A stretch of 64,000 nucleotides of DNA, taken from IMG/VR virus record IMGVR_UViG_3300042518_001860, positions 1 to 64,000 of that record, one strand, 5' to 3'. Position 1 is the first letter of the stretch. Each line of letters starts with the position of its first letter. A program made the position numbers and the translations under genes. This DNA comes from a virus. The notes beneath the pieces were generated by a model that had not been told where the DNA came from, searched no databases, and worked only from the letters and a program-made list of their open reading frames with translations. Below are positions 1 through 64,000 of this stretch, in pieces.

Positions 1-145
1 CCGACTCGACCGGGGCCGGGGCCGGGGCCGACTCGACCGGGGCCGGGGCCGGGGCCGACTCGACCGGGGCCGGGGCCGGGGCCGACTCGACCGGGGCCGG
101 GGCCGGGGCCGGGGCCGACTCGACCGGGGCCGGGGCCGACTCGAC
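1..145. repeat. Tandem repeat CCGACTCGA+(CCGGGG)2-4, coding
   Basis: Directly visible; units of 9 and 6 nt preserve the frame of the minus-strand ORF. Confidence 0.9.
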
Positions 146-196
146 GGTGACGGGGGCAGAACGGTGGGGAGAAGAACGACGGGTGGATCGCGACAT
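1..196 (-). CDS. 5' part of a gene with Pro/Ala-rich (VES-APAPAP)n repeats; runs off the window
   Basis: Manual translation from ATG at 196: MSRSTRRSSPHRSAPVTVESAPAPVESAPAPAPAPVES...; AAGGTGA SD-like sequence upstream; absent from the ORF track because it is open-ended. Confidence 0.7.
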   Translation of the reverse strand, partial: MSRSTRRSSPHRSAPVTVESAPAPVESAPAPAPAPVESAPAPAPVESAPAPAPVESAPAPAPVES

Positions 197-255
197 GGTC
201 TTTTCACCTTCGCGCGCAATGTGGAAGGGGAGCGCGTATGACCCCTTTACGCATA

Positions 256-281
256 CCCATGGGGGAACCTTCCCCCATGGG
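256..281. other. Perfect inverted repeat CCCATGGGGGAA-CC-TTCCCCCATGGG
   Basis: 12-bp arms with a 2-nt spacer, upstream of the minus-strand gene. Confidence 0.8.
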
Positions 282-561
282 CTTGCGCCGCGTGCTTTAA
301 GCACACCCTTTTTGTAATCGCTACCACGGCCCCGCGCAAGGCTTGCGCGATCTTTTTTTTCGACTTTCGTAAATCCGCAACAATTCCACGGATTTAGCGT
401 CGGCCCGCGCTCCGACGAAATCCCCATTTTTTCCCCATTTTCCCCCTGATTCGTGCCCGTGCCCCGCCCGAGAGGCGCCCCGTCAAGCTCGCCGATTTAG
501 ACCCTACGTGCCAGGTAGTGTGAGCTTTGTGAGTTTTACGGGGTCTGGACGCGTCGAAACT

Positions 562-577
562 TGGCATGGCCGTTGCT
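562..577 (+). promoter_or_regulatory. sigma54-like -24/-12 motif TGGCATGGCCGTTGCT
   Basis: Matches TGGCAC-N5-TTGCW with exact GG-N10-GC spacing. Confidence 0.55.
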
Positions 578-628
578 ACGCGTGCCGCACGTTCCTTTAG
601 GCGCGTAAAGGGGCTCCGCGGTTTAGGT

Positions 629-663
629 TGGCACGCGGCGTGCTAATGCAACTGTTATGCCAA
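629..663. repeat. 35-bp direct repeat, copy 1, containing opposed sigma54-like motifs
   Basis: TGGCACGCGGCGTGCTAATGCAACTGTTATGCCAA, identical to 870-904. Confidence 0.9.
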
Positions 664-869
664 TATCGGTTTTTGTGCAGTATTTGTTAAATTTTACAGT
701 GGCAACTCGACTTGCCGAATCGCGTTAAACGGCCGTTTCGGGGTCGGGGCATATCAGGGGCGCGGAGCACGCTCCGCGCGCCTTTACGGGCCCTTAGCGG
801 CCCGGCAATCGGCATAGAAGATCTGAAACATTTATCAAGTTTCAAAGCTCCGACTTGTCATTTGTCCAG

Positions 870-904
870 TGGCACGCGGCGTGCTAATGCAACTGTTATG
901 CCAA
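870..904. repeat. 35-bp direct repeat, copy 2
   Basis: Identical to 629-663. Confidence 0.9.
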
Positions 905-1212
905 ATGGGGTGCCCTTGCCGAGCGGCCCACCTCCCTCCAGGAGGGGGGGGCTACCAAGGGGATATGTAGAGGTGGACCAATGGGATGTGTGTAGGGGGA
1001 TAAATGGGATAAAGGGGATGTGTGGAGGTGGTCGGGAGGTGACTGGTTATCAATGCGATTACGTGGTTTGAGCATTATCGAGGTGATAACCTCCTCGCCA
1101 CCCTCCGCCGCCCAGCTACCTCGAGGTGCCCGGGGTGGCACCGCGGCTCGAGGACGGTGCATCCCAGGCTGGGGTAGCCCCACGCCCGCCCGGTCTCTAC
1201 GGGTACCCTCAT

Positions 1213-1285
1213 GATTCTTTTTTGTTTGGAAATTTTTTTATTTCTTTTGTTTTTATTTTATTTTTTATAGAATTTTTTTTATTTC
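1213..1285. other. Strongly T-rich tract
   Basis: Runs of T in an otherwise high-GC sequence. Confidence 0.85.
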
Positions 1286-1358
1286 AAACTGTTGCGATTC
1301 CTCGGGGGTTTTTTCATAGGTGGCCGCGGAGGACGCATTTTTTGAGGTGTGAAAGGCG

Positions 1359-1387
1359 TTGACAATTGTTGCAACCACGTCTATGGT
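1359..1387 (+). promoter_or_regulatory. sigma70-type promoter
   Basis: TTGACA-N17-TATGGT upstream of the first + strand gene. Confidence 0.7.
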
Positions 1388-1416
1388 GGGAGCTACTCCC
1401 AGAAAGGAACTGCGAC

Positions 1417-1851
1417 ATGCGCCCCCACACCCTCAGCTTCTACAACCCGGAGAGTCGTGAGCTCTATGTCTGGATGTACTATCCCCCCGCCCTGAATCTG
1501 GACCGGTTCACTTTTGCCCGCCGCGCCGTGGATGTTCCCCTCGAGGCTCGAGAGCTGGTCGACGATGGGCTGAAGACCCTCCTCACCCGGGAGTTGAGGT
1601 ACGAGCTCGAGTTCAACATCGCCGAACTGACTCAGGAGCAGCGCGGCAATCAGACCCTGGCCTTCAGCGCGCTGCATGGGTTGGAAACGGCGTCGATCAA
1701 GGTCACCATCACCGGCCTGAAGAAGCTGCTCGAGGATCTTCCGCCCGACCGGGACCTTCCGCCCGAGCTCACTTTCTACAACGTTCAGCGGGTGAACCCT
1801 GATATTGCCCCCTGGCGAGATCCGCCCCCCACAACTGGAGTAACCCGATGA
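1417..1851 (+). CDS. Hypothetical protein
   Basis: ATG at 1417 after AAAGGA; codon bias typical of the genome. Confidence 0.75.
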   Translation: MRPHTLSFYNPESRELYVWMYYPPALNLDRFTFARRAVDVPLEARELVDDGLKTLLTRELRYELEFNIAELTQEQRGNQTLAFSALHGLETASIKVTITGLKKLLEDLPPDRDLPPELTFYNVQRVNPDIAPWRDPPPTTGVTR

Positions 1852-2040
1852 ACAAGATGACGCCGGAAAGACCAGGTCATCACGTTCGACTACCGTCCCA
1901 ACCCTCGGCTGCGCGAGGTCCGGGAAGCCCCACTGGACCGGGTGGTAAGACGAGGAATTTTCTCCTCCCCGTCCTCGCCACCTTCGTGCGGTTATCGGAA
2001 CCACCGGCACAAGTAACGCGCGAACAGGAGCCACGACACC

Positions 2041-2613
2041 GTGAAAATCACGACCAATAACCTCATCCACGCTGATGCCTGTAATTCAGGCATCATGGCC
2101 TTCGGGGGGATCTTCCCCGACGGATTTGATGGGGAATGGACCCCCACCATGCAGGCTCTGTGTTTCGGCACTGAACTGCGAAGATTCCTGTACTGGGCCA
2201 AAGAAGTAGAACTGCTCCCCTGCCTCTATCCCATGACGGGGTGGGATCTGCGAGGAGCGGACTTGTACTGCGCAGATCTGCGATGCGCCGTCCTGAACGA
2301 AGCCGACCTACGAGGGGCGGATCTTCGTGAGGCCAACCTGTTTGGGGCCGACTTGCTCGGGGCTAACCTGACCGGGGCACGACTGGCAGCGGCAGTTCTG
2401 CGCGGGGCGGACCTCAGTAGGGCGGATCTGCGCGGGGTGGATTTGAGCCAACACGACTTGTCTGGAGCATGTCTGCGAGGCGCCCGCCGCAACCCGGATG
2501 ACCATCCCATCCCTCACTGGAGGCTGATGGATGGCGAGTTGCACTGGGCCTTTAAGCCGCATGACGGGGTTCTTTCCGCCCTAAAAGAAAACAGGGTTCG
2601 AAGGAGTGAGTAG
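2041..2613 (+). CDS. Pentapeptide-repeat protein
   Basis: Tandem A(D/N)LxG repeats ([16 protein letters not shown]...). Confidence 0.9.
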
Positions 2614-2941
2614 ACGTATGACAATGCAGTACTCAATTCGGGAGCGGCTTCTGCGTAGCTTCATTTTTGGAGTGGTGATAGCCCTCATGCTGGCCGTCTT
2701 CGGATTTCCGTTTGCGGGACCCCACACAATTGCCGCTGGGATGATCGAGGCATTCACTGCTGATCCTCCGCCGCCTGGCGGGCTGTTGGTTCAACTGCTG
2801 GACAGTGCCAAGGCGCTTCCTTTCACCCTCGTGCTGTTGGTCGCACTCTTGTACGCCGACCTTGGCCGTCTTGGGGTGGAGTGCTTCTTCTCATCTCAAC
2901 AGGCCTGCGAGAGCCTCTCAGAGAAAGGGTGGCAGCCATGA
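2606..2941 (+). CDS. Hypothetical membrane protein
   Basis: Two hydrophobic segments; overlaps both neighbours. Confidence 0.6.
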
Positions 2942-3378
2942 TGCCGCTGTTCAAGGTGGGCGACATCCTCTACCGCGCACGCGCTCGCGTCTCCTACACC
3001 GAGTTCGGGGACCGCGTCGTGATCCGCTATGAAACGTGGCACGTCGTACGGACGACGAAGTACATGATGTGGCTCTCGACCCACCCTCTGGTGCAGCCCT
3101 GGGAGGTGCTGCCCGGACACGGCTCAGACAACTGGGTTGAGCTCACCGAGGCTGAATACGATAAGCGAGTCCGAGAGCATTGGGGCTCTCTCAGACGTTG
3201 TGCGCAACATGCGCGCGTCAAGTTCGCATGGCGGACGCAGCTCGAGGCGATGAACAGCCTCGCCGCTCGCACGCACTGGCGCGTCATCCACGCCGAACAC
3301 AGGCTCGCCGAAGCCAAAGCAATCAAACAGAAAGTCGACTCGCTCATCCGCGAGCAGTCCCTCCAGGAGTTCAAATGA
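2938..3378 (+). CDS. Hypothetical protein (FKVGD-type N-terminus)
   Basis: ATGA overlaps at both ends. Confidence 0.7.
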   Translation: MMPLFKVGDILYRARARVSYTEFGDRVVIRYETWHVVRTTKYMMWLSTHPLVQPWEVLPGHGSDNWVELTEAEYDKRVREHWGSLRRCAQHARVKFAWRTQLEAMNSLAARTHWRVIHAEHRLAEAKAIKQKVDSLIREQSLQEFK

Positions 3379-4190
3379 ATAGCACCCACCGACTCGACGA
3401 TCCCCGCCGCCTTCTGGCCGAGACGCTCTCTGTTCCCAACGCTCACCCCGTCTTCATCACCGGCGCGGGGATCTCGATTGCCTCCGGTATCGCCCCCTTC
3501 CGCGGCACCCCGGACGCGGTCTGGGAAAAGGACGTTACGGAGAAGGGGACCTTCGACTACTTCCTCTGCCATCCTGTCGAGGCGTGGCAGTGGCTCCTCT
3601 CCGCCCTGGCTGGGGCCACCGGGGCAAAACCCAACCCCGCCCACCTTGCCCTCGCCCGCCTGGAGGAGAAGCTGGAGGACCGGATGACGCTGATCACCCA
3701 GAACGTCGATGGCCTCCATTTGGCGGCGGGGAGTAAGCGGTGCCTCGAGGTCCACGGCAACATGCGGCACATGCGCTGCGTCGATAGGTTCTGCTCCAGT
3801 GGTTTTGGTGGGACTCGAGGCCTCCTGCCCTGGGACGAGGTGCAGGTCTCGAGGTTCTTGACCAACCCTTGCCGCGAGACCTTGCCCCGCTGTCCGTGTG
3901 GTAAGATCCTCCGCGCGCACGTCCTCTGGTTCGACGAGTGCTACGATGGTCACGAGGACTACCAGTTTGTGCAAGCCATCAAGGCCTTCAACAAGATGAC
4001 CGCGCTGATCTTCATCGGCACCTCGTTTGCAGTGGGCTTCACCGAACTTGCCAAGCTCGCCGGGTACCAATACCGGGTGCCCATGTTCGTCATCGACCCT
4101 CACGACTCCCTGCGCTTCCCTGGGCTGCATATCCAGGCGGCGGCGGAAGACTTCCTCCCGCATCTCGCCGCTGCAGTTGAAGTGGGCTGA
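3375..4190 (+). CDS. Sir2-family NAD-dependent deacylase (CobB-like)
   Basis: TGAGISIASGIAPFRG, PNPAH, ITQNVDGLH, EVHGN, Cys-pair Zn ribbon, VLWFDE, IGTS; GGAG SD. Confidence 0.92.
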   Translation: MNSTHRLDDPRRLLAETLSVPNAHPVFITGAGISIASGIAPFRGTPDAVWEKDVTEKGTFDYFLCHPVEAWQWLLSALAGATGAKPNPAHLALARLEEKLEDRMTLITQNVDGLHLAAGSKRCLEVHGNMRHMRCVDRFCSSGFGGTRGLLPWDEVQVSRFLTNPCRETLPRCPCGKILRAHVLWFDECYDGHEDYQFVQAIKAFNKMTALIFIGTSFAVGFTELAKLAGYQYRVPMFVIDPHDSLRFPGLHIQAAAEDFLPHLAAAVEVG

Positions 4191-4203
4191 CGCTTCATTG
4201 TCG

Positions 4204-4232
4204 TTGACCCATTGAGTAAACTGTTGTAGGGT
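4204..4232 (+). promoter_or_regulatory. sigma70-type promoter with AAACTGTTGTA motif
   Basis: TTGACC-N17-TAGGGT, intergenic. Confidence 0.6.
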
Positions 4233-4257
4233 CCCCCGCAACACCGAGGAGAGGTTC

Positions 4258-4443
4258 GTGGCTCACCAGCCTGTTGAAGTGCGTGTCGATCACTCCCACA
4301 AACAGCTTTCCATCCATGTTGACGTCCCGGAGTGGCGGCTAGGGTTCCAGGACTTCCAACTCAGCGTCGCACTGGCGCGGGAGCGCCACGCGGTCCTCGA
4401 GTCCCTCATCCTCTGCCTCGAACAGGAACTTCAGGAGGACTGA
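4258..4443 (+). CDS. Hypothetical protein
   Basis: GAGGAGAGG SD, GTG start. Confidence 0.65.
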   Translation: MAHQPVEVRVDHSHKQLSIHVDVPEWRLGFQDFQLSVALARERHAVLESLILCLEQELQED

Positions 4444-4444
4444 A

Positions 4445-5050
4445 ATGAACCACATCAAGAAGCTGCAGGCCCTCGGGGCCTGCGATGAATCCATCGAATT
4501 CGCCGCCCAGTTCTCCCACGCCCAGGAGGCGTGGGAGAACAACACACGGCCCGACTGGGCCCTGTGGCTTCTCGCCCGCCTCGGCGGCGAGCACAAACGG
4601 ATGGCGGTCCGCCTGGCGGCGGACTTCGCCGAACGGGTTGTCCACTTGGCCGGCGAAGGCCGGCCAGCGGCGGAAGCCGCCATCGCGGCGGCGAGAGCGT
4701 GGGCTGACGATCCCTGCGAGGAGACGCAGTCGGCGGCGCTGCGCGCCGCCTACGACGCCCGCGCCGCCGCCTACGACGCCCGCGCCGCCGCCTACGACGC
4801 CCGCGCCGCCGCCTACGCCGCCGACGCCGCCGACGCCGCCGCCTACGCCGCCGCCTACGCCGCCGCCTACGCCGCCGCCTACGCCGCCGCCTACGCCACC
4901 TACACCCCCGACGCCGTCGCCTGCGGCTGCGCCGCCGCCTACGCCGTCGACGCCGCCGCCGAACCGGGGGAGGAAAGGGCGTGGCAGATCTCGCGAATTC
5001 GTGAGATCTGTCCCAACTGTCCCATTGGGGAGGTAGGGAGCAGAGCGTGA
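4445..5050 (+). CDS. Ala/Tyr-repeat phage protein (AAYA/AAYDAR repeats)
   Basis: GGAGGA SD; N-terminal LGACDESIEF...DWALWL; 21- and 12-bp tandem repeats at ~4742-4960. Confidence 0.8.
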   Translation: MNHIKKLQALGACDESIEFAAQFSHAQEAWENNTRPDWALWLLARLGGEHKRMAVRLAADFAERVVHLAGEGRPAAEAAIAAARAWADDPCEETQSAALRAAYDARAAAYDARAAAYDARAAAYAADAADAAAYAAAYAAAYAAAYAAAYATYTPDAVACGCAAAYAVDAAAEPGEERAWQISRIREICPNCPIGEVGSRA

Positions 5051-5095
5051 GACTTTATGAGTTAGATTACAACAGTCTTCGAGAGGAGGCCCACT

Positions 5096-5341
5096 TTGAG
5101 GCTGGAAAGTGGTCGTCGAAATTTTCCTCGTAGAGGGGAGAAAGTCGGTCGCTTTGCCCGAGTAGAGATTGACTGCCCAGACGAGTCAGCGGCACGAGAG
5201 CTACTCCACGCTGCACTTTTCAAAGTTCGTGGGCAGTTTCAGAACTATGTAAGAGATGTAATCCACACCCTTACAGGTAGTCTTCAGGACACAAACCACC
5301 TCATCTACCTCGATGATTTGCGGACGCAGGACTTATCATGA
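5096..5341 (+). CDS. Hypothetical protein
   Basis: GAGGAGG SD before TTG. Confidence 0.55.
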   Translation: MRLESGRRNFPRRGEKVGRFARVEIDCPDESAARELLHAALFKVRGQFQNYVRDVIHTLTGSLQDTNHLIYLDDLRTQDLS

Positions 5342-5976
5342 ATCTCGCAACGATCCTGGGCAGACACCCATGCCCAAAATCCCTCATCTCCAGCCTTGAG
5401 GCCACCTTCCAGCCGGGACTCCAGGTAGAGTGGACACCTGAAGCTCAGCGTCAGGCACTCTCCTCCTTACCCCTGCGGCGACAATTCGGTCTCTTGGTTG
5501 AGGATGGAGTGCTGCCGCTCTGGAGTATGCGTAGATGGAACTTCTCATGTGAGAACCTGAGTGACCTCAACTTGACCTGTGGGGACCTATCCCGCGCGAA
5601 CTTGGATTCCACCAACCTGAGCCTGGCGTTTTTGGTGTGGACCAACCTCAACTTTGCCAGCATGCGTGGCGCGGACTTGTCCGGAGCTCACCTCGGCGGG
5701 GCGAGATTGCTTGGAGCAGTTCTGACAAAGGCCTCCCTCCGCAGTGCCAACCTGTACGGTGCAGACCTTAGAGGGGCCGACCTCAGTGGGGCGGATCTGT
5801 CTGAGGCGAACTTGTTTGAAGCCGACCTGCGAGATGCGAATCTCGAGGGCGCCAACTTGGCCGAGGCTGATTTGAGGGGGGCAAGCCGCACCTCGTATGA
5901 CCCGCCAGTTCCTGGGTGGGCTCTTCAGGTCCAGACTTCTGCGGAAGACACACGACTTCTTTTAATTAAGAATTAG
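5338..5976 (+). CDS. Pentapeptide-repeat protein, paralog of 2041-2613
   Basis: [23 protein letters not shown]; shares EWTP and C-terminal DPPVPGW-like motifs. Confidence 0.9.
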   Translation: MNLATILGRHPCPKSLISSLEATFQPGLQVEWTPEAQRQALSSLPLRRQFGLLVEDGVLPLWSMRRWNFSCENLSDLNLTCGDLSRANLDSTNLSLAFLVWTNLNFASMRGADLSGAHLGGARLLGAVLTKASLRSANLYGADLRGADLSGADLSEANLFEADLRDANLEGANLAEADLRGASRTSYDPPVPGWALQVQTSAEDTRLLLIKN

Positions 5977-6069
5977 ATAATTTTTTCTTAATTAAGAGAT
6001 TTGTTGCAAAAGGCCTTCCCCTTTGCAACATTTTCTGCGAGGCTTCTTCCACCACCAAGGAGGTTCCCC

Positions 6070-6456
6070 GTGAAGTGCTTGTTCTTCTACTCGTCGAGCC
6101 AAGACGTTTTCTACCAGGCCACCCACAAGCTCCGCTGGCTACTGAAGGCCTATGACCCTGATCCCTCCTTCGAGACCTTCCGCCGCCAAGTGGTTGAAGA
6201 CGAAGACTATTTCACGAGCTTGTCTCAATTCGGGATCACTTGGGGCTTTGTGCGACCGCACATTGGTTTCATCTGGGACCCTAAGACCGAAGCCTTCAAC
6301 CGTGCCTTGAGTGAGTTCTGTGCTTGGTTTGACCAGACCATGGACAACCCGAAAAACCGCAACTCGGTTGGAGGTTATCGGTTCGTTGAGTTCCATCCCG
6401 GTCAGCGTTGCTACGAGGCACTCCTTCAACTTCATCCTGAAGGGGAGGCAGAGTGA
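6070..6456 (+). CDS. Hypothetical protein
   Basis: AAGGAGG SD before GTG at 6070. Confidence 0.7.
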   Translation: MKCLFFYSSSQDVFYQATHKLRWLLKAYDPDPSFETFRRQVVEDEDYFTSLSQFGITWGFVRPHIGFIWDPKTEAFNRALSEFCAWFDQTMDNPKNRNSVGGYRFVEFHPGQRCYEALLQLHPEGEAE

Positions 6457-6833
6457 CTACCAACTACTACGCGACTGGACTAGGTCTTCCTTCCATTGGT
6501 ACTCGAGTTCACCTCGGATTGAGCGCAAGCGGGTGGGTCTTCCAACTCAGGGTCTACCCGAATCTTGGCATCTCCTCTTGGGCAGATTGGTGGACCCTAC
6601 TGTCCAAGCCCGGAGTGCGAATCTGGGATGAGTACAAACATCGCGTCAGCCTGTCTGATTTCCTCAAGGTGGTGACGGAGCGTGAGCGCGGAAGCCAAGC
6701 AGTACGCTCTGCCGAATGGTGGCTAGTAAATCAGGCAGAACCTGGGCCCTGTGGCTTGGCCAGGTCTCGCGCGCACCTGGTCTACTCTTACGGGGAGGGA
6801 ACCTGGGAGTGCCATGACAAGGACTTCTCGTAA
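6453..6833 (+). CDS. Phage hypothetical protein
   Basis: MTTNYY...HLGLSASGWVF...IWDEY pattern recalled from phage proteins. Confidence 0.7.
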   Translation: MTTNYYATGLGLPSIGTRVHLGLSASGWVFQLRVYPNLGISSWADWWTLLSKPGVRIWDEYKHRVSLSDFLKVVTERERGSQAVRSAEWWLVNQAEPGPCGLARSRAHLVYSYGEGTWECHDKDFS

Positions 6834-6883
6834 GGAGCGGAGATGAACATATATTTCAATGGGTTGGAGCAGGAAAACACAAA

Positions 6884-7840
6884 ATGAACATCACCCATCA
6901 GGACATGCTCAAGGTCTGGGGGTACCTGCCCGCCAGGTTCTTCCTGAAGTTCGACGTGACGGCTACCCACGGGAAGTTCCTTGTCTTTCGAGAGGGGTCT
7001 TTGGAATGCGTCGTGGGGGTTCAGTTCGGAGGCCGCTACGTTTACGGCCTTCACAAAACAAACGGCGGAAAGTCGAACGTCGCATTGGCGGGTGGCCGCG
7101 GTTATCACCACAAGTGCGCTGAGGCCATCCTCATGCTCAGTGGGGAGAAGGCCAGCGAGCTTCGGAGCGCCCCGTCCACGCTGGAGGAGCGCCTTCTTCG
7201 ACAGTACGAGCACGAGGTCGTCTTTGGTGAAGACGCTGTTTGTGTCGTCCCCCCTCCTTACCACCCGGATCTGCTCGACTTGATGGTTGCGTCCAAGAGC
7301 GTGCAGGTTCACGCTACTGCCGCGCTACACGTAACACGGTGGGAGCACCAAGAAGTGCTGCTCCGAGACAGGGATCATGCTGTCCTCCTCGGCTTGCTGC
7401 AGAACCCACACTTGTGGCTGCGCTGCGTAGACGATCTCGCCACGGGCCCTTACAGCCACGACGTCCGAGAGCTCGCAATTCGCCGTGGGCCCAGTATCGA
7501 AGCGCTTGGTGCCTGCTTGATCAACGAGCCGCATGCAGATCTACGCGCGCTTGCCATTCGGATGTTGCCTCAGAGCGCGGTCACGAGCTTCAGATTCTGG
7601 TTGCGCAACGAGACCTCCCCCGTGGTGTGGCGCGCCCTTGCGGAGCGAAACTTCGTACCTCTCCCCGAGCGCATCTCGATGGTGAACCCTGAGCAAGACC
7701 AAGACGTCCGTCTGGCCATGTGCAAGCGGAGTGATCTCTCGACTGAGGAGGCTAAATGCCTCCTGACTGCTGCGACACCAAAGATGCGCGCCGCTATCAA
7801 GGCGAACCTCAACTGGCCTTTGCCGCGTTCCCCGTCTTGA
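6884..7840 (+). CDS. Helical-repeat (HEAT-like) protein
   Basis: Repeated D/E..VR.AL units in the C-terminal half. Confidence 0.55.
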   Translation: MNITHQDMLKVWGYLPARFFLKFDVTATHGKFLVFREGSLECVVGVQFGGRYVYGLHKTNGGKSNVALAGGRGYHHKCAEAILMLSGEKASELRSAPSTLEERLLRQYEHEVVFGEDAVCVVPPPYHPDLLDLMVASKSVQVHATAALHVTRWEHQEVLLRDRDHAVLLGLLQNPHLWLRCVDDLATGPYSHDVRELAIRRGPSIEALGACLINEPHADLRALAIRMLPQSAVTSFRFWLRNETSPVVWRALAERNFVPLPERISMVNPEQDQDVRLAMCKRSDLSTEEAKCLLTAATPKMRAAIKANLNWPLPRSPS

Positions 7841-7865
7841 CACGGTGGTAAAACTGTTGTAAGTT
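7837..7865 (+). promoter_or_regulatory. sigma70-type promoter with AAACTGTTGTA motif
   Basis: TTGACA-N17-TAAGTT. Confidence 0.7.
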
Positions 7866-7889
7866 GCTGCTAGCTTCAATTGGGGACTC

Positions 7890-8183
7890 ATGACCACTAT
7901 GCGGAACGATAGACCACCCTTTGGCTGGTTCCAGATTGAAAAGTACGAGGTCGAGGACGTCCAGTCCTTAGGGCGGGCGAGTGAGGTCGTCCGCCTCGAG
8001 GAGGAGGTGGGAGGTCTTCGTGGCTTCGAGAAGTTCATCAGGACCGCTATCATTTTCCGCGACGGAAGCTACGCCTTCTCCCGCTTCCGTGCGGTTGAGC
8101 TGGCAAAGCGCATCTCGGCAGCCCTCCAGAGTGGTTCAGCAGTCGAAACGCCCTCCTCCACACAAAAAGGAGACAAGGCATGA
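7890..8183 (+). CDS. Hypothetical protein
   Basis: ORF directly downstream of a promoter. Confidence 0.6.
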   Translation: MTTMRNDRPPFGWFQIEKYEVEDVQSLGRASEVVRLEEEVGGLRGFEKFIRTAIIFRDGSYAFSRFRAVELAKRISAALQSGSAVETPSSTQKGDKA

Positions 8184-8422
8184 GTCGTCCACTGGCCACA
8201 CGAGAAGTGAAGCAGGGGGTTGTTCTTCGCTTGCAGGACGACCGTTTCATTGGTGTTGCCTTGACAGGCCACACCCCCACTACGTTGAACCTGGCCGTCC
8301 TGTTCTCTCCCGAGAACCTCGAAGAGCTCGAGCGCCTCGAGCGCATGTTCGGGGCGACCCGAGTGGCTGCCGAACGGACAATCATCACCAGATTGGCAAC
8401 CGAGTCGAGGAGTTCACCATGA
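8180..8422 (+). CDS. Hypothetical protein
   Basis: AAGGAG SD, ATGA overlap. Confidence 0.65.
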   Translation: MSRPLATREVKQGVVLRLQDDRFIGVALTGHTPTTLNLAVLFSPENLEELERLERMFGATRVAAERTIITRLATESRSSP

Positions 8423-8718
8423 GGGCGCTCAAGCGTGTTCTGGATCGAGTAGGTGACCGAGTTGCAGCCTGGGTGCTTGGCTCGCTCGAGAGTGACGAGT
8501 CGACTGCCGCAGACGACTTGTACTTCGCCCTGATCCGCTCAGGCCTGCGCGTTGACGTGACGTGGCGCGATGAGCCGGATGCAGGTCGCGTGCGTCGAAT
8601 CTCGTACACCAATTCAAGGGGTGACCGCATCGTCGCTCATGACTTCACGTCCAACGGTCGGTACCTATTGACCGTCTGGGACTCCCCGACAACCAACCTC
8701 GCCCCCGAGGTCAAGTAG
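8419..8718 (+). CDS. Hypothetical protein
   Basis: GAGGAG SD, ATGA overlap. Confidence 0.65.
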   Translation: MRALKRVLDRVGDRVAAWVLGSLESDESTAADDLYFALIRSGLRVDVTWRDEPDAGRVRRISYTNSRGDRIVAHDFTSNGRYLLTVWDSPTTNLAPEVK

Positions 8719-8732
8719 AATCAGAGTTTCCC

Positions 8733-9083
8733 ATGCAGAGTGAAGACGCTGTTTTTTCCGTCTCCAAGACGTCGTTCTGGACGATCAAGACGCAGGGTCG
8801 CGGCCTCTTGTTGAAAGCGCAAGATCTCCGCAATCTTTTGATCCTGTTGAACTTTGCTGAGGAGCATCCCAGCTTGCAGTTCGACGCCCAAGTCCGCACC
8901 GTCAATTCGGGATTCATCACGATTCGTACCTGGGATGAGGGTCAAACCTTCGTCAGACTGGCAGAGCTCAACGAAAGCGGGGAATTTCTCGGTTCCGTCA
9001 CTCTCTTCAGGAGCCGACTGGCCGAACTCGTCACCGCGGTCACTCGAGAGCTGCAGAACCAGAAAGACGGACATGCCGCCTGA
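8733..9083 (+). CDS. Hypothetical protein
   Basis: ORF fills the gap with plausible codon usage. Confidence 0.6.
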   Translation: MQSEDAVFSVSKTSFWTIKTQGRGLLLKAQDLRNLLILLNFAEEHPSLQFDAQVRTVNSGFITIRTWDEGQTFVRLAELNESGEFLGSVTLFRSRLAELVTAVTRELQNQKDGHAA

Positions 9084-9128
9084 CCTGCGCGGCGAAGGTT
9101 CTGGTAACCTGCGTGGGGGGAGTGAGGC

Positions 9129-9602
9129 GTGTTGACTGCCCTTCTCCAAATCCTCCTGATCGGTGACTCGCTGTTTACGTCTACGGCCACCCACACAGAG
9201 CTCGAGCGGGCAGGGGTGGAAGTGGTCGTAGACGCGAAGGTGGGCAGGCGTGCGACGGAAGCGCACCTACGCTTCTGTCCGGATACGGCTTTCGTCCAGC
9301 TCGGTTCCAATGATGCTGTGCATGGGCAGAGCGCGGAGGGGCTGGCTGCGCTTCGCGAACTGTACCGGAAGCTCCGGGTCTGCAACAGCAAGCTCTTGGT
9401 CATGTTGCCGCCCGGCTCCAGCCCGAAGATCCGAGCATTCGCACAGAAGCTGTTCGACCACGCGCAGCCTTCCGGCGGCCCCAACACGAGCTGCACGGTC
9501 CTCCTCTCTCAAGCCCTTCCTGGTGGAACACCGGACGGGGTACACCCCACAGTTCGCGGCTACCGTGAGCTAGGGCGCAGAATTGCGCAGGAGCTGAAGT
9601 AA
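9129..9602 (+). CDS. SGNH/GDSL hydrolase
   Basis: IGDSL (block I), KVGR (II), LGSND (III), DGVHP (V). Confidence 0.85.
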   Translation: MLTALLQILLIGDSLFTSTATHTELERAGVEVVVDAKVGRRATEAHLRFCPDTAFVQLGSNDAVHGQSAEGLAALRELYRKLRVCNSKLLVMLPPGSSPKIRAFAQKLFDHAQPSGGPNTSCTVLLSQALPGGTPDGVHPTVRGYRELGRRIAQELK

Positions 9603-9612
9603 CTGTCGCATA

Positions 9613-9810
9613 GTGGGTAGGTTTCGAAGCGCCGTCTACCACATTAACTCAGAGCACGTCGTCGTGTTCGAGTACGGCGATTCTTCCGAAGCCTGCTACA
9701 AGCTGGACCCGTCAACTTCCTTGGCGGATGTTCACAGCACGATCAACTGTTTTCTGCACAACCGGCGTGTAGCCGCCGTGGTTGGCGCCAAGAAGGTGGT
9801 CTCAATATGA
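9613..9810 (+). CDS. Hypothetical protein
   Basis: Short ORF overlapping the next start. Confidence 0.45.
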   Translation: MGRFRSAVYHINSEHVVVFEYGDSSEACYKLDPSTSLADVHSTINCFLHNRRVAAVVGAKKVVSI

Positions 9811-10193
9811 GGAATCCGATTCAACCGGTCGTTGTCGCCGAGGGTGGTGTGGTGCGCTTCAAGAAGAACCTCCTGGTTAATGCGCTGGTCGAACACGGCG
9901 CAAAGACCGGGCTCGGCTTGAACCAACTCGCCGTGAGGTTCTCCGCCCCCGAACACGCTGACGACCGGCGTCAGCTCGCGCAGCTCATCGGTTACAGCCT
10001 CTCAGGGTTCGCAGATCTGAGCTATGCTGACGACGAGACCTGCATCGCCGCTGAGCAGATGCGCCAAGGCAAGAGTGAGGTCCAGGCTCGTATCGAGGCT
10101 CTCGAGACGAAGCTCGAACTGGTTCGTGGCGGGATGCGCGACGTTGTAGCCACCCTCTTTGAGATTCACCCCGACGATTTGGATGGCGGTTGA
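9807..10193 (+). CDS. Phage hypothetical protein
   Basis: NPIQP...RFKKN...QLAQLIGYSLSGFADLSY pattern recalled from phage proteins. Confidence 0.75.
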   Translation: MRNPIQPVVVAEGGVVRFKKNLLVNALVEHGAKTGLGLNQLAVRFSAPEHADDRRQLAQLIGYSLSGFADLSYADDETCIAAEQMRQGKSEVQARIEALETKLELVRGGMRDVVATLFEIHPDDLDGG

Positions 10194-10220
10194 ACCTCTT
10201 GTCTGAGGTTTGAAAAACTG

Positions 10221-10249
10221 TTGCATCAAGCTCGAGCTCATGGTATAGG
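10221..10249 (+). promoter_or_regulatory. sigma70-type promoter preceded by AAACTG
   Basis: TTGCAT-N17-TATAGG with TGn extension. Confidence 0.6.
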
Positions 10250-10275
10250 TGCTGAAACTATGCCGAGGACGAATC

Positions 10276-10692
10276 TTGAAGACCCAACCGACCGACATCG
10301 ACCGTGAGGCGGCCTCTCTGTTCGAGCCTGCGCCGGGGATGCGAGTCGCGTACCGGAGCATCTTTCACGGCCGGGCCAAGATGGAGTGGTGCCGGGTCAG
10401 GGATGGTAGAAACTGCATTTACGGCGGTGTCGATGGTATCGACACAGACGACCCGGCGACGGTCGGGTGCATGCTCGCGCAGGTCGAGGAACGCGGCGGC
10501 GGCGTGATTTGGACTCAACCTCACTGGCGCGTGAGCATCCCTGATGATGCGCCATATCACGGCAAGACGACAGCGACGATTATCGGGCGTAGCTGGTCTG
10601 TGATGACTATTGACGGCGTGGTCGGCGACGGGCCGACTGAGGGCGCTGCGCTGGTCGCGGTGATGCGCAAGCTGAAGGGGGTGAAGCGATGA
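10276..10692 (+). CDS. Hypothetical protein, paralog of 11606-12256
   Basis: GAGGA SD before TTG; DDPATVGCML...GPTEGAALVA. Confidence 0.65.
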   Translation: MKTQPTDIDREAASLFEPAPGMRVAYRSIFHGRAKMEWCRVRDGRNCIYGGVDGIDTDDPATVGCMLAQVEERGGGVIWTQPHWRVSIPDDAPYHGKTTATIIGRSWSVMTIDGVVGDGPTEGAALVAVMRKLKGVKR

Positions 10693-11084
10693 ACCTGGAC
10701 GAAATCAAGGCGCGGGCCGCTGCGGCGACGTCGGGGCCGTGGGGCGTGTCGACGTGGGAAGATCGAGAGGATGGTGGATTTTGCGCGGCCGGGCCACATC
10801 ACATATACGAGGACGCCGACGACCCGGATGAAGCGGCGTATGACGCGGCGCAGGTGGACGCTGTGTTCATCGCTAATGCCCGCACCGACATCCCCGCGCT
10901 CGTCGCGGAGGTCGAGCGGCTGCGGGCGCGGCGGGCAGAGGTCTGCGAGTGCGTCGGGGTCACCATGGGGTACCAGCAGGGTATGACCGTTGTCGCGTGG
11001 TTCCTCGACTACAGCGTATCGGCAAGGGTCGAGTGCCCTCGCTGCCACGGCTCCGGCGCGGTCATCGTGGAGGGCGACGCATGA
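10689..11084 (+). CDS. Ead/Ea22-like phage protein
   Basis: MNLDEIKARAAAATSGPW...DAVFIANARTDIPALVAEVERLR. Confidence 0.75.
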   Translation: MNLDEIKARAAAATSGPWGVSTWEDREDGGFCAAGPHHIYEDADDPDEAAYDAAQVDAVFIANARTDIPALVAEVERLRARRAEVCECVGVTMGYQQGMTVVAWFLDYSVSARVECPRCHGSGAVIVEGDA

Positions 11085-11521
11085 CCACCATCGAGGACCT
11101 GTGTGCCCTTCTGCCTGCCGAGCTGAACGGGGCGCCGACGCAACCGGGGTTTTATGTCGTGGAGGCTGGCAGCATTCCTGCGCGCGTTGTGGAGGTCGAG
11201 GTGGTCGGCGGCGGCGTATGGTGGGGTCGGCACAACATGCGTCACGCTGACATCACTCGCCACGCACCGATTGCCTTTACGTCCGTTGCCGAGACGCGGC
11301 GGGCCAATGATGCGGAGGCCGAGCGCGACGCGCTCAAGGTGGAGGTCGAGCGGTTGAAGGCTGCGCTCGAACGGGAAATGGAGCGGCAGTTCCGCGTCGG
11401 CGTTGTGCTCGCCGAATCGGGTTGCGATTGTGACTGCGGGCATCACTATGATGACCACGATGACGACTGCGAACGGTGTCTGGGGTGCCGCGTTGAGGCG
11501 GCGCTGCGGAGCAGGCCATGA
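11081..11521 (+). CDS. Hypothetical protein with coiled coil and Cys-rich C-terminus
   Basis: GGAGG SD, ATGA overlap; CDCDC...CERCLGC. Confidence 0.7.
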   Translation: MTTIEDLCALLPAELNGAPTQPGFYVVEAGSIPARVVEVEVVGGGVWWGRHNMRHADITRHAPIAFTSVAETRRANDAEAERDALKVEVERLKAALEREMERQFRVGVVLAESGCDCDCGHHYDDHDDDCERCLGCRVEAALRSRP

Positions 11522-11616
11522 AGACCATCCGATTGCTCTTCAACGACGAGATGGCCCGCGCCGTCGTCTTGGGCCTGCTGCGCATCGAGTTTGAGGGGGT
11601 GAATCATGTCCCCTGA
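11518..11616 (+). pseudogene. Probable internally deleted ASCH-domain gene remnant
   Basis: MKTIRLLFNDEMARAVVLG-LLRIEFEGV resembles the fused N- and C-termini of phage ASCH proteins. Confidence 0.45.
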
Positions 11617-12256
11617 CCGCCTGGAGATCACCCGGCGATGCCCCGGCTCCGGCCGATCCCTGGAGTCCCTCCCGGAGGAGACCGGCCCTCGCGTCGCCTG
11701 CCCCGGTTGCGGCTCGACGTTCGGGCGAGTCCAGTCCCGGAGCGGAATCCCCCACCACGACTCGCCGCGCGCCGCGCGTACCACGACGCCCCCGGCCGCC
11801 GACATTGCCACACCCTTGATCCGCGCCAGGACGCCGGAGGATCGCGGAGTCTACGCCCGCGAGCGCGAGGCCGATGCGCTCGCCCGGCGCTTTATGCGCT
11901 CTCCGAAGTTCAAGCCTCTCCGCGGCATGTGCGCGGTTGTCATTGGCGGATGGGCCGACGGAACGCCGCTGCGGTGGGACGGTAGCGGGTGGGCAGACTC
12001 GGACGGAGACTCAATCTACGGGTCGTGCGACGTCGTTCTGGATCTCGATGACGACCTGACCCGCGCCGGGCTGCTTCCGGTCGTGCGCGCGGCGCACGGC
12101 GCTCCGCATTTCGGAGTATGGTGCCGGCCCATGAACGAGCCGCATGTGCGGTGGTCATGTGGCGAGGCAGGCGGGCGCATATGGCTCGGACCCACCGAAG
12201 AATCCGCTCTTCTCACCGCCCTGGAGGCCGCTCGTGCGGCACGGGGGGAACGATGA
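11606..12256 (+). CDS. Hypothetical protein with N-terminal Cys motifs
   Basis: CPGSG..CPGCG; DLDDDLTRAGLL...GPTEESALLTALEAA. Confidence 0.65.
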   Translation: MSPDRLEITRRCPGSGRSLESLPEETGPRVACPGCGSTFGRVQSRSGIPHHDSPRAARTTTPPAADIATPLIRARTPEDRGVYAREREADALARRFMRSPKFKPLRGMCAVVIGGWADGTPLRWDGSGWADSDGDSIYGSCDVVLDLDDDLTRAGLLPVVRAAHGAPHFGVWCRPMNEPHVRWSCGEAGGRIWLGPTEESALLTALEAARAARGER

Positions 12257-12495
12257 ACTTTCTGTCCATAGCCACCATCGTCGAGGTGATGTGCGGGTCC
12301 GGCACCCTGGACGCCGCGCTCGAGGCCGGCGAGTTGTTCGCCGAGCAGGCCAACCGCGAAGAGGACCGCGCGACGGGCGCGGACGGTGGCCGGATGCGGT
12401 GGCGATACGCCCCGGCGTCCGTCGTGGCCGAGCACTCGCGGCTGGCCCCTCGCTCGGCGTTCTGTCGACGCCGGATGTGCAGGAGTACGCGATGA
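12253..12495 (+). CDS. Hypothetical protein
   Basis: ATGA overlaps at both ends. Confidence 0.5.
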   Translation: MNFLSIATIVEVMCGSGTLDAALEAGELFAEQANREEDRATGADGGRMRWRYAPASVVAEHSRLAPRSAFCRRRMCRSTR

Positions 12496-12719
12496 CCGGG
12501 CCAATGACCGAAGCGGAAGCGGTCGCCGCATTCAAGGCCGAGATCGCTGCACTTCTCGCCCGATGGGGCGCAACCATCGAAGCGGCGGACCACTGGAAGG
12601 GATACTCCGAGTGCGGCGAGGACATTCGCATGACGGCGAGCATCGAGGTCATACACCCGGACGGGTATCCGCTATTCCTGGACGTCGACCTCGGTCGATA
12701 CCTGGATGGTGAGTTATGA
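12492..12719 (+). CDS. Hypothetical protein
   Basis: AGGAG SD. Confidence 0.7.
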   Translation: MTGPMTEAEAVAAFKAEIAALLARWGATIEAADHWKGYSECGEDIRMTASIEVIHPDGYPLFLDVDLGRYLDGEL

Positions 12720-12856
12720 AGAACAAGCGGAACACCCGGCGCGGCCGCGCGAAGAGGTGGTGACACGCTAACTGCCGAATGTAGCGTCTTATGTCTTCCA
12801 GCAGGGCTTCGACCCGTACAGCACTATTCCACTCAAAAAATGCCAGGTGGTCGAAA

Positions 12857-13220
12857 ATGAGTAGTACCCCACTCGAGGCCCTTCTCCCCAACTTCAACTT
12901 CAGCGGATTCCCTGTAGAGGCCTGCAGCAAGATCGTTGACGAAACCTTGCGCGAATCTGAGCAGCCCTTCTGCGTGGTACTGTGCAACACCAAGGGGAAT
13001 TTGGCGGAGATCAGACTACTTCGCCCCCTACCTATTCTTCCCCCTGCCAGCGCATCGTGGGGACTCCCCTCTGTCCGTCTACTACGGCTGGACCTCTTTG
13101 AGCGGGCAGGACGTCTTTGACCACCACGAAAACTGCATCCACCTGGATGATGCTCGGGTCGTGGCGTGGCGAGGGGTAGACTTCGAGACCCTCCACCATG
13201 CTGAGTGGAGGGAGGATTGA
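12857..13220 (+). pseudogene. Possibly frameshifted hypothetical gene
   Basis: Protein-like N-part in the 12857-13120 frame and C-part in the frame ending 13220. Confidence 0.35.
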
Positions 13221-13251
13221 AGCCGGAACCTCAGGCTTGTGGAGAAAACTG

Positions 13252-13280
13252 TTGTACTTCTTGATCCTCTTTGCTAGAAA
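13252..13280 (+). promoter_or_regulatory. sigma70-type promoter preceded by AAACTG
   Basis: TTGTAC-N17-TAGAAA with TGn extension. Confidence 0.5.
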
Positions 13281-13307
13281 GTAGCAGCACTACTTGATGG
13301 AGACGCA

Positions 13308-13829
13308 ATGAAGCCAGAAGACTGGAAGCGCTTCTCAGCACGGGAACTTTCGGTGGACTACTTGGTCAACGAGAGCTTTGGGACCGCCATGGTCAAAGGC
13401 TGGCACGACGAGGACAGCCAACCCCCCTCCGCCGCCGTTCGTGGTGTCGCTGTGGAGGGTCTGTACATCGCCAACGCCTGTGCTCGGATCGAGGGCATTC
13501 GTAAAGGGTCATTGGCCGTTACAGACCTCTACTTGGCACCTGAAGACATTGTCGAGAGACTCGATGACAAGCAAGTGCGAGTTCTGAGCTGGCTTGCGCT
13601 CATCTGCACCGAGGCGGCTGAGGCGATGGACGACGTTATCGCGGGCCGGTGGGAGACCGTGGTCAACTCCAACGGCAAACCTGAAGGTCTCGGCTCGGAG
13701 CTCGCGGACATCATCATTCGAGTCTGTGATGATGTTGGCGCTCTTGGGATCGACCTCAAAGCCGAACTGCTTGCAAAAATGAGCTTCAACCGGACCCGAC
13801 CCTATCGTCACGGTGGAAAGGCTGTCTGA
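13308..13829 (+). CDS. MazG-like nucleotide pyrophosphohydrolase
   Basis: LALICTEAAEAMD...KPEGLGSELADIIIRVCD...KMSFNRTRPYRHGGK. Confidence 0.85.
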   Translation: MKPEDWKRFSARELSVDYLVNESFGTAMVKGWHDEDSQPPSAAVRGVAVEGLYIANACARIEGIRKGSLAVTDLYLAPEDIVERLDDKQVRVLSWLALICTEAAEAMDDVIAGRWETVVNSNGKPEGLGSELADIIIRVCDDVGALGIDLKAELLAKMSFNRTRPYRHGGKAV

Positions 13830-14092
13830 TGATCCGTTTCTTTTGTGCAGCACGGCCTGAGGAGTATGTCGAACTTCACCCAGGGATGATCTGGGTGTAC
13901 AGCGTTGAGGAGAAGCTCTTCGCCCCTGCTATTCTGGCTGACCACTTGCAACTCCAAGGGCAGCTCGTCGTGGCGGCGTTGAGCTCAACTCACATCGTCT
14001 ATGCCTTCGAAGAATACCCGCCGAAGGTCCTGAAGGTAGAAGGATTGGTCTGCCTTGATCCCGACCTGGATTTGTGGGCGTCCAATGCGTGA
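13829..14092 (+). CDS. Hypothetical protein
   Basis: TGATG overlap. Confidence 0.55.
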   Translation: MIRFFCAARPEEYVELHPGMIWVYSVEEKLFAPAILADHLQLQGQLVVAALSSTHIVYAFEEYPPKVLKVEGLVCLDPDLDLWASNA

Positions 14093-14303
14093 TTGGGCAA
14101 CGTCAGTGGCCGAGATGAAGTCCCTTCGCTCGAGGGAGCTACCCGTTATGATTCGTCAGCTTCACGGCGTCCAGTGCTTGGTCTTCGCCCATGGACACTG
14201 GTTTGCTGGAGACAGCTTCAGTGAGGCCTTGGCAATTGCCCGTCACTCTCCCCTCCTTGTAGATGCCACTCCCTCTCTCATCCACGCTCTGAGGCCCCTG
14301 TGA
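14085..14303 (+). CDS. Hypothetical protein
   Basis: Tiles between neighbours. Confidence 0.5.
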   Translation: MRDWATSVAEMKSLRSRELPVMIRQLHGVQCLVFAHGHWFAGDSFSEALAIARHSPLLVDATPSLIHALRPL

Positions 14304-14704
14304 AAAAGTTCAAGCCGAAGTTCAAGAAGGGGGAAATAGTTTACTGTGACACCCACCCGCCCTTCCGCTTCAAGGTCGTTGGGTCGTGTTCTTCGCTGGA
14401 CGGTTCAACCTTCAATTATGTGCTGTCTTGCGACGGCAGTGAAAGGCCGGAAGATGTACTTCTAGTTTGGGAGGCCAACATCCTGAGTCATGCTGACTAC
14501 ATTGCGCGGGAGATGCGATTCGCCGCTCAGGAGCGGATCTACGAGGGCTGCGGTTTATTGCCTTTTGTCAGTGCCTTTGACCGCACCGGAGAGGGGACAG
14601 GCGCTCACTTATACGTGTCTGGGATCGACGACTTGCGTAAGTTACGCGACGTCTTGATGAACAACCCTCTCCTGAAGGACCCGAGATATGGGCAACATGG
14701 TTGA
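14300..14704 (+). CDS. Hypothetical protein (KFKKGEIV, SH3-like N-terminus)
   Basis: GAGG SD, GTGA overlap. Confidence 0.6.
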   Translation: MKKFKPKFKKGEIVYCDTHPPFRFKVVGSCSSLDGSTFNYVLSCDGSERPEDVLLVWEANILSHADYIAREMRFAAQERIYEGCGLLPFVSAFDRTGEGTGAHLYVSGIDDLRKLRDVLMNNPLLKDPRYGQHG

Positions 14705-15044
14705 CGCCTACGTCGATCTCCCTGATGACTTTGTTGAGCGACTGGTTGAAGCGGAGAAGCGCCTATCAACTCCCGGGCTCGTTGAGGTAGCCCCTGAGCT
14801 GATGCGACGTTGGGCAGGGAAGGCCCCACAGGCGCTACTCGAGGCTCTGCACCACCAGTACAAAAAGGGGATCGAGAAGTACGGGGTCCCTTTGTACGCC
14901 GATACGGGCCTTGACTGTGAAGCCCATGCTGCCATGGAGGCCGCAGACCTCGCGGTCTACTTGAGTGCGCTCAAAATGCAGAACCCAGCGGCTGCTGAGT
15001 CCTTCCGCTCAATCTTGCTGACCATCCTCTCCATCCTCGATTGA
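14688..15044 (+). CDS. Small all-alpha NTP-pyrophosphatase-like phage protein
   Basis: KGIEKYGVPL...HAAMEAADLAVYL motif. Confidence 0.55.
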   Translation: MGNMVDAYVDLPDDFVERLVEAEKRLSTPGLVEVAPELMRRWAGKAPQALLEALHHQYKKGIEKYGVPLYADTGLDCEAHAAMEAADLAVYLSALKMQNPAAAESFRSILLTILSILD

Positions 15045-15084
15045 AGGTTGCCGGACGCCCGTCTGGAATCGTATGCTCTCTGGC

Positions 15085-16671
15085 ATGCGAACCTTCACCT
15101 TCCTTCTGCTCCTCCTTCTCCCCTCACTTACCCTAGCCGCGTCCAAAGACCGATTCCTGACCTCCAGTGGAGGTCAACTGGTCCGGGTCACGAGCGCAGA
15201 TAACGTCGAGACGCTCGCCAACGCCAGCGGCGAGGTTGCTGTTGGGGATGCTGTCTACCTCGCTTCAGCCGGGACAGTCGCCAAAGCATCTGCCTCTACG
15301 ACAGGCCAGCCTGTCTATGGGATCGTCTACGAAGTTGTTTCAGCCACGTCCTGTGTCGTTCTGACGCAAGGCATCTTCCCGGCTTGGTCTGTGGGAATGA
15401 CGGCTGGGCAGGCCTACTATTTGGCTGAGACGGCTGGGGCTCTACAAACCACTCCTGTTCTGGCCTCTGGGAAGCTCGCACAATTGGTGGGGTACGCAGT
15501 CTCTGCGACGGACCTGATGGTCCAGCCGACCAACGTGCGCGCGGTGGGTACCTCTGCTGGGAACTTGGTAGCTCTGGACTACGCAGGGAAACTTCCTGCA
15601 GTCGACGCAAGTCAGCTCACCAATCTTCCTTCTGGAAGCATTGGCGGATCTGTTGCCTCCGGCCAAGTCGCAGTTGGTTCAGGGACCGACACCATCGGCG
15701 GGTCCTCGAGCCTGACTTGGAACTCCGGAACGACCACGCTCACGGTCGGCGGAACAATTTCGGTTGGTGGGAACTACTCGCTGCCGACTACTGCCGGCTC
15801 GAGTGGACAAGTTCTCCAATCAGCAGGTGGAGGAGCTGCATCTTGGCAAAGTGTCAGCACGGTTGATACCCAAATCTTCTCTGCGTCTGGGACATGGTCG
15901 AAGCCCTCTGGTACATCCTCCAGTTCGATGACCAGGGTTGTCCTGATTGGGGGTGGCGGCGGTGGTGGCGCAGGGCGGCCCAATGCTGCAGGCTCCTCGA
16001 ACCGGAAGAACGGTGGCAGTGGAGGTGGTGGCGGTGCGCTTGTGCTGGCTGAGTTCCCTACGTCTTTGTTGAGTAGTACCGTGAGCGTGACTGTGGGTGA
16101 GGGTGGGCCTGGGGGGGCGGCTTCCTCCAACTCCTCGACTTTCAATGTAGGTACGGCAGGAGGGTCATCCTCCTTTGGTTCTTACGTATCAGCACCTGGT
16201 GGAAGCGGTGGTATCGTCAACGGTCTCTCCTCCAACTCGGCAGGCGGTACTGGTGGGACTGGCACTTCTTCTGGCGGGACTGGGGGCTCAGGCAGTAGCG
16301 GAGCGGCCACGGCGGGTTCGGTCACCACGACCGAAGGACCAGGTGGGGGTGGCGGTGGCGGTGGAACCAGCGGAAGCACTACCACCCTCTACGCCCCAAC
16401 TGCGGGGGGTGGGGTCACCTTCTTCTCGACGTCTGGCGGTGCGGCCGGGACCTCAGCCATCTCGCCAGTTGCCGGCACTGCTGGAGCTCAGGTCGCTTAC
16501 AGCGGGACAGGAGGCGGGGGAGGCGGCGCCAGCGGGGACAACACCGGGGCGGCTGGTGGGAATGGCGGTCTCTACGGCGGTGGTGGTGGCGGGGGCGGCG
16601 GAGGTGTCGGGACTAGCGGTAAGGGGGGAGATGGCGCCAACGGTGTGGTCGTCGTCATCACCTTCAAGTAA
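15085..16671 (+). CDS. Fibre-like protein: signal peptide, capsid-cement-like domain and glycine-rich domain
   Basis: MRTFTFLLLLLLPSLTLA-AS; VAVGDAVYL...GQAYYL...VGYAVSAT; TQIFSASGTWSKPSG...VVLIGGGGGGG...GANGVVVVITF. Confidence 0.8.
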   Translation: MRTFTFLLLLLLPSLTLAASKDRFLTSSGGQLVRVTSADNVETLANASGEVAVGDAVYLASAGTVAKASASTTGQPVYGIVYEVVSATSCVVLTQGIFPAWSVGMTAGQAYYLAETAGALQTTPVLASGKLAQLVGYAVSATDLMVQPTNVRAVGTSAGNLVALDYAGKLPAVDASQLTNLPSGSIGGSVASGQVAVGSGTDTIGGSSSLTWNSGTTTLTVGGTISVGGNYSLPTTAGSSGQVLQSAGGGAASWQSVSTVDTQIFSASGTWSKPSGTSSSSMTRVVLIGGGGGGGAGRPNAAGSSNRKNGGSGGGGGALVLAEFPTSLLSSTVSVTVGEGGPGGAASSNSSTFNVGTAGGSSSFGSYVSAPGGSGGIVNGLSSNSAGGTGGTGTSSGGTGGSGSSGAATAGSVTTTEGPGGGGGGGGTSGSTTTLYAPTAGGGVTFFSTSGGAAGTSAISPVAGTAGAQVAYSGTGGGGGGASGDNTGAAGGNGGLYGGGGGGGGGGVGTSGKGGDGANGVVVVITFK

Positions 16672-16674
16672 TTG

Positions 16675-16703
16675 TTGCATTCCTCCTTCAGTCGTTATAG
16701 GGT
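16675..16703 (+). promoter_or_regulatory. sigma70-type promoter preceded by TAATTG
   Basis: TTGCAT-N17-TAGGGT. Confidence 0.55.
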
Positions 16704-16732
16704 ACTCCTACTTTCACTGAAGGAACTTCCCC

Positions 16733-16954
16733 ATGCTCTTCACCAATCTTCGCCCTGGCGCTTGCGCACAGTTGCCTGATGGGCGGGTAGCCGTTCGCAC
16801 TATTTACGGATGCGTTTTGGTGGACCCGGAGAAACCACTCTCGACCTACATCTTTCAGGAAAGCGACCCACACTTCCACTTGGAAGTGGGGGGCGAGGTC
16901 TGGCACTTGATTGGTGAGCCGGTGCGCGTTCGGGACTCTGGAGACGCCGCTTGA
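16733..16954 (+). CDS. Hypothetical protein
   Basis: AAGGA SD. Confidence 0.6.
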   Translation: MLFTNLRPGACAQLPDGRVAVRTIYGCVLVDPEKPLSTYIFQESDPHFHLEVGGEVWHLIGEPVRVRDSGDAA

Positions 16955-17517
16955 CCTGCTCTGACGAAAACACACACATCATGCTTGACCTCGAGACGCT
17001 CTCGACCGCCCCAGATGCGGCCATCGTGAGCATTGGGGCACAGGTCTTCTACCCAGTGGCGGGTGGGCTTGGGGCCGCATTCTACGCTTGCATCCAACCT
17101 GAAGGGTGGAAGGGGCACATCGACCCCAAGACTGTCGCTTGGTGGCTCCAGCAAAGCGACCGTGCCCGCTGTGAAGTAGTTTCAGGGACCATGCAGACTC
17201 TCGAACACGCACTCCTCGATTTCAGCGCTTGGGTTCTGCGGACCTCCTACAACGGTAGTACTTCCAATCCAGTGTACATTTGGGCCAACAGCCCAGCATT
17301 TGACTGTGTAATCCTCCGCTCTGCATACCACAGAGTCGGACTCAAAGAGCCATGGTCCTTCCGCAACGAGCGGTGCTACCGCACAATCAGGGCCCTGAAC
17401 CCAAGGGTTCAAGGCCCCAGTGACACTGGTTGCGCCCACAACGCGCTGGATGATGCCAAGTGGCAAGCCGCGCATCTGCTTCGCCTCATGGGGCACGAGG
17501 ATAGCCATGCAGGTTGA
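16951..17517 (+). CDS. DEDDh 3'-5' exonuclease (Rv2179c/exo VIII-like)
   Basis: HIMLDLETL...IVSIGA...WANSPAFD...HNALDDAKWQA. Confidence 0.9.
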   Translation: MTCSDENTHIMLDLETLSTAPDAAIVSIGAQVFYPVAGGLGAAFYACIQPEGWKGHIDPKTVAWWLQQSDRARCEVVSGTMQTLEHALLDFSAWVLRTSYNGSTSNPVYIWANSPAFDCVILRSAYHRVGLKEPWSFRNERCYRTIRALNPRVQGPSDTGCAHNALDDAKWQAAHLLRLMGHEDSHAG

Positions 17518-18298
17518 CCCCAGAAATTCCCTGTCAGAAGACCTCATCTTCGCGCCCAAAGTTACGCTTGTGGCTGCTTCCCAAGTCGTAAACTGGCCCG
17601 ACTTTGCGCATGGCGAAGGCCAGGGTCAGGGAAGGTTCCCTGAGCGTCTTGTGGAACTTGCGGGGCGTGAGTGCTACGACTCCTGGGGGAGAGGTCGCAA
17701 ATCCCCTGAGTACCATGCCCACATTGCTGAAGCGCTCCACGGGAGTGTCCTCGAGCATGCGAACTTCACATTCAGAATCTCTGGGGTCTCGCGCTACCTG
17801 ACGCACGAACTCATTCGACATCGTGCTGGTTGTGCTGTGTCCCAGCGGTCCACTCGTTACGTCGATGAAGGCCGCGCATGTGTGGTTGTCCCGCCCGCCC
17901 TGATCATTACCGAGACAGATTCGGCAGAGAGGGCTCAGGAAAAGAGAGCAAGGCAGGCAGATCTTCTGACCTTCACTAAGCAAGGTCTGGCTATCTACCG
18001 GCAACTCTCTGTTAGCGCCTCTACTACAGCGCGAAAGACTATGCGCGGCGCAGCCCGGGCCTTTCTTCCAAGTCAGCTTGAAACCAGCCTGATTTGGACG
18101 GCCAACGCTCGTGCGCTCTTGAACGTCATCGAGCAGCGGTTCTCGGATGCGGCTGATGCGGAGATCTGCCGCCTGACTGGGCTCCTACTGACCGAAATGG
18201 CGGTCGAGATGCCGAGCTACTTTGGCGGAGCTCGCCGACAACTGCGCTCGGATGGTCTTGGCGACTGCCTTGTTCCAGGAACCTTGAGGGCCTTCTGA
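17507..18298 (+). CDS. thyX: Flavin-dependent thymidylate synthase
   Basis: HGSVLEH, THELIRHR-x7-SQRSTRY, ARAFLP, AEI. Confidence 0.93.
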   Translation: MQVDPRNSLSEDLIFAPKVTLVAASQVVNWPDFAHGEGQGQGRFPERLVELAGRECYDSWGRGRKSPEYHAHIAEALHGSVLEHANFTFRISGVSRYLTHELIRHRAGCAVSQRSTRYVDEGRACVVVPPALIITETDSAERAQEKRARQADLLTFTKQGLAIYRQLSVSASTTARKTMRGAARAFLPSQLETSLIWTANARALLNVIEQRFSDAADAEICRLTGLLLTEMAVEMPSYFGGARRQLRSDGLGDCLVPGTLRAF

Positions 18299-18570
18299 TG
18301 TGTGACCACTGTGAAGAGTACAAATCTCATGGTTTTAAAGCCGGCGATAGGGTCACACTGAATCGCCCTCATAGCCTGTTTGCCCCTCCGACTTGGCAGC
18401 ATTCCGTTCATGGGCGGGTCATCAAAGTGGAGGCCTCCTACATTCACGTCCAGCATGACGATGGCGCCGTCTTTCTCTGGGGCCCGGGGGAGATCACCCA
18501 CGAGACGCCTGAAACCCCTGAGCGTCAGACAGGCTTCTGGAATTGGCTGCGAGGATTCTTCCGTGCGTAA
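18298..18570 (+). CDS. Hypothetical protein, SH3/KOW-like
   Basis: GFKAGDRV...GRVIKV...VQHDDG. Confidence 0.6.
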   Translation: MCDHCEEYKSHGFKAGDRVTLNRPHSLFAPPTWQHSVHGRVIKVEASYIHVQHDDGAVFLWGPGEITHETPETPERQTGFWNWLRGFFRA

Positions 18571-19072
18571 CTCTATCAACTGCCAAATTCGGTTGACTCA
18601 CACTCAGTTTGAGTACGTCACTCAGCAGCACTTCTCGCAGACGATGTCGAAGATTGGGTTGCAGATGAAGGTGGAGAAGCCTCAGTGGCCCGCCTCCAGG
18701 AATAGGCAGGCTGGGGAGTTCATGCTCATCTACCTAAACGTACCGAAGCCGTATCATCGCGTACTGCGAGAAGAGGCCATTGCTGCACAGCGCTGGATTG
18801 GTGACCTTCTTCGGGAACGGCTCTTCCTGGCCCTCGGGATGAACGTATCCGAAGCTCCTGCCAGTTCTCAGCGCCATTGGCGCATTTCCTCATGTGGGGG
18901 CGAGGAACTGCAGCGGGAGGTGTTCCTGGACATCAAGACAGGAGTGATGCGTGTGACGCCACGCCACCCATCAGCATCGGAGCGGTTTCGCACCTTCTTG
19001 GCTGAGGATCGGGACAGCAGGTGGCCTGCTGGTAAGCCGGCGGCTGTTGGTGGCTTCAGTGTGGAGGTCTGA
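18563..19072 (+). CDS. Hypothetical protein, possible ribbon-helix-helix DNA-binding domain
   Basis: GAGGA SD before GTG; LIYLNVP-YHRVLREEAIAA-IGDLLRERL. Confidence 0.45.
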   Translation: MRNSINCQIRLTHTQFEYVTQQHFSQTMSKIGLQMKVEKPQWPASRNRQAGEFMLIYLNVPKPYHRVLREEAIAAQRWIGDLLRERLFLALGMNVSEAPASSQRHWRISSCGGEELQREVFLDIKTGVMRVTPRHPSASERFRTFLAEDRDSRWPAGKPAAVGGFSVEV

Positions 19073-19163
19073 CGGCATGCTGCACTTCGCGGCTGCCCGT
19101 GTTGGGTGTTCCACACGAGAGCAACTCACCCAGAAGATTATCAGCGTCGTGAGAGGAGATTGT

Positions 19164-19568
19164 ATGTTTGACACTTTCAAGATCCTGCCGCCCACCTGCG
19201 CCCAAGTAGAACGAGCCCAGGAGACTGCGAGACGGAGATTGCAACGGTGTGAACGCGAGACAGGAGTCTCGATGGAAGAGTGCCTGTCTGCAGTGGAGGG
19301 TGCCTTCTCAGAAGCATCTCGAGCCCGACTGGCGCTCCGTGCGGCTTGGTCAGACCATGTTCTGGCACTTCGCCAGTACCTTTTCACTTGCCCCGGATGT
19401 GGTAGACCGTACGCAACACGCGATGATCTGGAGACTGCTCACCACATCCAGTCGACCCCGCGTGAACCTCTTCCGCTTCTCTGGCAAGATCATTACGGTT
19501 CCCACTTGTGTTGGGAGATTGTCTCCGAAGGACAAGCGTGCAACCTACGCCTGAAGGAGGTCCTGTGA
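19164..19568 (+). CDS. Hypothetical protein with CxxC
   Basis: GAGGAG SD. Confidence 0.6.
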   Translation: MFDTFKILPPTCAQVERAQETARRRLQRCERETGVSMEECLSAVEGAFSEASRARLALRAAWSDHVLALRQYLFTCPGCGRPYATRDDLETAHHIQSTPREPLPLLWQDHYGSHLCWEIVSEGQACNLRLKEVL

Positions 19569-19852
19569 CCGTCTTCTTTCTCCCGGGCTGCCCTGCGTGC
19601 GATGCGAATTCAGAGAAGTCGACTCTGGCCACTGAAGAGATCCACGCTCGACTCCACGAACTGATTGCCCTCGACCACAAAGAGCGAGCCACTCCGAGCG
19701 TTTTGGATCTCCTCAATCGACTGGACCGCCGACTCGATACAGTTGTTCGAGTGCTTGAAGAGATTGACGGGGCGGATGAGGCTGAGTTTCTTGTCTCAGA
19801 GGCTCTCGACGATCTCGAAGCCCTTTATGCTGCGCTGGAGTACGAACGATGA
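19565..19852 (+). CDS. Hypothetical protein
   Basis: AAGGAGG SD, GTGA overlap. Confidence 0.65.
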   Translation: MTVFFLPGCPACDANSEKSTLATEEIHARLHELIALDHKERATPSVLDLLNRLDRRLDTVVRVLEEIDGADEAEFLVSEALDDLEALYAALEYER

Positions 19853-20925
19853 AACTCTCCCGCTACACCAGGTTTCTTGTCTCTGAGGATTATGACCTCG
19901 GCGGTTTGGCAGGTTCGGAGTGGCGAGAGATTCCCGCGGACCTGACCAGCAGCGCCGGGTTCGTCCCATACGAGGCTGGGGGCGACCTTATCGTGGACCT
20001 TGACATTTCGGTCTACCTCCTGCAGTTCAGGCTGGATGAGATTGAGCTTCATGCCCCGACGCTCAAGACACGCATCAAGGAGCGTGAGCAGGCTTTGTGC
20101 CGAGAGGCAGGTGTCCCCAAACTCAGCCGTTATGAGCGTGCTGAGCTCGCTGAGGTGGTTAGGGCGGAGATGATTGCCAATACGCCGCCTCGAACCACAC
20201 TCGTCCCCATCCTCTTGGATTCGGACTCGCGAACGTTGCTGATTGCAACGACCAGCAAGAAGCTGGTCGACCTTGTCGCATTGGCGTTCGAGACCGCGAC
20301 TCAAGCAAAACTCACGCCTACGAGCCCGCTCCTTCGAGCTCGAGCTCGGGACCTCGACTGGTTGAAGTTCCACTACACAGACATCTTGCGCGACGAGTCG
20401 GGGGTGAGTCTTCAGAGCCAAGTACCAGATGACTATCTCGGCCGTCTGGATCTCGCGAGGAAGTTTGGTCCTGACTTCTTGCTCTACCTGCTCCACCGGG
20501 AACGCGAAGGCGGGTCAGATATTGCCTTTTCTTTCGGCGACTGCCTGAAGTTCAAGCCCTCGCAAGACCCGTTGGCGCTGGTTTCTTCAGCGATGAAGGG
20601 TGAAGAAGTGGCTTCGTCAGCCGTAGCTCATCAGGCAATCCTGCGGGGTTGCCCTATTGCTGAGGCGAAGCTCAACTTCAACCTTGCTGGTACCCTGATT
20701 CCCTTCTCATTGGCAGCCGACACGCTTGCAGTGCTTGGAGCGAAACTCCCTGTCAGCTTGGCTGAGGATGAGTATGAGGCTATCCTTGAGGACTCCCTCT
20801 ATGTTGAACGTCTCGAGAGCGCTATTGACGAGGCCTTTGTGTCCTTCCTGGACTTGTGGGTTGGTGAGCAAGGCCCACCTCTGCGCGAAGCGATGCGTGG
20901 TACCATCTTGAACGCGGAGGTCTGA
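19849..20925 (+). CDS. rdgC: Recombination-associated protein RdgC-like
   Basis: SAGFVP...LQFRLDE...IKEREQ...KLSRYERAELAEVVRAEM...PPRT...LLIATTSKK; size fits. Confidence 0.72.
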   Translation: MKLSRYTRFLVSEDYDLGGLAGSEWREIPADLTSSAGFVPYEAGGDLIVDLDISVYLLQFRLDEIELHAPTLKTRIKEREQALCREAGVPKLSRYERAELAEVVRAEMIANTPPRTTLVPILLDSDSRTLLIATTSKKLVDLVALAFETATQAKLTPTSPLLRARARDLDWLKFHYTDILRDESGVSLQSQVPDDYLGRLDLARKFGPDFLLYLLHREREGGSDIAFSFGDCLKFKPSQDPLALVSSAMKGEEVASSAVAHQAILRGCPIAEAKLNFNLAGTLIPFSLAADTLAVLGAKLPVSLAEDEYEAILEDSLYVERLESAIDEAFVSFLDLWVGEQGPPLREAMRGTILNAEV

Positions 20926-21131
20926 TGTCACGCCCTAAAATCGACGTTTCACGCGATGGTAAGTGTACGGACTGTGGGAACCCCAACTTGGAGGTCACCT
21001 TCTCGAGTGGTGGGGGTATGTGCCGTCGCTGTGTGGCCTACTACCGCAGCGACTCTTTGGATCGTGAGAACGTCGATTTAGGGGTCCTGACCAAACCTTC
21101 CAGGCGGTGGAAAAGGAACCGTGACAAATGA
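20925..21131 (+). CDS. Small zinc-ribbon protein
   Basis: CTDC...CRRC. Confidence 0.55.
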   Translation: MSRPKIDVSRDGKCTDCGNPNLEVTFSSGGGMCRRCVAYYRSDSLDRENVDLGVLTKPSRRWKRNRDK

Positions 21132-21556
21132 TAGCACTTGCACTCTCCATCAGCTTGTGGGGCTCCTTTGCTACCTATCTCCACAAGGCGAACTGTCCTG
21201 TAGATTCATGGTCGACTTGGGTGGTGTGCCAGGAGGTGGCTCTCGCCGCAAAGACTGTGGGTGGGCCTATCCGAATCACGACTACGCTCGCGTGGTCTGA
21301 GTCTCGTTTCCTTCCAGAGCGTGTATCCTCAGTTGGCGCGGTCGGGCCCCTGCAGGTTCTCCCACGCTACTGGTGCCCTGGAGGTGGAGTTGACCGCTGC
21401 GACCTGACCCTGGCTGGGGCGCTTGCGGTCAAAACCCTTGTCAACCGCTACGGGGCGGAGCGGGGTTTGTGCCATTTTGCCGCTGGAAACGTATGCAATG
21501 CGCGTGCCCTTCGATATGCGCAGTACATCCTGCGTCGGACTAAACATCGTAGATGA
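21128..21556 (+). CDS. SLT-family lytic transglycosylase with hydrophobic N-terminus
   Basis: AWSESRF (catalytic Glu), GAVGPLQV, GLCHFAAG (AYNAG-like). Confidence 0.8.
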   Translation: MIALALSISLWGSFATYLHKANCPVDSWSTWVVCQEVALAAKTVGGPIRITTTLAWSESRFLPERVSSVGAVGPLQVLPRYWCPGGGVDRCDLTLAGALAVKTLVNRYGAERGLCHFAAGNVCNARALRYAQYILRRTKHRR

Positions 21557-21581
21557 CATCGAGAAAACCCGAAGGTAAGAT
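21553..21581 (+). promoter_or_regulatory. sigma70-type promoter, probably giving a leaderless mRNA
   Basis: ATGACA-N17-TAAGAT ending 6 nt before ATG 21588. Confidence 0.5.
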
Positions 21582-21587
21582 GCGCGC

Positions 21588-21962
21588 ATGGACTCGATCA
21601 ACGACCAAGCCCGCATCCTGCTCGAGTTGAAGGAGATTCTGTCCCGACTCGAGAATTTGCAGCGCAGTAGTGATAAAACTACCGCCGCCATCAATGGACT
21701 CGACCTCGAGACCCGTCTTCAAGAAGTTCTACGGGAATTCGGCCGTCAGGCCGACCGAACCCTTCAGCACATCGAGACTATCGAAAAGGGTCGGGCTGTA
21801 GAACGGGAGATGCGTGTCAGCATCGCCAGCAAGGTGGCGGCAGAACTCTGGCAGAAGGGCGGCCAGTATATTGTGTTGGGCGCCTCTCTTCTACTTGTTG
21901 GTGCAGTTGCCAAATATCTTGGTCTGCCTGTACCCTTCTTCGGTCAGATCGGGGGACCATAA
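21588..21962 (+). CDS. Coiled-coil protein with C-terminal TM helix (holin/XhlA-like architecture)
   Basis: Heptad-rich N-part; YIVLGASLLLVGAVAKYLGL. Confidence 0.6.
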   Translation: MDSINDQARILLELKEILSRLENLQRSSDKTTAAINGLDLETRLQEVLREFGRQADRTLQHIETIEKGRAVEREMRVSIASKVAAELWQKGGQYIVLGASLLLVGAVAKYLGLPVPFFGQIGGP

Positions 21963-22396
21963 TGCAGCCCAGCCGTGTCCTCCTTGTTGAGGATGATGAA
22001 GACGACGCCTTCCTCAGCAAGCGCTCACTGAAGAAGGCTATGGATGCTCGCGGTATCACATACGATCTCGAGCATGTCCGGAATGGGAAGGCGGCCCTGG
22101 ACCGCCTTTTTCAAGGTGAGGTCCTGAGAGCGCCAAACTTCGACCTTGTCCTTCTCGACTTGATGATGCCCATCATGGATGGGAAGGAGACGCTCGAGGC
22201 TATTCGACAACATCCGCAGGGGTACAAGATCCCTGTGGTTGTTCTGACTACCAGTGACAACCATCGAGAGATCGACTTGGTCTGGGGGCATGGAGTCTCG
22301 GCCTACATCCTTAAGCCTGTAACTGCGGCCGACTACGCCTCGATCATGGACTCCACTGGAACTTTGTTCCTCCGGCACAACCGCTCCGTACGTTGA
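21962..22396 (+). CDS. Single-domain response regulator (CheY-like, Rcp1 type)
   Basis: LLVEDDEDD, LLDLMMPIMDG, VLTTS, ILKP: all catalytic residues present. Confidence 0.95.
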   Translation: MQPSRVLLVEDDEDDAFLSKRSLKKAMDARGITYDLEHVRNGKAALDRLFQGEVLRAPNFDLVLLDLMMPIMDGKETLEAIRQHPQGYKIPVVVLTTSDNHREIDLVWGHGVSAYILKPVTAADYASIMDSTGTLFLRHNRSVR

Positions 22397-23322
22397 ATCC
22401 TGTCTATCTGGTTGTCCGCCCCTGGAACGCGCTCTCCGTCTTGGCGGCAGCAGCCACCTCCATCGCTTTGCTCACCGAAGCCCAGGTGAAGGAGATCATC
22501 CTCCTAACCATTATGTGGGCGGCCACTATGTTGACTGCTGTTCTAGAACACCGTAGGGCAGCACTCCGAACGCGGGAGGCCCTGACTCAGAGCCTGACGC
22601 TGCAGAAGCGCAATGAGGACCTTCAGCGAGCAAATTCGGCCCTCGAGCGATTTACCTCCGTGGCAGCACACCAAATGCGCTCCCCTCCCCGCACGATCAA
22701 GGGCCTGGCTATGACTGCTCTGGAGGAGTATGGGGACCGGCTACCAGTGGAAGCGCGGGACCTCCTCGAGAGCATCATGCGGCGCGCAGACAATTTGCTC
22801 GAGGTGATCACAGTGCTGCACGAAATGGGCATGCGCCATTCGGCGTCGATCACGCTCCGCCCGTTGGAAGTCGCAAAGATGATCCCCTCTGCGAGGGGAC
22901 GTGTGGGAGCTCAATGGCGAGGTGAGATTGACTGCAGTGAGCTTCCCCCGTGGCTCGAGGTGGTGGGTAACGACATCCTTTTTGTGGAGGTGCTGGCCAA
23001 CCTCATCGAGAACGGGTGGAAGTTCAACGAGAGTCCTGTACCAACCGTGAGATTCTCCGGTTGCGTTGAGAACGGATTCTGTCGACTCCGAATCGCAGAC
23101 AACGGGATTGGGTTGTCGCCCAGTACAACTGGGCTATTTCAGCTTTTCCGCCGACACACCGACCGCTTCCCTGGGACAGGGGTAGGCCTTGCTCTCGTCC
23201 ATCAGGCGGTTGAGAAGATGGGTGGAAAGATCTCGGTGGTCAATCCCAGACAAGGGGAAGGGGCGGCCTTCGAAATCGAGCTTCTTGCCCCCAAAAGTTC
23301 CGGGAAACGCGACGTCTTCTGA
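22393..23322 (+). CDS. Membrane sensor histidine kinase (HisKA + HATPase_c)
   Basis: Two TM helices, coiled coil, AAHQMRSP, NLIENGWKF, DNGIG, LFQLF, GTGVGLA. Confidence 0.93.
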   Translation: MNPVYLVVRPWNALSVLAAAATSIALLTEAQVKEIILLTIMWAATMLTAVLEHRRAALRTREALTQSLTLQKRNEDLQRANSALERFTSVAAHQMRSPPRTIKGLAMTALEEYGDRLPVEARDLLESIMRRADNLLEVITVLHEMGMRHSASITLRPLEVAKMIPSARGRVGAQWRGEIDCSELPPWLEVVGNDILFVEVLANLIENGWKFNESPVPTVRFSGCVENGFCRLRIADNGIGLSPSTTGLFQLFRRHTDRFPGTGVGLALVHQAVEKMGGKISVVNPRQGEGAAFEIELLAPKSSGKRDVF

Positions 23323-23333
23323 GGAGGTGCTTC

Positions 23334-23885
23334 TTGGGTCGAATCCACGGGTACTGCGGGCCGATGTTCAGTGGGAAGTCCACACTGCTCATTGACCAAC
23401 TCCGCCGCGCCGAGATCGCCGGCAAGCGGGTGATCTGCTTCAAAGCCAGTCTTGATAATCGGTATGCTGCTGACCAGGTCTGCACGCATACCCGGCAAAC
23501 TATGGAGGCGAGGCCGACTCCCCCCACGACAATCGGGGCTGCTGCAATCGGCCGGCTCTCGAGGGGCTACGACGTCGTTGGCGTGGATGAGGTGCAGTTC
23601 TTCCCAACAACAATTGTTGACGAGTTCCTCGAGCTCCGCGCGATGGGTAAGGTCGTCCTGTGGGCCGGGCTTGATATGGACTTTCTTGGGCTCCCGTTTG
23701 GGCCAGTTCCAACGCTGATGGCGGTGGGCGGGGTATCGAAATTGTTCGCGGTCTGCCACTCTTGCGGTGATATGCAGGCCACGCACACCTATCGCGTTGA
23801 CAAGTCACGAAGCGAGCAGGTCCTCGTCGCTGGGCTGGATGGTTACCAAGCACGTTGTTATGCTTGCTGGGCGAAAAACTCTTGA
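23334..23885 (+). CDS. tdk: Thymidine kinase
   Basis: GPMFSGKST, VDEVQFF, AGLDMDF, CHSC...YQARCYAC. Confidence 0.95.
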   Translation: MGRIHGYCGPMFSGKSTLLIDQLRRAEIAGKRVICFKASLDNRYAADQVCTHTRQTMEARPTPPTTIGAAAIGRLSRGYDVVGVDEVQFFPTTIVDEFLELRAMGKVVLWAGLDMDFLGLPFGPVPTLMAVGGVSKLFAVCHSCGDMQATHTYRVDKSRSEQVLVAGLDGYQARCYACWAKNS

Positions 23886-23909
23886 CGAGTGCAACAATTG
23901 GAGTAGACT
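23882..23909 (+). promoter_or_regulatory. sigma70-type promoter with reversed operator-like motif
   Basis: TTGACG-N16-TAGACT; TGCAACAATTG in the spacer. Confidence 0.55.
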
Positions 23910-23915
23910 CACCCT

Positions 23916-24197
23916 ATGCCAAAAGTTGATATTCGACATGAAGATCGATACGAGACCGTGACCGCGATTGCGGTTTTCGGTCCTTGGGCCATCACTCCCT
24001 CCCGCCGCCCCGAAACCTCTGGGCTCGTAGTCACGCATGTTCCCAGTGGGACGCAGGCTTGGCCCAACAGGGCCTGCGCGCCAATTCTACTACCCGAGGC
24101 CATCGCCATGGCCAAGAAACTGCAGAGCGTGTGGAACTCGGACTCCAACATGCCGGACACAATCCGGCTCCAAATCAAGGGCATGGTCTGCGCATGA
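23916..24197 (+). CDS. Hypothetical protein
   Basis: ORF directly downstream of a promoter. Confidence 0.6.
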   Translation: MPKVDIRHEDRYETVTAIAVFGPWAITPSRRPETSGLVVTHVPSGTQAWPNRACAPILLPEAIAMAKKLQSVWNSDSNMPDTIRLQIKGMVCA

Positions 24198-24394
24198 AGG
24201 CCATGGTGTTGGAGTACGCCTCGAGGCGGGAGGCAATGGCTGCCTACACGCAGTTCTGCAAAATCATGCAAGCGCAGCCGAAAATGGTTCTCTCTGTGGA
24301 GGTCGACCTCGAGGATGACCTTGTCATCATCGAAGGTACGGATGAGTTTTTGGGTATCTTGGAAGCCAAACTTCATCCTGCTCAAACAACCTGA
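24194..24394 (+). CDS. Hypothetical protein
   Basis: ATGA overlap. Confidence 0.5.
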   Translation: MKAMVLEYASRREAMAAYTQFCKIMQAQPKMVLSVEVDLEDDLVIIEGTDEFLGILEAKLHPAQTT

Positions 24395-24430
24395 CTTGCT
24401 TTTATTGACATCTGCTGCAACCATTGCGGC

Positions 24431-24715
24431 ATGCAGCAGATCACACACCTCTTCCTCCAATTCATCGCAGAGAACCCTGACCTCCCGACTTCGCGGTTTG
24501 AGGGTCTCTACAACCACGCCAATCCGCGTAATGGGCAGCCTCACCTCGAGGACAAAGCCCGTGTCTGGGCAAGGTGCCAGCTCTGCCGAATGCGACTGCA
24601 GGGACTCGTTGAGTCAGTACCCGCGGAACGCCCGGCAGAGTACCAGCGTCGTGTGGGTCCCTACAGGGTCTGGCGACTGACTGAAGTTGGACGTCGTACG
24701 CTCGAGAGCGTATGA
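24431..24715 (+). CDS. Winged-helix (PadR-like) DNA-binding protein
   Basis: LCRMRLQGLVES...WRLTEVGRRTL wing motif. Confidence 0.6.
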   Translation: MQQITHLFLQFIAENPDLPTSRFEGLYNHANPRNGQPHLEDKARVWARCQLCRMRLQGLVESVPAERPAEYQRRVGPYRVWRLTEVGRRTLESV

Positions 24716-25209
24716 ACATCAAGACGCCGCCCGTCCCGGTTCGAGTCCTGCCGACGACCGTAGCGTCTGGGCCTCGCTCGGAGTTGGACGAGATCATTCA
24801 GGCCAGACGGACGCGCGCTAAGCCGTCCAACCTCGATGACTACGCCTGGTCACTAGCTGAGGAGATGCGGCGTAACGGTGGGCTGTTCGACTTGTCCGTT
24901 CAGATTGCTCGGCTCGAATCCCACTATGCCGAGATTGAGCGGCTTGTTGAGCAGAACGACATCCTTCGATCTACGGCTCTTACTCTTCAAATCCGCCTGA
25001 CCACCCAGATTGCTGACCTGAAGGCCAAGGCTGTGGATGTCGCAGCCAAAACCCGCACCATCATCACACTTGATGGGATGCAGGTCGTCATGCAGGCCCT
25101 TTTGGCCTCACTGCAGACGCATATCCATGATCCGCATCTACTCGAGAAGATCGGTCGTGATGTGACAGATGCAGTCCGCGCTGCCCTGGCTTCCGTGAGG
25201 CAGAAGTGA
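24712..25209 (+). CDS. Probable terminase small subunit
   Basis: Helical 165-aa ORF overlapping the TerL start; positional inference. Confidence 0.5.
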   Translation: MNIKTPPVPVRVLPTTVASGPRSELDEIIQARRTRAKPSNLDDYAWSLAEEMRRNGGLFDLSVQIARLESHYAEIERLVEQNDILRSTALTLQIRLTTQIADLKAKAVDVAAKTRTIITLDGMQVVMQALLASLQTHIHDPHLLEKIGRDVTDAVRAALASVRQK

Positions 25210-27287
25210 AATCACCTGGGCACGTTGCAGGTCTCGTAGGCGAGTTCCGCGTCAAAGAAGCCACAAAGCGAGTCGTCGAGGATGAATTTGACGAACTCCT
25301 CACGGGCTTCGAGCGCGCTCTCCAGACCACAGGTGGAACAGAGCTCGAGGCGCCCCTCCTCTCCCCTGAAGAGTGGATCGAGAACCCCTACTACGCAGGC
25401 CCCTTCGCCGGGTCATTTCTTTGGCCTGAAAAGAAGCGCGTGTTCTGCAAGGCAGCGCGCGGTGACAATATCGTCAACGTGTTTACTGGCGCCATCGGTA
25501 CTGGCAAGACGCAGTTGATTGTGCTGATTGCCCTGTACGACCTGTACCGGATGTGCAACTTCGTCTCCCCCCACGCTTTCTTGGGCTTTCCAGCCACGTC
25601 TGAACTCGTCACGGTTCTAATCCACCAGAACCAGACGAAGGCCAAGGACAAGATCCTTGACCCGTTGCGAGCAGCAGTGGACCTCACGCCATACTTCAAG
25701 CGGGAGTGTCCCCGAGACAAGCGACTTGAGAGCAGCATCTTCTTCCCCAGGAAGAACGTAAAGGCGCGCGTGGGTGTCACTGGGGAGGCCGCTATCCATG
25801 GTGAAGACGTCTTCGCGCTACACTGCTCAGAAGCGAACTTCTATTCCGTTGTGGCCGACTCCGTCCGCAAGCGAGGTGGCGAGGTTCTCGACGTAGCACA
25901 GGACCTGCATGACAGTATGCTGGTCCGATGGGAGTCACGTTTCCTGCGTGGTGGGAAGCTCCAGCTCTGCCGTATGAGCCTGGACTCCTCCCGCCAATAC
26001 CCTGACGACTTTGTCGAACGGGTGGAGAAGCGCATCCTGCGGGGTGACTACCCCTACCCAGCGCAGGTCTTCTCCATGTCTCAATGGGACGCCAAGCGAG
26101 GCGTCCTCGACAACATGGGCAAGCCCCTCTACTCTGGGCGCGTCTTCCCCGTTGAAGTGGCTACAGGCAACCGCGTCAGTCGCATCTTGGATGCCGATGA
26201 AGTCGAACACGCCATCGGGCAGGTCGTCTGGTGTGCTGAGGAGCATCGAGCCTCTTTCGAGGGAGATATTGACAAGGCTCTTCGGGACCTGGCCGGTGTT
26301 GCTGTCCAGGGCTTGCACCCACTAATCCCACAGCGCGAGGCCATCTCGGCGTGTTTCCGCCTCGAGCCTGCCTTCCAACAGCACCAAGTCATGCACCCCT
26401 TCACCGCCACGACCACTACGTTGCGGGACAGCGTGGCGATGATCCTGGACTTCTTGTGCGACAGCAAGACTCGCCAACCGCGAGTTAACCCCGACAAACT
26501 TCGCACCGTGCATGTTGATCCAGCGTTCACCAGCGACGCCCTTGGCTTGTGCATGGCGCATGTTGACGAAGTCGTCACGGTCAATCGCATGACCGAAGGG
26601 CAACTCGATATTCCCTGTCTTGTCTGCTGTATAGGGGATAACCCTACCCCAGGCGTTGTACGTTGTCCGCGCTGTGTAGGTTCTGGTCTCCGGAAGCATT
26701 ACGGTAGGACCGTGGCCTGCGTTGAGTGTCGTGGGGCTAAGGTTATCAAGTGCCCCTCGTGTAAGGGGTCCATGAAGCACGGTACTCCGACTCAGCGTCC
26801 CCGCGTCTATGCGGACCTGACACTTCAGGTCACGCCCCCGAAGTCGGGGCGCATTCAATTTGACGACGTGGAGGCCCTTCTCGCTCGACTCCGTGCCGGA
26901 GGTTTCCGCATTGCGGTGGTCACGGCTGACGGTCATCAGTCAGAGCAATTCCTGCAGCGGCAACTGAATGAGACGGGCGTCTATATCGCAGAGAAACTTT
27001 CCATGGACACGTCCAAGGACCCCTACTACGCGCTCCGCGACTCGATCCTTGACTTGGACTCTGAGGGGCGTCGGCGGTTGAGTCTCTATGACTACCCGCC
27101 CCTCTTCGATGAACTGTGTCGTGTCGAGGATCGTCGAGACAAAATTGACCACCCACGAAATGGGTCCAAGGATGTTGCTGATGCCTTAGCGGGTGTGGTG
27201 TACAATTGCGAGGTTCACGGCTTTCTGCGAGAGTCGGTCATCTCTGGAAACCTTCAAGTCAAGGGGTTCGACGGTAAGGTGCGATGA
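25206..27287 (+). CDS. terL: Terminase large subunit
   Basis: Walker A GAIGTGKT; nuclease VHVDPA...VTADGHQS...KIDHPRNGSKDVADA. Confidence 0.92.
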   Translation: MKSPGHVAGLVGEFRVKEATKRVVEDEFDELLTGFERALQTTGGTELEAPLLSPEEWIENPYYAGPFAGSFLWPEKKRVFCKAARGDNIVNVFTGAIGTGKTQLIVLIALYDLYRMCNFVSPHAFLGFPATSELVTVLIHQNQTKAKDKILDPLRAAVDLTPYFKRECPRDKRLESSIFFPRKNVKARVGVTGEAAIHGEDVFALHCSEANFYSVVADSVRKRGGEVLDVAQDLHDSMLVRWESRFLRGGKLQLCRMSLDSSRQYPDDFVERVEKRILRGDYPYPAQVFSMSQWDAKRGVLDNMGKPLYSGRVFPVEVATGNRVSRILDADEVEHAIGQVVWCAEEHRASFEGDIDKALRDLAGVAVQGLHPLIPQREAISACFRLEPAFQQHQVMHPFTATTTTLRDSVAMILDFLCDSKTRQPRVNPDKLRTVHVDPAFTSDALGLCMAHVDEVVTVNRMTEGQLDIPCLVCCIGDNPTPGVVRCPRCVGSGLRKHYGRTVACVECRGAKVIKCPSCKGSMKHGTPTQRPRVYADLTLQVTPPKSGRIQFDDVEALLARLRAGGFRIAVVTADGHQSEQFLQRQLNETGVYIAEKLSMDTSKDPYYALRDSILDLDSEGRRRLSLYDYPPLFDELCRVEDRRDKIDHPRNGSKDVADALAGVVYNCEVHGFLRESVISGNLQVKGFDGKVR

Positions 27288-28822
27288 AGATCTACACTCC
27301 CCACGCCCAGCGCTTCATCGTCAAAGCGCTCGAGCGGCATACTCCTGGGCAGGGGCGTGCTGATAGCCCCGACCTCCTCTCCCCTCTCTTCGGTCGCTAC
27401 GTTCGCCCCCGCTTCGAACCTGTGGAGTGGCAGGAACACCTTGAGCGGAGTACGCGCCTGAAGTCGGCTCTGGAGGAGATTGCGCTGGCTTCCGTCGGCC
27501 TGGGCGTGCGCGGTGTCCCCGACCCGCTCGAGCTGGAGGCTTTAGGCGAGCGGGAGGCCCCGACGCTTCGGAAGAAGTTGTTGGACGCCGCGCGCAAGAT
27601 CACCATGTTCTGCCAGTCGCCAAAGCGTGGCAGTTTCTTGCCCCTCTCCTGGGAGCTCTACAAAGCCGAGGTGGATTACCTCTCGACTGGCAATGGTTGC
27701 CTTGAGGTCATCGAGGAGAACTATGAGGCTGGTGGGCCTGTCGTTGGCCTGAGTCACGTCCGTTCGAGCTACATGCGGATTGCCCCAGATCGTAGTCACT
27801 GGGTCCAAGGCACCCAGTACGCAGTCTACCGCACCGAGCGCGAAGGTGAGTCCATCCCGGTCTCGGTGACCAGCAACTACTACCGCACCTTCGGCGATGA
27901 TGCTCCCGAGCGGCGCTTCATCAACCGCAAGACGGGAGAGTTCTACCGGGAATGGCCGAGCAACCTGGACCCTGGTTTGAAGGGCTCCGCCATCATGCAC
28001 GGGGCCTCCTACAACCCCCTCGACCCGTACTATGGGATGCCGGTCCACGTCCCCGCGCTGTACGCCATCATGGAAAACGAGATGATGGCGCAGTTCATGG
28101 TGGCTTTCCTCAAGAGTGGTACCCAGGTACCCATCCTGATTGTAGTTGAAGGCGGCAATCTCACCGCGGACTCTCAAGAGAAGATCGAGGCCCTCTTCAA
28201 CAGCGATACAAAGGGCTTGGACTCGAGCGGTCGCGCTGCAGTTATTCAGCCTACGATTCATGGCCTTCTCGGGCAGGGGGCCAAGATTCGTGTGGAGCGC
28301 GTCGAATTGGGCATCAAAGACCTGGCCCCACTCTTTGAGCGTAAGGCGACCAACGACGGCGAGATCATCGAGACTACGGGCATGTCCGGTGTTTTCATCG
28401 GTGGTGGTGAGGGTGCCCAAGCCACGACGCGAAACGCTGCTGTGTTGAAACAGTTGTCGTTTGAGCATGCCATCGAGCCCCGCGCCAAATTCTGGGAGTC
28501 CATGCTGAACAATGGCGTGGCGGGGAGGATTTCTCTGGGCGGGTACTTCCACTGTCAACGTCCGAAGAACATGGACCCCCTCCAGGTGGCGAGCCTCCTT
28601 CAGAAAATGAAGGATGGTCTCACCATCGAGGATATGCGACAGGCTGTCCGCTCTTTGGTCAATGGCGTGGACATGCCCACGCTGAAGCTCGACAAGTACG
28701 GTAAGATGCCTATGGGCATTCTTCAGGAGAAATTGAAGGCCGATCTGGCACAAGAATCCGTGCCCGCCCCGGGTCCAGCGGCCTCGGACATGGAAAAAGT
28801 GATGTCTCTGCGGGTCGTGTAA
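27284..28822 (+). CDS. Portal protein
   Basis: Follows TerL; DYLSTGNGCLEV, DPYYGMP, FLKSGTQVPILIVV. Confidence 0.85.
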   Translation: MKIYTPHAQRFIVKALERHTPGQGRADSPDLLSPLFGRYVRPRFEPVEWQEHLERSTRLKSALEEIALASVGLGVRGVPDPLELEALGEREAPTLRKKLLDAARKITMFCQSPKRGSFLPLSWELYKAEVDYLSTGNGCLEVIEENYEAGGPVVGLSHVRSSYMRIAPDRSHWVQGTQYAVYRTEREGESIPVSVTSNYYRTFGDDAPERRFINRKTGEFYREWPSNLDPGLKGSAIMHGASYNPLDPYYGMPVHVPALYAIMENEMMAQFMVAFLKSGTQVPILIVVEGGNLTADSQEKIEALFNSDTKGLDSSGRAAVIQPTIHGLLGQGAKIRVERVELGIKDLAPLFERKATNDGEIIETTGMSGVFIGGGEGAQATTRNAAVLKQLSFEHAIEPRAKFWESMLNNGVAGRISLGGYFHCQRPKNMDPLQVASLLQKMKDGLTIEDMRQAVRSLVNGVDMPTLKLDKYGKMPMGILQEKLKADLAQESVPAPGPAASDMEKVMSLRVV

Positions 28823-28872
28823 CTTTTCCCATTGTTGACTTATTTCTGCTCTGTCGAGTACCTTCCAGTGCG

Positions 28873-29313
28873 ATGAGTGATTTCACTTTCCGATGCTCCA
28901 TCCTCAAGGTCCTTGACGAGAAACGTATCGTCAAGGGGCCTGTACTGCGTCCCGGCATTCGTGACCGGCACGGTACCACTGTGTCGGCAGACGAAATCCA
29001 GAATGCTGCGCACACATTCATGGTCGAGTATCGTAAAGGCGAGACGACCAGTGGGTACATGCACCGAGACTTCTACAAAGCGGATGAGCGTTTCCGCATT
29101 GTGGAGAGCTACATCCTCGACGTAGACCTCTCTGTGCCACGCACAGAACGTGCCGGCTTGGTTGAAGAATCTGGCGAAGGAGAAATCAAAGTCCCTGCCG
29201 GTTCTTGGGTCATGGCGGTTCAGGTCATCGACGATGATGTGTGGGAGCAGGTGAAGCTAGGCATTGTCAAAGGCTTTTCTATCGGCGGCACGGCCGAAGT
29301 GGTTCCGGAGTGA
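28873..29313 (+). CDS. XkdF-like prohead serine protease (N-part)
   Basis: RIVKGPVLRP..D...EIQNAAHTFM...MH...VESY...GSW...VWEQVK.G.VKGFSIGG. Confidence 0.85.
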   Translation: MSDFTFRCSILKVLDEKRIVKGPVLRPGIRDRHGTTVSADEIQNAAHTFMVEYRKGETTSGYMHRDFYKADERFRIVESYILDVDLSVPRTERAGLVEESGEGEIKVPAGSWVMAVQVIDDDVWEQVKLGIVKGFSIGGTAEVVPE

Positions 29314-29316
29314 CTC

Positions 29317-30801
29317 ATGAAGATCAGCGCCGCCAATCTGCACCACATCCTCAAGCAGAGTGCCCCCATCGAGCAGGCCTACAAAGGCCCGCATCGGTTG
29401 AAGAATCTGCATGTTGGAGAAGTTTCTCTGGTGACGGAGCCGGCCATTCTCTCGGATGCCGAGTCCCAGGCTGGTACTGGTTGGTACGTAGTCAAGAGCG
29501 CCACTGGTGGCGCGCCGGTTCCAGAAAAGATTCTGCGAATGTTCCAACTCCGCGAGGGGGAGGAGCTGTTTGCTGCCCGCGAGCGTCTGGCCAATGCCTG
29601 CCGCATCAAGATGGTCACCGAACTCCAGAACCAAGAGATGTTCTGGATGGACCCGCTGATGGTCTACACGGACCATGTGGTGATGGGGTATTGGTGGTAC
29701 CTCTCCCTCGAGGACATCCGAACCGAGAAGCCCCTGTACTACGCCTGCTACTTCACGCAGGATGAGGTTGGGGAGTTTACCATTTCTCGCGTTGTCCCTT
29801 TGAAGGTGACCATCGGCGAGGAGCCTGCGGCTTCCGAGGAGGGAGTCGAGAAATTGGCGACCCCTCCTCAAGAAGGGGGGGAGCCGAGCGCAGATGAAGT
29901 CGACGACGTGGATGACACGAATGTCGAGCGAGCTGCGTATGAAGGGATCGACTTCACCCCCCCGGAGCGCGTTCAGTCACAGTTCTCCAAGGGTGTCGAA
30001 CTCTATGAAGCTGGTAAGGGCGGTGATGGCCTGCAGGCTGCTACTGTTCGCTGGGCCCGCCGACTTGCCGCAGGTGAGGCCGTCTCTCCCGCCAAGGCTC
30101 GCAAGGCTGTCGCTTGGTTTGCTCGTCATGAGACCGACAAGAAGGACGGCTGGGATAAAGCTGGTGAAGAGACGCCTGGGTATGTGGCGTGGCTTCTCTG
30201 GGGTGGAGATGCTGGCCGTACTTGGTTCACCTCTTTGACCGAGAAAATGGATGCGGCAGACGCCAAGGTCGAGAAGAACTTGGAAACTGAGACCGCTCCT
30301 ACCTCCACGGGCGTCGTAGATTCCGAGGTGGCGGTTGAGCCGTCTGTAGAGGCGCCTGCAGAGGCCTCTGTTGAGGTTGTGGAGCAGAGTGCGCCGGCGG
30401 TCGAGTCTGAAGTTACGCCCGAGAAAGATTCGGCGCCCGTAGTTGTCGAGTTGGAGCCAGGGATTCTCGTTCCTGAGGCCGCTCATCTCTCGGTCATCAA
30501 GACACTGATCGCCGGTGGCTGCCCCTTCAGCGTTACCATTAGTCCTGATGGGGCTGTCCAGGTGGTCACCGAGACCCAGAAGTCTGCGGAGCCCACGTCC
30601 ACCCCGGCGCAGGCTCCAGAGGAAGAAGCACTGCGGAGCGAGAATGAGAAGCTCCAGCAGGAAGTTCGCAAGCTCAAAGCACAGCCGGTGGCGGACATCC
30701 CTCCCGCCATGAGCCCGGCACCCGAGGCAATCCGGCGTTCGGAGGCCTCGTCTCATGACAGACTGCTCGACGCGGCCCGTCGGCAGACGCGACGAGAGTA
30801 A
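29317..30801 (+). CDS. Protease C-part/scaffold protein
   Basis: RLKNLHVGEVSLVTEPA; acidic linkers; coiled-coil end; precedes the MCP. Confidence 0.7.
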   Translation: MKISAANLHHILKQSAPIEQAYKGPHRLKNLHVGEVSLVTEPAILSDAESQAGTGWYVVKSATGGAPVPEKILRMFQLREGEELFAARERLANACRIKMVTELQNQEMFWMDPLMVYTDHVVMGYWWYLSLEDIRTEKPLYYACYFTQDEVGEFTISRVVPLKVTIGEEPAASEEGVEKLATPPQEGGEPSADEVDDVDDTNVERAAYEGIDFTPPERVQSQFSKGVELYEAGKGGDGLQAATVRWARRLAAGEAVSPAKARKAVAWFARHETDKKDGWDKAGEETPGYVAWLLWGGDAGRTWFTSLTEKMDAADAKVEKNLETETAPTSTGVVDSEVAVEPSVEAPAEASVEVVEQSAPAVESEVTPEKDSAPVVVELEPGILVPEAAHLSVIKTLIAGGCPFSVTISPDGAVQVVTETQKSAEPTSTPAQAPEEEALRSENEKLQQEVRKLKAQPVADIPPAMSPAPEAIRRSEASSHDRLLDAARRQTRRE

Positions 30802-30812
30802 GGAGAATTATC

Positions 30813-32375
30813 ATGGGTCGTTTTTGGAAGCAGCACGGGCTCAACCGGGAGACCGTCAACAAGATGTACCTGGCCGGTGGAGACCTTTCCACCATCGCGG
30901 CGGGCGGCCGGCTCGATCCCGAGCAGCAGCTTGACACGCTGAATGCCATTCGGGCCATGAGCGGCCTGCTCGGCCCCGTGGTTGGCATGGGTCCGCGCGC
31001 CGCCGGCCCTGGCTTTCTGGAGCCGACGGCGGCCCAGTCGGCAGGTGGGCCTACCCCTGCCCCTGGCTCGGCTCTGTACGCCCCGATGGGCGGCCCCGGC
31101 GTTTCGTTCATCAACGTCACTTCGGGTCGCACGAGCGGCGTCATCGAAGGCTTTGTCGGCGGCGGCTACGTCGTCGAAGGTGCGACCGAGGCCACTGCAC
31201 CCGTCGGCGCCGCCCCGAAGGTCCTGACCCCTCGCGCCCGCGAGTGGGTGCTCCGCAAGCTGCATATGTGGCAGCAGTGGAGCCAGGAGATCACTTGGCA
31301 GTCGATCCTCGAGGACCGCTTCGGTGATTTCCTGTTCGAGAACTTCTTCCCGCTCGTTGCAGACAACCTCGAGCAGCTCGCGCTGTTCGGCGACATGAAC
31401 AACGCCGAGGTGAGCCCCAAGGGCAATCTGCTCCGCGCCGCGGACGGCTGGCTCAAGGCCATGCGCGCTGAGAGCAAGATCCACGATGCTGGTGGTGAGT
31501 TCATCAGCGAGGACCTGTTCTTCGAGCTGAAGCGGGTCCACCAGCGCGCCATCCAGCTCTACCGCAGTGCCACCAACTACCTCTTCTGCAACCCGGCCGT
31601 CATTCAGGACTGGCTGCAGGTGCAGCGTGCGGTCGGTCAGGGCTCCCTCGAGGCCCACCAGGCGCTGTTCGGTCAGGCCATCGGCCCCCTGGGCATGCAG
31701 TTCTGGCCGCTCCCGCTCCTGAACATCGACGAGGAGATCGTCCAGTCCACGGCCGCTGTGGGCGCGCGGGTCATCGGTATCGGTGGCAAGGCCGACCAGT
31801 TCCAGTTCCCGACGACGAACTACCAGCTCACGCTGAACGTCAATGGCGCTGGTGCGGTGACCGTCAGCTTCCCGCACCAGGAAGCGGCGGCCCGCAAAGA
31901 CCGTACGCTGTCGATCACGCGGGTCTGCAACCTCATCAACGCCGCCCTCGTGGCGGAGCACGGTGATACCTACGCCAAGGTGGCCCGCGAGAACAACGGC
32001 CGGCTCGAGCTCGTCACCCCCGGGACGGGCGCGGGTCAGGCCATCGTGATCTCGGACGGTGGCCTGTCGGCACACGCGCTGTTCGGCTTCACGCTGGGCA
32101 CGACCTCGGGCGTCGCGGCCAACGGCGGCGGTTCGACCTACAACGGCACCACGATGTTCCTCGGCGCCCCGTCGAACCTCGAGATGCGGGTCAGCACGGC
32201 TCCGGAGCCCAGCAACAATCGTGGCTATTACAGCGCGATGAAGTGGCTGCAGGAGAACGACACCTTCCGCTTCGACGCCTACATGCACGCCTCGTTCAAT
32301 GTGCGTGTCCCCGAGGCGATGGTTCTCGTCGAAAACCTCCGCGTCGCCGGCCCCGGCGAAAACCCCGCGGCCTGA
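30813..32375 (+). CDS. Major capsid protein (HK97 fold) with inserted domain
   Basis: Strong SD and codon bias; GGRLDPEQ, DNLEQLALFGD, ADGWLK; position. Confidence 0.85.
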   Translation: MGRFWKQHGLNRETVNKMYLAGGDLSTIAAGGRLDPEQQLDTLNAIRAMSGLLGPVVGMGPRAAGPGFLEPTAAQSAGGPTPAPGSALYAPMGGPGVSFINVTSGRTSGVIEGFVGGGYVVEGATEATAPVGAAPKVLTPRAREWVLRKLHMWQQWSQEITWQSILEDRFGDFLFENFFPLVADNLEQLALFGDMNNAEVSPKGNLLRAADGWLKAMRAESKIHDAGGEFISEDLFFELKRVHQRAIQLYRSATNYLFCNPAVIQDWLQVQRAVGQGSLEAHQALFGQAIGPLGMQFWPLPLLNIDEEIVQSTAAVGARVIGIGGKADQFQFPTTNYQLTLNVNGAGAVTVSFPHQEAAARKDRTLSITRVCNLINAALVAEHGDTYAKVARENNGRLELVTPGTGAGQAIVISDGGLSAHALFGFTLGTTSGVAANGGGSTYNGTTMFLGAPSNLEMRVSTAPEPSNNRGYYSAMKWLQENDTFRFDAYMHASFNVRVPEAMVLVENLRVAGPGENPAA

Positions 32376-32407
32376 TCCACCTTCAACCCAACGAGGTTTC
32401 TCCTCCT

Positions 32408-32893
32408 ATGCTGCGATTCATTCTTTCAATCGCGTTCGTGGTCATCCCCCTGTTCGCGGCTACTGCCACGGATGGGGGCATCCCTGCGTCCGCCCCAGTC
32501 ATCTCCTCGGAGCCCGCCACGCTCGTCGACGCTGGAGCCCCCTCCGTGGTCAGCGCGGCGCCGAGTGTCGAACCCAGCGCTCTGGTCCCGAGCGTCGTCG
32601 AGATTGCTGTCGATGCAAAGAGCGTGGTCGAACAGGGGAAGGAAGTCATCCAGGGGCCCACGGTGGTGGGCGTGGCTGGCTTCCTGGCAGCGCTGTTCCT
32701 GCTCATCACGAAGCTCGCTCGCAGGAGCGGGAAACTGCTGAAGCAGGTCCAGGTCAACAAGGTGGTCGCCATCTGCTCTGCTCTGGCTCTTGGGGCCTCG
32801 TCAGTGACTCCCGGGATGCCTTGGTGGGGTGCCATTATCGTTGGCATCTCCCCCCTGCTGTTCACCCTGGGTCTGGGCGACAAAGAAGCCTGA
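32408..32893 (+). CDS. Membrane protein (signal peptide, Pro/Ser/Ala linker, ~3 TM)
   Basis: Hydrophobic segments visible in the translation. Confidence 0.7.
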   Translation: MLRFILSIAFVVIPLFAATATDGGIPASAPVISSEPATLVDAGAPSVVSAAPSVEPSALVPSVVEIAVDAKSVVEQGKEVIQGPTVVGVAGFLAALFLLITKLARRSGKLLKQVQVNKVVAICSALALGASSVTPGMPWWGAIIVGISPLLFTLGLGDKEA

Positions 32894-33366
32894 TGTCCGC
32901 GCGCCCCCGAAACCCCGCACGACTGGTGCGGCGCGTGTCGGAGTTCCCGACCGCATCCGAAGGCCTTGTCATCTTCCACACAGGATTTGATGAGTATTTC
33001 GGAAGTGACGGGGCGCGTTGGAATACCCTGGACCGTGGCGGGGCCGTCTTTACGGTTGGGGTGGGCGTTGCTGCCCGTTCAGCAGTGATGATTGATGACA
33101 TGGGGGATGTTACCCTCCTTGACGTCACTTCGGCACTTCGCCCTCTCGGTGTTGTGTCTGCCGTTTCGGACGGACAGGCACTCATTCGGTGGCGTGGGAT
33201 GATTCATGGGTTCCTCGACCTCACACCTGGGGCAACCCAGTACGCCTCAACTGAGGTTGGTGAAATCGTCGAGGAGCCTGACGAAACCGCATCTTTGATG
33301 CGGCTTGGTCAGGCCATCTCAGCAACATCCATGGAAGTCCAACTGGACCAGCCTGTTCTCGTGTAG
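32893..33366 (+). CDS. Capsid cement/decoration-like protein
   Basis: PLGVV...LTPGATQYAS...LGQAISATSM. Confidence 0.55.
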   Translation: MSARPRNPARLVRRVSEFPTASEGLVIFHTGFDEYFGSDGARWNTLDRGGAVFTVGVGVAARSAVMIDDMGDVTLLDVTSALRPLGVVSAVSDGQALIRWRGMIHGFLDLTPGATQYASTEVGEIVEEPDETASLMRLGQAISATSMEVQLDQPVLV

Positions 33367-33370
33367 TAGC

Positions 33371-33685
33371 ATGGCCGCCGTGGGAACTTCTTCACGATCC
33401 ACAGAGGACCTCAGTCTCGCAGCCATGATGGTGGCTCTCGGTGGGACTGTATCTGAAGTGGATGCCTCACGAGGTCGCGGGGAAGTCACTGTAGATGTGC
33501 GACGTATCTCTGCGACCAAAATTCGCGAGCTCTGTGAAGTCCTCACCGAACAAATGCTCGAACTCCCTGATCAACCTACATTCGAGCAGCTCGAACAGGT
33601 AGTCGGGAATACCTTCCTAAGTCGCTTGTTCGAACAACGCGACACCCTCCGCACCAGAATCCTGAACCAAAAGAGGCTTCGATGA
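33371..33685 (+). CDS. Hypothetical protein
   Basis: STEDLSLAAMMVALG; tiles between neighbours. Confidence 0.6.
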   Translation: MAAVGTSSRSTEDLSLAAMMVALGGTVSEVDASRGRGEVTVDVRRISATKIRELCEVLTEQMLELPDQPTFEQLEQVVGNTFLSRLFEQRDTLRTRILNQKRLR

Positions 33686-33948
33686 GTAACCCCCAGGAAC
33701 GCTTCCGCGCCTGCCGAGAAGAAATGGCCAAACTGCAGTCCGAACTACAGGCTCGTTCGGCTGAGCTTCAGAAGGAGCAGCGCCCCTTGCTAGCCGTGTG
33801 CGAGAAGTTCCTGATTGATGCGGACCTTCCGGAATGGAAAGAGCTGCAGAAAAAGTTGTCCGCGCACAAGCAGTTTGTCCAAGGCGTTTCGGAGCAGTAC
33901 AACAAGCTCAATTTGGAACTCCTAGAGCTCAGCAAACAGATCTGCTAG
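33682..33948 (+). CDS. Coiled-coil hypothetical protein
   Basis: GAGG SD, ATGA overlap. Confidence 0.65.
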   Translation: MSNPQERFRACREEMAKLQSELQARSAELQKEQRPLLAVCEKFLIDADLPEWKELQKKLSAHKQFVQGVSEQYNKLNLELLELSKQIC

Positions 33949-34024
33949 TCTTGTCCCAGAGCCCCACTCCCCGCACCCGCCCCTGACTCCGGAAGCGTAG
34001 CTACTCAACTCCAGGAGTCTCATC

Positions 34025-35968
34025 ATGGCTTTTACTTCTCGAACTCGGGGTCTGCTCGCCCGTGTAGGCGGCGAACTCCGCAACCTTGGTCTGCGCGATC
34101 GGACTGACCTCCAGGCTGACCCCACGAGCTCTAGCGGCTTCGGGGCGGTTCTTGAGCAGCTCGTTCTCTCGGACCTCTACATCGGCCTCAACTCTGGCGG
34201 CGATGCCCTCCGTGTCTACGGCTCGGACGGTTCGACCCTGCTCCTGACGGTTGCCGATGCTACGACAACCTTCGAGAACGATATCGTCTTCGAGGGTAAT
34301 GTGACCTTCAATGGTGGCAATGTCACCGTCGAGGGTACTACGGTTACTTACGAGGACAGCATCCTGCTCCTCGCCAAGGACCAGGAGACTGGCACGCTCG
34401 ACGCAGGCTTCATTGTCGAGCGCGGCTCGGATGCGAATGTCGCCTTCATTTGGGATGAATCGGCCGATGCCTTCGTCCTCTGTGAGACGACGGACACTGG
34501 TACGGATGGTTCTGTTTCGGTCGGGACTCTGCTCAACCTGCAGGTCGGTGAACTTTCCGCCGCCAGCGCGGTCCGACTGACCGAGGCCCTTGCACCGTCC
34601 AATGGTGCGAATGTGGGCTTCTTCTATGTGAAGGATGTCGGTGGCAACACCGAGGCCTTCTACATGGACTCGACGGGCAACGAGGTCCAGCTCACCAACG
34701 CGGGCGACGTCAACGTGACGGTTGCTGCGTCGGATCTCGATGACGCCTACAATGAAGGCCGCACCATTACGGTTGATGCCGGGCCCATCCTGGCCAATCT
34801 GGCGTACAACGTCGCAGGTTTCACGGCGCACAGTGTTGCTGTCGGTACGGCCGCGAACGACCTGAGCAACACCTGGGTCGGCTACTACTTCGCCCTCGGG
34901 GCGGACGAGTACACCGGGGCCGGTTCCGCCCTCAAGGCCGACTTCAGCGCAGCCACGCTCAATTCCGCCTCGAGCTTCTACGCGGTCGATCTCACGGGCG
35001 TGACGAACTCTGGTGCAGGGAGCAGTGTGGGTATCGCGATGTCGGGCTTCGACATCGGCATCCAGCTCCTCGACGATGATATGGCGCTGACCATCGGTGC
35101 CGGCAGCGACCTGTCGCTGTCCCACGATGGGACGAACAGTACCATTGCCAATGCTACTGGCAACCTGGTCATCGACCTGACCCATGCCACGAACTCGGGG
35201 ACGATCCAGCTCAAACTGGGTGTCGACAACAGCACCCAGCACGTCGGTGTCTACAACGACAGCGGCACCGCTGTGTTCCAGGTCAATGGTGCTGGGGCCG
35301 TCACGGTCACTGGGAATGTTGGTCGCAGCTCTGGCGACTTGGTCCTCCACGGTGGCATGGGCGGTGGTGCTGTCTCGGTCCGCGCCAACGGCTCGGGTTC
35401 TGCCAACGGGATCGACATCAGCAGCTCGGCGGTCACGTCCTACCAGGACATCGTACCGAGCGCTGATGACTCCAAGGACCTCGGCAGCAACAGCGCTCGC
35501 TACGCTGAGCTGCACGCTCGGAAGATCGTGCGGCAGATCGTCAGCGGCAACAGCGCGACGGGCGCTCCTTCGACCGCGGGCAGCCTCTGCATTGTTGCCT
35601 CGGACGGCCTGCAGCTCGCTGATGCCGCTGCCTTCTCGACCAGCGGCATCGTCGAAGGTCCCTACACGGGTACCGCCGGCCAGGTCTACGGTCAGGACAG
35701 TGAGGCCATCTCGCTGCCCAAGATGGCGACCAATGGTGCAGGGACTTTGTACGAGGCGATGGCGGTCGGCGATCTCGTGTACCTCGCGGCTGCGCTGGCT
35801 GATGAGTATGATGCAGGCGTGACTCCTGCCAAGGGCGTTGTCACCCTCCAGACGCCCAATTCTGCAGGCACCACGAACAGCCTCGTGGGTCGAGTGGTTG
35901 CGACTTCTGGCACCGGCGCTGCGACGGTCTCCGTTGCACTCCGCCTCCAGTACCTCGGCACCAACTGA
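34025..35968 (+). CDS. Virion fibre/decoration protein
   Basis: Beta-rich Gly/Thr/Ser/Ala; TVTYEDSILLL...DAGFIVERG...FIWDESAD; C-terminal cement-like domain. Confidence 0.75.
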   Translation: MAFTSRTRGLLARVGGELRNLGLRDRTDLQADPTSSSGFGAVLEQLVLSDLYIGLNSGGDALRVYGSDGSTLLLTVADATTTFENDIVFEGNVTFNGGNVTVEGTTVTYEDSILLLAKDQETGTLDAGFIVERGSDANVAFIWDESADAFVLCETTDTGTDGSVSVGTLLNLQVGELSAASAVRLTEALAPSNGANVGFFYVKDVGGNTEAFYMDSTGNEVQLTNAGDVNVTVAASDLDDAYNEGRTITVDAGPILANLAYNVAGFTAHSVAVGTAANDLSNTWVGYYFALGADEYTGAGSALKADFSAATLNSASSFYAVDLTGVTNSGAGSSVGIAMSGFDIGIQLLDDDMALTIGAGSDLSLSHDGTNSTIANATGNLVIDLTHATNSGTIQLKLGVDNSTQHVGVYNDSGTAVFQVNGAGAVTVTGNVGRSSGDLVLHGGMGGGAVSVRANGSGSANGIDISSSAVTSYQDIVPSADDSKDLGSNSARYAELHARKIVRQIVSGNSATGAPSTAGSLCIVASDGLQLADAAAFSTSGIVEGPYTGTAGQVYGQDSEAISLPKMATNGAGTLYEAMAVGDLVYLAAALADEYDAGVTPAKGVVTLQTPNSAGTTNSLVGRVVATSGTGAATVSVALRLQYLGTN

Positions 35969-36018
35969 TCCGGTCTTGGCACCACTGACGGGTGACCCAC
36001 TCGTCAAGTTCAACCAGC

Positions 36019-36055
36019 AGCCCACGATGGGGAATCCCGTCGTGGGCTTTTGTTT
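36019..36055 (+). terminator. Rho-independent terminator
   Basis: AGCCCACGATGGG-GAAT-CCCGTCGTGGGCT followed by TTTGTTT. Confidence 0.85.
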
Positions 36056-36096
36056 CTGAGTTGCGAACATTCAAATCGGGTGGCACACTTCGCAGC

Positions 36097-36453
36097 GTGG
36101 GACTCTTCTCCAAAACTGAAGCCCCCTCCGGTGAGGGGAAGCAAGCAGCCCAAGACCACCGCATGCGGTTGGGGTTGGGCGATATGATTCGCCGTCTCGT
36201 GGTCCTCGACGCCAAATACCGTCAGGGTATTTGCTCCGCGACAGACTTGGCCGAGCGAGAGTTGATCTTTTCGGGGCTGAACGAGATTCAAGTCCCAGTA
36301 ACCGCGAGTTGCACTCCTGGTGAAGACCTGAATCAAAACGGTATCCCGGATACCACAGAATTCTTCCGCATTGCGGCGGCCACTGATTGCTGCGTCCTTC
36401 AACATAAGCCCGAAGCGCGGCAAGAGAAGCCAAAGAAACGAGGTCGGTTGTGA
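36097..36453 (+). CDS. Hypothetical protein
   Basis: GTG 7 nt after TTGCGA-N17-CACACT; contains DLNQNGIPD (Ca-loop-like). Confidence 0.6.
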   Translation: MGLFSKTEAPSGEGKQAAQDHRMRLGLGDMIRRLVVLDAKYRQGICSATDLAERELIFSGLNEIQVPVTASCTPGEDLNQNGIPDTTEFFRIAAATDCCVLQHKPEARQEKPKKRGRL

Positions 36454-36773
36454 CCATTGTCGACTTCCTCATTCTGCTGCTCGGCTCCGCCGGGTTTGGC
36501 TTCTTCCTCACCAACAAACTCCCCGATAGTTGGTATGAAAGGACCGGCTTCATCTCCAGAATGCTCTCTTGCGCGTTCTGTGCAGGCACAGAAGCAGGCT
36601 GGTGGCTCGGAGGTGTAGGCCTTGTCGGCATCATCTTTGGTACCGATGAGGTCCAAATGGCAGTTCGGGGCCTTTTTTTCGGTCCAGCCGTTGGGGTTAT
36701 CCTCTCTTTGGTCCAGGCGGTAGGCCAGATCTCTGCGAGCCTGCGTTCCATTTCTGACCGCGAGGAGAGGTAA
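36450..36773 (+). CDS. Small membrane protein (DUF1360-like)
   Basis: MLSCAFCAG motif between TM helices. Confidence 0.6.
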   Translation: MTIVDFLILLLGSAGFGFFLTNKLPDSWYERTGFISRMLSCAFCAGTEAGWWLGGVGLVGIIFGTDEVQMAVRGLFFGPAVGVILSLVQAVGQISASLRSISDREER

Positions 36774-36775
36774 CC

Positions 36776-38338
36776 ATGGCGAGCGTGGGGTCGGTCATCT
36801 ACAGCCACTTCGGCCTCTATGAAGCCGATGGCACGACGCCGCGCACGGGCGCGTCAGCCGACGTCGAAGTTGCCCTCCTGCGGGACGACGAGATCATCGA
36901 CCTCGTAGTGACTGTTGAGGAGCTCGAGGCCGGCGATTATGTTGCGAGCTTCACGCCGGATGAAGTTGGGTTCTACACAGTCAAACTCACCGATACAGCG
37001 CAGGCTGTCGACATTGTAGAGTCCTTTGAGGTCTCTGCGAACAGCCTGGATGATGTGGCGGCAGCCGTTGCCGCTATTACTGCACATGACGCCCTCGTCA
37101 GCGTGACTGGCATCGAGACGTTGCGCGCCTCTTCGGCTTGGTCGCCGAACCTCATCTTCCTGCGCCGCTCCACGATGTCCCCCATCGATCCCGACTCAGT
37201 CACTTCGTTGGAAATCCTCGGGGGTGACGGTTCTACTGAAGTGGAGGCGATTGACGGCGAGGATCTGGAGAGGGTCAGTCTTGGCAACTACGAGGCTGCC
37301 CCTGCCCAACTCGAAGCCGCAGGTACCTACTTCCTTCGGGTGACCTTCGTCTACGGCGGGACAGAGATTGTTGATGTCCTCCGAATCTATGCACAGCCTG
37401 CTCGCGGGGAGGCAAGCTCCTCGAGCGGCTCCGCTGTAGACCTCGCACGGGTTTATACATACCCAAGCAGCCTCGAGGCTGCCCGATTCGACCTCAGTGA
37501 TCTGACTCAAGCCGAGGTGTGGCGCCGCATCAAAGACGTCAGCGCGCAGATTGAAGTCCTCACGAAGGGAAACCTATTCAATGGCGAATACGGCACCTTC
37601 GAATGCTCAGGTCGTGGTCGCCGAATCGTGTATCACCCTCAGCAACACCCATTCGTCCACCTCGAAAGCGTTCAGCTCTCTGAGAGCCGGACGGACCACG
37701 GGCGAGACGGGTTCTTCCGCCGTCCCCTCGACAGTTTTGGTAGCCCTACTATTGCCTCTGCGAAGTACCACCTTCGAGCTGGCATGGTCGAAGGTATTCG
37801 CTACGACTTCCCTATGGGAGCGGGCAATGTCCTGGTGACCGGGGCTATCGGTAAGCTCGAGCCTGCGAAGTATGCGGAGACTCTTTCTGCCTCTGAAGTT
37901 GGCGCGGACTCAGATTCGGTCCAGGTGGAAGATAGCACCGGCTTTGCAGCCCGAGACGTGGTAGATATCATCGGTGAGACCTTTGCCGTCCGCGTGATCC
38001 TCACCTCGATTGACCGGGCAGACCATGTCCTGTACTACGACGCTGTCGGCGGGGAATTCGATGCTATCCCCGCAGAGGCAGTCGTTCGAACCTTCGGTGC
38101 AGTCCCGCGAGCCGTTGAGCAGGTGGCAAATTACTTGTTTGGAGTCCTGCTCCGAGAGGAGGCTGCCAACGCTGACGGGGTAGAGCATATCCCCGCCGGC
38201 CGCATCCGCCGTGAGCGGACAGACAACTACGAGATCGAATTTCAGATGGCGGGCATCAATGAGACGCTCACCGGCTCACCAAAGTATGATCTTCTTCTCC
38301 TGCCTTACATGAAGGCAATTGACGTGAGGATTCCATGA
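36776..38338 (+). CDS. Head-tail adaptor/neck protein with extra Ig-like domains
   Basis: Adaptor-like C-terminus (VPRAVEQVA...IRRERTDNYEIEF...LLLPY); position. Confidence 0.6.
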   Translation: MASVGSVIYSHFGLYEADGTTPRTGASADVEVALLRDDEIIDLVVTVEELEAGDYVASFTPDEVGFYTVKLTDTAQAVDIVESFEVSANSLDDVAAAVAAITAHDALVSVTGIETLRASSAWSPNLIFLRRSTMSPIDPDSVTSLEILGGDGSTEVEAIDGEDLERVSLGNYEAAPAQLEAAGTYFLRVTFVYGGTEIVDVLRIYAQPARGEASSSSGSAVDLARVYTYPSSLEAARFDLSDLTQAEVWRRIKDVSAQIEVLTKGNLFNGEYGTFECSGRGRRIVYHPQQHPFVHLESVQLSESRTDHGRDGFFRRPLDSFGSPTIASAKYHLRAGMVEGIRYDFPMGAGNVLVTGAIGKLEPAKYAETLSASEVGADSDSVQVEDSTGFAARDVVDIIGETFAVRVILTSIDRADHVLYYDAVGGEFDAIPAEAVVRTFGAVPRAVEQVANYLFGVLLREEAANADGVEHIPAGRIRRERTDNYEIEFQMAGINETLTGSPKYDLLLLPYMKAIDVRIP

Positions 38339-38700
38339 GCGCACTCAGTACGCAGTTCGGTGGTTCCGCCTACAGCGTGGACCAGCCGGTCACCGAGACC
38401 GCGGCCACTGTTCTTGGCCCTGTCGATGTGCAGAATTACCCCAATCTGGGTTTCTATATCCAGAGCGCGGCTGGCAGCGATGATGTTACAGAAATCGTTG
38501 TCGAGTCCGCCCCACTTTCGAGTGGGCCCTGGGTTCAGGTTCTCGACATTGCTGATGGGACCTCCCTCGAGGCGGAGGCTGCCACCTATGGCAGCCTGAG
38601 CAACTCTGCCCACAAGTTCGTCCGTGTCCGCGCTACCTGCGGCGCAGGTGACACCGCTACTGTCTCCACCTGGCTCTGCGCCAGTCGGTACGGACTGTAA
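38335..38700 (+). CDS. Virion structural protein (beta-sandwich)
   Basis: VESAPLSSGPW...FVRVRA. Confidence 0.6.
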   Translation: MSALSTQFGGSAYSVDQPVTETAATVLGPVDVQNYPNLGFYIQSAAGSDDVTEIVVESAPLSSGPWVQVLDIADGTSLEAEAATYGSLSNSAHKFVRVRATCGAGDTATVSTWLCASRYGL

Positions 38701-38703
38701 AAG

Positions 38704-39132
38704 ATGGCTCGTCGCCCCTTCTTCATGGGGAACAGCCTGGTCGGCATTCGGCTGCTCGACCGTGCTGCTCCCCTTGTCGATCCCTTGTATGGGACTCGGG
38801 GCGGTACCGTCGAAGCTGCCTACGGTGAGGAGATTCGTGTGCCTGGGCAGCCGCGCTTTGAGAATAATAAGCGTGTGGACGCACGGTTCGGTGGTGATGC
38901 TGAACGCCTTGATGCTTACGTCATGTTTGCTCGTGATGACCTCGAACGCCGAGAGATCTCTCCCGAAGCTCTGAAAGGTGCGCGGGTCACAGGCTACATG
39001 CGTAACGGTCAGTGGTACACCGAAGAGTTTGAGGTTATTTCTGCAGACCCAACAGGGCACCTCCCGACGACTGGTCCAATCCTGGTCAAGGCAAAGCTCA
39101 GGTCCTTGAAGGACCTGAAGGGGGCGCCGTGA
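38704..39132 (+). CDS. Head-closure-like protein
   Basis: Size and position; DPLYG near the N-terminus. Confidence 0.5.
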   Translation: MARRPFFMGNSLVGIRLLDRAAPLVDPLYGTRGGTVEAAYGEEIRVPGQPRFENNKRVDARFGGDAERLDAYVMFARDDLERREISPEALKGARVTGYMRNGQWYTEEFEVISADPTGHLPTTGPILVKAKLRSLKDLKGAP

Positions 39133-39884
39133 ACGCGCCTTGGTCAATTCGAGACGGCTCTACTCGAGGCCGTCTTCAGCTCGTTGTCCCAAAGGAGACC
39201 ACGGAGGCCATCTCCTCCATGACCCGCACGTCCCTTCCTCAAGACGTGCGGCGCTACATTGCGGTGGTCCTGGATCGCATCGGTCGCGCTGCCCTTCAAG
39301 ATGCCCGAGGGCGGCTAGGGGTTATTGGCCGAGGACCAGCAATCACCACCAGCTCCGCCCTCCTCCGTGAAAACCCTGCGCGCCAACGCCTCTCTTTCGC
39401 ACCCCTCTACGACGAGGGAGGTATGCGCGCGAGCTTGCGCGCCCAGGTAGATCCTTCGAATCTCTCAGTCAGCTTGGGAGCTACAGGGCCGAGCGCATTC
39501 AAGGCCTACCTCCACGAGCGTGGATACTCCTTTGAGATCACCTCGAGGATGGCCAACTACTTCCTGGGCAGGGCTGGGCGTGAACGAGGGAAAGTCAAGA
39601 ACGCTTACCGTTTCCTCGGCCTGTACTTTAAGGCCAACGTAGGTGGACGAGTATCGGTGCAGCCGCGTCCCTTCATGGCGCCCGCGCTCAAACGGGCAGT
39701 ACAGACAGTCTTTGAAGGCGGCTTCTACGGACGGCGTGCTGACTTCGACTTGGCTCGAGACTTGTTTGACATCTGGGGCACCACAACCAAGACAAATCGG
39801 CACTGGATGCCCAACGCGCGGGAGATTGTCAGCCTCTCTGTCTCCGCCCCCGATTCGGGAGAAGCTGGGGACGCAAATGCCTGA
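39129..39884 (+). CDS. Neck/tail-completion protein (HK97 gp10/virion morphogenesis-like)
   Basis: AYLHERG...VQPRPFMAPAL. Confidence 0.6.
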   Translation: MNAPWSIRDGSTRGRLQLVVPKETTEAISSMTRTSLPQDVRRYIAVVLDRIGRAALQDARGRLGVIGRGPAITTSSALLRENPARQRLSFAPLYDEGGMRASLRAQVDPSNLSVSLGATGPSAFKAYLHERGYSFEITSRMANYFLGRAGRERGKVKNAYRFLGLYFKANVGGRVSVQPRPFMAPALKRAVQTVFEGGFYGRRADFDLARDLFDIWGTTTKTNRHWMPNAREIVSLSVSAPDSGEAGDANA

Positions 39885-41139
39885 ATTCATCTTCCCTCTG
39901 GCTGCTGGCGGCGTTGTCGAAGAAACCTCCATTGAGGGGGTTGACGTGCCGACGATGCACTACGGAAAAGATGGAGCGTGGCTCCACCGACCGGGGCCAG
40001 ATCCTGTGTACTATGACCGTTCGGGTCGCCTTCTCTCCCAGGGCATCATCCAGACGGAACATTCTCAGATGAACGCACTGGTCGAGGTGTTCGGTGTGGG
40101 TATTGAGGCCATCTGGCCGAATCGTGCCTCTGCTGCGGATAACTGTTCTCTGCAGATCTCTCTTGATAACGGAGACACCTTCCTAGCATGGACTGGCGCT
40201 GCTTGGGAGGCGCAAGACACTGACGGGACCTTCAACACCGTGGCTGACTTCAACGACCACTGCGATGAGCTCGAATTCGAGCGACCTTGCTATTTGGGAT
40301 TCCGAGTCCGCGTCACGCCGTCTGATGATGTTTCGCCACTCCTGGTGTCGGTGCGTGCATATGTCGAGTGGTCCTATGATCCCCACATCGACATGGACGA
40401 GTTTCTGATGGAACGCCTCCAGGCGGCGCGATTCCCGTTTATGGTCATGCACCGAATGGCCGCGCTTGGGACTCGCGTGAACCCCCAGACCGAGATGGTG
40501 AAGGACCTCTCCGCACCTGTTCGGATCTTCAACCTGACAACTGACCCGAATAGGAACTCCAACCTTTTCAGTGCAGTCGATGCTGGGGAGCTTGTCCTCT
40601 CTGGGCCTCAAGCTGCTGGGTCGGTGTTGGAGATTCACCTAAGCGGCACCATGCCAATCATCATCGCCCGGCAAGACGAGATGATGACGCCGACAACGGT
40701 TCCGAGTCTCCTGCTCAGGTCCAAGGCTGTGAAGAACGTCCCCATGTCGAACACGGGGATGTTGTATGACTACAAGCGCGGGGCCGAAACCAAGCTGACG
40801 CGCATGCGACAGTTCTCCCGCGCGCTCGAACGAGGGTTCGACGTTGAAGTTGTCACTGCCGAACCAAGGACAGCGCGCCTCGCCATTGAGGCAGTTCGTC
40901 GAGCCTTCGGGGAAGCTGACTACAAGTCGAAGAGTACTGGCATCCAGTTTCGAGTCCTCGAGGAGAGTCCTGGGGATGAAGTGCCAGTCTTTGCCGAAGG
41001 GATCGAGGTTATGCGGTGGCAGGCATGCTTGTACACTGTTCACCCCACCCCTGTCTTCACCCAGTACGCTGGGGTCGAAAGTGTCGGAATTAAGTTCGGC
41101 GATAGTCGCCGAGTGTTTGAACGCAGAACCTTCCGGTGA
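39877..41139 (+). CDS. Tail terminator-like protein
   Basis: Directly upstream of the sheath; positional inference. Confidence 0.5.
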   Translation: MPEFIFPLAAGGVVEETSIEGVDVPTMHYGKDGAWLHRPGPDPVYYDRSGRLLSQGIIQTEHSQMNALVEVFGVGIEAIWPNRASAADNCSLQISLDNGDTFLAWTGAAWEAQDTDGTFNTVADFNDHCDELEFERPCYLGFRVRVTPSDDVSPLLVSVRAYVEWSYDPHIDMDEFLMERLQAARFPFMVMHRMAALGTRVNPQTEMVKDLSAPVRIFNLTTDPNRNSNLFSAVDAGELVLSGPQAAGSVLEIHLSGTMPIIIARQDEMMTPTTVPSLLLRSKAVKNVPMSNTGMLYDYKRGAETKLTRMRQFSRALERGFDVEVVTAEPRTARLAIEAVRRAFGEADYKSKSTGIQFRVLEESPGDEVPVFAEGIEVMRWQACLYTVHPTPVFTQYAGVESVGIKFGDSRRVFERRTFR

Positions 41140-41160
41140 GAAAATCTGGAAGTTATCCCA

Positions 41161-41189
41161 TTGAGATGGTAACAACTTTCAGGTAAATT
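41161..41189 (+). promoter_or_regulatory. sigma70-type promoter for tail genes
   Basis: TTGAGA-N17-TAAATT. Confidence 0.55.
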
Positions 41190-41212
41190 CGGAGCCGACC
41201 AGGAGCTATCGC

Positions 41213-43600
41213 ATGGCAACGAAATTCGAGTACGCACCCGGAGTCCGCACGATTGAAGCGCCTCCGGTCGCCCTGCCCCCCAATGTCGGCCCGACTCTGG
41301 TCGGATTTCTGGGCTCGGCCCAGCGCGGCCCGGTCGACGCCTCCCGGCTCATCACGAGTTGGCAGGAGTTCGTGTCGATCTATGGGGGGTTCAACCCCGA
41401 CGTCGTGGACCTCGGCGTGTACGTTCGGGACTTCTTCGACTGTGGTGGCGCCTCTGCTCGCATCCTGCGAGTGGCTCCGGCCGATGCTGTCGCAGCCTCG
41501 GATACCAGTCACGTCCTGACGCGCGGTGGCGCGACAGCCTTCGAGGTCTACGCGCAGTCTCCGGGCGTCTGGGGTAACGACTTGGCGGTCGCCTTTGCAC
41601 TTCGAGACGTCACCGCCACTGACGTGCAGACGCTCCTCGACGACGGTGGCAACGAACTCCCGAACGCGACCGACAACGACGACTCGTTCAATACGGCGCG
41701 CATCCCGGTCGACAACATCACCAAGTTCACCCCTGGTGATGTTGTCGATGTCTTCACGGACGCAGGTGCCCACGATACTCGTGACCCGATGGTCGTCTAC
41801 GCTGTGGATGCAGCCAGCAAGTCGATCATTGGGAACCTGCCTGCCGGGCGAAGTGTGACAGCCAACTACACGCTGCGCTCCTGCTCTCAGCACCGGGTCA
41901 AGACCTACGCGAAGGCGGACCTTGCGGACGCCGCGACCTCCATCGAGCTCGACTCCATCGAGGGCATCAGCCGGGGTAGCATCCTGACGTTCATCTGCTA
42001 CAGCCACGTCGAGACTGCCCCCGACCTCAGTATCGCGAGCCACTGCAATGTGGTGGTCTCTCGAGTCAGCGGGAAAGTGGTCCACTTCACCGCGGCTGCG
42101 CTGGTGAACCATGATGCGACGCTGCCGGCCCAGACCCACGCGGCGCTGCGCTACTTCATCGACGATGACAACTACCTGACCTTCACCGCGGTCAACCCTG
42201 GCCCTGTGGGCAACCGGGTCAGCATCGTCATCGACGTGGATGCCGACAACACTCTCGACGTCTCGGTGAGTGGCAAGACGATCACCATCCTGGCGGACAC
42301 TGACAGCACGCTCTCCGACATTGTCACTGCGATTGAGGCCAGCACCGCAGCCTCCGCCCTGGTGACGGTCGTTGACGAGGGCTCGGGAGCTGTCGTGGAC
42401 AGCCTTGCTGAGACTCGCCTGACCGGCGGCGCCTCTCTCATGGTTGTTAGCCAGGAGTTCGGGATGGATGTGTACCTCGGCGACGTGGTCGCCGAGTCGC
42501 ACTCCTACCTCTCCCTGACTCCGACCAATCCGGACTTCATTAAGACGCGCCTTGGTGGCGACCCTGCTGCCTACGCCCCCGTCTCTGGCAACCAGAGCCG
42601 TTACATCATCGTTGACGGCGCGGCGGCTACGGTCGGTACGGCTGCCCAGGAGTTCGCCAAGCAGCCTCGAGCTCTCACGAGCATTGGACTCGCTGGCGGT
42701 AGCGATGGCTCTGTGGTCTCGGACGATGAGTGGATCGGTGAGGACTCGCCATTGAGCGGTGCAAAGCTCCTGGCCTCCCTCGATGACTTCAAGGTCCTTG
42801 TGGCCCCCGGCATCGAGAGCCCGGATGTGCAGATCGAACTGAACCGGCTGGCGGCGGTGAGCGGCAAATTCATCGCGCTGCTTGACCCCCCGTCGGACGT
42901 CGCCAGCGCCTCGGACCTCGTGCAGCACCGTCAGAACGATCTCGGCATCAACAACCGCTTCTCGCAGGTTGCGAGCTCCTGGGCCTACATCACGGACAAG
43001 CGCAGTGGCGCGCTCCGCGGTTCGGAGCTCCTGGTCCCCCCGACTCCGGGTTGGGCGGCCCTGATTGCGGTTGCACAGCGCGAGGTCGGCCCGCACGGCA
43101 GCCCTGGCGGTCGTAGCCCGGCCACTTGGCTCCGTCTCGCCTACAACCCTGGCGCCGAAGACGCTGCGCTGCTTGGTCAGGAAGGCGTCGTCTGCTTCCG
43201 CGTTGTGGCCGGTAGAATCCGCTGCTTCGATGATCTGACCCTCCTGACGGTGGATGACCCTCGGCAGTTCGGCAACGTGTCGCGGATGATCAATCAACTC
43301 ATCCACGACCTGGAGCAGGATCTCTCGGACGTCATCTTCCAGCCCGGCAACGAAGATATCTTTGATGTCGTTGCCAGTCGCCTGAATCGACGCCTCGATG
43401 AATACCGCAAGATCGGGGCCTTCTCGACTCGTGACGCCAAGCAGGCCTATTTCGTCGCTTGCAGCCGCGCTACGACGACTCCCGAGGACATGGCTCGAGG
43501 CATCTTCTACGCCGAGGTGCAGATCAGCCCGGCGACTCTGGCCCGCAACATCATCCTGCGCCTGTCGGTCTCTGCCGGTGGCGTGCGTATCGCGAACTGA
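41213..43600 (+). CDS. Contractile tail sheath protein
   Basis: APGV..IE, GFLGSAQRGP, ITSWQEFVSIYG, SPGVWGN, FIALLDPP, AYFVAC. Confidence 0.95.
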   Translation: MATKFEYAPGVRTIEAPPVALPPNVGPTLVGFLGSAQRGPVDASRLITSWQEFVSIYGGFNPDVVDLGVYVRDFFDCGGASARILRVAPADAVAASDTSHVLTRGGATAFEVYAQSPGVWGNDLAVAFALRDVTATDVQTLLDDGGNELPNATDNDDSFNTARIPVDNITKFTPGDVVDVFTDAGAHDTRDPMVVYAVDAASKSIIGNLPAGRSVTANYTLRSCSQHRVKTYAKADLADAATSIELDSIEGISRGSILTFICYSHVETAPDLSIASHCNVVVSRVSGKVVHFTAAALVNHDATLPAQTHAALRYFIDDDNYLTFTAVNPGPVGNRVSIVIDVDADNTLDVSVSGKTITILADTDSTLSDIVTAIEASTAASALVTVVDEGSGAVVDSLAETRLTGGASLMVVSQEFGMDVYLGDVVAESHSYLSLTPTNPDFIKTRLGGDPAAYAPVSGNQSRYIIVDGAAATVGTAAQEFAKQPRALTSIGLAGGSDGSVVSDDEWIGEDSPLSGAKLLASLDDFKVLVAPGIESPDVQIELNRLAAVSGKFIALLDPPSDVASASDLVQHRQNDLGINNRFSQVASSWAYITDKRSGALRGSELLVPPTPGWAALIAVAQREVGPHGSPGGRSPATWLRLAYNPGAEDAALLGQEGVVCFRVVAGRIRCFDDLTLLTVDDPRQFGNVSRMINQLIHDLEQDLSDVIFQPGNEDIFDVVASRLNRRLDEYRKIGAFSTRDAKQAYFVACSRATTTPEDMARGIFYAEVQISPATLARNIILRLSVSAGGVRIAN

Positions 43601-43611
43601 GGAATCACCAC

Positions 43612-44145
43612 ATGGCAACCTACGCAAACGGAGTTCCCACGAATCCCACGGTGGGCGCTTGGTTCGAGGTCTACACGCCTGATGCCGACTGGATTCCGAA
43701 AGGGACCGTCGGTTTTGAGTCGGTGGACGGTCTCGTTCGCGAGACCGCAGTCATCGAACACAAGCAGGGCAACGACCTGTACTCTGACCAGATCGCTGGT
43801 CGCACGGCTCCGGCATCGATCACCATCCGAAAGGCGCTGGACGAGAACAACTCGCTTGAGCGCTGGAAGGCTGCGGTCGAGGAGGCCTCGAGTCTCTCGC
43901 CGGCTTCGACTCGCGCTGACCTGATCGTCGAGATGTATGACCGTCGTGGTACCCCTGGTAGCGGCGGCGACCCCAACAAGAAGCTGCTGCGCGCTTGGCG
44001 TATTCAGCGTGGGTGGGTGAGCCGCTTGACCACCTCGGCCCTCACCGGGCTCGCGAACGAGGTCTCCACGGTCGAGGCTGTCCTGTCGGCCTATGGACCC
44101 CCCGTCCAGATCTGGCCGACACTCGATACCCAGACGATCACCTGA
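43612..44145 (+). CDS. Tail tube protein (T4 gp19-like)
   Basis: GFESVDGL..ET.VIEHKQG...ITIRK...W.I..GW. Confidence 0.9.
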   Translation: MATYANGVPTNPTVGAWFEVYTPDADWIPKGTVGFESVDGLVRETAVIEHKQGNDLYSDQIAGRTAPASITIRKALDENNSLERWKAAVEEASSLSPASTRADLIVEMYDRRGTPGSGGDPNKKLLRAWRIQRGWVSRLTTSALTGLANEVSTVEAVLSAYGPPVQIWPTLDTQTIT

Positions 44146-44206
44146 TCCTTCCCACTCCACCGTCCACCAGACCTCCGCTTCGGCGTCGAACTGGTAGTGA
44201 GGTAAC

Positions 44207-44965
44207 ATGGAACTCTCTCTCCCCATCGGCATCTCGCACGACGGCATCCTGCTGAAAACCTTTTCCATCTCGCGCCCCACCGGGGCACTGCGTGGGGAAA
44301 TCAAGGATGCCCCCAACCACATCCCAGGTATGGACCTGGCGGCATTCAAACACGTCTTGCGGACCCTCGGCCCGCTTGACCGTCCCAACGAACAGATCCT
44401 GCGGCGAATGACTCTCCCGGACGTTCAGTACGTCCACGCCTGCTGCACCGCAGCGCGCTATGATGGGAAGATCCCCGTGCGGGTCAAGTGTGAAGCCTGT
44501 GGGCACGAGTACGAGGACAGTGTCCAGGCAGACGGCATTGCCATTTTGGATGCTGATGCCGAGGTGAAGTTCGTCAACGACAAGGCTGTCCTCGAGGGCG
44601 AGGTGGAGTTCCCCACGACAGGTCGGCGGGCGAAGATCCAATATTTCATCCCGACCATTGCGCTTGAGATCAAGCGCGAGGATGGGAAGAAGCGGGGCCT
44701 GAAGGACTCGGAAGTCCACTACCAGCGGGTGGCGGACACCATCGTCACGATTGATGGAGTGCCTGGCCCTACGGCCAAGCAGCTCCGCGAGATGGATCTC
44801 GATGACTTCGACGCGCTCGTGTCTTCGCTGGACAGTGTCCGTGTCCCGCGACTCGACGAAGAGGTGGTCACAGTTTGCCCGGCGTGTGAGATGGAGAATC
44901 TCACCACCGCTCTGTTCGAGTGGTGGATTCTCCCTTTCGATCCCCGCAAGCAGAAAAAGCCCTGA
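44207..44965 (+). CDS. Tail assembly chaperone (T4 gp26-like, two CxxC)
   Basis: Between tube and TMP; CEAC, CPAC. Confidence 0.75.
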   Translation: MELSLPIGISHDGILLKTFSISRPTGALRGEIKDAPNHIPGMDLAAFKHVLRTLGPLDRPNEQILRRMTLPDVQYVHACCTAARYDGKIPVRVKCEACGHEYEDSVQADGIAILDADAEVKFVNDKAVLEGEVEFPTTGRRAKIQYFIPTIALEIKREDGKKRGLKDSEVHYQRVADTIVTIDGVPGPTAKQLREMDLDDFDALVSSLDSVRVPRLDEEVVTVCPACEMENLTTALFEWWILPFDPRKQKKP

Positions 44966-45156
44966 TGATGGAGACGGTCGAGATATGCTTGGCAGGACAG
45001 AGCTTCTCGACCGGACTTGGTGGTAGTGTTTCGATACCCTACCTCCCGTGGGGGCCCGACCAGATCCGGAACCTGACTGAAGATGACCGAACTGAAATCC
45101 TGAAAGCCCTTAGAGAGATCCGAGGGCAGATCATTTCACAGGCTACAAAGTCGTGA
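44932..45156 (+). CDS. -1 frameshift extension of the tail assembly chaperone
   Basis: In-frame C CCT TTC slippery heptamer at 44932-44938; the -1 frame is open to 45156. Confidence 0.65.
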   Translation, partial: PFRSPQAEKALMMETVEICLAGQSFSTGLGGSVSIPYLPWGPDQIRNLTEDDRTEILKALREIRGQIISQATKS

Positions 45157-48100
45157 TCACTCGGTGGTTCAATCTTGGGGTTCGGTGGGTCGGTGGCGGC
45201 ATGGCTGCCGGCATGCGCCAGACTGGTCTTCAGTTTCGGCAGATGGTCGATGGTCAGATTGGTGACCTGCGCCGCCTCGAACAGGAGGAGGCGGCAGCGG
45301 ACGCCAAGCGCCGGAACATCCAAGCCAACACCAAGCGGCAGCTCGAGCTCATCAAGAATGAGGAGAAGGTGCAGCACGCGCTCATCAAAGAGCGCGTCAA
45401 GGCCATTGCAGAACTCGAGAAGGCGCAGAAAACCCTCATTTCTTCCGCAGTCTCCCCCTCTGACGACTTCCGGAAGAACCGTCAGGCGCTTCGTGACGTC
45501 GCTCAGGAGGCTGCGAACCTCCGCGCAGAACGTCGTTCGATTGAGTCCCTGCTTCGCGCAGAAGCTCGCGACCCATCTGGCGTGGGTCGGCGTTCGGACA
45601 TTGAGCGCTCTGCGGCCTCCATCAACAAGCAGAGAAAGAAGCCGTCTAACACTGTTATCAGGGAGTTGGACGATCTTCTCCTGAAGGAGCTGCGAGCGCA
45701 GCGTGCGGGGCGGTCGTCTGAGATTGTTTCTGAAATTGATACCGCCATTGCTAGTAGGGCTCGGTCTCTCTCACGGGAGGTGCTGAGGCGCTCTGCAGCC
45801 GGTGAGGTCAATGTTGTCAATCAGGTCATCTCCGACTTCTTCACCTCAGTCTTCCAGGGGAAGATTGCTGACCTCGATGACAAACTGAAGTCACAGGCCG
45901 CCGCGGGTACGGTTCTCCGAGGTGTGATGAAGCCTGAAGCTGAGCAGTTGAAGGCTTCAGAGGCTGAGATTCGGAGGGGACAAGAGGCAATCGAAGCTGC
46001 TCGTTTGGCCAAGCAGGCGACCGCCGAAGGCTTCAAAGAGCTCGAGGCCCGTAAAGACGTCGCACGCCGCGCTAACGAGATCGCCACTGAGCAGCATGAA
46101 GCCGCTAAGCAGCGAACGCGAATGGAGCGGGAAGCCGTCGAGGCGCGGAGGGATGAGGCCAATTCGATCAAGCAGACCGCCACGCTCATCAAGCAGCATC
46201 TGTGGGGCTCTCTGTTCGACCTGCAGACGAAGCTGCTTTACCTTGCGGGGACTGTACGCTCCCTCGGTTTGATGATCGAGTCGGCTGCCAAGTTCCACTA
46301 TGAAGCAACCGGCCTAACGACCATGCTGTCGAAGGGGCGTGGTGCTGGCGAGGACGTCTACGGTCGCTACGCTCGAATGGCAGGCAACCAGACTGAGGTG
46401 ATGCCTTCAGACGCCGTGCGCCGCATGACCGAGCTCGCCGCTGCTGGTTACAGTGAGACTGAGATTCCGGCTGGCGTGGCGGCCATTCAGAACGTACTTC
46501 TCGCCGCTCGAGGTGAAGTCTCTCAAGAAGGCGCGGCGGATCTCGGTATCTCGCTCCACCGCGCCTTTGGCACGCAGGGACGCGACATGACGATGCTGTT
46601 GGACACTGTCATTGCAGCATCGAATGCCTTCCCGATGACCGTCGGCAAAGTCCGTGACGCAATGGGCTATGCAACCGAAGCTGCGGTTCAGCTCAACCAG
46701 GACGTCGAGGAAGCACTTATCGCCATCGGCGCCTTGATGCCCATCACCAAGACTGCCTCAAAAGCAGGTACGGTTTATCGAGGTGGCGGTCTGTCAATGG
46801 TGAAGCCGAAGGGGCAGGAGATGTTGGCGCAGTTGGGTGTGATGCCCACTGATGCGCTCGGTAAAGTCCGGCCCTTGATGGACATCTTCATTGACCTGGA
46901 CCGCGAACTCCAGAAAGTCCAAGCAGCGGACCTGGCGGGCTCTTGGCAGTCTCCTCTGCAGGCGCGCGAGGGAAAGCTGCGGGGTGAGCTCGAGGAGTCC
47001 CGTGCAGCTCGAGAGCAGCGGAGCATCCTCAACAAGTTGCAGAGTGCCGGGTTGGATACAACCCAGGTGCAGAACCTGCAGGCTCGCCTGCGGGAAGCCG
47101 AGATCAAGGGAGAGCTCCGGGCAATTCGAGATGCCAAGGCCGAACTCAAATCTGAGCTCAACCTGAAACGGCAGGAGCTCGAGTTCGTCCTCACTGGTCA
47201 ACGAGGTGGGTCGTGGTTCGCTGCTGTGCAGAAGCTCCCGGAGCTTGCGGCTGCCGCACTGCGCGGTACGGCCTATGAGACTGGACCGGGCCAGACGCCT
47301 TACGTCTTCAGAAACTCGGCAGATGCCTTGGCTGCCCTGCGCCTCAGCATGGAGGACACCTCTGGTGAAGCGCGGCGGATGGCGGACGAGCTCCGCAAGA
47401 CCAGCTTCATGTTGGGCACCTCGTTCGACGCTTCGGTCGAGAAGTTCAAAATCTCTCTCGGCACCTTCCTTCTCCCGATCCGCGACTCGTTCCTGAACGT
47501 CCTGTCGGGCGTAATGAACTGGTTCACGTCCTGGGTGAATTCGGATGCGTCTCCGAAGGAGGCCTACGGGCAGCTCGGCGGGCGACCGGCAGGGTCCAGC
47601 GTTGGTTGGAATTTTGCTGGTACCGCCATGATGTTGGGCGGAGTCACCATCGCCGGAATGGCTCTGAAGAACATCTTCGGGCTCGTCCGCAACATGGGCA
47701 CTCTTTTCGACCCCACGCGCATCGCAAAGGTCGCCAGTGCCCTCCAGGCCGGAGGTGACATCACAGAGGCTCTTCAGAATGCGCGCCCCCGCGGGAAGCT
47801 GCAGACCTTCCTCGGTAACGTCGGTGATGCCGCCTTGGGGGGGATCACTCGGAGGACCGGGGATGAGTTGACGAAACTTAAAGCTGGCATTGGGGAGATT
47901 GCCGGGAAGTTCTTTGGGTTCGTCCCCATTATTGGCTTGGCGGTTGGTGGCCTGATGGCTTTTCAGGAGGCCATTACCACAGCTCGCAAGGCCATCTCTG
48001 ACTTCACGGCGGAAACCGACGCAGCAGCAGCTCAGCGGAACGAGAAGGCTTTCCGCGGCGTGGAGCTCGCGCTGCGGTTGTTTTCCGAGGGGAAGCTCAG

Positions 48101-49109
48101 TTTCGGAGACAAAGGGCAGATCCTCTATCCCGAGTCCGAACGCCGAGCGGTGCTTGCGTCAGGCACTTACGGCCCCTCGGCCATGCGTGAGCTCCTTCTG
48201 GGCAAGAGCCCTGCGGCAGTTGTCGAGGGACTGCTGAACTATCGAATGGGTGAAATCCAGCGTCAGTATGCTGGGGCTCCCAGCGAAAAGCAGCGGGAAA
48301 TCTTCACTGGCTTCGCTATGGAACGGCAGCGCTTGATGGGGGATACCCTTCTCCCCCTCATTGGCAATGCTATTGAGTACATGGCTTCTTCAAAGGGTGC
48401 AGGTGGTCGGCCTTCTGTTGATATTCGGCGGTTGCTAGCCACACACACAGCAAGCCGTTTGACTGGAGATGTTCTCCTCCCGAAGTATGGAGAAGAGCGT
48501 GGACCTGGACCTGTCTTCTCGCTCCTCGGGAATGCAATCAGGGGTTCGGGGAAGAATACATTCCGTGAGGCCTACAACTCTATGGGGCCTTTGGATAAAT
48601 ACAGTCTAGAGATGCAGTTGAAGAATGCCCTTAGTGAGGAGTATGACCTCAATAGGGGACAATTGCCGTCCATGAAGTCTCTCGGCCTCAAGGAATCTGT
48701 TTACCAGCAACTTCGCGGTTTCTCAAGCATCCCGACAGACTTTGCAGGTGGTGACTTCATCGCGACGCGACTAGCGCTATCCCTGGACGAACTTGGCGTC
48801 ACTGGTAAGAACTGGGATAAGTCTGGGTTCTTCACCCCCCCAGGTGGGAGCGCACCGGAATTCGCTCCTGGCACGCCACAGAATCTGCAGGCCATGATTC
48901 TTGCCACCAATCAAGCCAAGGAAGCTCTGGAAGCCCAAAAGAACCGTGATGCTGAGACCGCGGCAAAGCAGGTTGGAGCAGCGGACAAAAACATGAAGGC
49001 TGCTGGCACACTCAATACGGCGGCAGACAGCATCTCCAAGGCGTTCGACAACCTTCGGCTCTCCCTTGAGACGTTGACGCCCACTCAAGTCATGCCCGGA
49101 GCCCCGTAA
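45153..49109 (+). CDS. Tape measure protein
   Basis: 1318 aa, helical, TMP core (ELAAAGYS...SKAGTVYR...LAQLGV), TM segments. Confidence 0.93.
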   Translation: MITRWFNLGVRWVGGGMAAGMRQTGLQFRQMVDGQIGDLRRLEQEEAAADAKRRNIQANTKRQLELIKNEEKVQHALIKERVKAIAELEKAQKTLISSAVSPSDDFRKNRQALRDVAQEAANLRAERRSIESLLRAEARDPSGVGRRSDIERSAASINKQRKKPSNTVIRELDDLLLKELRAQRAGRSSEIVSEIDTAIASRARSLSREVLRRSAAGEVNVVNQVISDFFTSVFQGKIADLDDKLKSQAAAGTVLRGVMKPEAEQLKASEAEIRRGQEAIEAARLAKQATAEGFKELEARKDVARRANEIATEQHEAAKQRTRMEREAVEARRDEANSIKQTATLIKQHLWGSLFDLQTKLLYLAGTVRSLGLMIESAAKFHYEATGLTTMLSKGRGAGEDVYGRYARMAGNQTEVMPSDAVRRMTELAAAGYSETEIPAGVAAIQNVLLAARGEVSQEGAADLGISLHRAFGTQGRDMTMLLDTVIAASNAFPMTVGKVRDAMGYATEAAVQLNQDVEEALIAIGALMPITKTASKAGTVYRGGGLSMVKPKGQEMLAQLGVMPTDALGKVRPLMDIFIDLDRELQKVQAADLAGSWQSPLQAREGKLRGELEESRAAREQRSILNKLQSAGLDTTQVQNLQARLREAEIKGELRAIRDAKAELKSELNLKRQELEFVLTGQRGGSWFAAVQKLPELAAAALRGTAYETGPGQTPYVFRNSADALAALRLSMEDTSGEARRMADELRKTSFMLGTSFDASVEKFKISLGTFLLPIRDSFLNVLSGVMNWFTSWVNSDASPKEAYGQLGGRPAGSSVGWNFAGTAMMLGGVTIAGMALKNIFGLVRNMGTLFDPTRIAKVASALQAGGDITEALQNARPRGKLQTFLGNVGDAALGGITRRTGDELTKLKAGIGEIAGKFFGFVPIIGLAVGGLMAFQEAITTARKAISDFTAETDAAAAQRNEKAFRGVELALRLFSEGKLSFGDKGQILYPESERRAVLASGTYGPSAMRELLLGKSPAAVVEGLLNYRMGEIQRQYAGAPSEKQREIFTGFAMERQRLMGDTLLPLIGNAIEYMASSKGAGGRPSVDIRRLLATHTASRLTGDVLLPKYGEERGPGPVFSLLGNAIRGSGKNTFREAYNSMGPLDKYSLEMQLKNALSEEYDLNRGQLPSMKSLGLKESVYQQLRGFSSIPTDFAGGDFIATRLALSLDELGVTGKNWDKSGFFTPPGGSAPEFAPGTPQNLQAMILATNQAKEALEAQKNRDAETAAKQVGAADKNMKAAGTLNTAADSISKAFDNLRLSLETLTPTQVMPGAP

Positions 49110-50083
49110 TGGCCACCCCCGCATCAGGTCGCCCCGCCACCTACAAGACTGTGCAGGAAGCTGTCCGCTGGTCTGAGAGCGATGCTGCCAAGATCCGGAG
49201 TGACGCCATTCAGCGCAATCTGGATGCTCAGGCGGGGCGCCCTCCCTTCCCGGAGGCGCTGAACAAAGAGGTGCCTCTTCGCTACCGTGCGCCTGATAGC
49301 TTCAAAGGGGCCCTCTACGCCCTCGATCCGGATGACCACACCCAGGGTGATGCTCTCCTCTTCTCCCGCTACCCTGAGACACTGGACGAGGAGATTGAAT
49401 CCATCCTCGCCGCTGATTCTCCCCCTGGTCGCGCCTACCCGGCATTCCAGCAGATGGGCGCAAAGGGGGTCCAACTCTCTACGGAGCTCTGGTTCTGCGA
49501 CGCTTTCATGTGGCGCTGGAAGGGTCTGAACGGGCCCATGCAGCAGATGCTCGGACCTCTGGCAACCGATACGAGTCTTCGTAGCGCTGAGCCCTTGGGG
49601 ACCTTGGCCGAACAGGCGCGCAGGTTCTTTGAGTTCTACATTGCCGGCCACGATGGGACCGGGGTGGCGCTCCCCCCCGCGGATCTCTACCTTCAGTGGG
49701 GTTCTCGCCCAGCACCCCTGCCAATCGTCATCAAGCGCGTAAGTCTCAAGTTGGAGAACTTCACAAATCCTGGCGGCCCTCTCGAGGATGTACGCGGTGG
49801 TGCTGGGGCCCCACAAACCGTGACTGCGCGGCTCGAGATGGAGGTCAACATTCCACTACGAGCTATCAACCCGTTCCAACCTCGCAAACCGAAACCGCCC
49901 GGCGGTGGTATGAAGAAGGTGCGTTGTCCGACTGGAACGGGCTTTGGTCCAGATTTCCGCCCGGTCGTTCAGGCCATCATGGAGGCTTCTCCGCTCTCCA
50001 ATGAAGTCTTTGACCTGAATCTTCAAGAGTCCGACGTACGTGGGTATTTTGGACTCGGGCCGAAAGGTTTTGCTGCCCCATGA
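49109..50083 (+). CDS. Tail tube initiator/baseplate protein
   Basis: YPETL...LWF...PP.LYLQWG...IKRVSLKLENF. Confidence 0.65.
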   Translation: MATPASGRPATYKTVQEAVRWSESDAAKIRSDAIQRNLDAQAGRPPFPEALNKEVPLRYRAPDSFKGALYALDPDDHTQGDALLFSRYPETLDEEIESILAADSPPGRAYPAFQQMGAKGVQLSTELWFCDAFMWRWKGLNGPMQQMLGPLATDTSLRSAEPLGTLAEQARRFFEFYIAGHDGTGVALPPADLYLQWGSRPAPLPIVIKRVSLKLENFTNPGGPLEDVRGGAGAPQTVTARLEMEVNIPLRAINPFQPRKPKPPGGGMKKVRCPTGTGFGPDFRPVVQAIMEASPLSNEVFDLNLQESDVRGYFGLGPKGFAAP

Positions 50084-50346
50084 GGTACAAAGGCCTGAGC
50101 ATCATCCAGCCGGGTGAATTCAACGAACGAGCTGAGTTAGAGCCGCGCGTCCTCGTGGACGGTGAGGTTATCGAGCGTCAGGGTCGAGCGATGGACTATA
50201 CCGTGGTACAAGGTGACAGGATTGACGTCTTGGCGTACGAATACCTTGGTGACTCTCGCCTGTGGTACATCATCGCCGACATGAACCCGACAGTGGACCC
50301 ACTTCATTTGGTTGGCGGAACGATTCTGAGGCTTCCACGCTCATGA
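50080..50346 (+). CDS. LysM-domain baseplate protein
   Basis: YTVVQGDRIDVLAYEYLGDSRLWYIIADMN...LRLP. Confidence 0.9.
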   Translation: MRYKGLSIIQPGEFNERAELEPRVLVDGEVIERQGRAMDYTVVQGDRIDVLAYEYLGDSRLWYIIADMNPTVDPLHLVGGTILRLPRS

Positions 50347-52055
50347 TGGTCTCTTCGGACAAGATTCGCCCTCGGATTGCTGTTCTGTGGAACGGCATTC
50401 CACTCGAGCAGTTGGGTATTGCCCATTTGCTCAAGTCGGCAGACTTGACGATGACCAATGGTCGCACCAATCCAACTCCAAACATGCCGCTAGGCAAGCC
50501 AAAGCTGGGTGGCGCAAACATCACTTTCGTGCTGCCGGATGAGCGTTCCGCGAAACGCATCCTTCAGTTGCTCTACGCCAACCCGCGTCCGTTCCTCACA
50601 ATGGGGTTTGGGTTCCAGGGAAGCACATCGTACTGGCTCGGTGGCGCCGCGATACAGCAAAAGCAGAACTCGAAGAAGCACGGCGCAGTACGCGGCTACA
50701 AGATCAACACCGTTTCTTGGCGGTACTCGAGCGAGATTCCGACCGTCATACTGAGCGGCGCTGCAGGGCGAATCCAGAACTTGTCCGAAGACAAGCGCGC
50801 TCGAATCTGGTCCGGGAAGACCCTCGCACAAATTGCCGAGGGGGTAGCTCTCGAGGGTGGTGTGACGGTTCGGATCAGTGGGCGCCTCCCAGTCAACAAA
50901 CGCATCGAGCATGTGGTGCAAGCTGCTGGTGAATCTGGTGTAGATGTTCTGCAGAGACTCGCTGCAATGTCAGGCGGTGTGGTTGATGTCCAGACGATGC
51001 TTGCCTCGCAGATTCCTGGTGCGTCACGCGCCTACGATTATGTTTTTGAAGGACGCTCAGAGGATGAGTCCGATGACCATTGGGCGCTCGATCAGGAGCG
51101 CGTGCGTACGATCATCACCCTGAAGACCATTGAAGAGGAGTTCGTTTCTGTAGAGGAGTACGAACAGGGCCGAATCCCGATCATTGCCTGGGCGCCTAAC
51201 CTTAGTCCTGGCAAGTTTGCAGCATCAGGGGGCGCTACCAGTCGCAACGAAGAGCTTCAGACCCTCTACTACGGAGTGCCCGACTACGTCGCAGCGTCGA
51301 TCTCAATTGACGAGGAGAACGTTCAGCGATCATACGCCCAGGGTGCTGGTGTGACAGCATCCGCCCAAAAGGCTGCGTCAAAGGCCAAACCAAAAGATCC
51401 GACGGCACAGGATCTTGCGGTCTACGTTGACCTCGAGACTGGGACTTTGATGCCGGCTGGCCCTCTCCTCGAGGCGTCCCGCTCCTCACAGGTCTCGAGC
51501 CCGTCTGCGGTTTCAGGAGAGGCCCCGGTGGTACAGGCGCAAGTCAAGCCAGCGCCCAGCAAACCTACGCAGACAGTACAATCGACGATGCCCGAAGCAC
51601 TCGGGGGGAAGGACCTCACAGAGGCGCAACTAAGGGCTGCGGTGATTGCCTCTGGCATCAAGAGTAAGGTGACTGTTGAGCTCCATACGGGGGCACCTGA
51701 GCTACCCCCCGGCATGATCGTCCAAGTGCTTGGGACCTTCACCCATGATGACCACTATGGTATCGAGGAATCCCGCATTGTCTACGACGCGGAGAATGGG
51801 TTGAGGACGTCGCTCACTTGCCGGCGTCTTAGGCGTGATGGGAGCGGTACCTCCCCCTTGAAGGCGGCTGCTCAACGTGGCGTTAAGACGCCCAAGTCTC
51901 CCGAGAGTTTGAAGTCGGACATTGCGGTTGGCGTGAGTCTCGAGACTAACACCCTGATGTCAGAGGCCATCGTCCTCGAGGCGGCCCCTTCTGTACCTGC
52001 AGCATCTTCTACAGAAGCGCTGGATCGTGAGATTCAAAATGGTGGCGCACCATGA
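50343..52055 (+). CDS. Baseplate hub (gpD/gp27-like)
   Basis: RIWSGKTLAQIA...Q..ES..DVLQRLA; GAPELPPGMIVQV. Confidence 0.75.
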   Translation: MMVSSDKIRPRIAVLWNGIPLEQLGIAHLLKSADLTMTNGRTNPTPNMPLGKPKLGGANITFVLPDERSAKRILQLLYANPRPFLTMGFGFQGSTSYWLGGAAIQQKQNSKKHGAVRGYKINTVSWRYSSEIPTVILSGAAGRIQNLSEDKRARIWSGKTLAQIAEGVALEGGVTVRISGRLPVNKRIEHVVQAAGESGVDVLQRLAAMSGGVVDVQTMLASQIPGASRAYDYVFEGRSEDESDDHWALDQERVRTIITLKTIEEEFVSVEEYEQGRIPIIAWAPNLSPGKFAASGGATSRNEELQTLYYGVPDYVAASISIDEENVQRSYAQGAGVTASAQKAASKAKPKDPTAQDLAVYVDLETGTLMPAGPLLEASRSSQVSSPSAVSGEAPVVQAQVKPAPSKPTQTVQSTMPEALGGKDLTEAQLRAAVIASGIKSKVTVELHTGAPELPPGMIVQVLGTFTHDDHYGIEESRIVYDAENGLRTSLTCRRLRRDGSGTSPLKAAAQRGVKTPKSPESLKSDIAVGVSLETNTLMSEAIVLEAAPSVPAASSTEALDREIQNGGAP

Positions 52056-53311
52056 TGTATCGCGGAATCGTCACCAATGTGGCCGATCCCGAGAAGCGGG
52101 GCCGGGTGAAGGTGGCCATCCCCGAGTTGTTCCACGACGTGGAGACTGGGGAGGTTCTGGACTCTCCCTGGGCAGCCGCGAAGGGGACTGGCGGCCTGAA
52201 TGTGCCAGACGTCGGGACGATGGTCTGGGTAGACACAGTCTTTTCGAGCCATCTGCACACCTATGAGCTTGTCTACGAGCGCGGTGAAAATGGTATCAAC
52301 GCTCAGGGGCCCATGGTCCCGGATGTGGCTCAGGGGAAAGATGACGAGTCAGTCTGGTTGAAGGCTAGTGCCCCGTTCAGCGTGCCGAGTCCGCGTACGG
52401 CCCTCGCGCGGCGCAGTCCGACGAAGCTCCCGGGGCAGGACATCACACGGCCTGCCAACGAGGACCGCCTGGAGATTCTCGGCATCCCCCCTTCCGCCAA
52501 CGCCGGCCAGTATCCGAAGAATCGAGTCTTCAAGACGCAGGGCGGTCTTCTCCTGGAGATGGACGACACCCCTGGCAGCGAGCGGTGGCAGCTTCATCAT
52601 CCAAGCGGGACGAGCATCGAGGTCGGTGCTGGCGGGACTTTCACCCAACGCATGGTCAAGCAATGGGAGGAGGTCCTCGAAACCCGCACAACGCGCATTG
52701 GTGGTGATGACCGGATCTGTACTGACGGGAGCCGCTTGGAGGCTGTAAACGTCAATAGCGTTGAAGACGTGAAGCAGCGCAAGGTCATCCTCGCAAGTGA
52801 GATTGATCTACAAAGCCGCTTCGACTTCATCATGGAAGTCGGCTCCCACTTCTTCAGCAACGTACGGGGGTACCAGACTTTCCGGAGTGGCTCTGACACC
52901 CGTATCACTGCTGGTCGTGAACTCACCTTGACGGGCTTGGTGAGTGCCACGATGACAGGGGCGCTTTCGGCGTCGGTCACAGCACTCGCTGGGCCACTCA
53001 CCCTACTCGCCCCTGGCGCCATCCTCCTCAATTCAACCCTGGGCGCTGTCGCGATCACGGCTGGAACAGCCGTCAATGTCACTGCTGGCGGCGCATTTGC
53101 GGTCCAGTCGGCTGGGACGGCAACGTTCACGGCGCCCAGTGTGAATCTTGTAGGTGCTGTGGCCTGTGGAGAGCCCTTGAGCGCTGTACCTGTCTTGAAG
53201 GCCACTCCCGACCTCTTGGCCGCCTTGACTATGGCTTTCACAACTGCTGGCGTCGCGGGCGGCGCAGCTACTTTGGCAGCCGCGACCTCTGCTGCGCTGA
53301 GGGCAACGTAA
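52052..53311 (+). CDS. Baseplate central spike (gp5/gpV-like)
   Basis: YRGIVTNVADPEKRGRVKV OB fold; YPKNRVFKT.GG...EMDDTPGSER...HPSGT. Confidence 0.9.
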   Translation: MMYRGIVTNVADPEKRGRVKVAIPELFHDVETGEVLDSPWAAAKGTGGLNVPDVGTMVWVDTVFSSHLHTYELVYERGENGINAQGPMVPDVAQGKDDESVWLKASAPFSVPSPRTALARRSPTKLPGQDITRPANEDRLEILGIPPSANAGQYPKNRVFKTQGGLLLEMDDTPGSERWQLHHPSGTSIEVGAGGTFTQRMVKQWEEVLETRTTRIGGDDRICTDGSRLEAVNVNSVEDVKQRKVILASEIDLQSRFDFIMEVGSHFFSNVRGYQTFRSGSDTRITAGRELTLTGLVSATMTGALSASVTALAGPLTLLAPGAILLNSTLGAVAITAGTAVNVTAGGAFAVQSAGTATFTAPSVNLVGAVACGEPLSAVPVLKATPDLLAALTMAFTTAGVAGGAATLAAATSAALRAT

Positions 53312-54396
53312 TGCCTGCCACTACACCAGGTTGGATTCGATGGGACCCGATTGGGGCGGCGCTTGTTGACCTCGATCCTGCCATCTTCGATGGCGCCGCA
53401 GAGGGCCTCGAAGCAGTGGCAAATACCCTGCAGAGCGCTGTGAATATCCTGGCTCTCGTTGAGGGTCTCCTCGCCTCGGACCCGGCTAGCACTGCCCTCA
53501 GCGCTATTGTCTCGGTACTCGAGGCATTGATGAATGACATTGAGGGTACCGACATCTACTTTATCCCTCACCTGCCACACTCGTGGGGGGATCTTCTTCA
53601 TCCTTACACGATCCAGGACGTGGCTCTCGACCTCAACAAGTCCGTGGCGGACATTCTCGACCCCAGCCGTCCCATCTTCGATGCTGGTGCTGCCTTCGCG
53701 TCCACTACCTTCATTGTCGGCGCTGACAACTGGATGGACTTCCGGCGCCTGCTGAAGTTGCTCACGACCATCTTCTCCGACGACCAAGTGAGCAAGTGGA
53801 CACGTCTGGCAGACATCCGCTTCAAGTTCGACACCTATCAGCGCCGCCCTGTACCTCGTGCCGAGCGGGGTTCTCAGGGTGAAACCTGGGACTGGTCACG
53901 CACCAACTGGACGGAGCTTGTTCCGCCGGTAGGGGACGCCCTTCGCTCAGCTCGTGACTTCGCGGAGGGCTTCAACAGCGGAGTGAAGGGTCTCTCGCGT
54001 GGCCTCTCCGAGGTGACATACATTCTTCAGGAGCGCGTCGCCTACATTCGTACCTTCCTCGAAGAATTCTCCAAGCTTGCCGCCTTCCTGGCGAACCTGA
54101 AGGAGATTGCCCCCGAGTTCGCCGTCCTGCCTATTGTGTCTCAAGACGGGGGCACCAACGAATTCACGCGGACGTTCTACTCCAGTCTTGGAGGCTCGGG
54201 GGTCGACTATGCCAGAAATGGGGCAGATAGGGACCGTGGCGGCCCCCAGTTCAAGCTCTGTGCTGGCTTTACCCTGTTTACCGGAACTGGCAATCCTCTG
54301 GCCTACTTCCGTATCCTCAAGACGTTGCTCGGCTTGCAGGTGCCTGCTTTCGAATCCTTCGCCGCCAATGTCGAGGCAGAGGCCCAAAATCTATGA
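53311..54396 (+). CDS. Hypothetical baseplate-region protein
   Basis: 361-aa helical ORF with TAATG overlap. Confidence 0.7.
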   Translation: MPATTPGWIRWDPIGAALVDLDPAIFDGAAEGLEAVANTLQSAVNILALVEGLLASDPASTALSAIVSVLEALMNDIEGTDIYFIPHLPHSWGDLLHPYTIQDVALDLNKSVADILDPSRPIFDAGAAFASTTFIVGADNWMDFRRLLKLLTTIFSDDQVSKWTRLADIRFKFDTYQRRPVPRAERGSQGETWDWSRTNWTELVPPVGDALRSARDFAEGFNSGVKGLSRGLSEVTYILQERVAYIRTFLEEFSKLAAFLANLKEIAPEFAVLPIVSQDGGTNEFTRTFYSSLGGSGVDYARNGADRDRGGPQFKLCAGFTLFTGTGNPLAYFRILKTLLGLQVPAFESFAANVEAEAQNL

Positions 54397-54701
54397 GCTC
54401 CATTCGCAACTTCTACACCACATCAAGACTTGGCGCCCTCCGCAAGCGTGTTGAACTCCTCCGATCCCAAATTGAAGGTGCTGATGCTGAGGCCCAGGCC
54501 ATGGTAGGTCTCTTCAACGACCTCATAGCCCAGATGCGTGAGAACACAGCTCCGTCTATCCCAGCAGCGCTCGAGCTACCCTTCGTCCGCGAGGAGCGGG
54601 ACCGAGCGCTCGGTAAGGCTGAGAAACTGCGTCGGGAGCTCGAAGAGGTCAATCTCCGCCTGCAGAACTGTTTAGCGCTGCAACGAGGTGGTGAATCATG
54701 A
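54393..54701 (+). CDS. Coiled-coil hypothetical protein
   Basis: ATGA overlaps. Confidence 0.65.
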   Translation: MSSIRNFYTTSRLGALRKRVELLRSQIEGADAEAQAMVGLFNDLIAQMRENTAPSIPAALELPFVREERDRALGKAEKLRRELEEVNLRLQNCLALQRGGES

Positions 54702-55087
54702 ATCGCGACTGTGGACTTAAGTTCCCCTTCCAATTCTCCAATGGTCGTGCTGCTACCGTCGGTGGAGTGGAGACAAACGGTAGTCGAGATGAGGCTGTGA
54801 AGGTATGTGCCGAGCATATCCTTCTCACAGAGAAGCGTGAGCGGGTCATGTTCTGTGAGGTCGGAGCAGGGCTCGGTCGATTCCTCTTCGATGTCCTGCC
54901 GGGCGCCGAGAATTTCATCGTCCTCGAGGCGAGGGAGGCCATGAAGCGTTCTTGTCCTCGCGCTGTCATCGGCTCATTCAAGTATCAGATGGATCATGCG
55001 CGTGGTATCGTTGCCCTTTCCTGTGCGGTACGCCACAATGACTCGACCCAAGAGTCTGTGGTCCGCGCTGTGGTGAGGACAAACTGA
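54698..55087 (+). CDS. Baseplate gp25-like protein
   Basis: GLKFPF...ILLTEKRERVM...GAGL..FLF. Confidence 0.88.
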   Translation: MNRDCGLKFPFQFSNGRAATVGGVETNGSRDEAVKVCAEHILLTEKRERVMFCEVGAGLGRFLFDVLPGAENFIVLEAREAMKRSCPRAVIGSFKYQMDHARGIVALSCAVRHNDSTQESVVRAVVRTN

Positions 55088-56826
55088 TGGCCATCAACAT
55101 CCCTCCGAACCTGACCTCGGGGAATATCCGACGAGACTTCGAGGCCATCTGGGCGGACCTTCGGAGGATGATCCCGCAGGTCGCCCCTGAGTGGACCTAC
55201 TACGAGGATGATGACGTCGGAGCAGCGCTACTTCAGTTCGCCGCCTACTTGGCGGATCACGCGCATTACCGCGCTGATGCTGTCATGCGAGATGCAGTAC
55301 CTACGCGCTCCCCATTTCGGGAGACTGTGCGGGAGTTTGCGGAGTGGCTTGGTTACCTTGCCCGCCGTCCAACAGCCGCCGAGGTAGACGTCACCTTCTC
55401 TATTGAGACCGCCCTCGCCGACGACCTCAGTATCCCTGTTGGTACTCGAGTATCCGGCACTGGGCCTTCTGGGTCTGTCACCTTCGAGACCACGGATGAG
55501 GTCATCCTTCCTGCCGGAGCCACCTCGGTCGGGGCGCATGTCGCTCAAGGGACAACCCGGAGTGGCGCGCTTCTAGGGTATGCCACAGGCTCGAGCTTCG
55601 AGAAGTTCGCCATCCCCGACGCGGATTGTTTGTTCAACTGGCTCGATGAAGAGATCGTAGTGACAGTTGACGGCGCGGAGGCGAACCACTACCGATGGCC
55701 GGCACTCCTGACCTCTGACGTGTTGGGGTTCTGGGTCCGTCAAAACGGCTCAGGGCTCCTCGAGATCCGTTTTGGGGACGGGACCTTCGGGAGGAGTCTT
55801 CCGCCCGGAGCGGAGGTGCGCGCCACCTACCGACGTGGTGGGGGTTCTGTCGGGAACGTTGGTGCCGGCGCCGTCGATACGGTCCTGAGCTCTGTGGAGG
55901 ATGCTGAGGGGACTCCTGTCACCCTGACCGTCACGAATGACAGCATGGCCGCCCCCGGGCTCCCGGAGGAGACCTTGGCGAGCATCCGGGGGAACGCCCC
56001 TGCGTTCTTCCGTTCCCAGAACCGCGCCGTCACGGTCAACGATTATGCGGTGCTGGCCATGATGGTGACTGGGGTATTCAAGGCCCGCATTGTGACCAGC
56101 GGGGTCAATGGTGTTCGTATCGCGATTGTTCCCACTGGCCTGTCGACCGGCGTACGGGTAACCGACACTCTGAAGGCGCGCGTAGTCCGCGCGCTTGACC
56201 CTGTCAAGATGGCCACTGATGTGGTCTCTGCCGAAGCTGCGAGGCTCATCCCGGTTGACGTCGAACTCGTTGTTCGGGCGCATCCGGGTAAGCGGAATGG
56301 AGTCGTCCGGGAGGCGATCCGCCAGCGATTCATTAGTGACGAGGGAATCTTTGCCGAGGAGGTCAATGACCTTGGCCGGACCCTGTGGTTCAGCGACATG
56401 GTAGGAAGCATTGAAGCTGTTGACGGAGTCAACAATTTCGATGTCGTGCGATACTGTCGCCGCCCGGTGTTGACCTGGGACACCTACCTCGGAGATGCAG
56501 GGCTCTCTAGTTCCGGGGTGACGACCAACGCCACGACCCAGGCTCAAACCTGGACGATCACCATGGTCAACTCGACGGAGTTCATTGTCGAGGGAAGCGT
56601 CTCTGGCGCCCAAGAGAACACCGGTACTTTGGGTGCTGTGTACTCAGACGATGCGGGCGAGATCTCTTTCACGATTGATGCCGGTCTTGTTGATCTGGCA
56701 GAGAACGATTCTGGTACTATCGTGGTCGGCAAACTCGTTGGGAACATCGAGATTGCACAGGATGAGTTCCCCATCTTCGACTCGAAGAGTACGCGAATTC
56801 GAGTCAGCGGAGGCATCGGAGCTTGA
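55087..56826 (+). CDS. Baseplate wedge protein (J/gp6-like)
   Basis: RDFEAI...PEWT...IRFGDG..G...GNVGA...RAVTVNDY. Confidence 0.92.
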   Translation: MAINIPPNLTSGNIRRDFEAIWADLRRMIPQVAPEWTYYEDDDVGAALLQFAAYLADHAHYRADAVMRDAVPTRSPFRETVREFAEWLGYLARRPTAAEVDVTFSIETALADDLSIPVGTRVSGTGPSGSVTFETTDEVILPAGATSVGAHVAQGTTRSGALLGYATGSSFEKFAIPDADCLFNWLDEEIVVTVDGAEANHYRWPALLTSDVLGFWVRQNGSGLLEIRFGDGTFGRSLPPGAEVRATYRRGGGSVGNVGAGAVDTVLSSVEDAEGTPVTLTVTNDSMAAPGLPEETLASIRGNAPAFFRSQNRAVTVNDYAVLAMMVTGVFKARIVTSGVNGVRIAIVPTGLSTGVRVTDTLKARVVRALDPVKMATDVVSAEAARLIPVDVELVVRAHPGKRNGVVREAIRQRFISDEGIFAEEVNDLGRTLWFSDMVGSIEAVDGVNNFDVVRYCRRPVLTWDTYLGDAGLSSSGVTTNATTQAQTWTITMVNSTEFIVEGSVSGAQENTGTLGAVYSDDAGEISFTIDAGLVDLAENDSGTIVVGKLVGNIEIAQDEFPIFDSKSTRIRVSGGIGA

Positions 56827-57731
56827 GTACCACCACCTACTACAGCATCCAACTCCCTGGTGAGGGGGATCAGGATTGGGTGACCAAGCTCAATCAAGCC
56901 CTCGCCACCATCACGGAGAAGATGGTCCGCAACCAGATGCCTTCCAGCGCCACCCTGCGTTGGGGAGACATCTCAGGCGGGAACTACATCGAGGTGTCCT
57001 CCACGGACGGCGTGAAGATTGTAGGCGGACTCCACCACGGGACCACTCCAGGTCGCAGTCTCCGACTGCCTCAGGGCGAGGAGTTCCCCAGCGACCCGGC
57101 GGTGGGGCAGGTCTTCCTCCGTTCCGACGAGGGGCTGCTGTACTTCTACTATGATGGGGACTGGCAGGCACTCAGCAACCCGAGCAGCGAGTCCGTTTCG
57201 GCCGCTGGTGGCCTCCTCGTCACTGACCTCGGGACCGACTTGGGCGGCATTGTAGTTTCAGATGGTGAAGGCGCCACCGAGATCGTCGCGCCTGGAGCGG
57301 ACAATACTGTTCTGGCCAGCGCCTCTGAATCGACCACCGGGTGGGCCCTGCGCACCGTGCTGCAGCTCCTCGGCTTCGCACTCGCCAAAGGCGAGCTAGC
57401 TGTAGGCGTAGGCTCTGAGACTGCGGAACCCCTGGAGCCTGGCGCTGATGGTGAGGTCCTCGTCGCAGACGCCGACGAAGACCAGGGGTTGCGCTGGGCT
57501 TCAGTTGCGGCATTGGTCAACGAGTTCTTTTCTACCAAGGGGCAGATACTGGCGCGGGGCGCTTCGGACCCTGTTGCTGTTGATGCTCCAGCCTCGAACA
57601 ACCAAGTCCTCATCTCGGACAGCTCGGCAGGCGCGGGTGCGCGGTGGGCTGACCAATCCGAACTGGGGGCCCTCCCCGGGACACGAACGCGCGTGGCAGG
57701 AGATCTCTACCTGTACGCCAACTACCTCTGA
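56823..57731 (+). CDS. Short tail fibre-like protein
   Basis: Repeated KG.l.v...GADG.VL.AD....GLRW units. Confidence 0.7.
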   Translation: MSTTTYYSIQLPGEGDQDWVTKLNQALATITEKMVRNQMPSSATLRWGDISGGNYIEVSSTDGVKIVGGLHHGTTPGRSLRLPQGEEFPSDPAVGQVFLRSDEGLLYFYYDGDWQALSNPSSESVSAAGGLLVTDLGTDLGGIVVSDGEGATEIVAPGADNTVLASASESTTGWALRTVLQLLGFALAKGELAVGVGSETAEPLEPGADGEVLVADADEDQGLRWASVAALVNEFFSTKGQILARGASDPVAVDAPASNNQVLISDSSAGAGARWADQSELGALPGTRTRVAGDLYLYANYL

Positions 57732-57740
57732 GAGAGCGTC

Positions 57741-58157
57741 ATGGCAGAGAGCGCAAACTTCATTCAGACTCCGAACAACGTGTCAATCCGGATCGACTCG
57801 GGCGACTCCCTGGAGACACTGGATTGGCAAGCCGGGGCGAACGGCGGGCGTCTTCGGCAGATCTATGTTCGCGTGGAGGCAGATCAAGATGTGGTAGTGG
57901 CCGTCGCGATCAAGATTGGGAACCTCATCTGGCCATTCCTTCGAACTATTCCAGCCTCCATCCCGACGACTTCTGTGGCGACCGACACTTCTCCACCCAC
58001 CGCGTTGCTGCACGTCGGGTCTCTTCCGCACCTTTCGGAAGAGAACGACAATCGTGGCCTGAATTTCGCGGAAGGGGATGGGGTGCGAATGCACATTCTC
58101 ACGGAACTCGATGCGGGGGAGTACGTCTACTTCTTTGCCTTCGGGGATGACTACTGA
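57741..58157 (+). CDS. Hypothetical structural protein
   Basis: ORF within the tail module. Confidence 0.65.
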   Translation: MAESANFIQTPNNVSIRIDSGDSLETLDWQAGANGGRLRQIYVRVEADQDVVVAVAIKIGNLIWPFLRTIPASIPTTSVATDTSPPTALLHVGSLPHLSEENDNRGLNFAEGDGVRMHILTELDAGEYVYFFAFGDDY

Positions 58158-58909
58158 TGCGACCACCCTTTCCCATCAAGGATGTCGCTCGTCTGAGTTA
58201 CCGCTTCCTCGATGAGGAAGGGTTGGTGGCCGACCCCCGTGACATCCGGCGCTTCACCGAGGCGCACGTCCGCGCGGACGCCGGAGACCCGGTATTGGGG
58301 GCCTTCCGACCATATGATATCCCAGTCAGCGTGATCACAAGTGTGACTCGAGGTGTCCTACGCCTCGGTGGTGCCGCAACGTTGGCGCCCATCGCCATGC
58401 GAACGGGTTCTGTAGAACTCGACGTTGTCTGCGAGGTGGGGCTCACGCCGGGGTTGGCAGACGCCAGTCACAACACTTTCGTTGGTTGCTTCATCGGAGT
58501 GGGTGATGATGCGGCCTTCGTTGCCCTCCATCGTGAAGGTGCGGACCGATATCTGACCGTCCATGACCCTGACGGCGGCGGTGCTGACTTTGAGATGCCC
58601 GTAGTCGTGGCTCGAAGTGGGACTATTGACTTGACTGATATGACAGTCTCGCAGGATGCCGTCTCCGCAACATCACCCCTCATTTGGGGTACACATGCGC
58701 TCCTTCGACTGCGGCGCAAGGCTACAATGATCAAGTCGTGGGTCTCAATGGACCGCGGCCACTCTTGGAACGCGGTGGGCTCGGACACCTTCATTGATGA
58801 CGAGACCGAAGCCGTTCTGGGCTTGTGCATTTCTGACTCAGAAGGAGCCGCCAGTCGTTTCTACGGCGTCAAGTTCCTCAACCCTGCAAGTGATGTTGGT
58901 CTGGACTGA
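58157..58909 (+). CDS. Hypothetical structural protein (beta-rich, lectin-like)
   Basis: LLRLRRK...SWVSMD.G.SW. Confidence 0.6.
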   Translation: MRPPFPIKDVARLSYRFLDEEGLVADPRDIRRFTEAHVRADAGDPVLGAFRPYDIPVSVITSVTRGVLRLGGAATLAPIAMRTGSVELDVVCEVGLTPGLADASHNTFVGCFIGVGDDAAFVALHREGADRYLTVHDPDGGGADFEMPVVVARSGTIDLTDMTVSQDAVSATSPLIWGTHALLRLRRKATMIKSWVSMDRGHSWNAVGSDTFIDDETEAVLGLCISDSEGAASRFYGVKFLNPASDVGLD

Positions 58910-58912
58910 CTC

Positions 58913-60136
58913 ATGCCTCTCGGCCCTTACGGACAGGATCTCTACGGCGTCGGGGAAGAAGCGTACCCGTATGCTCTTAGGTCCTTCTCCGTCCGACCTG
59001 GAATGCAAGGCCCGCAGGTTGTCCTCACCTGGGGGCAGCCGAGTCTCCCTATTGCTGCCCTCGAGATCCGCCGTAAGTTGGGGGAATATCCCAGGGACAT
59101 GGAAGATGGCACCCTTGTTGTTCGTGAGGAGGGTGACCCCAGTTCACTTTCGAGCTTCGTAGACGTCAGCAGTACTCTCCTCCCCGACGCCGAGCCGGGA
59201 GAGTCTCAGTGGTGGTACTACCGCGCCTTCACGCTTCCTAAAGCTGGCGCGCTGAGTTCACAGTTTGGAGACGCCGCCTACAAGAAGTTCGTCTTCTCCG
59301 GGGTTGGGTCTCGCCCCACCACAGATGCAATTCCTACTCTTGGGAAGATGCCCCTAGCTTACCACGTCCAAAACGATGGGGGTGGCATTGCAGGTCTGCA
59401 GATCCAAACGGCGCCTACTTCGGGGGGTCCTTGGATCACTGTAAACTCATTTGGAGTTGGAGCAGGTGCCACCGCCCGCGTTGAGGTGGCATCCTGCCTA
59501 GAGTATGTCCGTCTGCGGTGGGCTGCAGGCACGGGGACCCTTTACGCTTGGATGGTCGTTCACAATCCCCCGACATGGGGGACAGGGCAAGAAATGTGCG
59601 CCCCTGCCCTTGTTTTCAAGACAGGCAAGCACATGCGCGCTGCGATTGAGGGTGGTCACCTCCCTCACGTCTACCTCGACTACGACGTCATCAACGCCAC
59701 CTCAGTCCAAGAGAGTGAGGGGGAAGACGGGGAGATCTTCAACTTCGGCGAGGATGGGCAGGCTCGAGGGCACCTCTGGAAGTTCCTCTGCATTATGCTC
59801 GCCGAGTTTGACCGGGTGGATGCCTACCTGCGAGCTGTGACCCAATACGCGCCCGACATCGACAACATGCCGGAGATGCTGTTCGCCCACGTTGCGCACC
59901 AGCTTGGTTACCCTCTTGAGCAGGGGGAAAGAGCACTTGATGATCTCCGCGCGGAGCTCTTCCGCGTGGCAGGTGTCTGGAAGGCAAAAGGGACTTCTAC
60001 CCTCGTCCTCGCCGCTTGTCGACAGGTGTTTGGCCTCGTCCCGCGTGTACAGGAAGGTGCCGGCCGAGTGTTTCGGGTGGCAGATCCAGACCTCTATGGT
60101 AGAGTCTACGACAGCAACGACTCCATCGGCGACTGA
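58913..60136 (+). CDS. Baseplate wedge/tail protein with P2 gpI-like C-terminus
   Basis: DIDNMPEMLFAHVAHQLG...WKAKGT. Confidence 0.7.
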   Translation: MPLGPYGQDLYGVGEEAYPYALRSFSVRPGMQGPQVVLTWGQPSLPIAALEIRRKLGEYPRDMEDGTLVVREEGDPSSLSSFVDVSSTLLPDAEPGESQWWYYRAFTLPKAGALSSQFGDAAYKKFVFSGVGSRPTTDAIPTLGKMPLAYHVQNDGGGIAGLQIQTAPTSGGPWITVNSFGVGAGATARVEVASCLEYVRLRWAAGTGTLYAWMVVHNPPTWGTGQEMCAPALVFKTGKHMRAAIEGGHLPHVYLDYDVINATSVQESEGEDGEIFNFGEDGQARGHLWKFLCIMLAEFDRVDAYLRAVTQYAPDIDNMPEMLFAHVAHQLGYPLEQGERALDDLRAELFRVAGVWKAKGTSTLVLAACRQVFGLVPRVQEGAGRVFRVADPDLYGRVYDSNDSIGD

Positions 60137-60138
60137 AC

Positions 60139-60720
60139 ATGGCCCACAGCATCGAAATCCTGAGTGACCCTCTCCAGTTCAACGACCGCGCCTGGCGGCT
60201 CGTAGCTGCCACCGTGGACAACAGCGGGCAGCGGAAGAATGGCAGGGCATTGACCGCTGCCATCTTCAAGCTCGAGGATGAGACGTGGTGGAACGCTACT
60301 ACGAATGCGTGGCAGGCCATTCGTGTCGAGAACGATATGACTGAAACTGCGCTCGTCGGTCTGCACACTCTCGTGCTGGACAGCACAGAGCTCTCGCCGA
60401 CGGGGGCGGAACTCAACCTCGTTGTTGAAGTCACGATTGACGACCCCGCAGGTCACTCTCACATCCACTGTGTTCACTTGCGGAACAGTCTCGGTTCTTT
60501 CCCCATCGAAGACGAGGCCGCCCCTAGCGCCATCACGACAGTGGCTCAACTCTTCAATGCGCTGGCTGCCGTCGTGGCGAACAATATGTTCATTGACGAC
60601 AGCGCGAAGCAGCTCATCATCTACCAGTCTGATGGTGAGACGGCTGCACTGACTTTCGACCTCAAGGATGCTGCCGGACTGCCTTCCACGCTCGAGCCCT
60701 TCATTCGCACGAGGGCGTGA
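60139..60720 (+). CDS. Hypothetical structural protein
   Basis: ORF within the tail module. Confidence 0.65.
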   Translation: MAHSIEILSDPLQFNDRAWRLVAATVDNSGQRKNGRALTAAIFKLEDETWWNATTNAWQAIRVENDMTETALVGLHTLVLDSTELSPTGAELNLVVEVTIDDPAGHSHIHCVHLRNSLGSFPIEDEAAPSAITTVAQLFNALAAVVANNMFIDDSAKQLIIYQSDGETAALTFDLKDAAGLPSTLEPFIRTRA

Positions 60721-61091
60721 TGGGTCTGTTGACCTTCGGCTTTGGGCCACGGCAACGCCTCGTCTCAGGAGGCCTGGGTCAGCGCGTGCAGCAGACTGCG
60801 CACCCCTCCTGGTTCAACACCCCCGTGGTCGACCCGGACAACTACGCATCGGACCGAATGGGGCAGGATGGCGATCCCGAGTATGCTGTCTTCACCCCTG
60901 ACCCAGATTGCGTGTACAATGCTCGCGCACTTGAAATCTATTTGCCCCAGGATGTGCCGCTGCCTCCGGGTAGCATGGACCGTATCTTGAACCAGATGCG
61001 GCTCATGCGTCCGGCGACATGCACGATTCGCGTCACGGAGAGTCGCGGCCCAGAGCGCCTCCTGATGCCTGCTTCGCGAGGTGAAGAATGA
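60717..61091 (+). CDS. Hypothetical baseplate-associated protein
   Basis: C-terminal RILNQMRLMRPA. Confidence 0.6.
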   Translation: MMGLLTFGFGPRQRLVSGGLGQRVQQTAHPSWFNTPVVDPDNYASDRMGQDGDPEYAVFTPDPDCVYNARALEIYLPQDVPLPPGSMDRILNQMRLMRPATCTIRVTESRGPERLLMPASRGEE

Positions 61092-64000
61092 GCACTGGCT
61101 CCTACTATCGGTTCGGCCTTCACAACGAGCGCGCCCACAGGCAGTCGATCCTGCTGCAGCGCAGTCGGAACGGTCGTCCGGTCTACGTCGAGAGTGCAGA
61201 CTTCACCGACTGGGCACGGATCATCCGCAAGCAGATCAACCGCGTTGCGCGCCTTCATCGGAGGGGCGTGAATGGGGAGGGTGCGTGGGCGCTCCTGCCA
61301 GACCCGAGCAGCCCGAACAACAACTTCTGGATCGGCGGCGGGGAGAACACAGACGCCACCGCTAAGGAGGCTTGGGTCGGCGGGTTCTGCGCTTTGATGC
61401 ACCGCACAGTCAGCTTCGACGCACTCCGTTCTGGAGAGTTCAGTGAGCTTGACGCCGCCTGTATCCACCACAAGGCCACCTCGACTGCGGCCGGTCAGAT
61501 CGTGGACCGCAAATCGAAATTCGGGATCAACGCACTTGTGGGCTTCACCGTTCATGTCGAAGGCGCTGGTGACTTCGAGGTGAGCAGCAATACTGCCACG
61601 GTCATCCATCTCGATGGGTTTGACCCTGCAGATTACCCAGACTTGCCCGCCCGTCCTTGGTATTGGGTTCCCCCGCAGACCCTCGAGGCGGAGACTGAGT
61701 GCCAAGTCTACCTCGATGTCCATCTCGAGGATTGGGGCATGGAGGAGGACCCTGCGCTGAATCATAATGCAGGTGGCTCCCCCGTCGAGTGCGCGCGCCG
61801 CGAGGTTCTCGTTCGCAAGGTCTGGATTCGGCAGAACACGACCACGCCCGAACTTCCCATCGAGGACTATGTCGACGCCACGCAGGCGCAGCATTACGTC
61901 CTGTACCTCGGTTCCATCACACGCCGAGCGGATGTGGATGCAATCGCTGAAGAGGATATTGATCTCGAGGATGTTGAGATCTTTGCTGCCTCTGGTGATG
62001 AGCTGGACTTGGCCCGTGACTTTGCCCACTTCGATGTGGGAGCCGATCACGATGACGACGGTGAATTCCCCCTCCAGCCTCGCAACCTCGCGGAACGACT
62101 GTCGCGGGAAGACTCGTGGATCGTGGTCGGTCCTACTGGGGACCCGGGCATCTATACCGGACATCTCGGTTTGCAGGATGCTCTCGAGCTTCCTGGCACC
62201 CACACCATCTTCCTGCGCAACGGGATCTATCCCATCTCCAAGGACCTGGTGATTAGCAGTAGGTTTACCATCATTGGAGAGTCCAAGCAGGCCATCATCT
62301 CCTTCAACACGACCTCATACGGAATCACCGTGGAAGGTCGCGCCCGCCTCGAAAACCTTACAATTCAGGCCAGTGGCTCCGCGGACCGCGCCTGTGTGTT
62401 CCTCGGTCGGAACGCGGTTGTGGACTCCTGCTGGTTCTATCACGGTGGCTCTTCATCCCACCCGTTTGTGCGCGTAACCCGGGATGCTTCTACCGGAGGT
62501 GGCGGTACAGTCTTCCGAGATTGCCAGTTCCGTGGAAGTGGGCCATTGCTTCGTGTCGAGTCTGAGTCTACTTCGGCTCGGGCCTCATCAATGGACGTCA
62601 CGGGCACCTCTCCTCTGGCCGCTGATAATACCGCCTCCACTCGGCATCTACTCGGCGTGGACTTTGAGCGATGCAAGTTCTATCGGACCAGTAGCGCAGG
62701 CGCGAACCCTGACGAGGCTAACACGGCCGCGGTGCAGGTTCGTGGGGGCGGGGATCTCGGCTTCTCTCGATGTTTCTTTGCTGGCCTGGATGCCCCCGTT
62801 CTTCATGTAGGCTATGCCAACTTCAAAGACAACGCGGACTACATTGGACAGGTGACCCTCGACCGCTGCCACTTCTTGGCACTCTGTGTCGCGGGTAGTG
62901 CCTACACCACCGCCAGCTTGGTCAACCATACGAGCGGCTACGCTGCGTTCCTTGACTGCTCTTGGAGCAGTACCCGCCCCCTGGGTGACGACTCTCCCGG
63001 TCCGCGTCGACTGCTCGAGACCTACCTCAGCGGTGACCGCAACGGCGGCCTGTCCATCAAGGGCGGGCGTATGCTGGTGCGCGGCAACGATGACGCCTTC
63101 CAGCTTCTCGCTGGGTTGAGCGTCCGCATCACAGGGAGCGGGATGCAGGCCTCGGTGGATGGACTTGAGCTCTGGCAGGAGGACCTGCGCATTGGCGCCC
63201 TGGCTTTCTCCTCTTGCACCTCTGAAGAGTCCAGTATCACCTTTAGCAACGTCATGTGCAGTATCAGCAACGCGACGAATGCTATCTGGTGGTCAGGTAA
63301 CACCCATCTGCACAATATCGAAGTCAACTCGAGTCGGATGTCGTCTGATCCAGAGACCAACGTTGCGACCTGCACTTCAGTGGCTGCACTGCTCTTCACC
63401 ACGACAGACGTCTTTGGGGATCTCACACACGATCTCCCCCTACGTCCCAGTGGCTCCTCTTTGCGTGTCATTCGCCATCCCTACGCGGGCGTAGCAGCAA
63501 GAGGTGCGGGTGTCTCTGGCTCGACAGAGGTGCAGCTCTCGGACTTGGTTGTTGACGGGCTCTTCAATGGCAGTGCCGTCACCTCCTATGGCATCATCGT
63601 GCGCAACATTCGCGGCGCTGAGATCCGTGGCGCCCACATCAGCGGTGTCCAGTTCACTGGCGTCTATGACGAAGACCACATCACGAGGATGTCTGGGATC
63701 TCGGTTTCCGGCTTTGCGGAGGCCTACCGAAACTCAGAGAACTACGGGCTTTTTAGCGAAGGTTCCGGGGCTCCGGCGTGGGAAGCCGCTGCGCAGCCCT
63801 ATGTGGAGCGCAAGAGTGGGGTCTATGGGGCGAAGTCGATCTCTGGTCTTCGCGTCTTCCCGTGTCCCGAACTGAGTAATCGATCTGGAGCCATTGCACT
63901 CACAATGCTGCCAGGTCATCTCGGCCCTGTTCATGCTTCTGTCGAGCAGGTAGAAGGGGCCACGGTTGGTGCGTGGCTCACAGCTATCGGCGCCGCCGGG
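61088..64000 (+). CDS. Tailspike/receptor-binding protein with right-handed beta-helix; runs off the window
   Basis: Manual translation from ATG 61088 (MSTGSYYRFG...), frame spot-checked open to the end; VYLDV...EEDPAL anchor; LQDALE...TIFLRNGIY...TIIGES pectate-lyase-like start. Confidence 0.8.
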   Translation, partial: MSTGSYYRFGLHNERAHRQSILLQRSRNGRPVYVESADFTDWARIIRKQINRVARLHRRGVNGEGAWALLPDPSSPNNNFWIGGGENTDATAKEAWVGGFCALMHRTVSFDALRSGEFSELDAACIHHKATSTAAGQIVDRKSKFGINALVGFTVHVEGAGDFEVSSNTATVIHLDGFDPADYPDLPARPWYWVPPQTLEAETECQVYLDVHLEDWGMEEDPALNHNAGGSPVECARREVLVRKVWIRQNTTTPELPIEDYVDATQAQHYVLYLGSITRRADVDAIAEEDIDLEDVEIFAASGDELDLARDFAHFDVGADHDDDGEFPLQPRNLAERLSREDSWIVVGPTGDPGIYTGHLGLQDALELPGTHTIFLRNGIYPISKDLVISSRFTIIGESKQAIISFNTTSYGITVEGRARLENLTIQASGSADRACVFLGRNAVVDSCWFYHGGSSSHPFVRVTRDASTGGGGTVFRDCQFRGSGPLLRVESESTSARASSMDVTGTSPLAADNTASTRHLLGVDFERCKFYRTSSAGANPDEANTAAVQVRGGGDLGFSRCFFAGLDAPVLHVGYANFKDNADYIGQVTLDRCHFLALCVAGSAYTTASLVNHTSGYAAFLDCSWSSTRPLGDDSPGPRRLLETYLSGDRNGGLSIKGGRMLVRGNDDAFQLLAGLSVRITGSGMQASVDGLELWQEDLRIGALAFSSCTSEESSITFSNVMCSISNATNAIWWSGNTHLHNIEVNSSRMSSDPETNVATCTSVAALLFTTTDVFGDLTHDLPLRPSGSSLRVIRHPYAGVAARGAGVSGSTEVQLSDLVVDGLFNGSAVTSYGIIVRNIRGAEIRGAHISGVQFTGVYDEDHITRMSGISVSGFAEAYRNSENYGLFSEGSGAPAWEAAAQPYVERKSGVYGAKSISGLRVFPCPELSNRSGAIALTMLPGHLGPVHASVEQVEGATVGAWLTAIGAAG

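Follow-up and report, generated by a model that had tools for sequence, protein, structure and literature searches.

The left end of this viral genome raises the question of which protein reads a 35-bp element that is present there in two copies, and of what use this element is to the phage. The window analyzed here comprises the first 64 kb of a linear IMG/VR virus record of 96,716 bp, which is estimated to be 61% complete. In a sequence-only reading of this DNA it had been proposed that the element consists of two sigma-54-type promoters facing each other. Among the bacterial sigma factors, sigma-54 alone combines tight DNA binding with silence until an ATPase activates it. Re-reading of the sequence confirmed the duplicated 35-mer with its opposed motifs split by AA, and likewise the additional fifth motif upstream, which is an exact match to TGGCAY-N5-KTGCW on the + strand (Table 1). 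In each 35-mer the + strand site reads TGGCACGCGGCGTGCT and the - strand site TGGCATAACAGTTGCA, with 2 bp between their -12 ends. The two copies lie 241 bp apart, and their flanks share no similarity.

Table 1. Features at the left end of the window, with strand where one applies.
Feature	Position	Strand	Details
Probable start of a leftward gene, Ala-Pro-rich 9-aa repeats	1..197	-	cut by the contig end; ATG 197, AAGGTG 8 nt upstream
Gene-free stretch	198-1416		about 1.2 kb; holds all sigma-54-type sites
Two terminator-like hairpins with T runs	292..360	+	
Single sigma-54-type -24/-12 site TGGCATGGCCGTTGCT	562..577	+	exact TGGCAY-N5-KTGCW match; T precedes
35-mer copy 1 TGGCACGCGGCGTGCTAATGCAACTGTTATGCCAA	629..663	+ site 629-644, - site 647-662	face to face, 2-bp gap AA
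Perfect 12-bp palindrome AAACGGCCGTTT	727..738		between both 35-mers
GC-rich palindrome	756..783		13-nt arms, 12/13 paired; inverted repeat search
35-mer copy 2 TGGCACGCGGCGTGCTAATGCAACTGTTATGCCAA	870..904	+ site 870-885, - site 888-903	identical to copy 1, 35/35 bp
Three imperfect direct repeats, GGGGATGTGTGGAGGTGG type, iteron-like	952..1031	+	repeat family search
T-rich tract	1211..1295	+	about 85 bp, within a 60% G+C genome
Sigma-70-like promoter	1359..1387	+	TTGACA-17-TATGGT, just 5' of the first rightward gene
First gene of the long rightward block	1417..1851	+	144 aa, without known family; ATG 1417

A scan for the strict motif TGGCAY-N5-KTGCW gave five matches in the window, which all fall into the 343 bp between positions 562 and 904, and in the full record of 96,716 bp not a single further match was found outside this segment. 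Dinucleotide-preserving shuffles of the window contained 0.33 +/- 0.64 strict matches, and none of 100 shuffles reached five. The assignment of the motifs to the sigma-54 type was thus upheld, as they exceed what chance would give and also follow the sigma-54 consensus at positions that the strict motif leaves free. The base preceding the site is a T in four of the five cases (the + site of copy 2 is preceded by a G), position -20 is occupied by G in three sites and by A in two, and the centres of the pairs are A/T-rich. The N5 spacers of the two halves are unrelated (GCGGC versus AACAG), and the symmetry of the element is confined to the sigma-54 core positions.

In copy 1 transcription is predicted to start at about 655 from the + site and at about 636 from the - site, in copy 2 at about 897 and 877, and each of these points lies inside the partner site. 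Each motif would cover the start of the other, and joint use by two holoenzymes is therefore unlikely, in line with the mutually exclusive occupancy suggested at the outset. Two halves face outward, in copy 1 the - site and in copy 2 the + site, and are directed at the flanking genes; for the inward-facing halves the path to a gene runs first through the rest of the cluster. The predicted start points are 440-760 nt away from the nearest start codons, and all five sites are followed, in the direction in which they point, by a gene at a distance of 440-840 nt. The possibility that the 35-mer is a stem-loop, either as a terminator or as the border of a promoter-stem-loop cassette, was ruled against on the basis of its single-strand fold (-7 kcal/mol, z = -0.73 versus shuffles), in which pairing is limited to letters of the core. 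For the predicted transcripts 655-792 and 897-1235 the RNA folds were also unremarkable (z = -1.85 and -1.62), and Rfam and tRNA scans of the site region yielded nothing above threshold.

The sequence-only reading had placed the sites in the only divergent intergenic region of the window. This is plausible, with the reservation that the left gene is only probably leftward: a + frame ending at 317 is a possible alternative, and sequence searches returned low-complexity matches only. The full record contains at least one further divergent junction near 73.2-73.6 kb. The left contig edge is formed by a 27-nt tandem repeat at 1-157, equivalent to nine residues and Ala-Pro-rich on the - strand, which probably broke the assembly there. 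On the right side, the 144-aa gene has near-identical copies as its sole relatives, and the same gene is found on a 125-kb contig. The portal and terminase genes are located at 25-29 kb of the window, with the site cluster 24 kb upstream of the gene of the large terminase subunit (terL), and the genes for a DnaB-like helicase and a family A polymerase were found at 76-82 kb of the record. The iteron-like repeats followed by the T-rich tract have an origin-like look, but the replication genes are 75 kb away. A histidine kinase of the HisKA/HATPase type and a separate receiver domain are encoded next to a thymidine kinase, at 21962-23322.

To see how widespread the arrangement is, viral contigs and prokaryote genomes were scanned. 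Opposed pairs with a 2-bp gap were present in at least 119 viral loci (G+C 0.30-0.65 among the matches listed), and opposed sigma-54 box pairs in general recur in hundreds of phage contigs. In prokaryote genomes the same 2-bp-gap pattern was detected at 18 loci in 596 Gb. Three of these are one conserved coding stretch in Lachnospiraceae without rpoN, two are perfect hairpins and several more are lone pairs; the prokaryote pairs with further sites nearby are located in rpoN-positive genomes, in small bins that resemble phage contigs, or in incomplete bins. The face-to-face design is phage-specific. The viral loci of the first scan (119 listed, 1.07 Mb) contain 557 strict sites versus about 4 expected, which means that single sites and arrays accompany the pairs. 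The literature that we searched does not describe opposed sigma-54 sites in phages.

As to conservation in related phages, the design itself recurs in other viral loci, whereas no region orthologous to that of the window was found: the flanking 144-aa gene yields near-identical copies only, and the terminase relatives at 56% identity are fragments, none of them with a site. A relaxed scan of metagenomes with the 35-mer returned five unrelated class members. No close cultured relative of this phage was found, and cultured relatives of pair-bearing contigs (Pelagibacter, Roseobacter and Alcaligenes phages) contain zero sites. One pair-bearing locus, L026, encodes a terminase that is 64-66% identical to those of the Pelagibacter phages HTVC115P, HTVC103P and HTVC104P (L240, L241). 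It has an opposed pair upstream of terL, whereas its cultured Pelagibacter relatives are without any sigma-54 site, which indicates that the element was gained or lost within a lineage.

For a consensus test we collected 872 distinct sites from phage loci and looked at the positions that the strict motif leaves free. They follow the extended sigma-54 consensus, which has a pyrimidine at -27, G or a purine at -20/-19, T at -15 and A/T after the GC: position -27 was a T in 64-72% of the sites and position -20 a G or A in 94-96%, position -19 was a purine, position -15 a T in over 90% and position -10 an A or T. The extended consensus was equal in single and in paired sites. Sites with in vivo binding in Salmonella look similar (PMC3844500). 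The motif is unchanged across phage loci of 30-65% G+C among the matches listed, and this constancy across very different phages points to a conserved host protein and not to co-evolving phage proteins. The most likely reader of the sites, judged by their sequence, is sigma-54. Using a domain search, neither a Sigma54_activat domain nor a sigma-54 DNA-binding domain was detected in this record. A set of 50 pair-bearing records, of which 19 have a completeness of 90% or more, likewise gave no sigma-54 DNA-binding domain and no activator ATPase domain.

The arrangement of the sites was analyzed in loci from four scans (3.2 Mb). Opposed neighbours are 1-5 bp apart and rare beyond this distance, and the picture for opposed sites was no different when gaps of 0-24 bp were scanned without bias; so variable a gap speaks against a rigid dimer. 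The preferred gaps are 5-10 (with a peak at 10), 20 and about 30 bp between back-to-back neighbours, and 9-13 and about 20 bp between tandem neighbours. The fork junction of sigma-54 forms immediately downstream of the -12 element (PMC5095919); in an opposed pair the -12 ends coincide, and hence the fork-junction segment is the shared centre. Eight complete genomes that carry terminal repeats have their sites gathered in one tight cluster or in two, with as many as 13 sites within 280 bp, and not distributed in front of operons; the window agrees with this picture. In some phages identical opposed pairs are repeated in tandem arrays, with six copies at a 41-bp period in G016:C1:49383-49662 (the record of L021) and four pairs at a 52-63-bp period in L090:5837-6037.

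Genes in these other loci were called as the longest ORFs, and because such calls are crude the orientation statistics are noisy. On this basis about 50% of the intergenic sites are located at divergent junctions, which make up 13% of the junctions. In co-directional gaps 47 sites have the same direction as the genes and 48 the opposite one; the isolated sites are divided 15 to 10 and the clustered sites 63 to 71. Site direction in co-directional gaps is random relative to the neighbouring genes.

An all-against-all comparison of the ORFs within 3 kb of the clusters revealed one widely shared family, the large terminase subunit (Pfam Terminase_6N/6C, PHROG 2). It was found in 126 loci, which fall into 38 groups with no protein in common at an identity of 70% or above. 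The cluster is located upstream of terL in all 38 groups, at a distance of 150 to 2,750 bp, although the 38 cases are not independent events, because the groups share ancestry. Examples among the viral loci L003-L400 are L009:2657-6329, L022:544-3099 and L044:1691-6169. The sites upstream of terL are oriented toward the gene in 73 cases and away from it in 81, and the nearest site points toward it in 16 and away in 22. In three more complete phages, whose terminases are different ones, the cluster is likewise placed upstream of the terminase.

Compared with bacterial RpoN -24/-12 promoters such as glnA, pspA and the divergent zraP/hydH (PMC3844500), the phage sites have the same core TGGCAC/T-N5-TTGCW, the same GG-to-GC spacing and the same flanking preferences. 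They differ in being opposed, overlapping on the -12 side and clustered at one locus, in a phage that is without an activator, and in a direction that is, at the level of the class, unrelated to the genes. Moreover, the known divergent sigma-54 pairs stand back to back with the enhancer between them, whereas the phage pairs stand face to face. Closer in one respect are the intragenic or non-productive sigma-54 sites that ChIP has revealed in E. coli and Vibrio. For such sites in Salmonella, also identified by ChIP, interference, antisense RNA or occupancy has been proposed (PMC3844500). Like the phage sites, these non-productive host sites have a position or direction that does not fit a downstream gene (PMC3844500), but they are scattered, single and chromosomal, and the phage sites form dense intergenic clusters and palindromic pairs.

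Phages are also known to use bound proteins as landmarks for packaging, as with IHF at cosB of lambda and with T7 RNA polymerase, which pauses at the concatemer junction. In both cases a host or transcription protein marks a unique position near the terminase, which is comparable to the sigma-54 clusters in front of terL; in the window, in contrast to this, terL is distant from the cluster. We know of no link between sigma-54 and packaging.

The explanation we prefer, although we give it somewhat less than an even chance, is that the 35-mer is an orientation-free docking site for the host sigma-54 polymerase, or for sigma-54 itself, which would act as a landmark, a sponge or a barrier. It is built on the observed sequence match, the recurrence in phages, the clustering, the independence of orientation and the absence of an activator. 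Since the position of the sites is conserved and their direction is not, and since no activator travels along with them, docking fits better than classical promoters. The two 35-mers and the site at 562 would represent the only sigma-54 site cluster of the phage, placed at the head of the rightward gene block. The half-sites of each pair abut at the -12 ends and have in common the short A/T stretch on which sigma-54 builds the fork junction, from which we infer that one polymerase could be accommodated in either direction and never two together. As the record of the phage encodes no activator, the bound polymerase would mostly be parked as a closed complex, and the value to the phage would lie in occupancy and not in directional transcription. 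The occupied site could serve as a landmark or barrier at a major junction of the genome. Alternatively it could work as a sink, by which sigma-54 would be drawn off the stress and defence promoters of the host as the phage DNA multiplies; the sigma-54 sponge already considered in the sequence-only reading is compatible with the evidence. Binding by sigma-54, parking and a benefit for the phage are predictions made from sequence. A role as sink or landmark alone explains neither the preference for opposed pairs nor the fact that the copies are identical through their spacers.

In a more general form, which is possible but on balance doubtful, many phages of sigma-54-bearing bacteria would keep one such orientation-free docking cluster, often just upstream of the terminase. 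The parked polymerase would then be a landmark or barrier in packaging, in the handling of genome ends or in the separation of gene arms, or a sink that silences stress and defence functions of the host. If true, this would be a use of sigma-54 without transcription. If many phages converged on opposed boxes without an activator, either host signalling would be tapped in an undescribed way or a parked polymerase would be used beyond the making of RNA. Either outcome would add to the list of host factors borrowed by phages, and the terminase operon is a concrete place to look.

The same sites could also be working enhancer-dependent promoters, a reading with genuine support at this locus that we nevertheless regard as unlikely. 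A host activator, perhaps bound at 756-783, would fire the outward-facing sites into both arms and the inward partners would give antisense or interfering transcripts, which would make the locus a bidirectional, signal-gated start region or switch. The near-perfect sigma-54 cores, the probably divergent region with its outward halves pointing at the flanking genes, and the enrichment of sites at divergent junctions across phages are in agreement with promoters. The GC-rich palindrome at 756-783, with a distance of 92 bp to copy 1 and of 86 bp to copy 2, may be an enhancer or regulator site or a hairpin. It is located roughly 120-130 bp from the predicted starts of both outward-facing sites, and enhancers usually lie 80-150 bp upstream of a sigma-54 promoter (PMC3844500). 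An activator was found neither in the record of this phage nor in the 50 others. Some activators without DNA-binding domains act on any closed complex (PMC3844500), and the histidine kinase and receiver of the phage could conceivably feed a host activator of the NtrC type. The kinase, however, has no specific family match or kinship to the kinases that partner sigma-54 activators. Promoter function also does not account for the random direction of the sites in co-directional gaps and upstream of the terminase, or for the long distance from the predicted starts to the nearest start codons; opposed overlapping promoters would occlude each other, and the rightward gene has a sigma-70-like promoter of its own. 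The left/right switch wired to host signalling, which had been suggested before, is hypothetical, with no activator found in these records and a site direction that across phages is unrelated to gene direction.

Two further explanations are weaker than docking and promoter function, and each of them is improbable. One is an operator for a dimeric protein of the phage, or for another protein of the host, with a half-site that resembles a sigma-54 box by chance. This would be in keeping with the two-fold symmetric unit of 34-35 bp, its exact repetition and the restriction of pairs to phages. The symmetry, however, ends at the sigma-54 core and does not extend to the spacers, and the range of gaps between the halves would be intolerable for a rigid dimer; for these reasons the symmetric protein-binding site named earlier as an alternative has lost ground. 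Single sites, moreover, are as common as paired ones and have the same extended consensus, the motif is constant across very different phages, and only packaging protein families are widely shared near the clusters. The other explanation takes the repeats as recombination sites or cassette boundaries, at which the 241-bp unit would be lost, gained or swapped. An exact direct repeat of 35 bp with unrelated flanks would suit this role, and in the comparisons L046/L063, L109/L046, L017/L075 and L094/L018 the similarity ends or shifts its level at or near the pair. Mosaic breaks, on the other hand, are common at any intergenic region of phages, and the sigma-54 sequence itself would be left unexplained. 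A recombination site had been put forward in the sequence-only reading as well, and here it is countered by the 96.7 kb of the record (about 61% of the genome), which contain no match to Phage_integrase or Resolvase, that is, to a tyrosine or serine recombinase.

The rightward block downstream of the cluster opens with small genes, among them pentapeptide-repeat proteins and a SIR2 protein; two pentapeptide-repeat proteins and one SIR2-family protein are encoded at 2041-2613, 3375-4190 and 5338-5976 of the window. The sigma-70-like promoter in front of this block overlaps the recurrent motif AAYTGTTGYA, for which 10 matches were counted versus 0.76 expected. In most cases this motif makes up or adjoins the -35 part of sigma-70-like early promoters, and in the window it is located at 1364, 4219, 7852, 10216, 13247 and 16670 on the + strand and at 23899 and 24425 on the - strand. 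The - half of the 35-mer (AACAGTTGCA) is one base off this motif.

Follow-up and report, generated by a model that had tools for sequence, protein, structure and literature searches.

Stray signalling genes are already known in phages, and the locus described here raises the question of whether a phage can also own a complete sensory pathway. In an uncultivated phage from a lake, genes for a stand-alone receiver and a membrane histidine kinase lie behind a gene for a small membrane protein and an SLT-type gene, and a preliminary description had taken the four genes as a two-component module joined to a lysis-like cassette. Judging from sequence and gene order, the last three genes probably constitute a translationally coupled phage signalling cassette, composed of a membrane protein of the family termed here WxKGG, an Rcp1-like receiver, and a membrane-anchored HisKA-type kinase with glutamine at the position following the histidine (H+1). 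Should the three genes function together, they would amount to a virus-owned sensory pathway and offer a way into how big phages sense and direct the cell that they infect.

Gene layout and the small membrane protein

The window, meaning the whole stretch of 64,000 nucleotides analyzed, is taken from the IMG/VR virus record IMGVR_UViG_3300042518_001860, which is 96.7 kb long, and the presence of terminase, portal, thyX, and TK genes in this record bears out its phage origin. No tRNA was found in the window, and no near DNA match was found among GenBank phages. The four adjacent open reading frames reported previously are all present, and the features of the locus are as follows.

21128..21556, plus strand: gene for an SLT-type lytic transglycosylase (142 aa; weak Pfam SLT match, relatives with PF01464)
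21553..21581, plus strand: promoter-like site, ATGACA-17-TAAGAT, in the 31-bp gap before the trio
21588..21962, plus strand: gene for a tail-anchored membrane protein, first of the trio (124 aa; no family match)
21960..21964, plus strand: TAATG, overlap of the membrane-protein stop and the receiver start, read in the sequence
21962..22396, plus strand: gene for a stand-alone receiver (144 aa; Pfam Response_reg)
22393..22396, plus strand: TTGA, overlap of the kinase start and the receiver stop, read in the sequence
22393..23322, plus strand: gene for a membrane histidine kinase (309 aa; Pfam HisKA and HATPase_c)

Both overlaps are thus found as they had been described, and homologs of the kinase begin at the same place as its TTG start. 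The promoter that had been assigned to the last three genes fared worse. The site agrees with the consensus at 9 of 12 positions, and two sites of this quality occur in the region, compared with 1.6 ± 1.3 in shuffled sequences, which is no better than chance.

The 124-aa protein consists of an N-terminal helical hairpin (helices at residues 3-37 and 40-111), one C-terminal transmembrane (TM) helix at approximately residues 93-113, and a short tail. An AF2 model with a mean pLDDT of 76 predicts a cytoplasmic hairpin of ~90 aa followed by this single TM helix. Two motifs are recognizable, N-[LI]-x-R-S containing R26, and W88-x-K90-G91-G92 before the TM helix; R26, W88, G91, and G92 are invariant in the family alignment. 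The family has nine representatives among 1.84 billion proteins. The protein matches no Pfam, PHROG, NCBIfam, or PADLOC family, and a fold search of its model against viral structures returned nothing at E ≤ 0.001. No match was found among GenBank phages either, and searches of the Atlas gave no usable lead, with DUF1515 appearing in 13% of one cluster only. A PADLOC typeIV_DinG match (0.0018) on the coiled coil was taken as noise. On the strength of these sequence comparisons, the tail-anchored coiled-coil protein is a candidate new family, rare and unannotated, and the label "holin-like" that it had been given is not sustained, since it matches no holin or any other family.

Conservation of the trio and its muralytic neighbor

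Scans of IMG/VR with the 124-aa protein or the kinase as single proteins returned nothing, and contigs were found instead with degenerate DNA patterns. The H-box pattern returned six other contigs, all six of which carry the trio, and the trio was also found on one metagenome contig. These seven genomic contexts (six IMG/VR contigs and one metagenome contig) are those that were read, and the other members are mostly known as proteins only. The order of membrane protein, receiver, and kinase is the same throughout, and stop and start codons mostly overlap. In the relative L056, the three proteins share 46%, 65%, and 54% identity, respectively, with those of the window, and the same order is seen in L061, L062, and L064, in L067/L072, and in L074/L075. 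The junction between the membrane-protein and receiver genes is GTGA in L056 and L061, TAATG in L072, and a 2-nt gap in L075; the junction between the receiver and kinase genes is ATGA in L061 and TAATG in L072. At least four phage lineages contain the trio, and two of them have estimated genome sizes of ~450-530 kb. The longest contig shared by the membrane-protein cluster (P0148) and the kinase cluster (P0005) has 372,084 bases; a bacterial origin is possible for the contigs of 372 kb and 518 kb.

Since several unrelated phages of large or huge size share the three genes in one and the same order, the trio looks like a phage signalling device. The kinase/receiver pair is present in every relative with a visible upstream region, so that it is not a one-off acquisition from a host, and the small membrane protein, previously proposed as a possible companion of the pair, is a constant one, encoded directly upstream of the receiver in the contexts that were read. 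Of the four-gene module proposed before, the three-gene core therefore stands, conserved in synteny across four lineages, and the SLT gene does not belong to it, as the slot that it occupies is not kept.

The 142-aa product of the SLT gene has a signal-like N-terminus, a catalytic E58 within WSESRF, and six conserved cysteines. Its assignment to the SLT type is weak for the protein alone, with a Pfam SLT E-value of 0.0015, below the cut-off, and top PDB profile matches that are all transglycosylases or lysozymes with weak E-values. The assignment is supported by relatives at 55-62% identity that carry Pfam SLT (PF01464) and by the motifs WSESRF, GPLQ, and AAGN, which are invariant in the alignment.

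This neighbor invites the explanation that the locus times lysis, with the SLT protein acting as endolysin, the 124-aa protein as holin or holin regulator, and the kinase and receiver as sensors of the membrane state. An exported SLT-like enzyme is indeed encoded directly upstream of the trio, a different exported hydrolase, SleB-like, fills the same slot in L056, and a hydrolase gene lies 1.6 kb upstream of the trio in L061; an exported muralytic gene is found within 2 kb upstream in three of the four closest contexts, which makes some connection with lysis conceivable in this lineage. An Amidase_2 protein encoded 66 kb from the locus is another endolysin candidate of this phage and speaks against the lysis-cassette reading; on the other side, it lacks a signal peptide, and no holin gene obviously adjoins its own. 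Neither a holin nor a spanin gene was clear from a crude greedy ORF map of the whole record, in which small membrane proteins are few, the 124-aa protein being one of them. Holins are diverse, and the lack of a family match is compatible with a hole-forming activity.

Among the features of a lysis cassette, the muralytic enzyme is found here, but a holin of recognized family or topology and a conserved adjacency are not. In the vicinity of the trio, the two huge-phage lineages (L072 and L075) showed no muralytic gene, and the 124-aa protein matches no holin family. To our knowledge, its long cytoplasmic hairpin, single C-terminal TM helix, and uncharged tail are also unlike known holins, which counts against a role in lysis timing, as do the cytoplasmic PAS domains that serve as sensors in sister lineages. 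Because the SLT gene is replaced in one relative (L056) and absent near the trio in two lineages, and because the hydrolase gene is displaced in L061, the earlier reading of the trio as joined to a lysis cassette is weak, and lysis timing is an improbable function of the locus. The SLT gene is a lineage-specific neighbor and not part of the device.

The receiver, the kinase, and the altered H-box

The receiver (Pfam Response_reg, 3.4e-16) has no further domain and hence no output domain, and it retains the DD/D/T/K residues that had been read in it; its catalytic residues are E10-D11-D12, the phospho-acceptor D66, T96, and K118-P119. D11, D66, K118, and P119 are invariant in the alignment, and E10 and T96 are nearly so. 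Its nearest named relatives are annotated as "Rcp1" or "CheY-like", in line with the stand-alone, Rcp1-like type suggested beforehand. A PADLOC PDC-M60B match on the receiver (3.6e-05) was taken as noise. In a FastTree phylogeny of 149 columns, which is poorly resolved, the five receivers of the module fall in one 18-leaf group apart from named cellular receivers (support 81).

The kinase contains HATPase_c (2.4e-16) and HisKA (7.4e-06; at 26.4 bits, just under the cut-off of 26.9) domains. Its TM helices, at approximately residues 11-28 and 36-53, are connected by the loop TEAQVKE of ~7 residues, and TM2 is followed by a helical linker of 40 aa, with no domain between TM2 and DHp. The description of a kinase with two TM helices joined by only a few residues is thus accurate, and the window kinase has the outer linker of fewer than 25 residues and the lack of any other input domain that mark intramembrane-sensing kinases. 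Sister lineages depart from this form by carrying PAS or ETR1_N domains. The sensors in the clade comprise a TM hairpin only, a TM hairpin with PAS, and an ETR1_N-like domain with three PAS domains, and the two-helix-only kinase of the window is derived by loss of PAS within the clade. Since the two-helix form is derived and its sisters have PAS or ETR1_N-like domains, the sensing of membrane state, which had been proposed as the input, is not a defining one. The PAS-bearing relatives have no LOV-type NCRF motif, and a PAS-GAF-PHY photosensory module is absent from the window kinase and its phage relatives.

The most distinctive feature of the kinase is its H-box, in which the invariant H93 is followed by Q94 (codons at 22669-22674) and not by an acidic residue. 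A separate remark of the preliminary description had pointed to this HQ pair, and it carries more weight than was given to it there, as the glutamine is invariant in a 36-member clade. These HQ kinases form one clade with an SH-like support of 100, which holds all five phage copies, and the kinase and receiver phylogenies, both constructed with FastTree only, run in parallel. The N, G1, F, and G2 boxes of the CA domain are intact, with no variation at N207, D236, G238, G240, F249, F252, G261, G263, or G265 and hardly any at N203. The residue at H+7 is an invariant arginine (R100), and that at H+4 is Ser, Gly, or Ala. Overall, all catalytic residues of the trio except the H+1 acid are conserved.

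In other kinases, the H+1 acid has been examined directly. Glu249 of CpxA acts as a general base (PMC3904827), the D529H variant of Agp1 is inactive (PMC8292422), and the E522A variant of PlrS is strongly impaired (bioRxiv 10.1101/2022.10.06.511181). Together, these experiments tie a missing acid to weak autophosphorylation. In addition, DrBphP, which has His at H+1, is a phosphatase that acts on an Rcp1-like receiver, and its H+7 Arg supports both the reaction and the contact with the receiver (PMC8292422). Because H+1 is Gln, there is about an even chance that the HQ protein is a weak kinase that would work mainly as a phosphatase of its receiver. The conserved ATP-binding boxes speak against a pure phosphatase.

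These properties also bear on the idea that the trio interferes with host phosphorelays, in which the HQ "kinase" would essentially be a phosphatase and the receiver a phosphate sink, together draining or rewiring host signalling while the membrane protein holds both beside host kinases. The clade-wide invariance of the H+1 Gln, the abolished or crippled autophosphorylation of Agp1 and PlrS after loss of the acid, the phosphatase precedent of DrBphP, and the shared H+7 Arg are all consistent with it, and cross-talk is conceivable since the receiver family is widespread in bacteria. Against it stand the full conservation of the N, G1, F, and G2 boxes and the residues at H+4, which are neither the phosphatase-linked Thr/Asn nor the Glu of DrBphP (PMC8292422). 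On balance, interference of this kind is unlikely, although less so than lysis timing.

A further explanation is that the three genes are passengers, that is, a host-derived two-component operon with no phage-specific role. Kinase and receiver families to which no function is assigned, such as phrog_857 and phrog_731, are already present in phage databases, and the kinase core shares ~30-35% identity with ordinary bacterial kinases; relatives at ~30% identity are annotated by JGI as "bacteriophytochrome"-type kinases. However, four phage lineages have retained the trio, with intact active sites, at 29-65% identity. A GTDB scan of one genome from each of 185,579 species, using window-type H-box patterns only, detected no HQ H-box, and the GTDB relatives reach at most 40% identity (at most 31% over the full kinase core). 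No protein of the HQ clade has a cellular organism name, and no close HQ kinase was found among GenBank phages. Moreover, of the 19 SNPs that the trio shows in lake populations, 13 are synonymous, compared with an expected fraction of 0.29 (P = 4e-4), and indels are absent, showing that the genes are under purifying selection. A passenger origin of this kind is therefore very unlikely.

Proposed working and relation to known systems

In the signalling cassette that we favor, the kinase protein would set the phosphorylation state of the receiver in answer to a cell-state signal read by the variable sensor. In the PAS-less form of the window, this signal might be read by the TM hairpin, the partner protein, or both. 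The receiver, having no output domain, must presumably act by binding a partner, and the 124-aa coiled-coil protein is taken as its putative docking partner at the membrane because this protein alone always travels with the receiver. The 124-aa protein may co-regulate the kinase, with the chances below even, and a role as the output coupling the phosphorylated receiver to a membrane event is more doubtful. As a wider and tentative proposal, phages of ~130-530 kb may share a phage-specific three-component system, a membrane-bound switch made of the H+1-Gln kinase-like protein (possibly mainly a phosphatase), the receiver, and the WxKGG protein. Exchangeable sensors (TM hairpin, PAS, or ethylene-receptor-like) would read the state of the infected cell. 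Instead of transcription, the output would be an event between proteins at the membrane or a drain on host phosphorelays. The Gln found at H+1 throughout the clade is in itself an experiment of nature on a residue considered essential for HisKA autophosphorylation. With the WxKGG protein, stand-alone receivers, the targets of which are mostly unknown, would gain a new kind of partner.

The closest parallels are the Cph1-Rcp1, Agp1, and DrBphP-DrRR systems, which, like the trio, have a stand-alone receiver without an output domain, encoded beside the kinase in the trio. Bacteriophytochrome-type kinases have the same broad HisKA-type core, and DrBphP shows that a member lacking an acid at H+1 can act as a phosphatase. 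In contrast to the phytochrome systems, the kinase of the trio lacks PAS-GAF-PHY, is anchored in the membrane, and has Gln instead of His or Asp at H+1, and the trio always co-encodes a third, membrane protein and sits in phage genomes.

Intramembrane-sensing kinases reportedly form a class defined by Mascher. LiaFSR and BceRS-AB include kinases of this type together with accessory membrane proteins. The window kinase resembles them in its two TM helices, outer loop of ~7 residues, and lack of any other input domain, and the trio also co-encodes a small membrane protein, which is nevertheless unrelated to LiaF or BceAB, as no family matches were obtained. The trio differs from these systems in that its receiver has no DNA-binding output and the minimal architecture of its kinase reflects a derived loss of PAS. 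LytSR controls the holin-like CidAB/LrgAB, and LytR is a DNA-binding regulator. As in the window, LytSR connects a membrane kinase and a receiver with small membrane proteins and murein hydrolase activity; however, the trio has no transcriptional output, its membrane protein is not Cid/Lrg-like, and its muralytic neighbor is not conserved.

Full-text searches of the literature turned up no account of an entire kinase/receiver pair that is maintained, along with a third component of its own, across unrelated large and huge phages. The agr genes of phage phiCDHM1 are said to be a host-type quorum-sensing cassette that includes a sensor histidine kinase gene and no receiver. Their presence in this phage has been reported (PMC3901668), and a phage-borne sensor kinase gene is thus shared with the trio. 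Compared with phiCDHM1, the kinase of the trio belongs to a clade not seen in named bacteria, and the trio adds a receiver and a new third component.

A probable three-part unit and its surroundings

The best-supported view of the locus is that a tail-anchored membrane protein, a receiver and a kinase form a phage-borne, three-part signalling unit. The four ORFs of the preliminary description, namely this trio and an SLT-like gene directly upstream, are present, as are the overlaps TAATG at 21960-21964 and TTGA at 22393-22396, and homologues with the same start position support the TTG start of the kinase. The virus record is 96.7 kb long and an estimated 61% complete; the window is its first 64 kb, and nearly all genes of the window are carried on the + strand.

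Genes around the trio
17420-18298, thyX, upstream of the trio
19849-20925, RdgC-like gene
20925-21131, 68-aa zinc-ribbon-like ORF with two CxxC pairs, directly before the four genes
21128-21556 (+), SLT-like gene
21588-21962 (+), 124-aa membrane protein
21962-22396 (+), receiver
22393-23322 (+), kinase
23334-23885, thymidine kinase gene, followed by three small ORFs
25206-27287, large terminase, with the portal next

The promoter previously assigned to the trio did not hold up, since the candidate in the 31-bp gap before it agrees at 9/12 positions and is equally frequent in shuffled sequence; GAAGG, ~13 nt upstream of the first ATG, suffices to couple the trio to the preceding gene in the ordinary way. 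The zinc-ribbon-like ORF overlaps both of its neighbours, the RdgC-like gene at its stop and the SLT gene at its start, and is 49% identical to its counterpart in L056, a metagenome contig. The minus-strand ORF at 23909-24544 (211 aa) is probably a shadow; the two small + ORFs that it overlaps, 23916-24197 and 24431-24715, have 42% identity in L056. Roughly residues 470-525 of the large terminase form an insertion that resembles the DnaJ zinc-finger region and contains four CxxC motifs of the CxxCxGxG type; the terminase (9947-12034) of the phage contig L061 shares this insertion.

The receiver is, as described, a complete stand-alone Response_reg domain with an acidic pocket, D66, T96 and K118, and lacks an output domain. 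The reading frame stays open over 239 codons, so gene callers may place the start elsewhere; in a large protein database, no entry exceeds 68% identity to it, and the window's own kinase is found at 100% and an SLT entry at 98%. The kinase does have two hydrophobic helices with about seven residues between them; a 40-residue helical linker leads from these to a DHp domain, which carries H93, and then to a CA domain in which every ATP-binding box is present. The 124-aa protein has no match in Pfam, PHROGs, NCBIfam or PADLOC, and in its AF2 model two long helices lead into a TM helix at the C-terminus. Among 1.84 billion representatives, a profile search gave only nine family members, in which R26, W88, G91 and G92 are invariant and N-[LI]-x-R-S is the best-conserved cytoplasmic motif.

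In the proposed mechanism, the kinase-like protein would use a variable sensor to adjust the phosphorylation of the receiver, and the receiver, having no output domain, is proposed to act by binding. Its likely partner would be the membrane-anchored coiled-coil protein, a constant companion that could serve as kinase regulator or output. Contact by this protein would more likely be cytoplasmic than TM-TM, because N-[LI]-x-R-S is so well conserved and the TM parts of the kinases are variable.

Recurrence of the trio and its neighbours

Seven genomic contexts could be read. L056 matches the local gene order of the window from thyX through the ORFs before the terminase, with identities of 46%, 65% and 54% for the membrane protein, receiver and kinase, respectively. 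In three phages (L061, L062 and L064) with a 56% identical terminase, the trio lies ~3 kb upstream of this gene, and a PAS domain follows the TM hairpin of the kinase. The trio was also present in an AT-rich contig (L067/L072), located by a degenerate DNA pattern for W-x-K-G-G-Q, where the kinase has 760 aa with an ETR1_N-like multi-TM domain and three PAS domains. A pattern scan of IMG/VR for the H-box gave six contigs, two of them new (L074/L075, from a 169-kb record), and the order membrane protein, receiver, kinase was found in 6/6. Stop/start overlaps (TAATG, GTGA, ATGA) are seen repeatedly across lineages. Of the four genes whose synteny was previously proposed as a check, the trio recurs in the same order in the relatives read and the SLT gene does not recur beside it; no other neighbour of the trio is conserved between lineages in the contexts compared.

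The N-terminus of the L072 kinase (6286-8568) matches ETR1_N, the ethylene-receptor N-terminal domain (7.2e-09), and keeps a C-x3-H motif (CGVGH) where plant ETR1 has its copper ligands. CheckV-based genome sizes are roughly 450-530 kb for L072 and L075 and ~160 kb for the window's phage (inputs: G001, 72.8 kb and 16% complete; G005, 169 kb, 32%; G006, 39.7 kb, 8%). Contigs of 355-518 kb, perhaps huge phages, carry protein clusters from the kinase and receiver clades of the trio. P0148, a cluster of the membrane protein, and P0005, a kinase with PAS, have the same longest contig, 372,084 bases in length, and therefore probably occur together there.

An alternative explanation, lysis timing, follows from the proposed joining of the module to a lysis-like cassette. 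The SLT-like protein alone gives a weak match (E 0.0015); Pfam SLT is found in its relatives at 55-62% identity. Conserved across the family are WSESRF, GPLQ, AAGN, six cysteines and a signal-like N-terminus, so the protein is an exported lytic transglycosylase. In L056, a different exported enzyme (4955-5347) occupies the slot directly before the trio and is related to an L061 protein that weakly matches Hydrolase_2/SleB; in L061, the Hydrolase_2/SleB-like gene is 1.6 kb from the trio. Next to the trio, L072 and L075 have HNH nucleases, endonuclease V, an RNA ligase and unknown genes. Searches of the G001 record by family found no SLT, lysozyme, amidase or Hydrolase_2, and none was found near the trio in L075, where the check covered only the Pfam-scanned neighbours. 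These differing contexts argue that a muralytic neighbour is a trait of one lineage and not of the device. The label "holin-like" also finds little backing: the missing holin family match and the predicted tail-anchored layout speak against a holin, though holins are diverse. The slot itself, SLT-type in the window and occupied by an unrelated, probably SleB/Hydrolase_2-like protein in L056, looks like non-orthologous replacement. About 25.6 kb past the window's end, a clear Amidase_2 (N-acetylmuramoyl-L-alanine amidase) gene without a signal peptide (89572-90201 of the record, +; E 2.8e-21) encodes a further endolysin candidate, distinct from the SLT-like enzyme; no obvious holin lies beside it.

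Kinase and receiver clades

The H-box of the window kinase is H-Q-M-R-S-P. In the FastTree kinase tree, the 36 sequences with AHQ[LM][RK]xP cluster together with support 100, separately from 72 relatives of Asp type, and all five phage copies are among them; as the sequences group, Gln at H+1 is a clade character. In this tree, the sister of the window kinase is P0005, with L061 branching next; both of these have PAS, so the two-helix-only form of the window kinase is most simply explained by loss of PAS. Experiments on other kinases showed that autophosphorylation needs the H+1 acid (PMC8292422; PMC3904827; bioRxiv 10.1101/2022.10.06.511181): Agp1 D529H is inactive (PMC8292422), the general base of CpxA is Glu249 (PMC3904827), and PlrS E522A is severely impaired (bioRxiv 10.1101/2022.10.06.511181). 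DrBphP, with His at H+1, is a phosphatase on its own Rcp1-like receiver (PMC8292422). Conservation of the ATP-binding boxes, and of the N-box Asn paired with H+1, speaks against a pure phosphatase, and the odds of kinase competence are about even.

None of the HQ proteins bears a cellular organism name, several Asp-type relatives do, and the window-type H-box is absent from the genomes of 185,579 species (one genome each). The five module receivers fall in one group of 18 leaves, the remainder all being unnamed metagenomic sequences; with modest support (81), this group is separate from named bacterial Rcp1-like receivers. The receiver tree, also made with FastTree, mirrors the kinase tree.

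Two further rivals are interference with host phosphorelays and carriage as passenger genes. Against the latter stands purifying selection in lake populations: the window's phage is present in lake and freshwater metagenomes of many studies. On contigs from four runs, no indels were found in the trio, and SNPs were distributed as follows.

SNPs in the trio
Membrane protein: synonymous 1, non-synonymous 0
Receiver: synonymous 2, non-synonymous 0
Kinase: synonymous 10, non-synonymous 6

By expectation, a share of 0.29 would be synonymous (P = 4e-4 for the trio SNPs).
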